Notes under the pieces: model-generated | The model's database searches: none | Seen by the model: only the letters and a program-made list of their open reading frames with translations | Told to the model about the DNA's origin: nothing | Position numbers and translations under genes: made by a program | Source of the DNA: an uncultured Planctomycetaceae bacterium | GTDB lineage: Bacteria; Planctomycetota; Phycisphaerae; SM23-33 | Assembly: GCA_964646915.1 (NCBI GenBank) | Contig: CAZYIH010000001.1 | Location: 1-44,538 of the forward strand | Direction: 5' to 3' | DNA length: 44,538 nucleotides | Shown here: piece by piece, positions 1-44,538 of the stretch | How positions within the stretch are numbered: position 1 is the stretch's first letter | Layout of the letters: every line of letters begins with the position of its first letter

Positions 1-82
1 CAACAAGTTGCGAGCCCTACAGCTCCGGACCGATGCGCGATCAGCGGTGGGATCCCCCGCCCCAGCGGGGCGGAAGGAGTCG

Positions 83-433
83 TCAGAAGTCGTCGCCTGT
101 GAGTTTGGATTTCTGTGCGTCGGGCGACTGGTAGGCACGGATGGAGTTGCGACCTTTGCCCATCTTCGAGAGGCCGTTGGTGTACCCCGCGCGGGCGGCT
201 GCCAGTTGCAGGCGCAGCCGATCGTAGGATTCGATCACCTGCTGGATCGCGCTTCGCAGCTCGGGCGTCATCGTCGCCCCGGTCTGGACCATCTCCTGGA
301 TGAGCGTCTGCATCTGTTCGCAGCGCTGGTCGATGGCGGGGAAATCCTCGTCGCGGGCGAGGGTGAGGCTCTCGTCCATGAGCGTGCGGATCTGCTGGAG
401 GATGTCGTTTGCCTGGGTGTCTGTGGAGGTCAT
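83..433 (-). CDS. small helical protein, FliT/FlgN-like flagellar export-chaperone candidate (116 aa)
   Basis: In-frame ATG at 433 inside ORF 83..844; the upstream part of that ORF is an Arg/Pro-rich GC artefact. ATGA overlap (430-433) with the stop of the upstream TPR gene. Predicted helical; the C-terminal ...GRNSIRAYQSP... resembles the basic-x-x-AY tail of FliT-type chaperones. Similarity is weak. Confidence 0.4.
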   Translation of the reverse strand: MTSTDTQANDILQQIRTLMDESLTLARDEDFPAIDQRCEQMQTLIQEMVQTGATMTPELRSAIQQVIESYDRLRLQLAAARAGYTNGLSKMGKGRNSIRAYQSPDAQKSKLTGDDF

Positions 434-1107
434 GTGCTGGTGACTTTCTGGGGGGATGATTCGGCGGCCTGTCGTTTTTGGATGTGCTGCTGGACTTTTT
501 CGAGCATGTGGATGGCTTCTTCCTTGCCGGGCTCGATGGTCAGAAGTGTCATGAGCTGATCGCGGGCGTCGTCGAGTCGGCCTTCCTTGGCGTAGAGGGT
601 CGCCAGGCAGAAGGTCACCGAGGTATCCTCGGGGTGGCTCGCGAGGTAGGTTTCGAGGTAGTGGGTGATCTTGCCGAACGTGCCCATCTTGCAGGAGGTC
701 TGGAACAGCCCCAGCAGCGAGAGCAGGTCGTCGGTGTCCTGTTCGAGGGCCTTGAGGTACATCTCGAAGGCCCGAGGGAACTGCCCGGTCCGCTGGAAGA
801 CCATGCCCATCCCTCGGCAGGCGGCGGGGTGGGTGTTTTCGCATTTCAGGGCGTTCTGGAAGGCGTTGGTCGCCTCCTGGAGTCGGCCGCTGCGGAGCTG
901 GGCCATTCCCAGCGACGCGTGAGCTGAGGGAAAGCGCGGCTCGTGCCGGATGGCCTTGCGGAAGATCTCGATCGCCTTGTCGTACTGTTCGGCGTCGCTG
1001 TAGGCTTCCCCGAGTTCCTCCAGGAGTGAGTACTTCACGAAGACCCGCTCCTGAAAGCCTTCCAGTTCGAGTTTGTTCTTCCCGTTGTCGGTGATTTGCA
1101 GTTCCAC
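430..1107 (-). CDS. TPR-repeat protein (225 aa)
   Basis: GTG start at 1107 preceded by GAGAGGG SD. Repeated A-x-x-x-Y/F-x-x-A-L helical-pair signatures (AIEIFRKAIRHEP, ATNAFQNALKCEN, AFEMYLKALEQD). Tightly packed with flanking genes. Confidence 0.75.
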   Translation of the reverse strand: MELQITDNGKNKLELEGFQERVFVKYSLLEELGEAYSDAEQYDKAIEIFRKAIRHEPRFPSAHASLGMAQLRSGRLQEATNAFQNALKCENTHPAACRGMGMVFQRTGQFPRAFEMYLKALEQDTDDLLSLLGLFQTSCKMGTFGKITHYLETYLASHPEDTSVTFCLATLYAKEGRLDDARDQLMTLLTIEPGKEEAIHMLEKVQQHIQKRQAAESSPQKVTST

Positions 1108-1117
1108 GATATCCCTC

Positions 1118-2689
1118 TCAGGCGGTTACGGTGTATTCCATCATTTCATGGGCCTGTTCGAGCACTTCGATGGCTTGGTTGGGCTGATCATTGCGTCGCA
1201 GGAGCTTGCCGTACACCATCAGCAGATCGATCCAGGGCCGATGGCGGACAGTGTCGCGACACAGCGAGATCGCTTCGGCGTCGCGCGTGCCTTCATGGTA
1301 CAGGGCGTAAATCTGGCAGACCCGCAGCCACAGCGCCGGTTCGCCTTGGCGTTTTCGCGCCTCGGCAAACAGGTCGGCTGCATCGGCGAATCGCTCCTCG
1401 TGGAGGGCGGTCTTGGCCTTGGAGAGCACGCTGTTGACCGGGAAGACCGGATCGTCCTCGCCCGGCTGGCCGAGCTGAAGGCCGGCCTGCTCGATCGATT
1501 TGCGGATCGGAAGGTCCGGGTACCGGGCACGGATCGAGCGGAGCGTCTCGGTGGGCAGCACGAAGCCCTGTGTTTCGGGCGAGTCCGACCGCAAGAGCAT
1601 GCCATCCCACTCGGGATGGTTCTCCAGCGGGTACAGTGCTTCCTCGGCCCACAGCGCTTTGATGGTCGCCCGGTCAGGCAGCCAACAGACGTAATCGCCG
1701 TCGGCCTGTTCCAGTGCGGCGTCCAGCCGTTGGGTGGGCGTCAGGTCGTCGGGCACGCCGACTCCGTGGATGGCCGGGGCCTGGACGTTCAGGCAGCGAA
1801 GCTCCGCCGGCGTCATGGGAATGTAAATCTGGAACGGGGTGAAGGTCAGTTGAAGGATCTGTCCCAACTGCGTGATCGACTGCTCGTTGACCTGTGAGGG
1901 AGTCCAGATAATCGAGAGGTCCTTGCAGGTCTTCCAAGGCTTGGGAGGACGACTGTTGCGGATGGCCAGGGTGTTCTGGAAGTACTTGATCTTGTCTTGG
2001 CGCTGTTTGTCCGAGATCCGATCGCTTTCCGATTGGTAGTTCGCGAAGAACTCGCCGGTGACCGCGGGGATCGAGAGGAACGGCGTGAAGAAAGAAATCC
2101 GGCGCATCATGTCCCAGTCGATCAGCACCCGCACGCTCTCGTTGTAGGGGCCGGTCTTCTCCAGCAGGTCGGTCCGATGGACCGCTGCCCCGCCCAGCAC
2201 GAGATTGAAATGCAGCTGCTGCAGCAGGTCGAAATCGCGGTCCACCATCAAGGTCTTGGAGAGCACCTTGCGTCGGCCTCCGGGCATGGGGTAGACAAGC
2301 GTCCGGTACAGCCTCGAGTAGGATGCCTGGTATTCGTCGCTCGCCTCGAGGGCAGCGACGTTGGTCTCGATGTGATGGGGGTAGTGAATATCATCATCGC
2401 CCAGGTAGGCGATGTACTTGCCCTTCACGTAGGGAACCGCTTCGTTGTAGGAATACGCCAGCCCGCGGTTCTGGGCGCGGTCCAGCAGGAGCAGCCTCTC
2501 GTCGCCGAAGGATTCGATGATGTCGCGAACCTCGTCTCCGCCGTCGCGGACCACGATGATCTGCAGGTTCCGGTAGGTCTGGTCCAGCGCGCTGCGCAGG
2601 GCGATGGGCAGATAATGCCTGCGGTTGTACGTCGAGATGATGTAGGTCACCAGCGGCTTGGAGTCCCGCCACGTGTTGGCCTTGGGCAT
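1118..2689 (-). CDS. family-2 (GT-A) glycosyltransferase with C-terminal TPR-like domain
   Basis: N-terminus VTYIISTYNRRHYLPIALRSALDQTYRNLQIIVVRDGG...YLGDDD is a classic GT2 signature with a DxD motif. ATG at 2689 has AGGAG 11 nt upstream. An alternative start at 2740 makes a TAATG overlap with the upstream stop. The C-terminal ~130 aa are TPR-like. Confidence 0.8.
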   Translation of the reverse strand: MPKANTWRDSKPLVTYIISTYNRRHYLPIALRSALDQTYRNLQIIVVRDGGDEVRDIIESFGDERLLLLDRAQNRGLAYSYNEAVPYVKGKYIAYLGDDDIHYPHHIETNVAALEASDEYQASYSRLYRTLVYPMPGGRRKVLSKTLMVDRDFDLLQQLHFNLVLGGAAVHRTDLLEKTGPYNESVRVLIDWDMMRRISFFTPFLSIPAVTGEFFANYQSESDRISDKQRQDKIKYFQNTLAIRNSRPPKPWKTCKDLSIIWTPSQVNEQSITQLGQILQLTFTPFQIYIPMTPAELRCLNVQAPAIHGVGVPDDLTPTQRLDAALEQADGDYVCWLPDRATIKALWAEEALYPLENHPEWDGMLLRSDSPETQGFVLPTETLRSIRARYPDLPIRKSIEQAGLQLGQPGEDDPVFPVNSVLSKAKTALHEERFADAADLFAEARKRQGEPALWLRVCQIYALYHEGTRDAEAISLCRDTVRHRPWIDLLMVYGKLLRRNDQPNQAIEVLEQAHEMMEYTVTA

Positions 2690-2739
2690 GATGTGCTCTG
2701 CTCCTTCCGGTCCATTGTCCGGGACGGGCCCGGCTGGCA

Positions 2740-4176
2740 TTACTCCTGCGGATCTTCGGGCTGGAGGGAAAGCCAATCCTGTTCGAGCTCCAGCAGGACG
2801 TCGTTGAGCCTGGCCATCTGCCTGCGATAAGAGAAGTGCTCGGCCACCATCTCGCGGCATTGCTGCGGGTCGTAAGGCTCGTCGAAAATCCGCTGTTGGA
2901 GCTGGTCGGCCGACGTGAAGCCGAACCACTCAGCCAATTGGCCTGGGGCTTCTCCCTCGGGGACGTAGATGAGGGGCTTGAGCCCGACGGCGAGGCATTC
3001 GGCGATCAGCGGGGTCCGCTCGGCGAAGTAGTTCGTCGCCAGGATGTACTGCTTGTCCAGCAGCCATTCGATCGGGTCGGCGGGCATGCCCACCTGCGAG
3101 ACGGTCTCGCCATCGATGTGCTTGGAGTAGTGCTGTTGCTCGCCGACGCTGAGACGGTCTTCGATGTGTTCCGCTGCCAGCAGGAGCTTCAGCTCGGGAT
3201 GCTCCCGGGCCACCTCCTGGACGAGTTCCAGAAGTTCCGGCCTCATGCGGATATTCTGCAGGCCGATGCACGCGAGGTTGGCGCCGGAAGACTTGGGAGT
3301 CTCATCCAGGGCGTCGAGGTCCACCCCGTTGGGCACGATTACCACGCGGGTCTTCTCGCTGATTCCCCCGACGCGCTGAGAGAGCTTGTCCAGAACCGTC
3401 TGGGAGGGAAGGATCAGTACGTCAACGTTCTCCCACTGGATCTCGTCGATCCAGGGGTTGGAGTCTTTGTACATCTTCAGGCGGCAGACCAGCTTGGCGT
3501 AACCAGCGTTTCGGCTGGCCACCGCGAAGACACTGTCGCACGACTCGAACCAGGCGATGTCCGACCAGTCCAACAGCTCCTGGAGACGCTGGGCCTCCTG
3601 CTCGCTGGACCAGCGGACCTCGAACCGATCGGCCAGGAAATCGCGAATCTCCCCGGCGACGTATTCCTCGCTGGGCAGGTAGAAGAACGAGACCTTCGGG
3701 CGATGCGAGCGGATCACCGCCAGGGCACTCTCGGCGACCTGGTCCTCGGTGTCCGGATAGAGATGCTTGAGAATCACCAGCGCCTCGACCGCCTGAGGTG
3801 TGCGACCCTCGTTGAGCAGGGCAGTGGACACGCGAACGGCCAAGTCCGGCGTGAGGCATTCCTGCTCGGCCAGTTCCCCGAGCATCCTGAGCGTCTGGTC
3901 AGGCTGACCGGCCGCCAGGTGGACCTCCGCGAGGTTGAGCAGCGTCTCGGCCGGGGGCGATTCCCCGGAAGAGACCGCGGCGCGAAGATGGTCGATCGCC
4001 TCTTCGAATCGGCCCAGGGCGTAGAGGATCGCCCCGGCGTCGTTGAGCGCCTCGGTATCGTTGGGCTCGTTGACCAGATGCTTGCGCACCTGCTGAAGGG
4101 CCTGCTCGTAGCGCCCGGCTTCGGCGTGGTCTCGCGCCTCGTTGTAGGCGTCCGGTTTGGTTGTCGACATGCTCAC
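2740..4176 (-). CDS. N-terminal TPR domain fused to a GT-B (GT1/GT4-like) glycosyltransferase-like domain (478 aa)
   Basis: The N-terminal ~130 aa are TPR (AEAGRYEQALQQVRKHL, GRFEEAIDHLRAAV). The C-terminal half has a GT-B-like layout (VIVPNGVDLD..., LLLAAEH..., E-x7-E-like FAERTPLIAECLAVGLKPL). GTG at 4176 lies 8 nt after GGAAGGA; an ATG at 4170 is an alternative start. Confidence 0.7.
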   Translation of the reverse strand: MSMSTTKPDAYNEARDHAEAGRYEQALQQVRKHLVNEPNDTEALNDAGAILYALGRFEEAIDHLRAAVSSGESPPAETLLNLAEVHLAAGQPDQTLRMLGELAEQECLTPDLAVRVSTALLNEGRTPQAVEALVILKHLYPDTEDQVAESALAVIRSHRPKVSFFYLPSEEYVAGEIRDFLADRFEVRWSSEQEAQRLQELLDWSDIAWFESCDSVFAVASRNAGYAKLVCRLKMYKDSNPWIDEIQWENVDVLILPSQTVLDKLSQRVGGISEKTRVVIVPNGVDLDALDETPKSSGANLACIGLQNIRMRPELLELVQEVAREHPELKLLLAAEHIEDRLSVGEQQHYSKHIDGETVSQVGMPADPIEWLLDKQYILATNYFAERTPLIAECLAVGLKPLIYVPEGEAPGQLAEWFGFTSADQLQQRIFDEPYDPQQCREMVAEHFSYRRQMARLNDVLLELEQDWLSLQPEDPQE

Positions 4177-4244
4177 GATTCGTTTCCTTCCTGCATGATC
4201 TCGCCGATCTCACGCGGCTGGGGCAGCCGTTGCGGGAAGCAGTG

Positions 4245-4260
4245 TGCAACGGCTGTGCCG
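4245..4260 (-). promoter_or_regulatory. sigma54-type -24/-12 promoter candidate for the TPR-glycosyltransferase module
   Basis: Minus strand reads cGGCACagccgTTGCA against consensus TGGCAC-N5-TTGCA, with correct GG-to-GC spacing. It lies ~69 nt upstream of the 4176 start, in a 300-bp intergenic gap after flgL. Confidence 0.5.
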
Positions 4261-4476
4261 AAACGAGCTTCCCGGGCAGTTTGTTGTCCCGCGATCGGCG
4301 TCGGCGACTCCTGTGTCGCGGAAGAGGCTTGATGGAAGTCGCTTAGGCGATGCTGCCCCGCCTAAGGATTCGGGAAAGTACTGGAACTCCCACGGGCCGG
4401 CCTCGTCGCCCGCTGGTGGCTGCGCTCTTTTTGAGCGCGTGTGTCCCATTGCTATCGGAAACTCCCCCGAAAGGAA

Positions 4477-5901
4477 TTACAGATAGTCCAGCAGCGACAT
4501 ATTCAGCAGCTTCGAGCTCGACGCCAGCGTCATCTGGTAGAACGTCTGTGATTTCGCCAGATCGGTCGCCACCTGCGTGATGTCCGCGTCCTGAACGGCG
4601 GCTTTCTGTTCCTTGGCGGAGAACTCCAGGCCTTCGATCGCCTCATCCAGACCGGTCAGCGCCTGGATTCTGCCACCGACGGCCGTCATCTTCTCGGTGA
4701 CCCCGTCCATGACCTCATCAAGGTCGTACAGGGCCCGGCCGAGGAATTCGCCCTGCTGGTCGTGATCGTAGCCGGCCTTGTTGAACATCAGGTCGCGGAT
4801 CTCGAGCAGCGTTCCGAACAGGTCATACGTTCCGCCGATGCGCACCAATTCCGTACCGGTCTGCTGGATTCCCGTCGTGTCCACGAACAGCGTCCGCCCG
4901 TCGGCGTCGACGACGGGCTGGGCGGTTTGGGTGAAGTCCACCGCGGTGGTCGTCGTCCCGCCGTCGATGGACATCGTCCCGTTGCCGGTGAAGGTGGCCG
5001 AGCTGGTGGTCCCGCTCCAGGCGGTGAGGTCCACGTACGCCACCGCGCCGCGTTCGTTCTCGATGCGGGCGTCGCTCAAATCGGAGATCGTTCCCAGCTC
5101 CACCCAATCACCCCCGTCCAGGCGGACCGAGTTGGTCCCGGCGTTGAGCTCCACGGTGTGATCGCCCAGAATCGTGTCTCCCCCGGCGGAGCTGGCGCCG
5201 GCGGCAACGCCATTGGCGGCGACCACGGTCGTCGAGGTGTGGCTGATCAGCAGGGGGAAGTTACCTCTCGCGCTGGCAGTTCCGTTGCCCACTGCCGCTC
5301 CGGTATTGCCGCTGAAAACGGGCTCCTGGCGGGAGTCTTCGCGGAACATGTTGTCGCCCACCAGCGTGGCCGGCGAGTCGATGTTCGGGCCCACGGGCAC
5401 GCGCATCTCGTGTTGGCTGCCAACGTACCGAACCTTGGTGATGCTGCCGTTGGAGTCTCGCGTCGCCTCGTAGGGGGGGGTGTTGATGCGATCGCCGGCG
5501 AAGATGTACCGCCCCATCGAGTTGGCGTTCACGTTGGACATGAGACCCTTGATCATCTCATCCATCGCGTACCCGCCGGCCATCCGGTTATCCTGGTTGT
5601 AGGTGGCGCTGGCCGCCTGCGAGACCAGTGCCTTGGCCTGGGCAAGCTGATCGGTAATCGCCTGGAGGTTCGTATCGGCGTAGTTGAGGTTGAACTCCAC
5701 CGTGTGGATGTTGTCGCGATACGTGGCGAACCTCGTCTCCTGGTTCTGCAGCGTCAGAACGCGGAACGCGTCGCCCGGGTCGTCCGATGGACGGATCACC
5801 CGGCTGCCGGTGGCGATCATCTCCTGCATTCGCGCCATGTCGTCCATCCGCTTTCGCAGCGAGTAGATCGTGTCGTTATAAATTCGACCCCATCCTGCCA
5901 T
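4477..5901 (-). CDS. flgL: flagellar hook-associated protein 3 (hook-filament junction)
   Basis: Flagellin-like N-terminus (RMQEMIATGSRVIRPSDDPGDAF) and C-terminus (DADITQVATDLAKSQTFYQMTLASSSKLLNMSLLDYL). Located immediately downstream of flgK. Confidence 0.9.
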   Translation of the reverse strand: MAGWGRIYNDTIYSLRKRMDDMARMQEMIATGSRVIRPSDDPGDAFRVLTLQNQETRFATYRDNIHTVEFNLNYADTNLQAITDQLAQAKALVSQAASATYNQDNRMAGGYAMDEMIKGLMSNVNANSMGRYIFAGDRINTPPYEATRDSNGSITKVRYVGSQHEMRVPVGPNIDSPATLVGDNMFREDSRQEPVFSGNTGAAVGNGTASARGNFPLLISHTSTTVVAANGVAAGASSAGGDTILGDHTVELNAGTNSVRLDGGDWVELGTISDLSDARIENERGAVAYVDLTAWSGTTSSATFTGNGTMSIDGGTTTTAVDFTQTAQPVVDADGRTLFVDTTGIQQTGTELVRIGGTYDLFGTLLEIRDLMFNKAGYDHDQQGEFLGRALYDLDEVMDGVTEKMTAVGGRIQALTGLDEAIEGLEFSAKEQKAAVQDADITQVATDLAKSQTFYQMTLASSSKLLNMSLLDYL

Positions 5902-5929
5902 GAGTGTTCTCCCGGGGCGGTGTTCGCCC

Positions 5930-7930
5930 TTACTGGATCAGGTTCATAAGGTGCTGCAACGCGTCGTTCTGGGTGGTGAGAAACTTCGCCACCGCCTGGT
6001 ACATCTTCTCGTACATGATCAGCTGGGCGGCCTCTTCGTTGATGTCCACGCCACTGACCGTGTCCCGCTGGTCCAGCAACTGCTTCTCCACCGCGTAGAG
6101 CCCGTCGCGACGTGCCTCCTTGGTGGAAATCTCCTGGCCGACCGTCGACCAGACCGATCGTACAAACTGATCGGGCGTGAGATTGTTGAGCGTCCCATGT
6201 CGGCCGTCGCCTACCGCCGCCATCCGCGTGACGTTGGTGTTGTCCGACAGCTGTGTCGAAGCCGAAAACGCGAAGTTGTTCGAGTCTTCCATCAGCCGTT
6301 TGACGACCTGCAGGTCCTCGCCGCTGTCGCCCTGGAAGAAGGTGTTGATGTTGGTGGCGTTCATCAGGCCGGTCTCGTCGGACTCGGCCAGCGCCTTGAA
6401 CTCGAACGTCTCGCCCTCGCGCAGCGTGCCCGAGGGGAACGTCAGGCTCAGTCCTTCGCTCACGTTCAGCGGCTCGCCGGGGGAGTACCCTTTGCCCACC
6501 GTCAGGTCGGCAACCAGCTCGCCGGCGCCATCCCGCACTTCCACGCGCAGCCCGCTGGTCACACCGACCGCTTCGTCGGCCCCGGGCGTGGGTCCCACGA
6601 CGGTGGCGGTGTACACCTGGTTTCGCTCGCCCTGGTAGTAGCCGCTCACCTCGGGAGTGGTGCCCACCCATGTGCCCGAGGTGGTCAGGCGCGTCTCGGG
6701 AAGGAAGTCGAAGGTGTATCCGTCGGCCGCCTGGAGCTTCAACGCGGCGTCCGGCAGCGAGGCGGTCATGTTCGGGATGTTCGTATTGATGTGGCTGACG
6801 AGCTCAGCCATCGTGTCGATCACGATCGGCGGGCCGGCTGAGTGGTCGTCCGGATCGATATCGATCTCGTGATACACCACGTCGCCGGTGCTCTGGTCGG
6901 TAACCCGCATGTGAATCGTTCCGGCGGCGATCTCCCGGGTCCATTCGTCGAAAGGCTCGGCCGGTACGGACGTTCCCTCCAGAACCTGGAACGAACCGTT
7001 GTTGCCCAGACCCTGGACGTGGATGGTGTTCATCTTGTCCCGCAGCGTCGTGGCCAGGGCGTTTATTTTGCCCTGCAGGTCCGGGAGCGTCTCGTTGTAG
7101 AGCTCCAGCAGACCGCCAATTTCACCGCCGCGGACATCGGTCATCAGCGAGGTAGCCGACTTGGGCCCGACGCCCAGTGTGCTGTCGTCGACGATCTCGA
7201 CTTTCATCAGCGTCGGGCGTGCGTTGAGCACCAGGGGCATGCCCCAGCCATGAACCGTGATGGTCCCGTTCGAGTCGTCGCGATATCCGATCTGGGCGGG
7301 CATCAGCTGGGCCAGGTCCATCAGGGCCTGGTCTCGCTTGTCCTGCACCACGTTGGTGTTGCCCGCCTGGGACGAGAGGTCGTTGATGAGCTGGTTCTGC
7401 TCGGTGACGTTCTGGAGGTGCTTGTTGGCCAGTTCGATGGCGTTGAACGTCTCCTGCTTGACGTGCTCCTTCATCTCCTTGATGAAAGAAGAGAGGTTCC
7501 GCAGGTGGCTGGCGAGGTTCTCGCCCGACCAGACGGCGTTCTCCAGGTGGGCCTGGCTGTCGGGCTGGGCGGTGAGCTGGTTCAGCGCGGCGAAAAACTC
7601 GTTCAGCGACGACGGAACGCCCGAGCTGTCCAGGTCGCCCAAAGCACTCTCCAGCGACGCGAGGATCTCCAGTTCCTGCTCCACCTGCCCCATCTCGGGC
7701 TGCTGGCGGAGGACCTGGTTCTCCAGCAGGATGTCATACCGCCGCCGGATCTCCTGGATCTCCACGCCGCCTCCGACGCTCATCGAGCTGCCCGAGTAGG
7801 CGATGGACGCCAGCTTGAGATCCTGCTTGTGATAGCCGTCCGTGGAGGCATTGGCGATGTTCATGCCAATCACCTCGATGCCCTTCTGGGCGGCCTGCAG
7901 TCCGGTAACTCCGATACCCCAATTTGCCAT
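5930..7930 (-). CDS. flgK: flagellar hook-associated protein 1
   Basis: N-terminus GLQAAQKGIEVIGMNIANASTDGYHKQ and C-terminus SGVDINEEAAQLIMYEKMYQAVAKFLTTQNDALQHLMNLIQ are canonical FlgK termini. GGAGAGG SD precedes the start. Confidence 0.92.
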   Translation of the reverse strand: MANWGIGVTGLQAAQKGIEVIGMNIANASTDGYHKQDLKLASIAYSGSSMSVGGGVEIQEIRRRYDILLENQVLRQQPEMGQVEQELEILASLESALGDLDSSGVPSSLNEFFAALNQLTAQPDSQAHLENAVWSGENLASHLRNLSSFIKEMKEHVKQETFNAIELANKHLQNVTEQNQLINDLSSQAGNTNVVQDKRDQALMDLAQLMPAQIGYRDDSNGTITVHGWGMPLVLNARPTLMKVEIVDDSTLGVGPKSATSLMTDVRGGEIGGLLELYNETLPDLQGKINALATTLRDKMNTIHVQGLGNNGSFQVLEGTSVPAEPFDEWTREIAAGTIHMRVTDQSTGDVVYHEIDIDPDDHSAGPPIVIDTMAELVSHINTNIPNMTASLPDAALKLQAADGYTFDFLPETRLTTSGTWVGTTPEVSGYYQGERNQVYTATVVGPTPGADEAVGVTSGLRVEVRDGAGELVADLTVGKGYSPGEPLNVSEGLSLTFPSGTLREGETFEFKALAESDETGLMNATNINTFFQGDSGEDLQVVKRLMEDSNNFAFSASTQLSDNTNVTRMAAVGDGRHGTLNNLTPDQFVRSVWSTVGQEISTKEARRDGLYAVEKQLLDQRDTVSGVDINEEAAQLIMYEKMYQAVAKFLTTQNDALQHLMNLIQ

Positions 7931-7933
7931 GAC

Positions 7934-8452
7934 TCACCTCTCCGCGTTGACCAGGCTTTGGCTGGTCTGCCAGGTCTGTGATCCCGCCGAGCCGTAGGTC
8001 GTCACGCGGGTCTGTTGAGGGAAAATCGCCTCGAGCATGAGGCGGTTGAGCTTGCCGATTTCCGAGATCATCATCGAGACCCGCATGTTTTCTTTCTGGA
8101 TCGCCCGGGTCTGATGGATGATCTGCTGGCGGCGGTAGTCGATCTCGACGGCCCGCCGGGAATCCACCAGGTCCACGATCTGCGACAGACGCAGGTGTTC
8201 GGCGTCCACGCCGAGGTGGTTGGCGATCGTCGCGCGGGAGGCGGCCAGGCGGATGTCGACTCGCTGCTGATCGCGCACGGTCTGCTCGATGTCCTCCAGC
8301 AGGCCAGACGCCTCGTCCATTCGGCGATCGAGGACGATCGAACCGAGACGCGAGAGCTGATCGCGCCGGACGTCGAGGAGGCCGAGTTCGGCATCCAGGA
8401 CGCTCAGCAGCTCGTCCAGGATCATATCGAGTGCAATGTCGCGTCTGTTCAT
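7934..8452 (-). CDS. flgN: FlgN-like export chaperone for FlgK/FlgL (172 aa)
   Basis: All-helical 172-aa protein directly upstream of flgK-flgL, the canonical flgN position. ATGA overlap with the upstream gene. Sequence similarity is judged only by composition and position. Confidence 0.6.
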   Translation of the reverse strand: MNRRDIALDMILDELLSVLDAELGLLDVRRDQLSRLGSIVLDRRMDEASGLLEDIEQTVRDQQRVDIRLAASRATIANHLGVDAEHLRLSQIVDLVDSRRAVEIDYRRQQIIHQTRAIQKENMRVSMMISEIGKLNRLMLEAIFPQQTRVTTYGSAGSQTWQTSQSLVNAER

Positions 8453-8844
8453 GGTGTTACCTCGGGGTTGACAACCGTATTATCGAGCAAACCTTCGGAT
8501 TCTTGAATCTGTCGGAGCACTTGCTTCCACACGCCCATCCCGCCGGATGAGCCGATTTCCTGCCCCATGAAGTGCCAGAACATATCTTTCATCTGACCAC
8601 TGGCGGCATCTTCGGTAAGCCCCGCGTCTGGAATGCTTTGTCGCATCGTCGAGATCATACGGGTCACCAGGAGGCTTTCGAACTCCTTGGCGGTATGCTC
8701 GGCTGTTGCAAGCTTCTGCTCGCGCGTTTCGTCGAGTGTTCCCCCATCGCGGCTGCGCTGGAGACGCTTCAGCTGCGCGTCGCGCAGGGCGTCGGTGGCG
8801 CCGGGTCCGCCGGCAGAGGGAATCGGGAAGGACAGTCCGCTCAT
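8449..8844 (-). CDS. rod-binding protein (FlgJ N-terminal domain only, 131 aa)
   Basis: Internal ATG at 8844 (AAGGA SD) inside ORF 8449..9144. Motif TAKEFESLLVTRMISTMRQS matches the Rod_binding/FlgJ N-domain signature (AxxFEslflxxmlksMR). No glucosaminidase/muramidase domain follows. Confidence 0.75.
   Translation of the reverse strand: MSGLSFPIPSAGGPGATDALRDAQLKRLQRSRDGGTLDETREQKLATAEHTAKEFESLLVTRMISTMRQSIPDAGLTEDAASGQMKDMFWHFMGQEIGSSGGMGVWKQVLRQIQESEGLLDNTVVNPEVTP
8480..8506 (-). promoter_or_regulatory. sigma28 (FliA)-like promoter candidate upstream of flgN-flgK-flgL
   Basis: Minus strand reads TCAA-N15-CTCGATAA against consensus TAAA-N15-GCCGATAA. It ends ~28 nt upstream of the flgN ATG, with GAGG SD in between, and is embedded in the 3' end of the rod-binding protein gene. 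Confidence 0.3.
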
Positions 8845-8855
8845 GGGTGGGTTCC

Positions 8856-9974
8856 TTACATGACCTTCAGCTCGGCTTGGAGCTTGCCGGCCTTCTTGAG
8901 TGCCTGGAAAATCGAGATCAGGTCGCGCGGCGTCAGCCCCATCGCGTTCAGCGACCGGGCCAGGTCCGAAACGGACACCGGCTTGGGCAGCGCGAGGGTG
9001 TGCATCGGTCCCTCGTCCTCGATGGCGTGAATTTCCGTGCGGTGAAGTTTGACCGTCTCGCCGGTTTTGGAGAAAGGTTCGGGCTGCGAGGCGTAGTCCT
9101 TCTCCTTGCGGACCACCGAGAGGTTCCCGTGCGAGATCGCGCAATCGCTGATGGTGACATTCTCGCCGACGATGACCGTACCGGTCTTCTCGTTGATCAC
9201 GACGACGGCTTTGCTGTCGACCTCGACCTTGAGTTGCCCGATCGAGGCGATGAACTTCGTCACCGAACTTTTGGCGTCCTTCTTGTCCTTCTTGTCGACC
9301 TTGGGGAGCGTCACGCGGATGCTTCCGGCGTCGACGGCTTCGGCGGCGCCCTTGTATTTGGTGTTGATGGCTTCGGCGATCTTCCTGGACGTCGAGAAGT
9401 CGCTGTTGCGCAGCTGCAGGGTGACCTTGCCGTTCTCGACGTAGTTGGAAATCTCGTCGATTTCGATTGTCGCACCGCTGGGGACGTTGCCCACGGTGGT
9501 GTGGTTCTTCTGGACGCTGGCGGTTTGCCCCTGGGCGGAGAAGCCCCCCACGACCAACTCGCCCTGGGCGACGGCGTAGGTTTCCTTGTCCGCCCCGATC
9601 ATCGGCGTCATCAGCAGCGTCCCCCCCTGCAGGCTGGAGGCGTTGCCGATCGCAGAGACGGTCACGTCGATCTTGGTTCCCTTCCGCGCGAAGGGCGGAA
9701 GGGTGCCCGTGACGATCACGCTGGCGATGCTCTTGGAGCCCAGGTCATCCGGGTCCATGGTAATGCCCGAGCGTCGCAGAATGCTCGCGATGGTCTGCCG
9801 CGAGACCGGCGAATCGTCGCCCGTGCCCTGCAGGCCGATCACCAGCCCGTAGCCCATCAGCGGGTTGTCCCGCACGCCCTTGATGGTCACGATGTCCTTG
9901 ATGCGTTCAGCCGAGGCCGACCCGGCCGTCGCCAGAAGACACAGGATCAGTATGATGTGTTGCGTCCGTCGCAT
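8856..9974 (-). CDS. flgI: flagellar P-ring protein
   Basis: Signal peptide, then RIKDIVTIKGVRDNPLMGYGLVIGLQGTGD, the hallmark FlgI N-terminus. 372 aa. Confidence 0.95.
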   Translation of the reverse strand: MRRTQHIILILCLLATAGSASAERIKDIVTIKGVRDNPLMGYGLVIGLQGTGDDSPVSRQTIASILRRSGITMDPDDLGSKSIASVIVTGTLPPFARKGTKIDVTVSAIGNASSLQGGTLLMTPMIGADKETYAVAQGELVVGGFSAQGQTASVQKNHTTVGNVPSGATIEIDEISNYVENGKVTLQLRNSDFSTSRKIAEAINTKYKGAAEAVDAGSIRVTLPKVDKKDKKDAKSSVTKFIASIGQLKVEVDSKAVVVINEKTGTVIVGENVTISDCAISHGNLSVVRKEKDYASQPEPFSKTGETVKLHRTEIHAIEDEGPMHTLALPKPVSVSDLARSLNAMGLTPRDLISIFQALKKAGKLQAELKVM

Positions 9975-9994
9975 GGGAGTCCTTTCGTTGGGCC

Positions 9995-10639
9995 CTAGAA
10001 CGGGCTGATGAAGCTGAGCACCTGACCCAGCCAGCCCGGGCGGGTGTAGCGGTTCTCCCGGCCGGTGTGTTGGTAAACGATGTGGAAGTTCGCCACTCGG
10101 CTGGAGGCGATGTCATTGGAGTAGTTCACGTCGCTGGGACGCACGACCCCCGAGATCTGGATGACTTCCTTCTCTCCGTCCACCTCTCGGGTCCGCTTGC
10201 CCAGGACGATCAGATTTCCGTTGGGCAATACGTCTTCGACCAGTACGGTCATCTGGTCGACGAAGCTGCGGTCGGTCGTAACTTCCGACGAGCCGTCGAA
10301 CTCGCTGCTGGAGTCGATGTCGATGTCCAGTTCCGGCAGGTTGAACAGCTTGCCGGTCACCGCGTCGATCCCGCGGAGCAGGTCGAACTTCGCTCCACCG
10401 GTGATCTTGGTTCCGCGTTTGTCGGACTTGTCCATCGTCCGTGAGGATTCGGTCTCGATGCTGCTCTTCTCGTTGATGATGATCGTCAACACGTCGCCTA
10501 CGGCGCGGGCCTTGTCGTCCTGGTACGGGTTGCGCGTGCCCCGGTGGGCCCTGGCCCAGATGGACCCCGCCCAGCAGGCCGACGTCGCCAGAAGCAACGT
10601 CGCCGCAAGCAGGCAAATACGGATGGCTGGGAGTCTCAT
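9995..10639 (-). CDS. flgH: flagellar L-ring lipoprotein
   Basis: Signal peptide with Cys (LLLATSAC), then SIWA...NPYQDDKARAVGDVLTIIINEKS and VLPNGNLIVLGKRTREVDGEKEVIQISGVVRPSDV, typical of FlgH. Confidence 0.9.
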   Translation of the reverse strand: MRLPAIRICLLAATLLLATSACWAGSIWARAHRGTRNPYQDDKARAVGDVLTIIINEKSSIETESSRTMDKSDKRGTKITGGAKFDLLRGIDAVTGKLFNLPELDIDIDSSSEFDGSSEVTTDRSFVDQMTVLVEDVLPNGNLIVLGKRTREVDGEKEVIQISGVVRPSDVNYSNDIASSRVANFHIVYQHTGRENRYTRPGWLGQVLSFISPF

Positions 10640-10643
10640 GCTC

Positions 10644-11627
10644 TCACCTCTTCAGTACGGGAACCACGTAGCCGTCGGCGTTGACCCTGGCGACCACGAT
10701 TCGTTTGCTGTCGATGTTGCGGACCTTGATGAACTCGCCGGGCTTGCCGTCCTGCAACGCCTGCCCGGCGGCCCGCACGGCGAACCCCTCGCCCTCGATG
10801 CGCATCTCCACGCCCTGCCCCCGCTTGACGACCACCTTCTGGGCGGGCGAGCGGATCAGGTTGTCGCGGACCTCGCGACCTTTGCTGATTTTCCCGGTGG
10901 CGACCATGCCCCACGGCGGGGCGAACCGCCCCTGCGCCGGACGCAGCGACTCGATGGTCACCACCGTGGCGTTGTCGGTGCTGATCTTCTCGCCCGGCGA
11001 AATGTCCCGGGTGGCTATGACCTTCTGCACCAGGTGGCCCATCTTGAAGAGCACTTCGGTCTTGCCGAGCTCTTTGTCCTTCCGGCGGGCATGGATCACC
11101 ACCTTAGCGCAGCCGCTGGGGGCGCCGTCGGAGATGGTGGCTGTCAGCGTCACGCCCCTGGGCGACTGGACGATGAGGTCCTTGGGTTTCCGCATCAGCG
11201 ACCAGTAAGCGTTCTCGCCGGCGGGCTTGTTGGCGGCGAGGAACCTCCTCGCTGCGGTCACGATGCGTTCGGCGTCGACGGTGGTCTCGTCACGTTTCAC
11301 CGTGACGCTGGACGCTCCGGAGAAGGTGATGTCGTCGGCATCGAAGCCTGAAGACGCCAGCCGCGAGAGGATCGTTTTCCGATCCAGGACGATGTCCTCG
11401 CCCTTCCACGGAGCCCGACCCAGGGCGATCCTCTCGGCGGCGTTGGCGGTCTTGTCGTTGTCGCAGGAGACCAGGGCAACCTGCCCGAGCGTGAGCTTGT
11501 CGCTCTCGACCGTTCGCTCTCGCGGCAGGTAGATCCTGACCTCCTTGTCGGACGCGTCGCCGGCGAGGACTGCCGAAGCAGCCCACCCGAGCGTCACCAG
11601 CAGCAGAATGGCTTGTCGGTGTGTCAT
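10644..11627 (-). CDS. flgA: flagellar P-ring assembly chaperone FlgA
   Basis: Signal peptide, with a SAF/FlgA-type C-terminus (GEKISTDNATV..., VVVKRGQGVEMRIEGEGFAVRAAGQALQDGKPGEFIKVRN...VVARV). ATG at 11627 is preferred; a GTG at 11654 (GTGA overlap with the flgG stop) is the alternative. Confidence 0.8.
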   Translation of the reverse strand: MTHRQAILLLVTLGWAASAVLAGDASDKEVRIYLPRERTVESDKLTLGQVALVSCDNDKTANAAERIALGRAPWKGEDIVLDRKTILSRLASSGFDADDITFSGASSVTVKRDETTVDAERIVTAARRFLAANKPAGENAYWSLMRKPKDLIVQSPRGVTLTATISDGAPSGCAKVVIHARRKDKELGKTEVLFKMGHLVQKVIATRDISPGEKISTDNATVVTIESLRPAQGRFAPPWGMVATGKISKGREVRDNLIRSPAQKVVVKRGQGVEMRIEGEGFAVRAAGQALQDGKPGEFIKVRNIDSKRIVVARVNADGYVVPVLKR

Positions 11628-11650
11628 GGTGTAGCCTTTCGCGGCGTGAA

Positions 11651-12439
11651 TCACGTGATCAGACGGTTGGCGGTGGTGAGCATCTCGTCGCCGGCCTTGA
11701 TGGCCTTGGCGTTGACCTCGTAAGCCCGCTGGGCGGTGATGAGGTTCACCAGTTCCGAGACCATCTGGACGTTGGACTTCTCCAGGAAGCCCTGGCGGAT
11801 CGAGCCCAGCCCGTCGGAGCCCGGCGATCCGGTGGTGGGCGAACCCGAAGCGCCTGTCTCGGCGAAGAGGTTCTGCCCCTCGCTGGACAGCCCCGAGGGG
11901 TTCACGAAGCGAACCAGGTCGATTTTCCCCACGGCGGTATTCTGGTTGGAGTTGCCCTGCATGACGGTGACGGTTCCGTCGTCGCCGATGCTGACCGAGC
12001 GGGAATCCTGCGGGATGGTGATCTGCGGGGAGAGGTAATACCCGCTGGCGGTGACCAGCTTGCCCTCGGCGTTCAGCCGAAAGCTGCCGTCACGGGTGTA
12101 TCGCATCTCGCCGCTGGGCATCTCCACCTGGAAGAACCCCTCGCCCTGGATGGACATATCCAGCGGGCGGGAGGTGGCCTGCGCCTCGCCCTGGGTGAAG
12201 ACCTTCAGCGTGGCGGCCGTCCGGACGCCGTTGCCGATCTCCAGGCCCGTCGGCGCCTTCTGCCCCGAGGCCACGTCTCGGCCGGCTTCGAGCAGCTTGA
12301 CGTACATGAGGTCCTGGAAGTCCACCTGGGACCGCTTGAACCCGTTGGTGTTGATGTTCGCGAGGTTGTTGGAGATGACGCCCACAATCTGGTCCTGGGC
12401 GGCCATTCCTGTCGCGGCGGAGGAAAACGCTCGTAGCAT
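11651..12439 (-). CDS. flgG: flagellar distal rod protein
   Basis: MLRAFSSAATGMAAQDQIVGVISNNLANINTNGFKRS... and the C-terminus GFLEKSNVQMVSELVNLITAQRAYEVNAKAIKAGDEML. 262 aa, canonical FlgG. Confidence 0.95.
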   Translation of the reverse strand: MLRAFSSAATGMAAQDQIVGVISNNLANINTNGFKRSQVDFQDLMYVKLLEAGRDVASGQKAPTGLEIGNGVRTAATLKVFTQGEAQATSRPLDMSIQGEGFFQVEMPSGEMRYTRDGSFRLNAEGKLVTASGYYLSPQITIPQDSRSVSIGDDGTVTVMQGNSNQNTAVGKIDLVRFVNPSGLSSEGQNLFAETGASGSPTTGSPGSDGLGSIRQGFLEKSNVQMVSELVNLITAQRAYEVNAKAIKAGDEMLTTANRLIT

Positions 12440-12457
12440 GATTCACTCTCCTGTGGA

Positions 12458-13189
12458 CTACATCGCCGCCTGCATCAGCGTGCGGAGACGTTCGTCCTGT
12501 TTTTTCATCATTTTGGTATTGGCTTCGTACATTCGGGTCACCCGCATGAGATCCACGAGCTCCTCGACCATGTTCACGTTGGACTTCTCGGAATATCCCT
12601 GGTGCACCACGGGGTTTTCGAGTTCGTCGGGTTTGATGTCCTCGTCGGTTACCCGGTAGCACCCGTCGCCTTCCGGCGCGAGCACCTTGACGTCCTCGAA
12701 GCCCACGACCTTCATCTTGCCGACTTCTCTGCCGGCGACGTTGATGGTTCCGTCCTGGCTGATGGCGACCTGGCTGAGGGGGTAACGATCGGGGATGTTG
12801 ATCGGTCCGCCCTCGCCGGCAACGGTTCGCCCGCGGAAGTCCACCAGCTTGCCGTTCTCGTCGGTGCGGAAGGTTCCGTTGCGGGTGTAGCGGTCGCCGT
12901 CGGGGGTTTCGATCACGAAGAACCCCTCCCCGTCGATCGCCACGTCGAGCTTCCGCCCGGTGTGGTGCATCGGCCCCTGCGAGAAATCGATGTCGTTTCG
13001 CGCCTGCACCTCGTTCACGAGCGGCTCACCGGAGACGGCCCCCATTCGCTGCATGAGCTTCTGGGAGAAGCTGTTGACGTCCCGCTTGAAGCCCGCCGTG
13101 TTGACGTTGGCCATGTTGTGGGCGATGGCGCGGTACTGCAGCGCCAAGCCCTGCAGGCTCGATGCCGATGGTGAAAAGCTGTTGTTCAT
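12458..13189 (-). CDS. flgF: flagellar proximal rod protein
   Basis: Rod-family N-terminus (AIAHNMANVNTAGFKRD) and C-terminus (GYSEKSNVNMVEELVDLMRVTRMYEANTKMM). 243 aa, immediately upstream of flgG. Confidence 0.85.
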   Translation of the reverse strand: MNNSFSPSASSLQGLALQYRAIAHNMANVNTAGFKRDVNSFSQKLMQRMGAVSGEPLVNEVQARNDIDFSQGPMHHTGRKLDVAIDGEGFFVIETPDGDRYTRNGTFRTDENGKLVDFRGRTVAGEGGPINIPDRYPLSQVAISQDGTINVAGREVGKMKVVGFEDVKVLAPEGDGCYRVTDEDIKPDELENPVVHQGYSEKSNVNMVEELVDLMRVTRMYEANTKMMKKQDERLRTLMQAAM

Positions 13190-14307
13190 GACGTTACCTC
13201 GTCACCGGCGGCGACAGGATCGCTCGCCGGGGTTCGGAACTCGGCCTGCCGACGGGCGGCCTGGTTGGTTTCGCGAGTCAGGTCGGCGATCTCCGCCTCG
13301 TTGAGCCCCATCATCTCGGCCACGAACAGCCATCGACCTTCCGTGGACGTCGGGGCCGAGCGAAGCACGCGCCCGGTGGTCTCGATGACCTTGTCCGGAT
13401 GCATCTCGACGTGAACCAGCACGCGGTAGTTGGGTTTCACTTCCATCGGAACATCCAGCACAAACCCCGGGCCCGCCAGTTCCATCAGCCGACCGGGGAC
13501 GTACTCCGGCTGGGTGTCCAGCGAGTCCTGCAGGTACGGCAGCAGGGCGATCTGGGCGGGCATGTTCACGGCGATCCGTGGGAACGAGCGGCGATTGATC
13601 GGGCGGATCCGTTCGGAATGGTCCAGGTACAGGTTGCCGTCCTGGTAGGTGATCACCCGCGAGTCGAACTCCCAGATGATCCCGTTGTGGGAATACCGCA
13701 CGACCAGGGCCTGCCCGTCGCGGAAGACGGCCATCTTCTTGAGATTCACGATCAGACGATTGTCCGTCACGCCCGCGAGTTCGCCTTCGATCTCGGGCTT
13801 TTCGGGATCCACGAGGATCGAGACGCTTCCGCCCGTGGCGCACTGGCGTGTGGTGGGTCCTTCCGAGAGACGCTTCTCGCTGAAGGAGAGCTTCTCCCGC
13901 ACCAGTTGCAGCTGCGCGTCGATGGCGTTGCGGGCCGTGGCGGGCAGCACGGAGTACCGCTCGCTGTCGTGAAGCCGATCGATGGACGTCTCGAAGGCGT
14001 CGCGGTCGAACAGCAGCGGCGGGTAGCTCACCCCGGCCACGTCGATGACCAGCCGGAGGGCCTGCTGCTCGGCGTCCCGCAGACCGTTGGACCGGCAGAG
14101 CTGGTGGAACTCGTCCCACGCGTGTTTCTCGTTGTATCGCTGGTAGAGCTTCCAGACCCCGTAGATCGTAACGCCCAGCAGGACCAGTCCCGCCACCATA
14201 ACCCACCAGGGGGTCGAGGCGAACAGGCCCTGCCTTGCTCCCTCCCAACGGTCCAGCGCGTTGGCAGCGAGTGTCAGCGTTGTCGAGTTGAGTCCCGCGG
14301 TGGTCAT
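13186..14307 (-). CDS. membrane-anchored PilZ-domain protein (YcgR/FlgZ-like, 373 aa)
   Basis: One N-terminal TM helix (WWVMVAGLVLLGVTIYGVW). PilZ RxxxR motif (RRSFPR), followed ~30 aa later by a degenerate D/NxSxxG motif (ELAGPG). A beta-rich YcgR-N-like segment lies upstream. ATGA overlap with the flgF start. Confidence 0.65.
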   Translation of the reverse strand: MTTAGLNSTTLTLAANALDRWEGARQGLFASTPWWVMVAGLVLLGVTIYGVWKLYQRYNEKHAWDEFHQLCRSNGLRDAEQQALRLVIDVAGVSYPPLLFDRDAFETSIDRLHDSERYSVLPATARNAIDAQLQLVREKLSFSEKRLSEGPTTRQCATGGSVSILVDPEKPEIEGELAGVTDNRLIVNLKKMAVFRDGQALVVRYSHNGIIWEFDSRVITYQDGNLYLDHSERIRPINRRSFPRIAVNMPAQIALLPYLQDSLDTQPEYVPGRLMELAGPGFVLDVPMEVKPNYRVLVHVEMHPDKVIETTGRVLRSAPTSTEGRWLFVAEMMGLNEAEIADLTRETNQAARRQAEFRTPASDPVAAGDEVTS

Positions 14308-14328
14308 GGTGTCATTCCCGTCCTGGCG

Positions 14329-15996
14329 TTACCGGATGAGGTTCGTCAGTTCCTTGAGCATGTCGTTGGCCACGCGGATGGTCCGGGCGTTGGCCTGGTA
14401 GCCGTTCTGAGCCTGGATGAGCGTGACGAACTCTTTGGCGACGTCGACGTTGGACTTCTCCAGGGCGCTTCCCCGGATGGCGCCCGCTCCGCCGGTCAGG
14501 GCGTTGGTGGTCTTCGGGTCGCCGGAGTTTCCGGTTGCCTGGTAGTAGTTGTTGCCGATGCTCTCCAGGCCGGCGGGGTTCTGGAACGTCGCCATCTTCA
14601 CCGTGGAGATGTCGCGACGCACACCGTTGGAGAACAGCCCCGTGACGACCCCGTCCCGCGAGATCGACAGGCTGCTCAGCGAGCCGGAGGCGAAGCCGTC
14701 CTGCTTGATGACCGACGCCGTCGAGGCCGATCCGAACTGCGTCAGGCCGTTGGTCCTGCCGATGTCGCCGCAGTCGACCGCGAAGGCCGAGACGTTTCCG
14801 ATGTTGGCGAAGGTCACGTTGATCTCGGGCGAATCGCCGATGATCGAGTCCATGCCCATGTACGTTCCGTCCGTGCCGAAGTTGATGCCTTTCACGCGGC
14901 GGTCGTCAAAGTCGAAGGTCTGGACGTCGCCCGTGATGGAAGTAGCCACGAAGTCCCACTGGTTGTTCGTGTTGGTCTTTACGAACGATCCGGTGATCGC
15001 GTGGGAAATTCCCAGCGTGTCGAACACCTCGACGTTGACGTCTTTCTTGGCCTCGCCACCGGCGACCTCGATCTGCCAGTAGGGGGGCAGCTCGAAACTG
15101 TCCCCGGCAACGCCGGAATAGCTGAGGTTCAGGTCCATCTGGCTGTAGCCGGCGTCGTCGGCTTCGACAATGACCTCGCCGTTGGACAGGAACGCGTTGA
15201 CGTCCGTTCCCGCCGTGGAGAAGGTGTTCTCAATGAAGTCCAGCAGGTCCTGCCCCGTCGTGGTCAGGTCCACCGCCAGCGTGTCAGTGACGTTGTTGCC
15301 GTCCCTGTCCAGTCCCGTCAGCGACAGCGTGCCCGCACCGGTGATGTTGGTATTGTCCAGGCTCGCCAGGGTGGCGGTTGCGTCGGTGGTGGATCCGCTG
15401 ATGGTGAACGCGTAGTCGGTCCCGGCCCGCATCTTGTGCGTGGTGGGGGCGTCGGCGTCGGCCTGCAGGTTCCCCACGCAGGTGATCTGCGTGGTCGGCG
15501 CAGCCGGCAGGGCCACGTCGTATGGAATGCGGATGCCCATGTCTCCGGGCCGCTGGAAGCCATCGCTCTCGCCCGTCGAGTCGATCCGCTGGAGACGGTA
15601 GCCCGTCGAGGGGTCCACGAGGTAGTAATCGGCGTCCACGCTGAACGTGCCTGCCCGCGAATACGCCTCGCCGTTGCTGCCGTTCATCACGAAGAAGCCC
15701 GCACCCTCGATCGCCATGTCCAGCGCCTGGCCGGTGTTCACCAGCGCGCCCTGGTTCATGTCGCGGTCGATGCTCGAAACCTCCACGCCGTTGCCGCTCT
15801 GGACGGGGTTCATACCGCCCATCCCGTCGGCGGGGGCGCTCGCTTGGCGGATGGTCTGGCTGAGCAGCTCCGAGAAGCTCGCCCGGCTGGACTTGAAGGC
15901 CGTCGTGTTCACGTTGGCGAGGTTGTTGCCCGCCACGTCCATCATGCTCTGGTGCGCCTTGAGTCCTGAGACGCCCGCGTTCAGTGCATTACCCAT
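14329..15996 (-). CDS. flgE: flagellar hook protein
   Basis: N-terminus ALNAGVSGLKAHQSMMDVAGNNLANVNTTAFKSSRASF and C-terminus GSALEKSNVDVAKEFVTLIQAQNGYQANARTIRVANDMLKELTNLIR. 555 aa. Confidence 0.93.
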   Translation of the reverse strand: MGNALNAGVSGLKAHQSMMDVAGNNLANVNTTAFKSSRASFSELLSQTIRQASAPADGMGGMNPVQSGNGVEVSSIDRDMNQGALVNTGQALDMAIEGAGFFVMNGSNGEAYSRAGTFSVDADYYLVDPSTGYRLQRIDSTGESDGFQRPGDMGIRIPYDVALPAAPTTQITCVGNLQADADAPTTHKMRAGTDYAFTISGSTTDATATLASLDNTNITGAGTLSLTGLDRDGNNVTDTLAVDLTTTGQDLLDFIENTFSTAGTDVNAFLSNGEVIVEADDAGYSQMDLNLSYSGVAGDSFELPPYWQIEVAGGEAKKDVNVEVFDTLGISHAITGSFVKTNTNNQWDFVATSITGDVQTFDFDDRRVKGINFGTDGTYMGMDSIIGDSPEINVTFANIGNVSAFAVDCGDIGRTNGLTQFGSASTASVIKQDGFASGSLSSLSISRDGVVTGLFSNGVRRDISTVKMATFQNPAGLESIGNNYYQATGNSGDPKTTNALTGGAGAIRGSALEKSNVDVAKEFVTLIQAQNGYQANARTIRVANDMLKELTNLIR

Positions 15997-16027
15997 GGTG
16001 TTCTATCCTCTTGGTGTCCTGAAAGGT

Positions 16028-16639
16028 TTACGATCCGATGCTGATGATCTGATTGGGTTCGATTTCGTACTTTTCCATCCCGTTGCTCGCCACGAAGCGA
16101 ATCTCGCCTTGCTCCAGACGCACACTGGAAATCGTGCCCGTCTTCTCCAGCGTGATATCCGCGTTCTCCGGAGAGGCGACGGCGTACTTGACGCTCTTGC
16201 CGATCAATGCCGCTCCCTGCGCCAAGGCCGAGCTGACCGGATCACGCCCGACCGAGTAGATCTCGTCGGAGGTGATCTCGTCGCCGTTGTCCAGGTACGC
16301 CCGGAGCTGTCCGTCCTCCAGCGCCACCGCCCCGACCGTAGCCATCCGCGGCACGTCGATGGTCTTGCCGTCCGCGTCGGTCGACTCGGCGAGGTAAGTG
16401 ATATCCTTGCCCGTCAGGTCCAGCGCCTCCTGCAGCATGGTGGAGTCCAGAACCTTCTTGAAGTTGTTGTTCATCTGCTCGGTCTGCTCGAGCGACGAGA
16501 GCTGCGCCAACTGACCGGCCATGTCCTGGTTGTCCATGGGCTCCAGGGGGTTCTGGTTCTGGAGCTGGGCAACCAGCAGGTTGAGATAGTTGGTTGTGAT
16601 TTCCTGGGAGTTCTGTCCCAGTGCCTGTACCTGGCTCAT
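16028..16639 (-). CDS. flgD: flagellar hook capping/assembly protein
   Basis: YLNLLVAQLQNQNPLEPMDNQDMAGQLAQLSSLEQ is the FlgD N-domain signature. Located directly upstream of flgE. Confidence 0.9.
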   Translation of the reverse strand: MSQVQALGQNSQEITTNYLNLLVAQLQNQNPLEPMDNQDMAGQLAQLSSLEQTEQMNNNFKKVLDSTMLQEALDLTGKDITYLAESTDADGKTIDVPRMATVGAVALEDGQLRAYLDNGDEITSDEIYSVGRDPVSSALAQGAALIGKSVKYAVASPENADITLEKTGTISSVRLEQGEIRFVASNGMEKYEIEPNQIISIGS

Positions 16640-16647
16640 GGTTCACC

Positions 16648-18282
16648 TCACATCATTACGTTGATGGATCCGTCGGCTTCGCCGGTGGGCGAGGCGTCGG
16701 GTTTGTCCTGGGGTTCGTTGGTCGTCTCCCCCGCCGAGGCGGGTTGCTGGTCGTTGTCTCCCGCGTCGGCCTCGCCGTCGCGCCCGCGGGCGCCGCCGGA
16801 GTGGTCCTGGGCTTCCTGCGGGTTGGCGTTCTGCTGGGCCTGACCGTCGGCGGGGTCGTGCATCGGTCGCTCGCCGCTCTGCTCGGTCGGCTGGATGTCC
16901 ACGCGGCGCACCTGGATGCCCGCCTCGGTCAGGCGGTTGATGAGCGTCTGGGCTTCGCGCTGCAGATCGCCGAGTGTCTGGGCGTTGTCGGTGCGGATCA
17001 TGGCCCGCAGGCCGCCGGCGTCCATCTCCAGCGAGATGCGCACCTGCCCCAGTTCCGGCGGGTCCAGACGAATCACCATCGAATCGCCCGCGCCTCGCAG
17101 GTTTCCCCGCATCTGCGCGAAGACCTGGTCTGCCGGCGAAACCTCGCCGGCCCCCTCGGCCGACGCGCTCGCCGGGGCGGACTGGGCTGCCGTCGCCGCC
17201 GTCGCGATCGTCGGAGTCCCAACCGTCGAGGCCGACTGGCTGGCCTGCGAGACCGTCTCGATGGTCGTCTCAAAGGTCTGTTCGTCGCTGCCCGGGGCGG
17301 TGGCGGTGGCGGCATCCCGGCCGGCGGGGTTGGCGGCTGCGGCGTTGAGAACGAATCGTCCCTGTCCGTCATCCCGCGATTGCCCATCGCCGGTCTGCTG
17401 ACCGGTAGCGCCTTGGCCGGCCTGCACCCCGCCGTCAACGGCAGCACTCGGCTGGGCCAGTCCTGAACTGATCTTCGACTCGCCCTCGCCCTGGTCGGCC
17501 TGGGTCTTCTCGGCGACTTCGCCGGCGGCGTGGGGCGCGTCCTTCTGAATGTTCTTCGCGGAGGCGGCTGCGGGGTCGGCTTTGCCCTGCGCGACGCCCT
17601 CCTCGCCCTTTGCGTTGCCGGCGTGGGGTGCCTCGGCCTTGGGCGCGTCGGCAACCTGCTTGCCGTCGACGGGCTTCTTGCCGTCGGCCGACTTGTCGGT
17701 CGCGTCCGCCGGCGCTGGTTGGCCGGTATCCTTAACGAGCAATTGGCCCGCCTTCACGCCGCCGGGGGTCTCGGGCGTTTCGGCGTTCTTAGCTTTGGCT
17801 TGCTGTCCGAGAGCAGCGAGGACGGCACGATGCACGCCATCCGGGGCATCTTCCGCTGTCGTCGTCTGGCCGGTGAGGGCACTGAGCGAAACCGTCTTCT
17901 GGGCGGACTTCTCGCCGCTTACCTGCTCGGCGGTCGCAAGGGCGGCCTGCAGCAGGGCGGTCTTGGAGGGCTTGGCGTTGTCGGCCTTGCCGTCCTTGCC
18001 GGCGTTGGGTTGGTTCCGCTCCATGGCTTTACGGACGTGGCTGCGGAAGCTCCCCTCGTCGTCGGTTGCCTTGGACTCGTCGCCGTTGTCGCGATCGTCA
18101 TCGGTTCTGGCGGCCGTCCGGTCGGTTTTGCTCTGGTCGCGCCGGCGGATGGCGTCGTCGTCCACCTCCCGCGTCCGAGGGTTGGATTCATCTGTATAGT
18201 TCCGCCGTGGCGTCGTTACAGGACGCACGGCGGCCGGCGGTTCGCTCGACACCAGTTGGGCAAGGCTGCTCATCTCGCTCAT
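16648..18282 (-). CDS. fliK: flagellar hook-length control protein
   Basis: Internal ATG at 18282 (AAGGA SD 8 nt upstream) in ORF 16648..18483. Long Ala/Pro/Asp/Lys-rich disordered body, with a C-terminal Flg_hook domain (MVIRLDPPELGQVRISLEMDAGGLRAMIRTDNAQT...LINRLTEAGIQV). Confidence 0.8.
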   Translation of the reverse strand: MSEMSSLAQLVSSEPPAAVRPVTTPRRNYTDESNPRTREVDDDAIRRRDQSKTDRTAARTDDDRDNGDESKATDDEGSFRSHVRKAMERNQPNAGKDGKADNAKPSKTALLQAALATAEQVSGEKSAQKTVSLSALTGQTTTAEDAPDGVHRAVLAALGQQAKAKNAETPETPGGVKAGQLLVKDTGQPAPADATDKSADGKKPVDGKQVADAPKAEAPHAGNAKGEEGVAQGKADPAAASAKNIQKDAPHAAGEVAEKTQADQGEGESKISSGLAQPSAAVDGGVQAGQGATGQQTGDGQSRDDGQGRFVLNAAAANPAGRDAATATAPGSDEQTFETTIETVSQASQSASTVGTPTIATAATAAQSAPASASAEGAGEVSPADQVFAQMRGNLRGAGDSMVIRLDPPELGQVRISLEMDAGGLRAMIRTDNAQTLGDLQREAQTLINRLTEAGIQVRRVDIQPTEQSGERPMHDPADGQAQQNANPQEAQDHSGGARGRDGEADAGDNDQQPASAGETTNEPQDKPDASPTGEADGSINVMM

Positions 18283-18328
18283 GCTGCAGTTCCTTTCCAG
18301 ATGACACGGAACGCGTCGCCCCTCTCCA

Positions 18329-18344
18329 TGCAAAGGGTGTGCCA
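18329..18344 (-). promoter_or_regulatory. sigma54 -24/-12 promoter of the fliK-to-flgL operon
   Basis: Minus strand reads TGGCACacccTTTGCA, a full match to TGGCAC-N5-TTGCA. It lies ~47 nt upstream of the fliK ATG. Confidence 0.65.
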
Positions 18345-18371
18345 GTCGGGTGGGCAAGTTCTGCGGGAATC

Positions 18372-18592
18372 TGTAAAACGCCCGAAAACGTACCTTTACA
18401 CGCCCGCGTCCCACCCGGGCACCGGGCGGAGTCCGCTCCCGCACGGAAAGAACCACCGGAACTTTCTTCCGGACCTCCCCCACGGCCGGGCCAAGCGTGC
18501 ATCCATATATAGAGGAAAGGGCTGGGCCCTCCCCGGCGGCTGACCCCGGGGGGATCTCTCACGCCCGGATACCGGCAGAATGTTCCGGCAGA
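18372..18592. promoter_or_regulatory. candidate enhancer (UAS)/bending region between the divergent sigma54 promoters
   Basis: The heptamer ACGCCCG occurs three times (18378, 18400, 18561). TGTAAA-N17-TTTACA inverted repeat at 18372-18400. Palindrome CCGGAActttcTTCCGG at 18456-18472. Direct repeat CCGGCAGA-N5-CCGGCAGA at 18572-18592. AT-rich patches (catatatag ~18511; 18764-18790) sit in an otherwise GC-rich context. Confidence 0.3.
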
Positions 18593-18809
18593 TGGGCGCG
18601 GGTCGCACCGGCGAGAAAGCGGAGATGCGGAATTCTTGGTCGGCGCCGCGCTGCGTGCTTCGCCGTCGGCTGCGCGCCGGAAATCAGAGCACCCATGGGC
18701 AGAATCCGGGCGCGCCGAAGCCGATCCGTCGCCTGCCCACCGGCCTGCTTGAGCGTAAAACAAACGCAAAGTGCTGCAAATAAAACCGTTAGCGGTTGGT
18801 GTGTCGTTC

Positions 18810-18825
18810 TGGCACGGAGGTTGCA
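18810..18825 (+). promoter_or_regulatory. sigma54 -24/-12 promoter of the plus-strand early flagellar operon
   Basis: Plus strand reads TGGCACggaggTTGCA, a full match to the consensus. It lies ~95 nt upstream of the ATG at 18921. Confidence 0.65.
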
Positions 18826-18920
18826 AACCTTCGGGCATCGCGATCCGCGCCGGCGACAGTGTCGGCCCGGGCAGATGAGCAAACGCCGCCCGCCAACAAA
18901 CCGGTATCAGGCAAAGAGCC

Positions 18921-21900
18921 ATGGCTGAGAAACCAAGCAAAGAACAAGCCCAAGCCGCCAACATGGCCTTCATTCAGCAGATGATGGCCAAGGGCAAGGA
19001 CAGCGTCGAAGTCATCGGAGGCGACGCGCCCGAACCCGCTCCCGAAGGTAACCCTTCCCCCACGCCCGAACAGCCCGCCGCCGATGCCGAGAAGAAAGCT
19101 GCCGACCAGGCCCCGGCCGCCGAAGCGCCGGCCGCCGATGCCGAGATGGACCAGGACGCGATCGACGCGATGATGGCAGCCCGTGCAGAGAAGAAAGCTG
19201 CCGACCCGGCCCCGGCTGAGGAAGCACCTGCCGCCGATGCCGAAATGGACCAGGACGCGATCGACGCGATGATGGCAGCCCGCGCGGAGAAGAAAACTGC
19301 CGACCCGGCCCCGTCCGACGAAGCACCTGCCGACCAGGCCCCGGCTGAGGAAGCGCCGGCCGCCGATGCCGAGATGGACCAGGACGCGATCGACGCGATG
19401 ATGGCAGCCCGTGCGGAGAAGAAAACTGCCGACCAGGCCCCGGCTGAGGAAGAAGCAACGCTCGATCAGGATGCCATTGACGCGATGATGACGTCGAAGT
19501 CCACGGGTGCCCCCGCTGCCGAAGCGCCGGCGGCTGAGACGAACCAGGAAGTCGACCAGGACGCGATCGACGCGATGATGGCGGCCCGCGAAAAGGCCAA
19601 GGCCGAGCCCAAGTCCGAGCCTGTCGCCGATTCCGGCGGGGCGATGGACTCGGACAAGAAGCTCGCAGCCGTCGCCGATTCGCTCTCGAAGGGCAAGTCC
19701 CTGTTAAGGAAGTGGTCGCTGGCCCACTGGCTGTTCTTCTCCAATGGGCTGATGGGGCTCATTCTCGTTCTGTCGCTGTCAATCGCCCTGAGCGGCAAGT
19801 CCAGCCCCGACGAGGCGACGGCTTCCATGCAGGACGAGGAGGGCATGGTTCCCTCGTCCAACGAATCGGTTCGCCTCCCGAAGATGGTGATTCCCGAGGT
19901 CGGACCCACCACCTGGGCCGAGGCGGAGGAAGCCCTGCTTTCCCAGCGGTATGAGCTTGCTTTGGCGCGGTACCGCAAGCTGATGGGATTGGCTGAGGTC
20001 CGCTGGGACAACCAGCGCATCATCGACCTGCTGAAGCTTCGCAGCGGCCAATGCCTGCTGAAACTCGGGCAGGCGGAGAAGGCGCGGAAGCTCTTCATCG
20101 AGGCCGCCCAGAGCGACTCGCCCATCGTGCGGGCATACGCCAACTATCGCCTCGGTCTGCTCCGGGTGGACCAGGGCTTGTACATGCGGGCCCGCACCCG
20201 GGGGTACATGGCCATTGCGGCGCTGGGCATGCTGGATTCGCCCACTCCGCTGGAGGCCGACTGCGACTATCTCATCGCTTCCTGCCTGACGCGGAAGGTG
20301 ATGAGTTTCTTCCGGCCTGACGAGAAAATTCACTGGTCCGACATCCAGAGCAGCGATCCGTTCATGGGGGTCAACGAGGACGCCCTGCTTCGCCTGATCG
20401 CTGAGGGCACCGACAAGACCCGCCGCAGCGTACTGGGCCCGATGCTCAAGCCCGCCACCGAGACGAGCGGGTTTGACGCCACCTGCTGGCGTGCACCTCT
20501 CACTGAGGTCATGCACCGTTTCGAGACGCAGAGCGGGCTGGATGTCAGCTGGGTAGCGGTGGGCATGCCCGTTCGTCGTCGCCCGGTAACGATGTTCCTT
20601 CGCGGCGCGTCGGCCCAGAGGGTCAGCGAGGTCGCCTGCGGCGTGGTCGAACTGGTGGCCAACTTCACCGGATCGAATGTGATGGTTCACGACATCCGTG
20701 CGATGAATTCCGTCGCCCAGGCTCGCGGGCTGCTCACGCGCCAGGCGGTGTCGGCATGGCGGCAGTTCTTCCTGCGTCGGCCTGACGACCCGCGCGTCGC
20801 GCATGGTCATCTGGCTTTGGCTCGGCTGTGCGAGGCCGAGGGCGATCGGGTCTCGGCGGTCCGGGAGTATCAGCTCATCGCCGAGCGTTACCGCGACCAC
20901 CCCGCCGCCCCCGAGGCGATGATGCGGTCGGCCAGGCTCAAGATTGATCTGCTGGACTACGACGGGGCCCGCAAGGATTTGCTGGACCTGCTGGACTCGT
21001 ACCCCGATTTCCACGCGACCGATCAGCTCTACCTTTCGCTGGGCAACGCCACCCTGGAGGCCGGCCTGCACGACGAGGCGTCCGGCGTCTATCGGAAGCT
21101 CTACTATCTGAATCTCTCACCCGAGACGCAGGCCCAGGCGTGCCTGGGAATCGGGCGATGCATGACCCACGAGCGCAACTGGGACGAGGCGATCCGCTGG
21201 CTGGGACGTTACATCGAGCGGACGCCCGAACAGGGCGGCGATGACCTGGTCGACGGAATGGTGCTGATGGCCAAAGCCCATACCAAGCAGGACCGGCTTG
21301 ACGAGGCGCTGAAGTATCTGTACCCGGCGATCTCAATCGACGCGTCCAACCCGCAGAACATCCGTGCGACGCTGGCGTTGGCGGACGTGCAGATTCTCAA
21401 GGACAACCTCGTGCGGGCCACAGGTGCCATCAGCCGCATTCCCAAGCGGTCTGTCCCGAAGGAATACCGGTACGATTACTACCGCGTGAAGTCCGAGGTG
21501 TACGCGGGAATGGGTCTGTTCAACCGGGCTTTGTCCGAGTTGCGGGAAGGCATCAACGAGACCGAGGATCTGACGTTGCGTGCCCGCCTGGGCGTGCAGG
21601 TCGGCAGAATCTACGTTCAGGCCGGCGAGCTGAAAAGTGCTCTCCGCGTGTTGACCGACGTGGTGGGCTCGGGTCAGCTTCTCACCGGTCCGATCGCCCA
21701 GTCGGCTGCCTGCGACCTCGGGCGGGTCTGCGTGAACCTCGGCAAGGCCGACCAGGCTGTCTCCGCGGTCCGCGACGTATTGGCCACCACCGGCGACGAG
21801 GACATCCGAGCCCGTGCCCGGGACATTCTCGGGACGGCCTACGCGATGCGGAAAGAGTTCAACAAGTCGGCCGACGTTCTCAGCGGACGCGCCGAGAAGA

Positions 21901-21923
21901 GAAAGACGGGAGGCTCGCAGTGA
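18921..21923 (+). CDS. 1000-aa bitopic membrane protein: cytoplasmic acidic N-terminus with 5x 'DQDAIDAMM' peptides, one TM helix, large extracytoplasmic TPR-rich domain
   Basis: Long ORF with non-artefactual composition. Five motif copies lie between aa ~76 and ~220. TM helix WSLAHWLFFSNGLMGLILVLSLSIAL (aa ~266-291). TPR-like repeats run through aa ~340-990. An STN/secretin-N-like alpha-beta segment lies at aa ~523-592 (PLTEVMHRFETQSGLDVSW...VVELVANFTGSNVMVHDI). Confidence 0.8.
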   Translation: MAEKPSKEQAQAANMAFIQQMMAKGKDSVEVIGGDAPEPAPEGNPSPTPEQPAADAEKKAADQAPAAEAPAADAEMDQDAIDAMMAARAEKKAADPAPAEEAPAADAEMDQDAIDAMMAARAEKKTADPAPSDEAPADQAPAEEAPAADAEMDQDAIDAMMAARAEKKTADQAPAEEEATLDQDAIDAMMTSKSTGAPAAEAPAAETNQEVDQDAIDAMMAAREKAKAEPKSEPVADSGGAMDSDKKLAAVADSLSKGKSLLRKWSLAHWLFFSNGLMGLILVLSLSIALSGKSSPDEATASMQDEEGMVPSSNESVRLPKMVIPEVGPTTWAEAEEALLSQRYELALARYRKLMGLAEVRWDNQRIIDLLKLRSGQCLLKLGQAEKARKLFIEAAQSDSPIVRAYANYRLGLLRVDQGLYMRARTRGYMAIAALGMLDSPTPLEADCDYLIASCLTRKVMSFFRPDEKIHWSDIQSSDPFMGVNEDALLRLIAEGTDKTRRSVLGPMLKPATETSGFDATCWRAPLTEVMHRFETQSGLDVSWVAVGMPVRRRPVTMFLRGASAQRVSEVACGVVELVANFTGSNVMVHDIRAMNSVAQARGLLTRQAVSAWRQFFLRRPDDPRVAHGHLALARLCEAEGDRVSAVREYQLIAERYRDHPAAPEAMMRSARLKIDLLDYDGARKDLLDLLDSYPDFHATDQLYLSLGNATLEAGLHDEASGVYRKLYYLNLSPETQAQACLGIGRCMTHERNWDEAIRWLGRYIERTPEQGGDDLVDGMVLMAKAHTKQDRLDEALKYLYPAISIDASNPQNIRATLALADVQILKDNLVRATGAISRIPKRSVPKEYRYDYYRVKSEVYAGMGLFNRALSELREGINETEDLTLRARLGVQVGRIYVQAGELKSALRVLTDVVGSGQLLTGPIAQSAACDLGRVCVNLGKADQAVSAVRDVLATTGDEDIRARARDILGTAYAMRKEFNKSADVLSGRAEKRKTGGSQ
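19084..19590 (+). repeat. in-frame coding tandem repeats (99-nt unit, three near-identical copies plus two diverged motif copies)
   Basis: gccgccgatgccga[g/a]atggaccaggacgcgatcgacgcgatgatggcagcccg... recurs at 19131, 19230 and 19359; the third unit carries a 30-nt insertion. Diverged copies lie at ~19458-19496 and ~19549-19590. Confidence 0.9.
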
Positions 21924-22732
21924 GTTCTCATCAGCGAATCTGCCTGCCGGCGATGGTTGTGGTCCTGCTGGGATTGCTGGCCGGGTCCGTCGGCGCCCAG
22001 GACGCCAACAGCGCCGACGCCAACGCCGTGACAGACGTTCGGCTGCCCCAGACGCCGCGGGGGGACGTGAGCATCCACGAGATGATCCGTCGCCTCAATG
22101 CCGCCGGTGCGGGGGTGGGCTTGGCGGACACCGCCCAGTCGATTCCGTCGCCCGACGGTTCGGCAGGGAAGGACCAGGCCCCCTCACACGACGCTTCAGA
22201 AGACAACAAAGAGATCGTCACCGACGCGAACTCCACCCCGGCGGAGCTGCTCGAGCAGATGAAGAAATTCTCGCCGGACACCGGGTCGGCCGGTGGGGAC
22301 TCGAACGACGCGAACACCCCGCGGCGACGCAAGGAGATCGATCTGAAGACCCTCCCGGCGGACACCGTGAAGAACCCCATTCTGCTGGCCGACGTGCTGT
22401 ATCTCGGCGGGCACTGGAAGGCGGCCTCCACGTTTTACGTGATGGTGACCGACGACAAGAAGAAAGGTCACTCCGCCCCCGACCAGGCGTGGGCCCTGTA
22501 CCAACTGGCCAATTGCCAGCGTCGGTTCGACCCGTCCCAGGCGAAGGTCACCTACAAGCGGCTGATCGAGGAATACTCCACCAGCCCGTGGGCGGCGGCT
22601 TCGCAGGTGCAGCAGAAACTGTTGACCTGGAAGCTCTCCAGCAAGCCCGAACAGCTCATCGAGAAGCATCGCAAGACCGGAATGGACGAGGTCAAGAACA
22701 TCCGGGAAGACGCCAGGAAGGGGACCCGTTAA
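21920..22732 (+). CDS. secreted protein with C-terminal TPR/YbgF-like module (270 aa)
   Basis: GTGA overlap with the upstream stop. Signal peptide (ICLPAMVVVLLGLLAGSVGAQD), a low-complexity acidic linker, and the C-terminus ALYQLANCQRRF...YKRLIEEYSTSPWAAASQ, resembling YbgF/CpoB-type TPR. Confidence 0.65.
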   Translation: MSSHQRICLPAMVVVLLGLLAGSVGAQDANSADANAVTDVRLPQTPRGDVSIHEMIRRLNAAGAGVGLADTAQSIPSPDGSAGKDQAPSHDASEDNKEIVTDANSTPAELLEQMKKFSPDTGSAGGDSNDANTPRRRKEIDLKTLPADTVKNPILLADVLYLGGHWKAASTFYVMVTDDKKKGHSAPDQAWALYQLANCQRRFDPSQAKVTYKRLIEEYSTSPWAAASQVQQKLLTWKLSSKPEQLIEKHRKTGMDEVKNIREDARKGTR

Positions 22733-22734
22733 GC

Positions 22735-24111
22735 ATGGCTGAGACGATCTATCCCAATGTGCTGGTGATCGACGACGACCAGGAAGCGACCCGCCGGGTG
22801 ACCGAATCCGTCGCGGCCCGCGGCCTGCGGGGGTTGGTGGTCGAGTCGCCCGACGAAGGGGCCGATCAGCTCGCCGAGGGGCGCTGGGACCTGGTGTTGA
22901 TCGATCTGGACACCGCCGGCGACCGGGGCGAGGAAATGATCCGGTCGATCCGTCGCGAGACACCCGAGACGCCCGCGTTGGTGATGGCCGGCGGCGACGG
23001 TACCCGCGCCGCGATCGGCGCCCTGCGGGCCGGCGCAGACGAAGTGCTCGTCAAGCCCATCGACCGCGACGAACTCGAAGCGATCCTCACCGAAATCCTC
23101 CCGAATCATCCGGTCACGACGGCCGCCGCCGACGAGGTCGGCGTGCAGTGCCTCGTCCACATCGTCGGCAAGAGCGAATCGCTGCAGCGGACGCTGGACC
23201 TGGCCGGCAGGGTTGCCCCCACCAGCGCCCCGGTGCTGCTGACCGGCGAGAGCGGAACGGGCAAGGAGCTGGTGAGCTACCTCATCCACCGTCGCAGCAA
23301 GCGGGCCCGCGGGCCTTACGTGCGGGTCAACTGTGCAGCCTTGAGCGAGTCGCTGCTGGAGAGCGAGCTGTTCGGCCACGAGCGCGGGGCGTTCACCGGC
23401 GCGCACCGGCAGACGCGGGGCAAGTTCGAACAGGCCCACGGCGGCACGCTGTTGCTGGACGAGATCTCCGAGACCGGCCCGCGGTTCCAGGGCCAACTGC
23501 TGCGGATCCTGGAGCATCAGGATTTCCATCGCGTCGGCGGTGAGCAGACGGTGCGGACGAACGTGCGTGTGATCGCGACCACCAACCGCGACCTCGCCGA
23601 GGCCGTCGAGAGCGGCCAGTTTCGCGCGGATCTGTATTACCGGTTGGCCGGCGTTCGCATTCCGCTGCCCGCCCTGCGTGAGCGGCGGGAGGACATCGAG
23701 GAGCTGGTGTGGCACTTCGTGAATATCTTCAGCCCGGAGGTCCGTCGCACGGTCGGCCGAATTTCGCCGGCGATGATGGACCTTCTGGAGCACTGCTCCT
23801 GGCCGGGGAATGTGCGACAGCTCCGCAACGCGGTGCGGACGGCGTTGATTTTCGGTAAGGGCGAGGAGCTCTCGCTGGAGGATGTTCCGCACCTGCAGGC
23901 CGAGCTTGCCGGCGTGACGATGGACGAGGATGACCGTGACGTGCTGCCCCTCCGCGAGATGGAGCGGCAGGCGATTTTCGATGCACTGCGACTGACAAAT
24001 TCCCACCAGGCCAAGGCGGCCCGTCTTCTGGGGATTACCGACCGGACGCTTCGTGACAAGCTCCGGCGATACCGCGAAGACGGCAAGCCCGTACCGATGG
24101 AGGTGGCATGA
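22735..24111 (+). CDS. sigma54-dependent response regulator (NtrC/FleR/FlrC/FlbD-type enhancer-binding protein)
   Basis: REC domain (VLVIDDD..., DLVLIDLD, LVKP). AAA+ domain with Walker A GESGTGKE, the GAFTGA loop (ERGAFTGA) and LLLDEI. C-terminal HTH (AKAARLLGITDRTLRDKLRRY). ATG at 22735 inside the long ORF 21814..24111. Confidence 0.93.
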   Translation: MAETIYPNVLVIDDDQEATRRVTESVAARGLRGLVVESPDEGADQLAEGRWDLVLIDLDTAGDRGEEMIRSIRRETPETPALVMAGGDGTRAAIGALRAGADEVLVKPIDRDELEAILTEILPNHPVTTAAADEVGVQCLVHIVGKSESLQRTLDLAGRVAPTSAPVLLTGESGTGKELVSYLIHRRSKRARGPYVRVNCAALSESLLESELFGHERGAFTGAHRQTRGKFEQAHGGTLLLDEISETGPRFQGQLLRILEHQDFHRVGGEQTVRTNVRVIATTNRDLAEAVESGQFRADLYYRLAGVRIPLPALRERREDIEELVWHFVNIFSPEVRRTVGRISPAMMDLLEHCSWPGNVRQLRNAVRTALIFGKGEELSLEDVPHLQAELAGVTMDEDDRDVLPLREMERQAIFDALRLTNSHQAKAARLLGITDRTLRDKLRRYREDGKPVPMEVA

Positions 24112-24473
24112 TGCCCATCAATCCCGGCGACATGATTCCGTACCTCGAGGCCGGCATTCGGGCCGGTTCGCTGCGGTCCAAGGCGATCGCCAACAACATC
24201 GCCAACCTGCAGACCGCCAACTACCGCCGAACGGACGTGAAGTTCGAGGAGATCCTCAAGGACCGCCTCAGCGACGATGAGCCGCTCGACCTGACCGACG
24301 TCGAGCCCACGCTCATCCGCCCGATGGCCACCCCGGTGGCAGCCAACGGGAACGACGTGGATGTCGACTCGGAAGTGGCGGCGATGATGCAGAACACCGG
24401 CAAGCTGAAGCTGTACCTGGCGACGCTACGGAAGAACTACGAAATGCTTAACGGCGCGATGAGAACCGAATAA
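24108..24473 (+). CDS. flgB: flagellar proximal rod protein
   Basis: SLRSKAIANNIANLQTANYRRTDV and the C-terminus NDVDVDSEVAAMMQNTGKLKLYLATL. ATGA overlap with the activator stop. Followed by flgC. Confidence 0.9.
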   Translation: MMPINPGDMIPYLEAGIRAGSLRSKAIANNIANLQTANYRRTDVKFEEILKDRLSDDEPLDLTDVEPTLIRPMATPVAANGNDVDVDSEVAAMMQNTGKLKLYLATLRKNYEMLNGAMRTE

Positions 24474-24485
24474 GGAACCCGCGAT

Positions 24486-24890
24486 ATGAACATCGAAAAC
24501 ATCCATACTCCCACGGCGATTGCGGTCAGCAGCATGAAGGCCAACGCCCTTCGCATGAAGGTGATCGCCAACAACATTGCCAACGCCAACTGCACCTCCA
24601 AGAACGGCGAGCCCTATCGACGCAAGGACGTGGTCACCTCGTCGCGCAACGACGAGTTGACCGGGATCAGCCTGGCCGACGTGGTCGAGGACAAATCCAG
24701 CCAGTTCCGCCCGGTGTACGAGCCCGGCCATCCGCACGCCAACGAGGAAGGCTACGTGCTCTATCCCAACGTGGAGGTCCCCAAGGAACTGACGCAGATG
24801 ATGCTCGCCAGCCGGCATTACCAGGCGAGCGTGGCCATCATGAAACAGAATCAGACCGTATCGCAATCCGCCCTGGAACTGCTGAAGTAG
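24486..24890 (+). CDS. flgC: flagellar proximal rod protein
   Basis: RMKVIANNIANANCT...PYRRKDV...GYVLYPNVEVPKELTQMMLASRHYQASV is the canonical FlgC signature. AAGGAA SD. Confidence 0.93.
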   Translation: MNIENIHTPTAIAVSSMKANALRMKVIANNIANANCTSKNGEPYRRKDVVTSSRNDELTGISLADVVEDKSSQFRPVYEPGHPHANEEGYVLYPNVEVPKELTQMMLASRHYQASVAIMKQNQTVSQSALELLK

Positions 24891-24900
24891 GAGAGACGAC

Positions 24901-25209
24901 ATGCCCGGTATTCAACCAACAAGTGGAGTTGTAAACGCACAATGGTCGCAGGCGGCCCAGCAGATCGGCAAGACCGAGATGACGCCCAAGGCGAGCTTCT
25001 CGGACCTGATCAAGGACGCCATCCAGACCGTCGACGGCGAGCAGCAGCAGTCTTCTTCGATGCTGCAGGACCTCTTGGCCGGTCGGCGTCAGGACACGAT
25101 GGCCGTCGCCTCGCAGGTCGCCAAGGCCGACATGAGCTTCAAACTGCTGATGGGCGTGCGGAACAAGATGATCTCCGCCTACAAGCAAACCATGAACATG
25201 CAGGTCTGA
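24901..25209 (+). CDS. fliE: flagellar hook-basal body complex protein
   Basis: 102 aa; FSDLIKDAIQTVDGEQQQS...AVASQVAKADMSFKLLMGVRNKMISAYKQTMNMQV matches the FliE pattern. Located between flgC and fliF. Confidence 0.88.
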   Translation: MPGIQPTSGVVNAQWSQAAQQIGKTEMTPKASFSDLIKDAIQTVDGEQQQSSSMLQDLLAGRRQDTMAVASQVAKADMSFKLLMGVRNKMISAYKQTMNMQV

Positions 25210-25264
25210 CCTCCGAGAAATCCGCGAGCGAACGCAACAAACGACCCTTGGAAGGGCATGAACC

Positions 25265-26806
25265 GTGGCTGAAATCGTACAGAACATGAATCACCTGTGG
25301 CAGCGGACGAGCCTCATGCAGCGCGTGGTCCTCATCGGCGTGGCTGTGGCGTGTCTGGCGGCGGTGGGGCTGTTGGTCAACTGGGCATCGCAGCCGAAAA
25401 TGTCGCTGCTGTTCAGCGAGCTGGACACAGCCGAAGCGGGCAAGATCGTCCAGAAGATCGACGAGATGGGCGTGGCGTACGAGCTTCGCGGGAATGGTAC
25501 GAGCATCTACGTCGCCGAGGCCGACGTCCACCAGACGCGTCTGTCGCTGGCGGCAGAGGGATTGCCCGTGGGTGGAGGAAATCGCCCGGGGTTCAAGCTG
25601 CTGGACGAGTCGAAGATCGGCCAGAGCCCGTTCATGCAGGAGAAGACCTACTTCCGCGCCCTGGAAGGGGAGATCGGTCGAACCATTCAGCTCATCGACG
25701 GGGTGATTTCGTCCCGCGTGCACATCGTTCAGCCCGCCTCGCCCCTGCTGGGCGGACAGGGCAAGCAGGCCTCGGCGTCGGTGGTGGTGCAGACCCGTCG
25801 CGGTTACACGATGAGTCGAGACAATGTCTCGGCGATCGTGCACCTGGTCGCCGGCAGCGTCGAGGGGCTCGCCAATGATCGGGTCGCCATCGTGGATCAC
25901 ACCGGTAAGCTGCTTTCGCAGGACAACTCCGGCGACGACGGCGGAAAGGCCAATGGCGTTCTGGACCTCCGCGGCAAGTGGGAAGACTACTTCGTGGAGA
26001 AAATCGAGGCGGTTCTCAAGCCCGTCCTCGGGCCCGACCGGGTGGCCGTCCGGGTGGATATCGAACTGGATATGACCTCCAGCGAGGAGATGGTCGAGCA
26101 GGCCCAGCAGGAAGGCGTCACCGTCGAGGAGCTCATCAAGGAAGAAAGCAGCGTTCAGCCCGTGCAGGGAAACGCCGACGCCGGAGCCGGTCAGCCTGCC
26201 GGTCAGACCCGCAAGAGCGAGACGAAGACCAAGACGCGTCCGCTGCTGAACATCAGGAAGGTGATAAACCCTGCCGGTACGATCAAATCGCGTCATGTGG
26301 CGGTGGTGGTGGACCTCACCCCGCCAAAGGCCGATACAAAGGAGGGCGAGGCCCAGCCCGCCGGCGCCGGGGAGAAGATCATGAGCGTCGATGAGGTCCG
26401 CCGCCTGGTGGCCCGTGCGATCGGCGTGGGAAACGATCAGAAGATCGAGGACAGCATCGAGGTGGTGGATCGTACGTTTCAGGGGGCGAAGTTGGCGGGC
26501 ATCGCCGGTATGTCCGGCGACGGGCAGAACCCGATGGAACTGTACTTTGAGATCGCGCGACGGTCTTCTCTGGGGCTTCTGGTGGTCGGGGCGCTGGTTG
26601 CCCTGCGGATCTTCCGGGGCCCGCGGACCAAGCCCGGCGACGTGACCATCACCGACGAAGCCAACGCCCTGCCCGATGGAGCCAACGCCGGGGAGAAGCT
26701 TGCCGCACGCGATCGGATCTCCCGTGCCCTGCAGGAGAACCCCGAACAGGTCAAGAAACTGTTCCTCAGCTGGGCCCAGGCCGGCTCGGACGATGAGGAG
26801 GGATAG
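25265..26806 (+). CDS. fliF: flagellar MS-ring protein
   Basis: N-terminal TM helix, LFSELDTAEAGKIVQKIDEMGVAYELRGNGTSIYV and RLSLAAEGLP motifs, and a second TM helix near the C-terminus. GTG start with GGAAGGG SD; an ATG at 25286 is the alternative. Confidence 0.93.
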   Translation: MAEIVQNMNHLWQRTSLMQRVVLIGVAVACLAAVGLLVNWASQPKMSLLFSELDTAEAGKIVQKIDEMGVAYELRGNGTSIYVAEADVHQTRLSLAAEGLPVGGGNRPGFKLLDESKIGQSPFMQEKTYFRALEGEIGRTIQLIDGVISSRVHIVQPASPLLGGQGKQASASVVVQTRRGYTMSRDNVSAIVHLVAGSVEGLANDRVAIVDHTGKLLSQDNSGDDGGKANGVLDLRGKWEDYFVEKIEAVLKPVLGPDRVAVRVDIELDMTSSEEMVEQAQQEGVTVEELIKEESSVQPVQGNADAGAGQPAGQTRKSETKTKTRPLLNIRKVINPAGTIKSRHVAVVVDLTPPKADTKEGEAQPAGAGEKIMSVDEVRRLVARAIGVGNDQKIEDSIEVVDRTFQGAKLAGIAGMSGDGQNPMELYFEIARRSSLGLLVVGALVALRIFRGPRTKPGDVTITDEANALPDGANAGEKLAARDRISRALQENPEQVKKLFLSWAQAGSDDEEG

Positions 26807-26809
26807 CCC

Positions 26810-27811
26810 ATGCCATCCGGAATTCAAAAAGCCACCATGCTGCTGACCACGCTCGATCCCGCCTCGGCCAGCGAACTGCTCAAATCCGCCAGCCCCGACG
26901 TGGTCAAGAAGATCGCCCGGGAGATGGCCAATATCCGCTCGGGATCCGGGCCCAACCAGGAGCAGATCGACCGTCTCCTCGGTGAGTTCGCCGACATGGT
27001 GGACGAAGGGTCCGGCGGGCCGGCGGACGGGTACCTCAAGCAACTGCTCTCCGACGCGGTCGGCGAGAACGAGTCCAAGGAGATCATGGCCGACGTTCGA
27101 CGCGAGGCGCTCGAGAAGGACCCGTTCCACAAGATCCGCAAGCAGGACCCGGCCCTGATCGCCGCCGCCCTGGAGAAGGAACCGGGCACCGTCATCTCTG
27201 CGGTGCTCGCCGAGCTGGACTCCGAGAAGAGCATGGCCCTTCTGTCGATGTTCGACGACGCCATCCGCGACGAGGTGGTCCAGTGCATGGCCTTCGGGAA
27301 GCGCATCCCCGAGGAGACCCGCAACCGCATCGCCAAGGTGATCGGCGAGCGCCTCAAGGAGCTGCAGAAGTCCGACGACGTCGTCGGCTCCGACTCCGGT
27401 GACGGGCTCACCCCGCAGATGCGACAGTACCGCAAGGTCGCCCTGATGGTCCGCGGGCTGGGCAACGAGCTGCGCATCAGCACCCTTGAGAAGCTCAAAG
27501 CCAACGACCCCGACGCCGCAGACGGCGTTTCGCGGATGATGGTGCTCTGGGAAGACATCGAGACCGTACCCGACCGGGCGCTGGCCGAGGTGCTTCGCGG
27601 AGTCAACTCCAAGACCCTTGCCTTGGCGCTGATGGACGCCGACCCGGAGACCACCAGGCGCATGCGGAACAACATTTCCGAGCGAGCGGCCGCCATGCTG
27701 GATGAAGAGGCCGACCTGATCACCAACGCCAAGGAAAGCGAAATCAACCAGGCCCGCGAAGAGATTCTCGACGCCCTGCGGGACCTGAACGCCCAGGGAT
27801 TCGTGTACTAG
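26810..27811 (+). CDS. fliG: flagellar motor switch protein
   Basis: GIQKATMLLTTLDPASASELLKS..., 333 aa, with the C-terminal charged-helix region (RMRNNISERAAAMLDEE...). Canonical position after fliF. Confidence 0.93.
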   Translation: MPSGIQKATMLLTTLDPASASELLKSASPDVVKKIAREMANIRSGSGPNQEQIDRLLGEFADMVDEGSGGPADGYLKQLLSDAVGENESKEIMADVRREALEKDPFHKIRKQDPALIAAALEKEPGTVISAVLAELDSEKSMALLSMFDDAIRDEVVQCMAFGKRIPEETRNRIAKVIGERLKELQKSDDVVGSDSGDGLTPQMRQYRKVALMVRGLGNELRISTLEKLKANDPDAADGVSRMMVLWEDIETVPDRALAEVLRGVNSKTLALALMDADPETTRRMRNNISERAAAMLDEEADLITNAKESEINQAREEILDALRDLNAQGFVY

Positions 27812-27829
27812 CCGACCCCAGGAGACGAC

Positions 27830-28435
27830 GTGACCCAGCTTCAACTCATCATGCCCGGACGCATCACCGCCGGAGCCCTGGTCAGGGGCGATCGCATCGC
27901 GACGGGCCCGGCGTGGACACCGTCGGCCGGTCCGTCCGCAGCCCAGCTCCAGGAACAGGCCGAGCAGGCGCGACGGCAGGCCCAGGAGCAACTGCAGCAG
28001 ACCAGCGAGGAGTTGAGGCAGGAAACGCGCACCGCGATCGACGCCCTGGAAGCGGCATTGGTGGAGGCCCATGAGCTGCGCGGGCAGATTCTTGCCGAGG
28101 CCGAGGAGCAATTGGTGGACCTGGCGGTGGACATTGCCCGCAAGGTGCTCGCCCAGGAGATCGAGGCGGGTCGCTACGAGATCGAGCCCATCGTGACTGA
28201 GGCGTTGAAGCGTGTTCCCGCCCGCCGCGACGTGGTGGTGCACCTGCACCCCGAGGACCACGCCCGCTGCATGGAAGCCCGCGAGGGGCGCGAGTCCGAC
28301 GGGCCCGTGACGTACAAGGCCGACGCGTCGGTCGGTCGGGCCGGCTGTGTGCTGGAGACCGACGAAGGCGTGATCGAGTCGTCCGTCGAGCCGCACCTGG
28401 AAGACATTCGTGAAGCCCTGAAGGGACTGGAATAA
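27830..28435 (+). CDS. fliH: flagellar export ATPase regulator
   Basis: Coiled-coil N-terminus rich in Q/E/A. LVDLAVDIARKVLAQEIE...IVTEALKRV...VVVHLHPED is a FliH/V-type stalk-like signature. TAATG overlap with fliI. Confidence 0.8.
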   Translation: MTQLQLIMPGRITAGALVRGDRIATGPAWTPSAGPSAAQLQEQAEQARRQAQEQLQQTSEELRQETRTAIDALEAALVEAHELRGQILAEAEEQLVDLAVDIARKVLAQEIEAGRYEIEPIVTEALKRVPARRDVVVHLHPEDHARCMEAREGRESDGPVTYKADASVGRAGCVLETDEGVIESSVEPHLEDIREALKGLE

Positions 28436-29805
28436 TGGCAGCCGTCGACGTGACCAAACTGCATCGTCGCCTGGAGAAGCTTTCGCTGGCGCCCTGTCGC
28501 GGATCGGTGGTCCGCGTGGCCGGGCTGACGGTCGAAAGCAAGGGCCCGCCGGTGGGCGTGGGCGAGCTTTGCGAGATCCGGTTGGCCGACGGTCGCCGCG
28601 TGCCGGCCGAGGTCGTTGGCTTCCAGAATGAAAATCGCGTCCTGGTGCCCCTGGAGGGGATCGAAGGAATCGCTCCGAACGACCAGGTTGTCTCGCGATC
28701 GGTCCCGCGTTCGATGAAGCTCGGGCCCAATGTTCTGGGACGCGTCCTGGACGGACTGGGCCGACCCATCGACGGGCAGGGCCCGGTGCAGGGGCACGAT
28801 CGTTGTCGTCTGGATGGAATGCCGCCGACGCCGCTGTCCCGCCCGATGATCTCCCAGCCGCTGTCGTTCGGGCTGCGGGTGTTCGACGGTGTTCTGACCT
28901 GCGGGCAAGGCCAGCGAGTGGGTATCTTCGCCGGGGCCGGCGTGGGCAAGAGCACGTTGCTGGGCGAGATCGCCCGGTCCAGCGAAGCCGATGTCAATGT
29001 CCTTGCGCTGGTGGGGGAACGCGGCAGGGAGGTGCGACACTTCCTGGAAGAGTCGCTCGGCGAGGAAGGCCTCAAGCGGTCGGTCGTGGTGGTGGCCACC
29101 TCGGACGCTTCGGCGATTCAGCGGGTCAAGAGCGCGTTTCTGGCGATCACCATCGCCGAGTATTTTCGCGATCTGGGCAAGAACGTGATGTTCATGATGG
29201 ACTCGCTGACACGATTCGCCCAGGCCCAGCGCGAGATCGGGTTGGCCGCCGGCGAGCCTCCCACCACCAAGGGCTACTGCCCCAGCGTGTTCAGCCTCCT
29301 GCCGAAGCTCACCGAACGTCTCGGCACTACGGAGACCGGCTCGATCACGGGGATCTTCACGATTCTCGTGGAAGGCGACGACATGGGCGACCCGGTCGCC
29401 GACAGCGTTCGCTCGTTGCTGGACGGGCACATCGTGCTCTCCCGGAAACTGGCCGAGGTGGGACACTACCCCGCGATCGACATCCTCCAGAGCGTCTCGC
29501 GGTGCATGACGTCCGTCGCCGACGCCGAGCATCTGGAAGCGGCAAGGCGCCTTCGGGCGATCTACGCGACCTACCAGTCGGCGGAGGACCTCATCAACAT
29601 CGGGGCCTTTTCCCCGGGCAGCAATCCACGGATCGACCGGGCGATCGAGCTGATCGATCCGGTCAACGCCTTCCTCCGCCAGTCGATGGAGGACTCCTGC
29701 CCGATGGATCAGACGTTGCGGCGGATGAAAGAGATCACCAGCCATTGGCAGTTCACCTCGGCCAACGCACCGGGCCGGCAGGGCCAACAGCCCCTCAACC
29801 GGTAG
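28435..29805 (+). CDS. fliI: flagellum-specific ATPase
   Basis: Walker A GIFAGAGVGKSTLLG, Walker B VMFMMDSLTRFA, SITGIFTILVEGDD and GHIVLSRKLAEVGHYPAIDILQSVSR. Confidence 0.95.
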   Translation: MAAVDVTKLHRRLEKLSLAPCRGSVVRVAGLTVESKGPPVGVGELCEIRLADGRRVPAEVVGFQNENRVLVPLEGIEGIAPNDQVVSRSVPRSMKLGPNVLGRVLDGLGRPIDGQGPVQGHDRCRLDGMPPTPLSRPMISQPLSFGLRVFDGVLTCGQGQRVGIFAGAGVGKSTLLGEIARSSEADVNVLALVGERGREVRHFLEESLGEEGLKRSVVVVATSDASAIQRVKSAFLAITIAEYFRDLGKNVMFMMDSLTRFAQAQREIGLAAGEPPTTKGYCPSVFSLLPKLTERLGTTETGSITGIFTILVEGDDMGDPVADSVRSLLDGHIVLSRKLAEVGHYPAIDILQSVSRCMTSVADAEHLEAARRLRAIYATYQSAEDLINIGAFSPGSNPRIDRAIELIDPVNAFLRQSMEDSCPMDQTLRRMKEITSHWQFTSANAPGRQGQQPLNR

Positions 29806-29868
29806 TTGCAGGTCGACCAGCAGGACACAAGGCCGACGAACGCCGTCGGCAGATTGGGACGCACGAAC

Positions 29869-30321
29869 ATGAAGCGGTTCGATTGGCCATTGCAGAAGCT
29901 CCTGGACGTGACGGTGCAGCGCGAACGCGCGATGCGGGCCGACGTGGCCGCCGTCAATGCCCGGATCAACGAGACCCGCGAGCAGATCGACCGTCGACGC
30001 GAGTTGATCCGCACGCTCATGGAAGACCTGGCCGGTCAATCACTGACCGATCGGATCGCCAACCAGCAGACCTTCCACCGCTTTTCGAAGGCGTGTGAGA
30101 AGGAGATTGATCGGCTCTGGGGCGTCAAGGCCAAGCTGGGCAAGGAGAAGGAACGCCTGACCGGCGAGCTGTTGGCGTTGCGGTCGGAGCGGAAGACGCT
30201 GGAGACCCTCCGCGAGGAGGCCTGGAAGCACTATTGCGCCGAGGCGCAGAAGCAGCAGCAGAAGGAACTGGACGACACGGTAAATACCGCCTTTGCCCGC
30301 CGGATTGTCACGGGCGGCTGA
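29869..30321 (+). CDS. fliJ: flagellar export chaperone/stalk protein
   Basis: 150-aa coiled-coil protein starting MKRFDWPLQKLLDV, in the canonical position after fliI. ATG at 29869 inside ORF 29806..30321. Confidence 0.7.
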   Translation: MKRFDWPLQKLLDVTVQRERAMRADVAAVNARINETREQIDRRRELIRTLMEDLAGQSLTDRIANQQTFHRFSKACEKEIDRLWGVKAKLGKEKERLTGELLALRSERKTLETLREEAWKHYCAEAQKQQQKELDDTVNTAFARRIVTGG

Positions 30322-30342
30322 CCCTCAGCCTGGGAGCTGACG

Positions 30343-30981
30343 ATGTCTGGAAAAATGCGATTAATCATCATCGGAGTGATGGGCCTGGCGAGTTTCGTGG
30401 CCTGTTTTGTGCTGTCCCTGGTCACCGGCGCCCCGCCGGCGCCCCCCCAGAGGCAGGAAGGCGTCATGGACAGCGGCGGGGGCGCGGAAGCGGCGATCGG
30501 TAAGCTCCAGAACCTCAGCCCCAAGGAGCGTGAACTGGACGGGTTGATCAAGGAGATGCGCCGCGAGATCAAGGCCTACGAGAGCAAGAAGCGCGACCTG
30601 CGCATGATGGAGCGTCGCATCAGCCTCGCCCAGGAGAGTCTCTCCCAGCAGGCCAAGAACCTCGAAGACCTCCGCATCGAGGTGGCGACTTCGCTGACGC
30701 CGTTGAAAGAGGCGCGGGCCAAGCTCGAGCGCGAGCGGATTCGCATCACCCGCGAAGAGGCCAAGAACCTCCAGCAGATCGCGGGGGTCTACGAGAAGAT
30801 GCAGTCAGACGCCTGTGCCAAGACCATCGCCGAGATGGTCAAGTCCAAACGCCAGAACGTCGCGGTGGGAATTCTGCGCTCGATGGATGAGCGATCAACG
30901 GCGAAGGTGCTCTCCGAGATGTCCGATAAGAAGATGGCTGCGGACCTCAGCGAGATGATGAAACGCGTCCGAGAGGAGTAA
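30343..30981 (+). CDS. YlxF/FlbB/MotE-like flagellar protein (N-terminal TM helix, coiled coil, MgtE-N-like C-terminus)
   Basis: TM helix LIIIGVMGLASFVACFVLSLV, a long coiled coil, then IAGVYEKMQSDACAKTIAEM....AVGILRSMDERSTAKVLSEMSDKKMAADLSEMM, resembling the MgtE intracellular-N/MotE repeat. Same position as ylxF after fliJ in fla/che-type operons. Confidence 0.55.
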   Translation: MSGKMRLIIIGVMGLASFVACFVLSLVTGAPPAPPQRQEGVMDSGGGAEAAIGKLQNLSPKERELDGLIKEMRREIKAYESKKRDLRMMERRISLAQESLSQQAKNLEDLRIEVATSLTPLKEARAKLERERIRITREEAKNLQQIAGVYEKMQSDACAKTIAEMVKSKRQNVAVGILRSMDERSTAKVLSEMSDKKMAADLSEMMKRVREE

Positions 30982-30985
30982 CCCG

Positions 30986-31756
30986 GTGGACATTGCGACA
31001 ATCATAGGGATTATATCCGGCTTTCTGCTGGTGGGTCTGACCATCATCTCCGGTGGGGATGCGACCGTGTTCATCAACGTCCCCTCGGTGATGGTGGTGG
31101 TGGGCGGCATGCTCGCCGCGACGTTGATCCACTTCTCGCTCAAGCAGTTTCTCACGATCATCTCGATCGTGAAGAAAACCGTGATGTTCAAGCTGCCCAG
31201 CGAGCAGGACCTCATCCAGAAGATGGTGAACTACTCGGCCATCAACCGCAAAAACGGTGCCCTCGCCCTCGAACAGCACCTGGCCAACGCCGGCGACGGA
31301 TTCCTCATCAAGGGCCTGCAGATGATCATCGACGGCCAGGGCGAGGAGGACATCGAGCGCCAGTTGGGGATGGAGATCTTCTCACTCCAGGAGCGTCACC
31401 AGGACGGCAAGAAGATCCTGGACTTCATGGGGTCGACGGCTCCGGCGTTCGGGATGATCGGCACCCTCATCGGGCTTGTGCAGATGCTGGGGAATCTCTC
31501 CTCGCCCGATCAGATCGGGGTGGGCATGGCCACCGCGTTGATCACCACGTTTTACGGGGCGATTCTGGCGAACCTGATTTTCATTCCGCTGGCGGGCAAG
31601 CTCGGCCTGCGGAGCAAAAAAGAACGCATCCTCCGCGAGATGATCGTCGAGGGCGTGCTGGGCATCGTCCGCGGCGAGAGCCCCACGGCTGTCCGCGAGA
31701 AAATGCAGACGTTCCTGTCCCAGAACAATCGGCCTGACGTCAAACCGAACATCTGA
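30986..31756 (+). CDS. motA: flagellar stator protein A
   Basis: MDIATIIGIISGFLLV..., four TM helices, and APAFGMIGTLIGLVQML...ALITTFYGAILANLIFIPLAGKL. GTG start with GGAG SD. Confidence 0.92.
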   Translation: MDIATIIGIISGFLLVGLTIISGGDATVFINVPSVMVVVGGMLAATLIHFSLKQFLTIISIVKKTVMFKLPSEQDLIQKMVNYSAINRKNGALALEQHLANAGDGFLIKGLQMIIDGQGEEDIERQLGMEIFSLQERHQDGKKILDFMGSTAPAFGMIGTLIGLVQMLGNLSSPDQIGVGMATALITTFYGAILANLIFIPLAGKLGLRSKKERILREMIVEGVLGIVRGESPTAVREKMQTFLSQNNRPDVKPNI

Positions 31757-31770
31757 CCCCGAGAGATATC

Positions 31771-32445
31771 GTGGCCAAGAAGAAAGTCCAAGAAGAGAAA
31801 CCGCCCGGCCAGCAATGGCTGGTGACGTTCAGCGACTGCATGACGCTGCTGCTGTGCTTCTTCGTGCTGCTGCTGAGCTTCTCCTCCTTCGACGAGCAAT
31901 CACTCTCGCGGCTGGAGGGCGTGATGGACGTGCGCCACTTCCGCGAGATGACCAAAATCCCTGAGCGCGTGCCCGAGTCCGAGGTGACCCGCCCGAAGAC
32001 TGTGCTCGACCAGACCCGCGAGGGAAGCGACCGGATCATGGACGTCGATCCACAGGTCATCCACCACCCCAAGCGCCGAGATCAGGTGTTCGACAGCGAC
32101 GTCTACAAGGCCAGCAAAACCCTCTATATTCCATCCGATCGCCTCTTCGAGAAGGGCACGGCCCAGTGGAAGCGGGAAGGGCGGGGCATCCTGCGACAGA
32201 TCGCCGAGCTGGTCGTGTTGGTCCCCTCGCATGTCTCCATCGCCGAGAGCAGCCTGGCCCGGGAAGGGCAGGCGACCGACCTGGGGCTGATGCGCTCGAT
32301 GGCGGTCATGAAGTACCTGGTGGTCAAGAGCGGACTGGACGCCGGGCAGTTCGGCGTGATGGGTTCGGACCCCGGACTGATCAACCGTTTCGCCGGTCGA
32401 CGGGTGATTCAGATCTCCCTTCGCAATAAGGGGTTGCTCAAATGA
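31771..32445 (+). CDS. motB: MotB-like stator protein, paralog 1 (224 aa)
   Basis: N-terminus KKKVQEEKPPGQQWLVTFSDCMTLLLCFFVLLL carries the MotB channel helix with the conserved Asp. Short, degenerate OmpA-like C-terminus (DLGLMRSMAVMKYLV). Confidence 0.75.
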   Translation: MAKKKVQEEKPPGQQWLVTFSDCMTLLLCFFVLLLSFSSFDEQSLSRLEGVMDVRHFREMTKIPERVPESEVTRPKTVLDQTREGSDRIMDVDPQVIHHPKRRDQVFDSDVYKASKTLYIPSDRLFEKGTAQWKREGRGILRQIAELVVLVPSHVSIAESSLAREGQATDLGLMRSMAVMKYLVVKSGLDAGQFGVMGSDPGLINRFAGRRVIQISLRNKGLLK

Positions 32446-33203
32446 GCCAGGTCCGCAGGAAAACCGTCACCCCCGACGACGATGACGATGTCCCGCTGTG
32501 GCTGGTGTCGTTCACGGACATGATCACGCTGCTGCTGTCGTTTTTCGTGCTGCTGCAGTCCATCGCTCACATCAAGGATCCGGACCTGTTCTTCATCGGG
32601 CAGGGTTCGTTCCGTCGGGCGGTGCAGAACTTTGGGATTCCCTACTGGCTGGAGGGCTACCCGGATTCGGTTCCGCGGTCCTTCATCCGGCCGAAATTTG
32701 CCATGGAAGAGGACCCGGACGATTACACCAAGTCCCGGTTGTTGGACGCCGAGGATGAGAAGATCCGTGAGATTTTTGACCGTATCCGTCAAGAAATTGA
32801 GACCGACGTCCACGATCATGCCGAGGAAACCATCGAGATTCGACCGACGGCTGTGCAATTCCAGGGACATCGGATCAATGTCTCATCTGAGTCTCGGCGG
32901 GAGCTTGTACGCGTGGCCGAGCAGCTCAGAACAGGCCTAGGTGATCGTAAGGTAAAGGTTTACGTCGTAGGACTTGCGCCGGACCAACCCGCCGGATCGG
33001 TGCGGTGGATGGTCTCGGCCCGTCGGGCCCGCGCGGTGGAAGCGGTCCTGCAACGCATTTTGGCGCGCCAATTGCAATCAGGACGGTGGACGTTGCACTC
33101 GCTCGGCGCGGGCACCAGTCGACGCTGGCAGGAAACGTTCACCGTAAGCGGCTCGCCGACGCACATCGCGATCGCCGTGACAGGAGCGAAATACGATGGC
33201 TGA
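32442..33203 (+). CDS. motB: MotB-like stator protein, paralog 2 (253 aa)
   Basis: ATGA overlap with paralog 1. N-terminus DDDDDVPLWLVSFTDMITLLLSFFVLL repeats the MotB helix with its Asp. OmpA-like remnant at the C-terminus (RWMVSARRARAVEAVL). Confidence 0.75.
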   Translation: MSQVRRKTVTPDDDDDVPLWLVSFTDMITLLLSFFVLLQSIAHIKDPDLFFIGQGSFRRAVQNFGIPYWLEGYPDSVPRSFIRPKFAMEEDPDDYTKSRLLDAEDEKIREIFDRIRQEIETDVHDHAEETIEIRPTAVQFQGHRINVSSESRRELVRVAEQLRTGLGDRKVKVYVVGLAPDQPAGSVRWMVSARRARAVEAVLQRILARQLQSGRWTLHSLGAGTSRRWQETFTVSGSPTHIAIAVTGAKYDG

Positions 33204-33759
33204 CGTGGATTTCGGCATCAAGGACAAGGACAAGCCCAAGGACCCCGAGGCGACCAGGAAGCTGGTTCTGCGCATCGGGCTGATGTTCGGGGTGATCTTG
33301 GTATTCGGCGTGGGTGGGTTCTTCCTGGGCAAGCTGCTCCGGGCCGACCCCAACGCCGCCGCTGCGGCCGAGGACCCCATTCAGCAGGAGGCCGCCCAGG
33401 ACGACGCCAAGGCCCTGGCGAACCTCGATGAGTCCGACGGGTATACGTATCATCAGCTTGAGCCCATCACCGTTACGCTGAATGTCCGCCGGGGGAACCG
33501 TTACCTGCGGACGACGCTGTTGCTGAAGGTCAAGAAGGCCGACTCGAGCATCGTCGAGAAGACGCTCGAAAAGAACAAGGCCGAGATCCAGGACTGGATG
33601 CTGCGGTATCTCTCGAGCCTGACGGTGACCGACGTGCTCGGGCAGAAAAACATCAATCGCATTCGTCGTCGCGTCCGTGACGAACTGAACGAGCTTCTCT
33701 GGCCCAACAGCCGACCTCGCGTCGACGAGGTGCTGCTCAAGGAGTTCAACGTCTCATGA
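33196..33759 (+). CDS. fliL: flagellar basal-body-associated protein
   Basis: Single TM helix, then YHQLEPITVTLNVRRGNRYLRTTLLLKV...AEIQDWMLRYLSS...IRRRVRDELNELL...VDEVLLKEFNVS, the canonical FliL pattern. AGGAG SD. Confidence 0.85.
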   Translation: MADVDFGIKDKDKPKDPEATRKLVLRIGLMFGVILVFGVGGFFLGKLLRADPNAAAAAEDPIQQEAAQDDAKALANLDESDGYTYHQLEPITVTLNVRRGNRYLRTTLLLKVKKADSSIVEKTLEKNKAEIQDWMLRYLSSLTVTDVLGQKNINRIRRRVRDELNELLWPNSRPRVDEVLLKEFNVS

Positions 33760-34823
33760 CCGCACAAGCCGCCCAAGACCAGGACATTCTCGCCTCGCTG
33801 CTGAACGCCATCCAGACCGCACCGCGGCCGGAAGTGAACGAGGAAGAGACCCTTAACGATAACGCGGTGGACTACAACTGGAACGCCCCGTCGCGGTTCC
33901 CGCTTTCGTCCCGCGATGCGCTTCAGAAGACCGCCAAGAAGATCAACCGCAAGGCCGTCGAGGCCCTTGAAGTGTTGACCGACGCCGGATACGTCCCTTC
34001 GGCACCGACCGCGACCGAATATTACGGCCGGCAGATCAACGAGCAGGTCAGCGACTCGGACGTGTACGGAATCACCATCCTCAAGGGCACCGAGGAGGTC
34101 GGGCTGGTCTCGGTCGACCGGGCGATGGGGGCTGAGTGGACCTCGCGAATGCTCGGCGGCGGCGGGATCAATGTCGACGCCGAACGCCCGCTTTCCAGCA
34201 TGGAATCGGCCGTCCTGCAGGACGCCCTGGCGAGCATCGTCAACGCGGCGCTGGAAACACTCACCAGCGCGGGGTCGGCCTCTTTCAAGCCCGGAGAGAA
34301 GGTATGCGCCTCCGAGCTGATTCCCGAACTCGATTCGACCGGTGAATTCTGCAAGATCACCATCCAGGCAGCCGATAACACCATCGCGGAGCTGGTGCTT
34401 GCCAGCGACCTGCTCGAAGCGGCGGCAGGGAGCGCCACAGAGCGCAAAATCGAGCTGTCCCCGGACGAGGCCCGCGCCCGGATGATGGGACACATCCAGC
34501 ACATGCACTTGGGCGGGGCGGTCGAAGTGGGGGTCGCACGAATCTCCATGCGGGACGTGATTGCCCTCGAATCCGGCGACGTGCTCATGCTCAGGCATCG
34601 CCCCGGCGAGCCGGGAAGCCTCTCGGTTGCCGGTCGCGATCTTGCGTATGGCCTGCCGTCGCAATGTCAGGGTCGATACGCCCTGCACATCTCCTCCACG
34701 GTGGAGGAGGAACTGATGGCCGCGGCGAAAGCGCCCGAGGAAGCGCCCGCTGCACAAAATGAAACAGACGATCCGTCGCCCGAACCGGACGGTGACGCAC
34801 CGCACCTGCAGGCGGATGTCTGA
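33756..34823 (+). CDS. fliM: flagellar motor switch protein
   Basis: N-terminal peptide QDQDILASLL (a degenerate EIDAL motif), the middle CheC-like domain, and a C-terminal SpoA-like segment (ISMRDVIALESGDVLML). ATGA overlap with fliL. Confidence 0.9.
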   Translation: MTAQAAQDQDILASLLNAIQTAPRPEVNEEETLNDNAVDYNWNAPSRFPLSSRDALQKTAKKINRKAVEALEVLTDAGYVPSAPTATEYYGRQINEQVSDSDVYGITILKGTEEVGLVSVDRAMGAEWTSRMLGGGGINVDAERPLSSMESAVLQDALASIVNAALETLTSAGSASFKPGEKVCASELIPELDSTGEFCKITIQAADNTIAELVLASDLLEAAAGSATERKIELSPDEARARMMGHIQHMHLGGAVEVGVARISMRDVIALESGDVLMLRHRPGEPGSLSVAGRDLAYGLPSQCQGRYALHISSTVEEELMAAAKAPEEAPAAQNETDDPSPEPDGDAPHLQADV

Positions 34824-34863
34824 ACCACCACGATCAACCCTTTTGACCGGAAGGTAGAACCCG

Positions 34864-35256
34864 ATGGCCGATGCAACCGCAACCGATCAGAACGCCCAGC
34901 CTCAAGCGCAGGCACCGCAGGCCTCCAACGCCGAGTCCGTGGAGGTTCACGACGTGGAACTTCCCGAGGCGCAGGATACCTCCACAGGAGCGGGTAACGG
35001 ACAGATCGACCTGCTCCTGGATGCCCCGATGGCCGTCACCGTTCGCCTCGGCGAGTTGGAGATGACCGTCCGCGAACTTGTGGAACTCAATCAGGGCAAG
35101 GTGCTTACACTGGATAAGCGCGTCGGCGAGCCGGTGGACCTCTACCTTCGCGGCATGCGGTTCGCCACGGGCGACCTGGTGGTCGTCGGCGATCGCCTCG
35201 GCGTGCGGATTCGGGAGATCCTCAACACCCAGGACCATGCCTCGGTCGCCAGTTGA
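34864..35256 (+). CDS. fliN: flagellar motor switch protein
   Basis: The SpoA domain IDLLLDAPMAVTVRLGELEMTVRELVELNQGKVLTLDKRVGEPVDLYLRGMRFATGDLVVVGDRLGVRI is textbook FliN. Confidence 0.92.
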   Translation: MADATATDQNAQPQAQAPQASNAESVEVHDVELPEAQDTSTGAGNGQIDLLLDAPMAVTVRLGELEMTVRELVELNQGKVLTLDKRVGEPVDLYLRGMRFATGDLVVVGDRLGVRIREILNTQDHASVAS

Positions 35257-35323
35257 CCGAGCGCCGCGGCGCGCGATTATTCCGCGCGGCTGGGCGATTC
35301 TGAGGCGCTGAACGCAGACCATA

Positions 35324-35354
35324 CCCCGCAACCTCCTTTGGTTGCGGGGTTTTT
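35324..35354 (+). terminator. intrinsic (rho-independent) terminator after fliN
   Basis: Perfect 9-bp GC-rich stem CCCCGCAAC/GTTGCGGGG (35324-35332 / 35341-35349; 10 bp if c35333:g35340 pair), a 6-8 nt loop, then TTTTT (35350-35354). Confidence 0.6.
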
Positions 35355-35359
35355 CATTG

Positions 35360-35375
35360 TGGCACGGCATGTGCA
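35360..35375 (+). promoter_or_regulatory. sigma54-type -24/-12 promoter candidate for fliOPQR-flhBA-fliA
   Basis: TGGCACggcatGTGCA has one mismatch to TGGCAC-N5-TTGCA, with correct spacing. It begins 6 nt after the terminator T-run. The predicted TSS is ~35385, essentially at the first in-frame ATG (35387). Confidence 0.5.
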
Positions 35376-35386
35376 TGTTGCGGGGC

Positions 35387-35953
35387 ATGACGAACGTGCA
35401 CACATTCCCCGCCCATCGACGCACACGCCTGGCGATGTTGGTGGCGGCTGGGGTGCTGGGTTTGGCCAGCGCCACGAGCGGCCAATCGGACGGTAACGCA
35501 CCGGCCGACGCCAACGGTCCGACGACCCAGCCGACCACGGCTCCGGCGGTGCGCGAGGAGCCGGCTCCGCTGCTGTTCCGCGACGATGCAAACGACGTCT
35601 CCCCGGGCGGCGGCTCGGACATGCTCTCCAAGATGACGGTTTCGATCGTTGTGGTGGGCGTGCTGGGCGTCGCTGCCTGGATCGCCATCAAAAAGCTCGG
35701 CCCCCGGGTGGGTCTCCAGAGCGGCAGGAAGATCAACGTCGTCGAGACCGTCTACCTGGGCCCCAAGAAGTGCCTCCACCTCGTGGAAATTGACGGCCAA
35801 CGCCTCTTGCTGGGATCCACCGCCGAGGGCGTGAGCATGCTCTCGCACCTGCAGGCGTCCGACGCCATCGAGGGCGAGGCGACGTTCCACATGGGTGACG
35901 AGGGCGATACGTCGCCCCCGAATCCCGGCCCTGCTGCGGGGGGTGGCGAATGA
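35387..35953 (+). CDS. fliO: flagellar export-gate assembly protein FliO-like
   Basis: Central TM helix (MTVSIVVVGVLGVAAWIAI), then KINVVETVYLGPKKCLHLVEIDGQRLLLGSTAEGVSMLSHL, the FliO signature. ATGA overlap with fliP. Start is uncertain (35387 ATG, 35396 GTG or 35435 ATG). Confidence 0.65.
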   Translation: MTNVHTFPAHRRTRLAMLVAAGVLGLASATSGQSDGNAPADANGPTTQPTTAPAVREEPAPLLFRDDANDVSPGGGSDMLSKMTVSIVVVGVLGVAAWIAIKKLGPRVGLQSGRKINVVETVYLGPKKCLHLVEIDGQRLLLGSTAEGVSMLSHLQASDAIEGEATFHMGDEGDTSPPNPGPAAGGGE

Positions 35954-36777
35954 TCCTGCGGCGCGGTGTGATTCTGCTGACACTGGCGGCTGTGCTGGTG
36001 ATGGCTGCCCCGGCGGCCGCCCAGAACGACGGGCCTTACGACCCGGTCGTGGCCGTCGATGCCGACGATCCGAACAGCAACTCGCTGCCCGACCTCGAAC
36101 AGATGCTCGCGCTGGTCAACCGGGCCGGCGACCCGAATGATCCCAACTCGGTGCAGTGGTCCTCGCCGATCAAGCTGGCGCTGGTCTTCGCGGGTTTGGC
36201 GATTCTGCCGTCGTTGCTGGTGATGGTGACGTCCTTCACCCGGATCGTGATCGTGCTTTCGTTCGTCCGACGCGCCCTGGCGACGCAGACCATTCCGCCG
36301 AACATGGCCGTCATTGGCCTGTCGCTGTTCCTGACGGTCTTCACGATGTCGCCCACGCTCAAAATGATGAACAAGAAGGCCTTGCAGCCTTACCTGGCTG
36401 AGGAGATCACCTTCGCCCGGGCGGGCGAATTGGGGGGCGATGAGCTCAAGCAGTTCATGCTCCGTCAGACCCGGCGCAAGGACATGCAGGTGTTCCTCGC
36501 GATGGCTGAGATCGAGCCCAAGACCGTGCGGGATATTCCGATGCACGTGATCATCCCGTCGTTTGCGATCAGCGAGTTCCGCACCGCTTTCGAGATGGGA
36601 TGCATGCTGTTCATCCCGTTTCTGCTGATCGACATGGTGGTGGCCGGCATTCTGCTCTCAGCGGGCATGATGATGTTGCCGCCGATGATGGTCTCGCTTC
36701 CGTTCAAGATCGTGTTGTTCGTGCTGGTGGACGGCTGGAGGCTGGTGGTGGTGGGCGTGGTCCGCAGCTTCCACTGA
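35950..36777 (+). CDS. fliP: flagellar export gate protein
   Basis: Signal peptide, then LLVMVTSFTRIVIVLSFVRRALATQTIPPNMAVIGLSLFLTVFTMSP... and MLPPMMVSLPFKIVLFVLVDGW. Confidence 0.95.
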   Translation: MILRRGVILLTLAAVLVMAAPAAAQNDGPYDPVVAVDADDPNSNSLPDLEQMLALVNRAGDPNDPNSVQWSSPIKLALVFAGLAILPSLLVMVTSFTRIVIVLSFVRRALATQTIPPNMAVIGLSLFLTVFTMSPTLKMMNKKALQPYLAEEITFARAGELGGDELKQFMLRQTRRKDMQVFLAMAEIEPKTVRDIPMHVIIPSFAISEFRTAFEMGCMLFIPFLLIDMVVAGILLSAGMMMLPPMMVSLPFKIVLFVLVDGWRLVVVGVVRSFH

Positions 36778-36831
36778 CGTTGGAACAGTTCCCCCGGTGC
36801 GGTATGCGCCGGCTGAAAGTGAGCGAAACGC

Positions 36832-37101
36832 ATGAACCCCGACATGGTGGTATACATCGGCAGACGGACGCTGGAGACGGCGATGCTGATTGCCGCTCCG
36901 TGCCTCATTATCGTGCTGGTTACCGGTCTGTCGACGGCCATCTTCCAGGCGGTCACGTCCGTTCGCGACATGACGCTGGGGATGGTGCTGAAGATTGCCG
37001 GCGTCGGCGTGGCGCTGCTGTTGTTCGGCGGCTGGATGCTCCAGACGCTGCTTGGATTCACCCACGAAGTGTTCACCTACATGCAGGCGATGACTCAGTG
37101 A
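36832..37101 (+). CDS. fliQ: flagellar export gate protein
   Basis: 89 aa, two TM helices; TLETAMLIAAPCLIIVLVTGLSTAIFQAVTSVRDMTL matches FliQ. Confidence 0.93.
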   Translation: MNPDMVVYIGRRTLETAMLIAAPCLIIVLVTGLSTAIFQAVTSVRDMTLGMVLKIAGVGVALLLFGGWMLQTLLGFTHEVFTYMQAMTQ

Positions 37102-37104
37102 TTG

Positions 37105-37863
37105 ATGATCGACCCATGGATTGCCATCCTGCTGCCGTTCATGCTGCTGCTGACGCGCATCTCGGCGATGTTCAACGTGTTCCCGGTGTTCAGCTGGGGA
37201 TCGATTCCAGTGCGCGTACGCGTGACGATGTCGCTGGCGGTGACGGTTTTCTTCGCGACGATTCTGCCGGTTCCCGAGGTGGCCAAGGGGCATGTCCATT
37301 GGTTGGACGCGCTGGTGCTGATCGGGGGCGAGGCGTTGGTCGGCGGGGGGATCGGCCTGGCGGTGGGCATCTTCTTCACCGCGGTCCAGCAGGGGGGCAT
37401 GCTCATGTCCCGTTCGATGGGTTTCGCCATGGCCCGGATTGTCGACCCGGTCACCGGTCAGCAGGCCAGGGTGATCGACCTGATCTTCCAGATGGTCTTC
37501 CTGCTGCTGTTCCTGGCCACCGACGGCCATCACATGCTGCTGCAGATCGGGCATATCAGTTTCAAGATGTTCCCGGTTGGCGAGATGCCCGAGATCGGCA
37601 TGCTGGTCGGCGGACTGATTCGCGCGACCTCGGCGATGTTGAACTACGCCCTTCGTCTGGCGGCTCCGGTGCTGGCGGGGTTCCTGGTGCTGTCGGTGGT
37701 GCTGGGCGTGCTGGCGCGGATCGCCCCGGAGATGAACATTCTGATGATCGGTTTTCCCCTGCGCATTGCGCTGGGTTTTTCGCTGGCGGCCGCCGTCGCC
37801 TCGACGCTGGACGAATTCGTGATGCAGCTGACCCAGTGGGTTCGGCTGAACCTGTTTCTCTGA
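37105..37863 (+). CDS. fliR: flagellar export gate protein
   Basis: Polytopic; LLLTRISAMFNVFPVFS...GEALVGGGIGLAVGIFFTAVQQGGMLMSRSMGFAMA is typical of FliR. ATG at 37105; a TTG at 37102 directly abuts the fliQ stop. Confidence 0.9.
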   Translation: MIDPWIAILLPFMLLLTRISAMFNVFPVFSWGSIPVRVRVTMSLAVTVFFATILPVPEVAKGHVHWLDALVLIGGEALVGGGIGLAVGIFFTAVQQGGMLMSRSMGFAMARIVDPVTGQQARVIDLIFQMVFLLLFLATDGHHMLLQIGHISFKMFPVGEMPEIGMLVGGLIRATSAMLNYALRLAAPVLAGFLVLSVVLGVLARIAPEMNILMIGFPLRIALGFSLAAAVASTLDEFVMQLTQWVRLNLFL

Positions 37864-37886
37864 CCCGAAGATAGGAGCCCGCGGAC

Positions 37887-39005
37887 ATGCCAGAGTCTGC
37901 CGGCGAAAAAACAGAACAACCTACGGAACAGCGCCTACGCAAGTCCCGCGAGGAGGGGAACATCCCCAGCTCGCAGGAGGTCCCCTCGGCGGCGATGATG
38001 GGCGTGCTGTTGATCTGCCTGGCGATGACCGGCCCGGCGGTGTACGAGTTCTTCGTCACCAACATGCGCGAGTCGATGTCGCTGCGCTATAACGGCCCCC
38101 TCGACGCCCATGCGATGGGCGAACTGTTCTACGCCAAGGGCTCGGGGCTGGTCTTGCAGCTCATGCCCTTCCTGGTGGCCGGCGCGATCGTCTCGGTGCT
38201 CTCCAGCCTGCTCACCTCGGGGTGGTCGTTCTCGCCCAAGGCGGTCAAGCTGGACATCACCAAGCTCGACCCCATCAAGGGGACGAAAAACCTCTTTTCG
38301 GCCAAGGCGCTGGTGAATCTGCTGAAATCGATAATCAAGCTCACCATCGTGGGTCTGCTGTCGTACTACTTCCTCAAAGCCAGGAAAGAGGAGCTCCTCG
38401 CCCTTCGCTACGACACGCCCACCGAGCTGGTCGGGCAGACCGCGGCGATGGTGATGGGGCTGATGCTCCGGATTGTCCCGGCGCTGATCGTGCTCGGCGT
38501 GGCCGACATGATCTACCAGAAGTGGCATTACAAGAAAAAGCTCCGCATGACCAAGCACGAGGTCAAAGAGGAGAACAAACAGCAGGAAGGCGACCCGGCC
38601 TTGAAGGGACGCCGGCGCAGCCTGCAGTTGGAGGCGGCCCGCAAGCGGATGCTTTCGGACGTTACGACGGCCGACGTGGTGGTCACCAACCCGACGCACT
38701 ACGCCGTCGCCCTGCGATACGTCCCCGAAGAGAACGACGCGCCGGTCGTGGTCGCCAAAGGCGCCGATCTGCTCTGTGCCCGCATCAAGGACCGCGCCCG
38801 CGAGCACGACATCGCGATCATCCAACGGCCTCACCTGGCACGATCGCTCTACGCCACCACCGAGATCGGTCAGAGCATCCCGTCGCACCTGTTTACCGCG
38901 GTGGCCGAGGTGCTGGCGGTGATCTTCAACCTCCGACGCAAACGCCAGGGTCATACCGGCCCGGCCCGTAAGCCCAACCGCCCGAACAACCCCAACCAGA
39001 GATAA
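37887..39005 (+). CDS. flhB: flagellar export switch protein
   Basis: GEKTEQPTEQRLRKSREEGNIPSSQEV N-terminus, four TM helices, and the NPTHYAVAL autocleavage motif. AGGAG SD. Confidence 0.95.
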   Translation: MPESAGEKTEQPTEQRLRKSREEGNIPSSQEVPSAAMMGVLLICLAMTGPAVYEFFVTNMRESMSLRYNGPLDAHAMGELFYAKGSGLVLQLMPFLVAGAIVSVLSSLLTSGWSFSPKAVKLDITKLDPIKGTKNLFSAKALVNLLKSIIKLTIVGLLSYYFLKARKEELLALRYDTPTELVGQTAAMVMGLMLRIVPALIVLGVADMIYQKWHYKKKLRMTKHEVKEENKQQEGDPALKGRRRSLQLEAARKRMLSDVTTADVVVTNPTHYAVALRYVPEENDAPVVVAKGADLLCARIKDRAREHDIAIIQRPHLARSLYATTEIGQSIPSHLFTAVAEVLAVIFNLRRKRQGHTGPARKPNRPNNPNQR

Positions 39006-39024
39006 ACACCCGTAACGAACGCCC

Positions 39025-41160
39025 ATGAGCCAGGACCACCCACAACTCGCCGCCGAGGAAGCCCCCCGCAGGGGAATCAGCCGACTGCTCGCGCACAACG
39101 ACATCCTGTTCGCCGGCGGCGTGGCGATGATCCTGGCGACGATGCTCATCCCGCTGCCGACGTTCGTGCTGGACATGATGCTCTCGTTGAGCATCGCCGT
39201 GGCGCTGGGCACGCTGATTCTCGTGCTGGCGACCAACGAGCCGGTCGAGCTGTCCACGTTCCCGTCGCTGCTGCTGGTGCTCACGCTGTTCCGCCTGTCG
39301 TTGAACGTCGCATCCACGCGATTGATCCTGCTCAACGGCGATGCCGGAAAGATCATCGCCACGTTCGGGCAGTTTGTGGCCGGCGGAAACCTGGTGATCG
39401 GGCTGGTGGTGTTCCTGATCCTGGTGATCATCCAGTTCGTGGTGATTACGAAGGGAGCGGAGCGCATCAGTGAGGTTGCGGCGCGATTCAATCTCGACGC
39501 CATGCCCGGTAAGCAGATGGCCATCGACGCCGACCTCAACGCCGGAACCATCGGCGAGGAGCAGGCCAGGCAGCGACGCGAGAAGATCGCCCAGGAAAGC
39601 GAGTTCTACGGGGCGATGGACGGTGCGTCCAAGTTCATCCGGGGCGATGCGGTGGCCGGCCTGATTATTACCGCGATCAACCTGGTCGGTGGATTCCTGG
39701 TGGGCATGACGAAGGGCATGGACGCCTCCCAGAGCATGGCGCGGTTCTCCATTCTCGCCATCGGCGATGGGTTGGTCAGCCAGATTCCCGCGCTGCTGAT
39801 ATCCACCAGCTCGGGCTTCCTGATCTCCAAGACCGCCTCCAAGACGAACCTCTCTGCGGACCTGACGCGGCAGATGCTCACCAAGTCCCGTCCGTTGGGG
39901 ATCGCGGCGTTCCTGCTGGCGGCGCTGATCTTCGTACCGGGCTTCCCCAAGCTGCCCTTCGCGGCGATGGCGATTTTTGCCGGGGTGCTGTCCCGCTCGC
40001 TGGGACGGTCCAAGCGCGAGGCGAAGAAGGCCGCCGAAGCCGAGCAGCAGAAGGACCCCTCCGAGATTCCGCCCGAGCCCGAGACGCCCATCGAGGAGTT
40101 GCTGGAGGTGGATCGCGTCGCGGTCCAGGTGGGCCCGAGGCTGATCAAGACGGTCGATCCGCGGCGCAAGGGCAGTCTCTCGCACCGGATCAGCCCGCTG
40201 CGGCGGAAGTTTGCCCAGCAGTATGGCATTGTCCTGCCGTTGGTACGCCTGCGGGACAACGTCACGCTGGAGGCCACCGCCTATGAGATTCGCCTGCACA
40301 ACCACGTGGTGGCAAGGGGCAATCTCGAGCCGGACATGTTCATGGCCATGGACCCGGGAACGGTGACCACGCCGGTGAAGGGCAAACCCGCTCACGAACC
40401 GGTTTTCAGCCTGCCCGCCCTGTGGGTGACCGTCGAGCAGAAGGAGGAGGCCGAGATGTCCGGCTATACCGTGGTGGACCCCGAGACGGTACTGGTGACG
40501 CACCTGTCGGAAACGTTGCGGCGGCACGCTTACGAGTTGCTCAGCCGCGATGACGTACAGACCCTGGTGGACCGCCTGCGCGAGAAACAGCCCGCCCTGG
40601 TCAACGGCGTGGTGGGCGAGACCGTCTCGATGGGATTGCTCCACCGGGTGTTGCAGAACCTTCTTCGCGACGGGATTCCGGTCCGCGACCTGGCGCACAT
40701 CATCGAGGCCGTCGGCGACAACGCCTCTCGTACCCAGGACGCCATGCTGCTGACCGAAGTGGCCCGCAAGGCGGTGGTGCGCACGATCACCGAACAGCAC
40801 TCCGACGAACTCGGACGAATGATCGCCCTCGTACTGGACCCTCAGCTGGAGTACGAGCTGCGCAACAGTCTGTCGCGCGAGTCGGACGGGGAGGCGCTGA
40901 TGCTCGCCCCGGACCGGGCGATGGACCTGACGCGCCAGGTGGCCGAGGCATGGCAGAACGCCATGGAAGCCGGTCACGACAAGGTCGTGTTGCTGTGTGA
41001 TTACCGCATTCGTCCGCATCTGGCGGGTCTGTTGTCGCGTCAGCTCCCGCAGCTTCCGGTTATCGCCTACGACGAGGTCGCCAACAGCGCGAAGATCGAG
41101 TCGATCGGGACGATCAATCTTGCCCCGGTCGGTGCCGAAGCAATTTCCAGTGGTTCGTAG
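39025..41160 (+). CDS. flhA: flagellar export gate protein
   Basis: 711 aa; FPSLLLVLTLFRLSLNVASTRLIL, ITKGAERISEVAARFNLDAMPGKQMAIDADLNAG, EFYGAMDGASKFIRGDAVAG. Confidence 0.96.
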   Translation: MSQDHPQLAAEEAPRRGISRLLAHNDILFAGGVAMILATMLIPLPTFVLDMMLSLSIAVALGTLILVLATNEPVELSTFPSLLLVLTLFRLSLNVASTRLILLNGDAGKIIATFGQFVAGGNLVIGLVVFLILVIIQFVVITKGAERISEVAARFNLDAMPGKQMAIDADLNAGTIGEEQARQRREKIAQESEFYGAMDGASKFIRGDAVAGLIITAINLVGGFLVGMTKGMDASQSMARFSILAIGDGLVSQIPALLISTSSGFLISKTASKTNLSADLTRQMLTKSRPLGIAAFLLAALIFVPGFPKLPFAAMAIFAGVLSRSLGRSKREAKKAAEAEQQKDPSEIPPEPETPIEELLEVDRVAVQVGPRLIKTVDPRRKGSLSHRISPLRRKFAQQYGIVLPLVRLRDNVTLEATAYEIRLHNHVVARGNLEPDMFMAMDPGTVTTPVKGKPAHEPVFSLPALWVTVEQKEEAEMSGYTVVDPETVLVTHLSETLRRHAYELLSRDDVQTLVDRLREKQPALVNGVVGETVSMGLLHRVLQNLLRDGIPVRDLAHIIEAVGDNASRTQDAMLLTEVARKAVVRTITEQHSDELGRMIALVLDPQLEYELRNSLSRESDGEALMLAPDRAMDLTRQVAEAWQNAMEAGHDKVVLLCDYRIRPHLAGLLSRQLPQLPVIAYDEVANSAKIESIGTINLAPVGAEAISSGS

Positions 41161-41210
41161 CAGAGACCGCCTGCTCACTCCGATAAGAGAGCAGTTGTTG
41201 GGAGAATACG

Positions 41211-41483
41211 GTGAACCGAATCGCAGTACTGATCGCGGTATTGGGCCTGTTCGTGCTGGCAACGGTCAGCACGATCTGTGGTGTGCCCGCCCCGGACGCG
41301 GCCGTCAGGGCCATGATGGGGGCGATCATTCTGTACGTGGTGTCCCGGGTGTCGGGGCAGGTGGTGTCGCGAGTGATTGCCCACGCCATGCTCCAGCAAG
41401 GTTCGCCCGAGTGGCAAACCGAAGGTGCCCCCAACGTGACCGTGACGGAAGAGCCAACTGAGGAACCGTCCAGTGAGCAGTGA
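41211..41483 (+). CDS. small two-TM membrane protein with acidic tail (90 aa), unknown function
   Basis: GTG start with GGGAG SD. Two hydrophobic helices (IAVLIAVLGLFVLATVSTI; AMMGAIILYVVSRVSGQVV). The 3' end overlaps the fliA start by 11 nt. It occupies the slot where flhF/flhG usually sit. Confidence 0.5.
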   Translation: MNRIAVLIAVLGLFVLATVSTICGVPAPDAAVRAMMGAIILYVVSRVSGQVVSRVIAHAMLQQGSPEWQTEGAPNVTVTEEPTEEPSSEQ

Positions 41484-42240
41484 ATCCGACAAATCCAGCG
41501 GGTCGACACTGAGGGCCCGGGCCAGCGCCGCTTACGCGAACCAGTCGCGTGAGGCCGTCGAGGAACGATGGATCCTCGACCACCTGCCCCTGGTGCGCCA
41601 CATCGTCCAGAAGATCGCCTCGCAGGTCGCCAAACGCGAGGATATCGAGGATCTCATCTCGGCCGGTACGCTCGGGCTGGTCAAGGCCGCCCGGTCGTTC
41701 GACCCCACCCGCGAAGCCGAGTTCAAGACTTACGCCTACATCCGCATTCGCGGGTCGGTCATCGACGAACTCCGCAGCCGTTCGTTCGTGCCGACGGCCG
41801 TCCATAAGCAGATCCGCACCGTCAAGCAGGCCTACCAGCAGTGGTTGAGCGAGCACGGTGCCGCCCCCACCGACGAGCAACTCGCAGCCCTGCTGAATAT
41901 CCCCATCGAGCAGCTCTACAAGGTGCTCGAAGAAGCACGCAAACAGCACTTTCTGTCCATTCATGGTCTCGCCGACGAGTCGCCCGAGTTGGACGCCCTC
42001 GTCCCTGCCGACAACGACCACTGCCCGCAGGAAGAGGCCCAGCGAAACGAAACACTGGGTCGCCTCTCCAAAGCGATCATGGAACTGCCCAAACGCGACC
42101 GGATCATTCTGATCCTCTATTACGAGCGCGATCTGACGATGAAAGAGACTGCCGCTGTGCTGGAGATCACCGAATCCCGCGTCAGTCAGTTGCACGCAAG
42201 CGCGATGTTCAAACTATCCATGAAACTTAAGAGCAAATGA
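41473..42240 (+). CDS. fliA: flagellar sigma factor sigma28
   Basis: Region 2 (LPLVRHIVQKI...DLISAGTLGLVKAARSFDP...FKTYAYIRIRGSVIDELR), region 3, and region 4 (ILILYYERDLTMKETAAVLEITESRVSQLHASAMFKL). GTG start. Confidence 0.92.
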   Translation: MSSESDKSSGSTLRARASAAYANQSREAVEERWILDHLPLVRHIVQKIASQVAKREDIEDLISAGTLGLVKAARSFDPTREAEFKTYAYIRIRGSVIDELRSRSFVPTAVHKQIRTVKQAYQQWLSEHGAAPTDEQLAALLNIPIEQLYKVLEEARKQHFLSIHGLADESPELDALVPADNDHCPQEEAQRNETLGRLSKAIMELPKRDRIILILYYERDLTMKETAAVLEITESRVSQLHASAMFKLSMKLKSK

Positions 42241-42244
42241 CACC

Positions 42245-42499
42245 ATGGCCCCCGAGCTGGGACATTCCGTCAGTCGGCTGAGTAACGCCACGGAGATTCA
42301 TCGCCTCGAATCGGTCGCCCATGCCTCCGACGAGGTCCGCCGCCGACGGGACCGCCAGGAGCAGCAGAAGAAACGACAGAAGAAAAAGGATCAGGAGCAA
42401 CCTGCCTCCGACGAGGCCGACGAGATGGAAGGCAGGCTCCTGCCCGCACCGGACGACGACTATGACGATGGCGAAACGCACCTGGACGTTCTGGTGTAA
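42245..42499 (+). CDS. small highly charged hypothetical protein (84 aa)
   Basis: ATG 4 nt after the fliA stop. Basic stretch RRRRDRQEQQKKRQKKKDQEQ, followed by an acidic tail. No family recognised; coding status rests on position and frame only. Confidence 0.4.
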   Translation: MAPELGHSVSRLSNATEIHRLESVAHASDEVRRRRDRQEQQKKRQKKKDQEQPASDEADEMEGRLLPAPDDDYDDGETHLDVLV

Positions 42500-42525
42500 C
42501 CCGCCCACAGGAGAGAACGACAATC

Positions 42526-42777
42526 ATGGATGTGCTGAAGAAAAACAAAGTGACCGCCGCCGGACGGCGACCGTTGGGTGCGGCAGCGTCTGTACCGACG
42601 CCCGAGAAGGCCTCGTCGGCCGACTTGCCCGACGAGGCACCCGGGGCGGTGGATCCGGCATCTGCCCCTTGCGGCGAGGCCCGTGCGACCGTCCATCCGC
42701 AGGAGGACGGAACGTGCGTCATCGAAGTGACCTGCTCGTGCGGAAATGTAATCCAGATCCAGTGCATTACCCAGTGA
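42526..42777 (+). CDS. small Cys-containing hypothetical protein (83 aa)
   Basis: GGAGAG SD 10 nt upstream of the ATG. Disordered N-terminus, then a compact C-terminus PCGEARATVHPQEDGTCVIEVTCSCGNVIQIQC with five Cys. No family recognised. Confidence 0.5.
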   Translation: MDVLKKNKVTAAGRRPLGAAASVPTPEKASSADLPDEAPGAVDPASAPCGEARATVHPQEDGTCVIEVTCSCGNVIQIQCITQ

Positions 42778-42806
42778 ACTTCCTCCTACAACCAGGAGCA
42801 TCAACC

Positions 42807-43337
42807 ATGAAACGCATTGCCCTTTCGCTTGGACTTGTCGCCCTCGTGGCTGTTTCGGTCGGCTGTGAGCAGGTGACCATCAAGGCCGGTCCCGATCCTG
42901 ACGACATCGCCTCCGAGCAGGACCCGTACGCCGGCGAGCCGATCGGCTACCTGCCGTCCACGAGCATCAAGGGCGGCGAGCAGTCCCGCAACGCCGACTC
43001 CGCCGTCGCATCGGCCATGGAAATTCAGGAAAAGTACGCCAAGGCCATGGAACGCATGATGGAGATGCAGCGGCAGGTGGTCGCCATGGAGAAGGCCAAC
43101 CACGAGCTGGCGAAAAAGCTGGCGGCGATGGAATCGGCCCGGACGCAGGACGCCCGCGAGCTGAAGGACGCCAACGAACGCCTTTTCGAGATGAAAAAAG
43201 ACCTCGAAACGTGGAAGAAGAACGTCTTCGGCTTCCAGGGCGAGATGCGCCAAGCGCTGGTGGCCATCATGAAATCGCAGGAACGCGTCCTGAAGCTGCT
43301 CGGAGCTGAGCAGATCAGTGTGAACCGGTCCAATTAG
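42807..43337 (+). CDS. coiled-coil lipoprotein (176 aa), unknown function
   Basis: ATG at 42807 (AGGAG SD) inside ORF 42321..43337. Signal peptide with lipobox-like LVALVAVSVGC. The C-terminal ~110 aa are heptad-rich (AMERMMEMQRQVVAMEKANHELAKKLAAMESAR...). Confidence 0.65.
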   Translation: MKRIALSLGLVALVAVSVGCEQVTIKAGPDPDDIASEQDPYAGEPIGYLPSTSIKGGEQSRNADSAVASAMEIQEKYAKAMERMMEMQRQVVAMEKANHELAKKLAAMESARTQDARELKDANERLFEMKKDLETWKKNVFGFQGEMRQALVAIMKSQERVLKLLGAEQISVNRSN

Positions 43338-43349
43338 CCCGGAGTCCCC

Positions 43350-44036
43350 ATGAACCGCTTGCGTTTGCCCATCCTGTTGGCTGTGTTGACCGTCGCCTGC
43401 CTTGGCGGGTGCGTCGAGGTCGGTCCGTCGACTTCCCGTCCGGTTCCCGCCCGTATCGGCTGCCACAAGCCCGACCCCGCCGAGCTGCGGCGCGTGCGAC
43501 GGGTGGTGTTCATTCACCTCGCCCGGGAAGGAGAGGGCACGACGCTGGACGTTGCCGACGTGATGACCAAAGCCGTCCACGAAGCCCTGCTGGACAAGAA
43601 ACTCTTCGCGATCGAGCTGGTCGACCGCACCAGTGAACTCTACCGCGATCTGAAGCTCGACGAGCCCCGGCGCTACACCATCGACGACATCCAGACCATC
43701 CGAAAGACGCTCGATTGCGACGCGGTACTGATCGGTAAGGTCCGCGATTTCCAGCAAATGCCTCGCATGCAGGTCGGTCTGTATCTTAGCTTGGTGGATG
43801 TGAACGAAGGACGCGTCGTCTGGGGTGTGGACCATTACTGGGACACGACCGACCGGGCCGTCCAGAGACGGATTAAGTCCTTCTTTGAGAACAAGATGCG
43901 AACCGGGTACGGGCCCGCGCACTACGAGCTGGGCCTGGCCAGCCCCCGGATGTTCGGCAAGTTTGTCGCGTGGGAAACCGCCGCGACACTCACGCCCCCG
44001 CCGCCGAGGCCGAATATTCCGCCGCGTCGGCGCTGA
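43350..44036 (+). CDS. lipoprotein with LpoB/FlgO/CsgG-like alpha-beta fold signature (228 aa)
   Basis: Lipobox LTVACLGGC. The pattern VVFIHL....G..LDVADVMTKAVHEALLDKKLFAIELVDR...L......DIQTIRKTLDCDAVLIGKV.......VGLYLSLVDVNEGRVVW is characteristic of the TolB-N/LpoB/FlgO-type periplasmic lipoprotein fold. Pro/Arg-rich tail. Confidence 0.6.
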   Translation: MNRLRLPILLAVLTVACLGGCVEVGPSTSRPVPARIGCHKPDPAELRRVRRVVFIHLAREGEGTTLDVADVMTKAVHEALLDKKLFAIELVDRTSELYRDLKLDEPRRYTIDDIQTIRKTLDCDAVLIGKVRDFQQMPRMQVGLYLSLVDVNEGRVVWGVDHYWDTTDRAVQRRIKSFFENKMRTGYGPAHYELGLASPRMFGKFVAWETAATLTPPPPRPNIPPRRR

Positions 44037-44175
44037 TCGTGTGCAGTGCAGGCACGCCCGTGCCGAACTGCGGGGGCTGTTTTCAGAAGGCTATGCTTTT
44101 CAGTGACTTAGGGTAGGATTTGTGTAGCGGCTGAACTTCGGGACGGAAAAACTCCACCGTTTATGGAGAAATCGT

Positions 44176-44202
44176 TCAAGCTCGCTGGATGATCCGCGAG
44201 AA
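44176..44202 (+). promoter_or_regulatory. sigma28-like promoter candidate upstream of flgM
   Basis: TCAA-N15-CGCGAGAA against TAAA-N15-GCCGATAA. It shares TCAA-N15-CnCGAnAA with the flgN candidate and lies ~36 nt upstream of the flgM ATG. Confidence 0.25.
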
Positions 44203-44237
44203 TAACAGTAGCAGGAGCGGTGGAAGGAGATGGACCC

Positions 44238-44522
44238 ATGAAGATCAATGGACCATACGGATTCGAGCCTCCCGGCTTGAACAACCGCTCGGATAAGCCC
44301 GGCAAGTCCGGCAAGTCCGACCAGAGCGGCAAGGCCGGCAAGACCCCTGGCGGGTCGCTGGTGCAGGCCGCGCATAATTCGTTTGTCAGCCTCGCGCTGC
44401 AGACCGAAGAAGTCAACACGCAGGCGGTCAACGAGGCCCGCAACCTCCTGGAAAATGGTCAGCTCGACACGCCCGCTGCCGCCCGCAGGACGGCCGAGGC
44501 GATCCTCGACCTGGGATTCTGA
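44238..44522 (+). CDS. flgM: anti-sigma28 factor
   Basis: ATG at 44238 lies 8 nt after AAGGAG. 94 aa with a Gly/Lys/Ser-rich disordered N-terminus and the C-terminus VNTQAVNEARNLLENGQLDTPAAARRTAEAILDL, which fits the FlgM sigma28-binding helices. Confidence 0.75.
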   Translation: MKINGPYGFEPPGLNNRSDKPGKSGKSDQSGKAGKTPGGSLVQAAHNSFVSLALQTEEVNTQAVNEARNLLENGQLDTPAAARRTAEAILDLGF

Positions 44523-44538
44523 CCGCAACCACGACGTG

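Follow-up and report, generated by a model that had tools for sequence, protein, structure and literature searches.

What does a large membrane protein encoded at the head of a flagellar operon dock, if its cytoplasmic part carries a tandem array of short peptides resembling the EIDAL peptide, the CheY-binding site of FliM (PMC6946799)? The question is raised by one gene in the window, i.e. the whole stretch of 44,538 nucleotides that was analysed. The product of this gene is called the target below, and an earlier interpretation of the same DNA, made without database searches, is referred to as the sequence-only reading.

Genomic Context of the Target Gene

The 1000-codon reading frame described by the sequence-only reading is present on the plus strand (18921..21923) and encodes a bitopic protein consisting of a cytoplasmic array, a transmembrane (TM) helix and a periplasmic TPR/N0/TPR region. 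Its description as the leading gene of an operon behind a sigma-54 promoter also proved correct: a perfect -24/-12 consensus, TGGCACGGAGGTTGCA (18810-18825, plus strand), lies about 95 nt 5' of the start codon. Only two perfect sigma-54 matches occur in the window; the other one, on the minus strand (18344-18329), precedes fliK, and the divergent promoter pair is kept in the orthologous loci L004, L005, L008, L013 and L014. The operon that starts with the target gene leads on to flgB-fliE-fliF...motAB-fliLMN; the gene context is one of flagellar and stator genes.

The second gene (21920..22732, plus strand), whose start overlaps the stop codon of the target gene, is co-transcribed with it, adjoins every orthologue of the target and encodes a 270-aa periplasmic protein with a signal peptide and one TPR_6/YbgF-like repeat. 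The third gene of this conserved triad (22735..24111, plus strand) encodes a sigma-54-dependent response regulator (REC, AAA+ and HTH_8 domains; FlbD/FlgR-like) that is conserved in L001-L004, L013 and L014. The orthologues of the target (P0002 and P0004-P0008) are 30-63% identical to it, and the gene order, with fliK followed divergently by the target, the ~270-aa periplasmic protein, the sigma-54 response regulator and flgB..., is kept down to 30% identity. In another planctomycete lineage the homologue is split into P0021 and a 669-aa STN-TPR protein (hhalign E 2.5e-13 and 5e-6); this split version lies directly upstream of motA-motB and has a response-regulator gene two genes upstream.

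Further downstream (30343..30981, plus strand), the window encodes a candidate E-ring protein of the FlbB/FlgY/MotE type with an N-terminal TM helix, a coiled coil and an MgtE_N-like head (weak match to Pfam MgtE_N; NCBIfam collar_FlbB at E 0.026). The architecture of this family and its TPR partners have been described (PMC13023049). In the window fliA directly follows flhA, and flhF and flhG are missing from their usual slot, as the sequence-only reading had stated. No cheY gene was found within the window, and the existence of a CheY ligand in the genome is an assumption.

Topology and Periplasmic Region

The single TM helix claimed previously is located at aa 265-290 in the AF2 model (19713..19790, plus strand). 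It is flanked by K/R-rich sequence on the N-side and by acidic sequence on the C-side; the basic N-side flank leads to the prediction of a cytoplasmic N-terminus (N-in/C-out). Asn275 within the helix is invariant in 7 orthologues. The predicted periplasmic region comprises two TPR blocks on the plus strand, aa 332-464 (19914..20312; Pfam TPR_2; pLDDT ~80-94) and aa 598-987 (20712..21881; Pfam TPR_19, TPR_14, TPR_12, TPR_7 and TPR_8; pLDDT ~85-93), and a secretin-N0/STN-like alpha/beta domain, aa 508-590 (20442..20690, plus strand; pLDDT ~90), that is inserted in the TPR solenoid.

The best Foldseek matches of the insert are almost all N0 domains of InvG/MxiD/EscC/PilQ/GspD, DotD and the FpvA/PupB signalling domains (probability up to 0.99, rmsd 2-3.5 A over 70-80 residues), and it has the beta-alpha-beta-beta-alpha-beta fold of the N0/signalling domains, with E values of only 0.02-0.3. 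The Pfam STN family (PF07660) gave no match in the target, and the split homologues reach 25.2 bits (L020, E 1.4e-5) and 18.6 bits against it, both below the cut-off of 28.4. A profile search of the periplasmic part against PDB sequences, of the kind suggested by the sequence-only reading, gave generic TPR matches, and the Pfam matches over aa 376-990 are confined to TPR families. Taken together, Pfam, the AF2 model and Foldseek bear out the proposed architecture of a cytoplasmic array, a TM helix and a periplasmic TPR region with an STN/N0-like insert. An unrelated protein that combines an array and a TM helix with an Ig-like periplasmic domain is encoded after two flgO genes.

The DQDAIDAMM Array

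The five copies of DQDAIDAMM that had been reported were counted exactly, at aa 77-85 (19149..19175), 110-118 (19248..19274), 153-161 (19377..19403), 182-190 (19464..19490) and 212-220 (19554..19580), all on the plus strand; the chance expectation, calculated from the composition of this N-terminal part, is 2.5e-7 occurrences. The surrounding region, aa 1-264, is acidic and disordered (pLDDT 30-50 in the AF2 model). The sole helices modelled in it are aa 80-89 and 155-162, on motif copies 1 and 3, and an N-terminal amphipathic helix, aa 8-22 (AANMAFIQQMMAKG; 18942..18986, plus strand), which is conserved in P0004, P0005 and P0016 and is possibly a sixth, degenerate motif copy or a separate docking element.

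Copies 1-3 lie in a DNA tandem repeat (19085..19442, plus strand) that Tandem Repeats Finder resolves into 99-nt and 129-nt units (scores 412 and 448, 90-94% matches), the former covering 19085-19332 (2.5 copies, 90% matches) and the latter 19198-19442. The sequence-only reading placed all three copies in near-identical 99-nt units; owing to a 30-nt insertion, the spacing to the third is 129 nt instead of 99. Copies 4 and 5 are diverged, as had been stated, their flanks sharing only 30-57% identity with those of the other copies; four synonymous differences and no non-synonymous one distinguish the motif of copy 4 from the other copies. Across the orthologues, at 30-63% identity, 3-10 motif copies are retained while the linkers do not align. 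The DQDAIDAMM motif is under selection, judging from these synonymous-only changes and from the retention of the copies between diverged linkers.

Relation of the Motif to the EIDAL Peptides

Tandem arrays of the form [LM]-[DS]-Q-x-x-[IV]-D-A-[LM]-[LM], in which S-Q and D-Q forms occur side by side, were found inside FliY and FliN proteins of other phyla. The FliY of L009/L016 (NCBIfam NF005995, 289 bits) contains 6 internal copies and lacks the usual N-terminal peptide; its gene adjoins cheY and a gene for a FliM with the canonical VLSQSQIDELL. The FliN of L010 (TIGR02480, 94.9 bits) and the FliN P0014, which starts with MSDILSQDELDALL, carry the array too; in all these proteins its 4-15 copies lie in disordered linkers. 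The array also occurs in a CheZ-annotated fragment. Within the target family, the 30%-identical orthologue P0008 has copies of the form SMSQDDIDAML, and the N-terminus of the split planctomycete relatives reads MSQEEIDALF or PLSQNDIDALL.

With a scoring matrix built only from the FliN/FliY arrays, the target motifs reach 22.8 bits (each of copies 1-3), 26.4 bits (copy 4) and 21.6 bits (copy 5); the highest of 2000 shuffles scores 10.1. The high scores of the target are partly circular because the FliN/FliY arrays were found through their resemblance to the target motif. No such circularity affects E. coli FliM residues 5-17, which score 28.9 bits, or the C-terminal peptide of E. coli CheZ, which at 19.0 bits is the top-scoring site of that protein. 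The target copies share the core of the EIDAL class, hydrophobic-[S/D]-Q-x-x-[I/V/L]-D-x-[L/M]-[L/M/F]. The Glu of E-I-D-A-L is replaced by Ala in them (D-A-I-D), and it is likewise missing in the FliY/FliN arrays and the CheZ peptide (QAAID, QDQVD). The copies are internal (aa 77-220), unlike a peptide at the very end of a switch (SPOA) or phosphatase protein, and Pfam detected no SPOA or CheC domain in the target.

FliM is not retrieved from the PDB sequences by a profile made solely from motifs of the target family. The motif is therefore linked to EIDAL transitively, via the FliN/FliY arrays, without a direct significant match; with a mixed-array profile the top match among 177,635 PDB sequences is FliM 6-17, though at E 0.35. 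In this transitive sense, the FliY/FliN arrays and the matrix scores support the earlier placement of the peptides in the motif class of the FliM/FliY EIDAL.

The window's own FliM (33756..34823, plus strand), which starts with MTAQAAQDQDILASLLNA, has an N-terminal peptide, aa 6-18 (AQDQDILASLLNA), that is conserved in the clade and degenerate: its I-D pair is without the Asp, and the clade FliM N-terminus scores 4.9 bits with the FliN/FliY-array matrix (rank 6 of the 10,519 positions in 34 window proteins). The degeneracy had been recognised by the sequence-only reading, and so had the state of the window's FliN, in which no motif was found.

Discussion

The reading that we favour, giving it roughly an even chance of being right, is that the target is a motor-associated periplasmic scaffold whose multivalent cytoplasmic tail docks CheY~P at the motor. 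The ~700 periplasmic residues, with their TPR solenoid and N0/STN-like domain, would form a protein-protein scaffold outside the cytoplasmic membrane, which the co-translated 270-aa protein probably joins. By analogy with PflA/PflB, FlcA/FlcB and MotC/MotK elsewhere, this scaffold may be arranged around the basal body, by the E-ring and the stator units. The 260-residue acidic disordered tail would offer five helix-forming peptides (3-10 in the relatives) of the class through which phosphorylated CheY binds to FliM, FliY and CheZ. With several target proteins per motor, many CheY~P docking sites would be suspended from the membrane next to the C-ring, and most likely they would capture and concentrate CheY~P at a motor whose FliM N-terminal peptide is weakened. 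The array could equally buffer CheY~P, so that the signal might be enhanced or damped. The ligand of the tail is best read as CheY~P or another receiver domain; the latter could serve since fused and split forms of the gene alike have a response-regulator gene as a neighbour.

An unlikely alternative is that the array docks a FlhG/MinD-type ATPase (or FlhF-FlhG partners) and that the protein is a polar landmark or flagellar-number scaffold, functionally similar to HubP/FimV, which would set the site and the number of the flagella. The EIDAL motif of FliM/FliY is both required and sufficient for binding FlhG in Shewanella, and it affects flagellar number (10.1101/2022.04.21.489128; review PMC12826062). 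The position of the target at the head of an early (MS-ring/C-ring/export) operon, the flhA-fliA slot devoid of flhF and flhG, and the combination of a bitopic topology with an acidic cytoplasmic region rich in repeats, which recalls HubP, would all suit such a role, as would multivalency, which is useful to a dimeric ATPase. However, the arrays are also found in proteins whose natural ligand is CheY, namely FliN, the CheY-P phosphatase FliY and a CheZ-annotated fragment, and the matrix recognises the C-terminal peptide of CheZ, which is not known to bind FlhG. Moreover, the target motif lacks the Glu whose mutation alters flagellar number in Vibrio (10.1101/2022.04.21.489128). The Pfam search revealed no LysM domain in the target, whose N-terminus is predicted to be cytoplasmic, and the FimV C-terminal motif (TIGR03504) reaches 28.5 bits, below the cut-off of 30.65, in the periplasmic TPR region and not on the cytoplasmic side.

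Alternatively, but with rather little probability in our estimation, the array may bind the receiver domain of the co-operonic sigma-54 regulator, which would be held or released at the membrane according to an assembly state sensed in the periplasm, as in a FliX-like checkpoint. EIDAL-type peptides bind the alpha4-beta5-alpha5 face of a receiver domain, and in activators of the NtrC family that face controls oligomerisation. The conservation of the triad down to 30% identity, the sigma-54 dependence of the entire operon, the regulator included, and the response-regulator gene near the split version are in line with this idea. Against it, EIDAL-type peptides are not known to bind receivers other than CheY and the FliN/FliY arrays point to CheY, while shared early-class expression alone may explain the co-operonic placement, and no regulator of the sigma-54 type lies next to the L011 relative.

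It is improbable that the array simply tethers the protein directly to the C-ring (FliN, FliM or FliG), without a role in signalling, so as to link the periplasmic scaffold to the rotor or the export apparatus during assembly: although the tail appears from its chain length to be long enough to reach the C-ring, it is implausible on mechanical grounds that a scaffold fixed in the membrane is statically linked to a rotor that turns, and soluble ligands are known for the motif class. That the repeats are just a recently expanded low-complexity linker of no specific function, resembling EIDAL by coincidence, is highly improbable, for, in spite of the near-identical DNA repeat that holds three copies and of the family-only profile that finds nothing significant in PDB sequences, it is contradicted by the exact 9-mer kept through synonymous changes only in two copies with diverged flanks, by the conservation of the motif and not the linkers in orthologues at 30% identity, by the chance expectation, by the matrix scores and by the recurrence of arrays in switch proteins.

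Comparison with Known Systems

The sequence-only reading knew of no characterised component with such an architecture, and the literature that we searched likewise contained no description of one; its parts, however, can be compared with several systems. With the N-terminal EIDAL peptide of FliM/FliY (LSQxEIDALL) and the C-terminal peptide of CheZ the target motif shares the core [LM]-[SD]-Q-x-x-[IV]-D-x-[LM]-[LM], the helix-forming nature within a disordered segment and the range of matrix scores (21.6-26.4 bits in the target, 28.9 in E. coli FliM and 19.0 in E. coli CheZ). It differs from EIDAL in having Ala for the Glu of E-I-D and Met-Met for Leu-Leu. The peptide is present in five to ten copies in the target family and in a single copy in FliM, FliY and CheZ, and the target carries it on a membrane-anchored non-switch protein instead of the terminus of an SPOA or phosphatase protein.

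The E-ring partners in other bacteria are TPR proteins (PMC13023049). Like PflB/PflA of Campylobacterota, FlcA/FlcB of the spirochaete collar and MotC/MotK of alpha-proteobacteria, the target possesses an extensive TPR region in the periplasm, its gene is grouped with flagellar genes, among them that of a FlbB/FlgY-type E-ring candidate, and its split relative adjoins motAB; like PflB, it is membrane-anchored. No specific homology to PflA/PflB/FlcA was detected in the target (NCBIfam FlcA_CTERM, E 0.41), and neither the 50 Foldseek matches listed nor the PDB profile matches include a motor-scaffold chain, all being generic TPR. In contrast to these scaffolds, the target has an inserted N0/STN-like domain, and none of them is known to carry a CheY-docking array on its cytoplasmic side.

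HubP/FimV is similarly bitopic with a long acidic, repeat-containing cytoplasmic region, which recruits FlhG/FlhF (PMC12826062), but the topology of the target is reversed, its cytoplasmic part being N-terminal, and its repeats are a defined EIDAL-type peptide. Close counterparts of the tail are the arrays of FliY and FliN (L009/L016, L010 and P0014), in which the same tandem peptide lies in disordered linkers. There it is fused to cytoplasmic SPOA and CheC-like domains, whereas in the target it is joined via a TM helix to a periplasmic scaffold, a connection through which a CheY-docking array may bring chemotaxis signalling to the outer scaffold of the motor.

Results

The array protein and its orthologues

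As had been claimed from the sequence alone, the 1000-aa protein encoded at 18921–21923 (+) carries exactly five DQDAIDAMM peptides (aa 77–220), one repeat unit of this array being AADAEMDQDAIDAMMAARAEKK. The tandem DNA repeat proposed for copies 1–3 was recovered as well, but its units measure 99/129 nt and not 99 nt throughout. The DNA flanks of copies 4 and 5 are only 30–57% identical, and all four changes that separate copy 4 from the other copies inside the motif are synonymous. In an AlphaFold2 model derived from seven orthologues, the N-terminal tail (aa 1–264; 29% Ala, 22% Asp + Glu, net charge −33) is disordered apart from helices covering copies 1 and 3 of the motif and a third helix at aa 8–22. 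The tail is followed by a TM helix (aa 265–290) and a periplasmic fold of pLDDT ~85–93, composed of TPR (332–464), an alpha/beta domain (508–590) and TPR (598–987). The topology predicted by the positive-inside rule places the array in the cytoplasm. A polar residue, Asn275 (19743–19745, in the context S-N-G), lies in the middle of the TM helix (19713–19790) and is invariant in the seven orthologues, which suggests that the protein may oligomerise via this helix.

The alpha/beta insert, modelled separately with pLDDT 87, was identified by fold comparison only; its profile matched nothing among the PDB sequences. Its Foldseek matches were secretin N0 domains (InvG, MxiD, EscC, PilQ, GspD), DotD and the signalling domains of TonB transducers, with weak E-values (0.02–0.3), an rmsd of 2–3.5 Å and an almost uniform listing. 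The names that databases give to the family are 'hypothetical', 'TPR repeat protein' and 'YciM'.

All six orthologues, 30–63% identical over the periplasmic part, carry [MLV]-D-Q-D-A-I-D-[AQ]-M-[ML] in 3–10 copies separated by unalignable acidic Ala/Pro linkers, the copy numbers in MAGs being unreliable because assemblies break or have gaps in the repeat region. One 918-aa relative (L004) was left out of the copy-number comparison because of such a gap, filled with X residues. Public assemblies of the relatives are broken or gapped exactly at the repeats (L003/L005, L002/L008, L004:10001–12754); gene halves lie on separate contigs, and annotations often give the gene as partial. Within the tail it is the motif that is conserved; the most distant orthologue, P0008, additionally carries SMSQDDIDAML copies of the canonical S-Q form. 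The array is real, is under selection and is conserved, and the comparative evidence backs both the motif and the architecture described in the sequence-only reading.

The gene context of the family speaks for an association with the motor and stators. It is kept in the relatives down to 30% identity, with the triad of the array protein, a ~270-aa protein and a sigma-54 regulator followed by flgB, and fliK divergent on the other side. A further Planctomycetota lineage has a split version, consisting of P0021 (array, TM helix, short TPR), which matches the array protein with an hhalign E-value of 2.5e-13, and a 669-aa STN-TPR protein aligning to residues 515–990 (E 5e-6, probability 86%; Pfam STN 25.2 bits). 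Past the latter, after two small genes, come motA and motB. No similarity was found between the 270-aa neighbour of the array protein and the 244-aa protein encoded at the split locus. Two genes 5' of the split array protein and motAB lies the gene of a 239-aa response regulator (L020:6730–7449; receiver plus a ~120-aa C-terminal region with no assignment), a candidate ligand for the array there.

The gene island

The window (G+C 63.7%) constitutes an almost complete flagellar gene island, and its nearest relatives are MAGs labelled Phycisphaerae or Planctomycetaceae with protein identity up to 96%; no cultured carrier of the array gene is known from this clade. On the (−) strand it holds fliK, flgD, flgE, a 373-aa gene, flgF, flgG and flgA, then flgH, flgI, an flgJ-like gene, flgN, flgK and flgL. 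On the (+) strand the array gene is followed by those for the 270-aa periplasmic protein and the sigma-54 response regulator, by flgB, flgC, fliE, fliF, fliG, fliH, fliI and fliJ, by a 212-aa FlbB-like gene, motA, two motB paralogues, fliL, fliM and fliN, and by fliO, fliP, presumably fliQ and fliR, flhB, flhA and fliA. Perfect matches to the sigma-54 consensus occur in the window at two sites only, back to back between fliK and the array gene, at 18344–18329 (−) and 18810–18825 (+), and such a divergent pair was also found in five orthologous loci.

The 212-aa protein (30343–30981 (+), between fliJ and motA) combines a TM helix at its N-terminus with a long coiled coil and a head resembling MgtE_N, and is by its architecture a candidate member of the FlbB/FlgY/MotE E-ring proteins; we know of no protein of this type annotated in planctomycetes so far. 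The known partners of these proteins, PflA, FlcB, MotC and MotK, are TPR proteins (PMC13023049). Two MotB paralogues follow the single motA in succession (31771–32445 and 32442–33203 (+)), the first (224 aa) matching the MotB plug only, without an OmpA domain, and the second (253 aa) the plug with a weak OmpA match.

Several further genes of the island deserve mention. A gene of unknown function between flgE and flgF (13186–14307 (−); ~375–395 aa across loci) is present in every related locus (e.g., L013:4496–5683, L014:4432–5613), and its window copy gave a weak PilZNR (YcgR-like) match and nothing else. At the left end, beyond flgL/flgK, two TPR-containing glycosyltransferase genes (GT2 and GT4-like; 1118–4176 (−)) may have a role in flagellin glycosylation. 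Two proteins without a family assignment, one of 338 aa with a coiled coil and one of 228 aa that matches LpoB weakly, are encoded 3' of fliA at 42321–44036 (+), in the slot held in other phyla by flhF/flhG or che genes.

The motif as a probable docking peptide

In E. coli, experiments have established the N-terminal peptide of FliM and the C-terminal peptide of CheZ as docking sites of CheY~P. A position matrix was made from FliY/FliN arrays only and applied to 34 window proteins (10,519 positions). The five motifs of the array protein took ranks 1–5 with 21.6–26.4 bits, scores that are partly circular because the FliN/FliY arrays were retrieved by their resemblance to this protein; the highest score in 2000 shuffles of its tail was 10.1 bits. 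Free of that circularity are the identity of the array carrier proteins and the scores of E. coli FliM 5–17 (28.9 bits) and of the C-terminal peptide of E. coli CheZ, VASQDQVDDLLDS, which at 19.0 bits is the top site in CheZ (sequence taken from the genome). The EIDAL peptide of FliM is the CheY docking site (PMC6946799). A profile of the family's motifs alone did not retrieve FliM from the PDB sequences, and a direct significant match to FliM is therefore not claimed; for a mixed-array profile the top match was FliM 6–17, at an E-value of only 0.35. A profile of concatenated motif units, which is short and too weak for a database of this size, returned three tiny fragments (E ~3e-3 to 1e-2) from a collection of 5.8 billion proteins.

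The FliM of the window (33756–34823 (+)) is extremely divergent: Pfam recognises only its C-terminal SPOA domain, and it scores 41.6 bits against TIGR01397 (cut-off 219.6). Its N-terminus ranked sixth of the 10,519 positions, and the degenerate EIDAL copy noticed there earlier proved to be just that, with 4.9 bits and the Asp of the I-D pair absent. In four FliM orthologues (51–99% identical) the peptide is conserved as QDQDILASLLNAI or IQDQQILQQLLNAI, with Q and LLN in the canonical register and the same Asp missing; the canonical core is therefore found on the array protein and not on FliM.

Pattern scans and an exhaustive phmmer search with aa 60–240 recovered tandem arrays of this peptide in further protein architectures. 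A FliY of rumen Clostridiales (L009:7778–9559, L016:9353–11137; NF005995, 289 bits) carries six copies (PLSQAAIDALMNGGD, PLDQAAVDALLHGGD and others) in the linker that joins its CheC-like domain to its SPOA domain and is without the usual CheY-docking peptide at its N-terminus. It belongs to a flagellar operon in which cheY sits between the FliY and FliM genes, and the neighbouring FliM has a canonical N-terminus starting MADVLSQSQIDELL. A SAR324 FliN (TIGR02480, 94.9 bits) has four to six copies at the N-terminus; P0014, a 605-aa FliN, starts MSDILSQDELDALL, after which LLDQDQLDALF is repeated about a dozen times. A fragment named CheZ by JGI (P0010) ends in two copies and gave no match among the PDB sequences.

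Arrays also occur in bitopic proteins unrelated to ours (P0009 at L019:3176–5191, L012:9881–11950, L017:2621–3028), with 3–6 copies in an acidic N-terminal tail that a single TM helix joins to a Big_9/cadherin-like domain in the periplasm; the P0009 gene follows two flgO genes, which are flagellar periplasmic-disk genes. Another family, from Acanthopleuribacter, Sulfidibacter and metagenomes (L006:9905–12604, L007:9656–12181, L015:9989–11278; P0015, P0017, P0018), begins KLSQEEISMLL and continues with 6–23 LDQAAIDAML copies; its C-terminal domain of ~170 aa (VPNxLGA.TLSP...RW..WF...FD.ETL) is conserved and has no match in Pfam or NCBIfam. Its adjoining genes are not flagellar, and the domain may be a CheY-targeted effector domain of a new type. 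No prior description of such peptide arrays was found among the papers searched on arrays or planctomycete motors.

Discussion

The motif peptide is probably a receiver-domain docking motif, and, a little less firmly, we favour a motor-associated role for the protein that carries it. Our confidence is evenly divided on the composite proposal that this protein is a motor-associated scaffold whose tail array captures CheY~P near FliM. The periplasmic TPR/N0/TPR part and the translationally coupled 270-aa protein would assemble beside the E-ring and the stators, and Asn275 may drive the oligomerisation. Each subunit would hang an acidic tail of 260 residues, which carries the five docking helices, into the cytoplasm near the C-ring; with 44–188 residues between the motifs and the membrane, polymer scaling would give a reach of ~5–15 nm. 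The array might thereby capture CheY~P near FliM, whose own capture peptide is weakened, and either raise its local concentration or buffer it.

The same peptide class may serve other ligands. EIDAL binds FlhG in Shewanella and Bacillus (10.1101/2022.04.21.489128; PMC12826062), and the array might dock FlhG in a landmark role; the carriers of the related arrays, however, are a CheY-P phosphatase, FliN and the CheZ-annotated fragment, and the arrays are without the Glu implicated in flagellar number control. We find this explanation unlikely. Docking of the receiver of the co-operonic sigma-54 regulator, as an assembly checkpoint, would accord with the conserved triad and with the presence of a regulator near the split version, and we consider it quite doubtful. 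That the array is a static tether to the C-ring seems improbable. A low-complexity linker without meaning is hardly credible and was rejected, being contradicted by the retention of the motif in orthologues whose linkers are unalignable and by the purely synonymous changes of copy 4.

To our knowledge, CheY~P has been held to act on the motor solely via one docking peptide per FliM or FliY subunit, and the periplasmic accessory structures recurrently found by cryo-ET have had no signalling role so far. Here this peptide class is multiplied and moved to a membrane protein whose other end forms a periplasmic scaffold and whose gene lies among stator and E-ring genes, and the FliM peptide of the lineage has degenerated while the array peptides multiplied. 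If CheY~P binds the array, evolution can tune local signal concentration or buffering via a separate component of variable copy number, and the chemotaxis pathway would be physically tied to periplasmic accessory structures.

A bolder extension of the CheY~P-capturing scaffold, to which we give little credence at present, is that the chemotaxis signal reaches the stator side. The array would recruit CheY~P or a CheY-like regulator to a TM scaffold touching the stators and the E-ring, and its occupancy would alter the engagement of the stators or the speed, as a brake or a chemokinesis mechanism, or be relayed across the membrane, adding to or replacing the classical FliM switch with its decayed docking peptide. 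Tandem CheY-docking arrays would then be an unrecognised module placing CheY~P at chosen sites in several phyla. The arrays are a searchable signature that could serve to find new CheY targets, their carriers including FliN, FliY, membrane-anchored proteins encoded next to flgO or motAB, and proteins that end in an unassigned domain.

The protein cannot be equated with HubP/FimV: it lacks a LysM domain, its topology is the reverse, and its FimV motif match falls below the cut-off. Whole-model Foldseek against the PDB (among the 50 matches listed) and the seven-sequence profile against PDB sequences both gave generic TPR matches only, with no link to PflA/PflB/FlcA, and NCBIfam on aa 321–1000 gave FlcA_CTERM at E 0.41 and nothing beyond generic TPR matches. 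The periplasmic half of the array protein would work in the way of the PflB/FlcA/MotK-type scaffolds, but membership of any of these families is not detectable. The cytoplasmic half would work in the way of the FliM_N/CheZ_C peptides, which in this protein are multiplied, internal and placed on another carrier.
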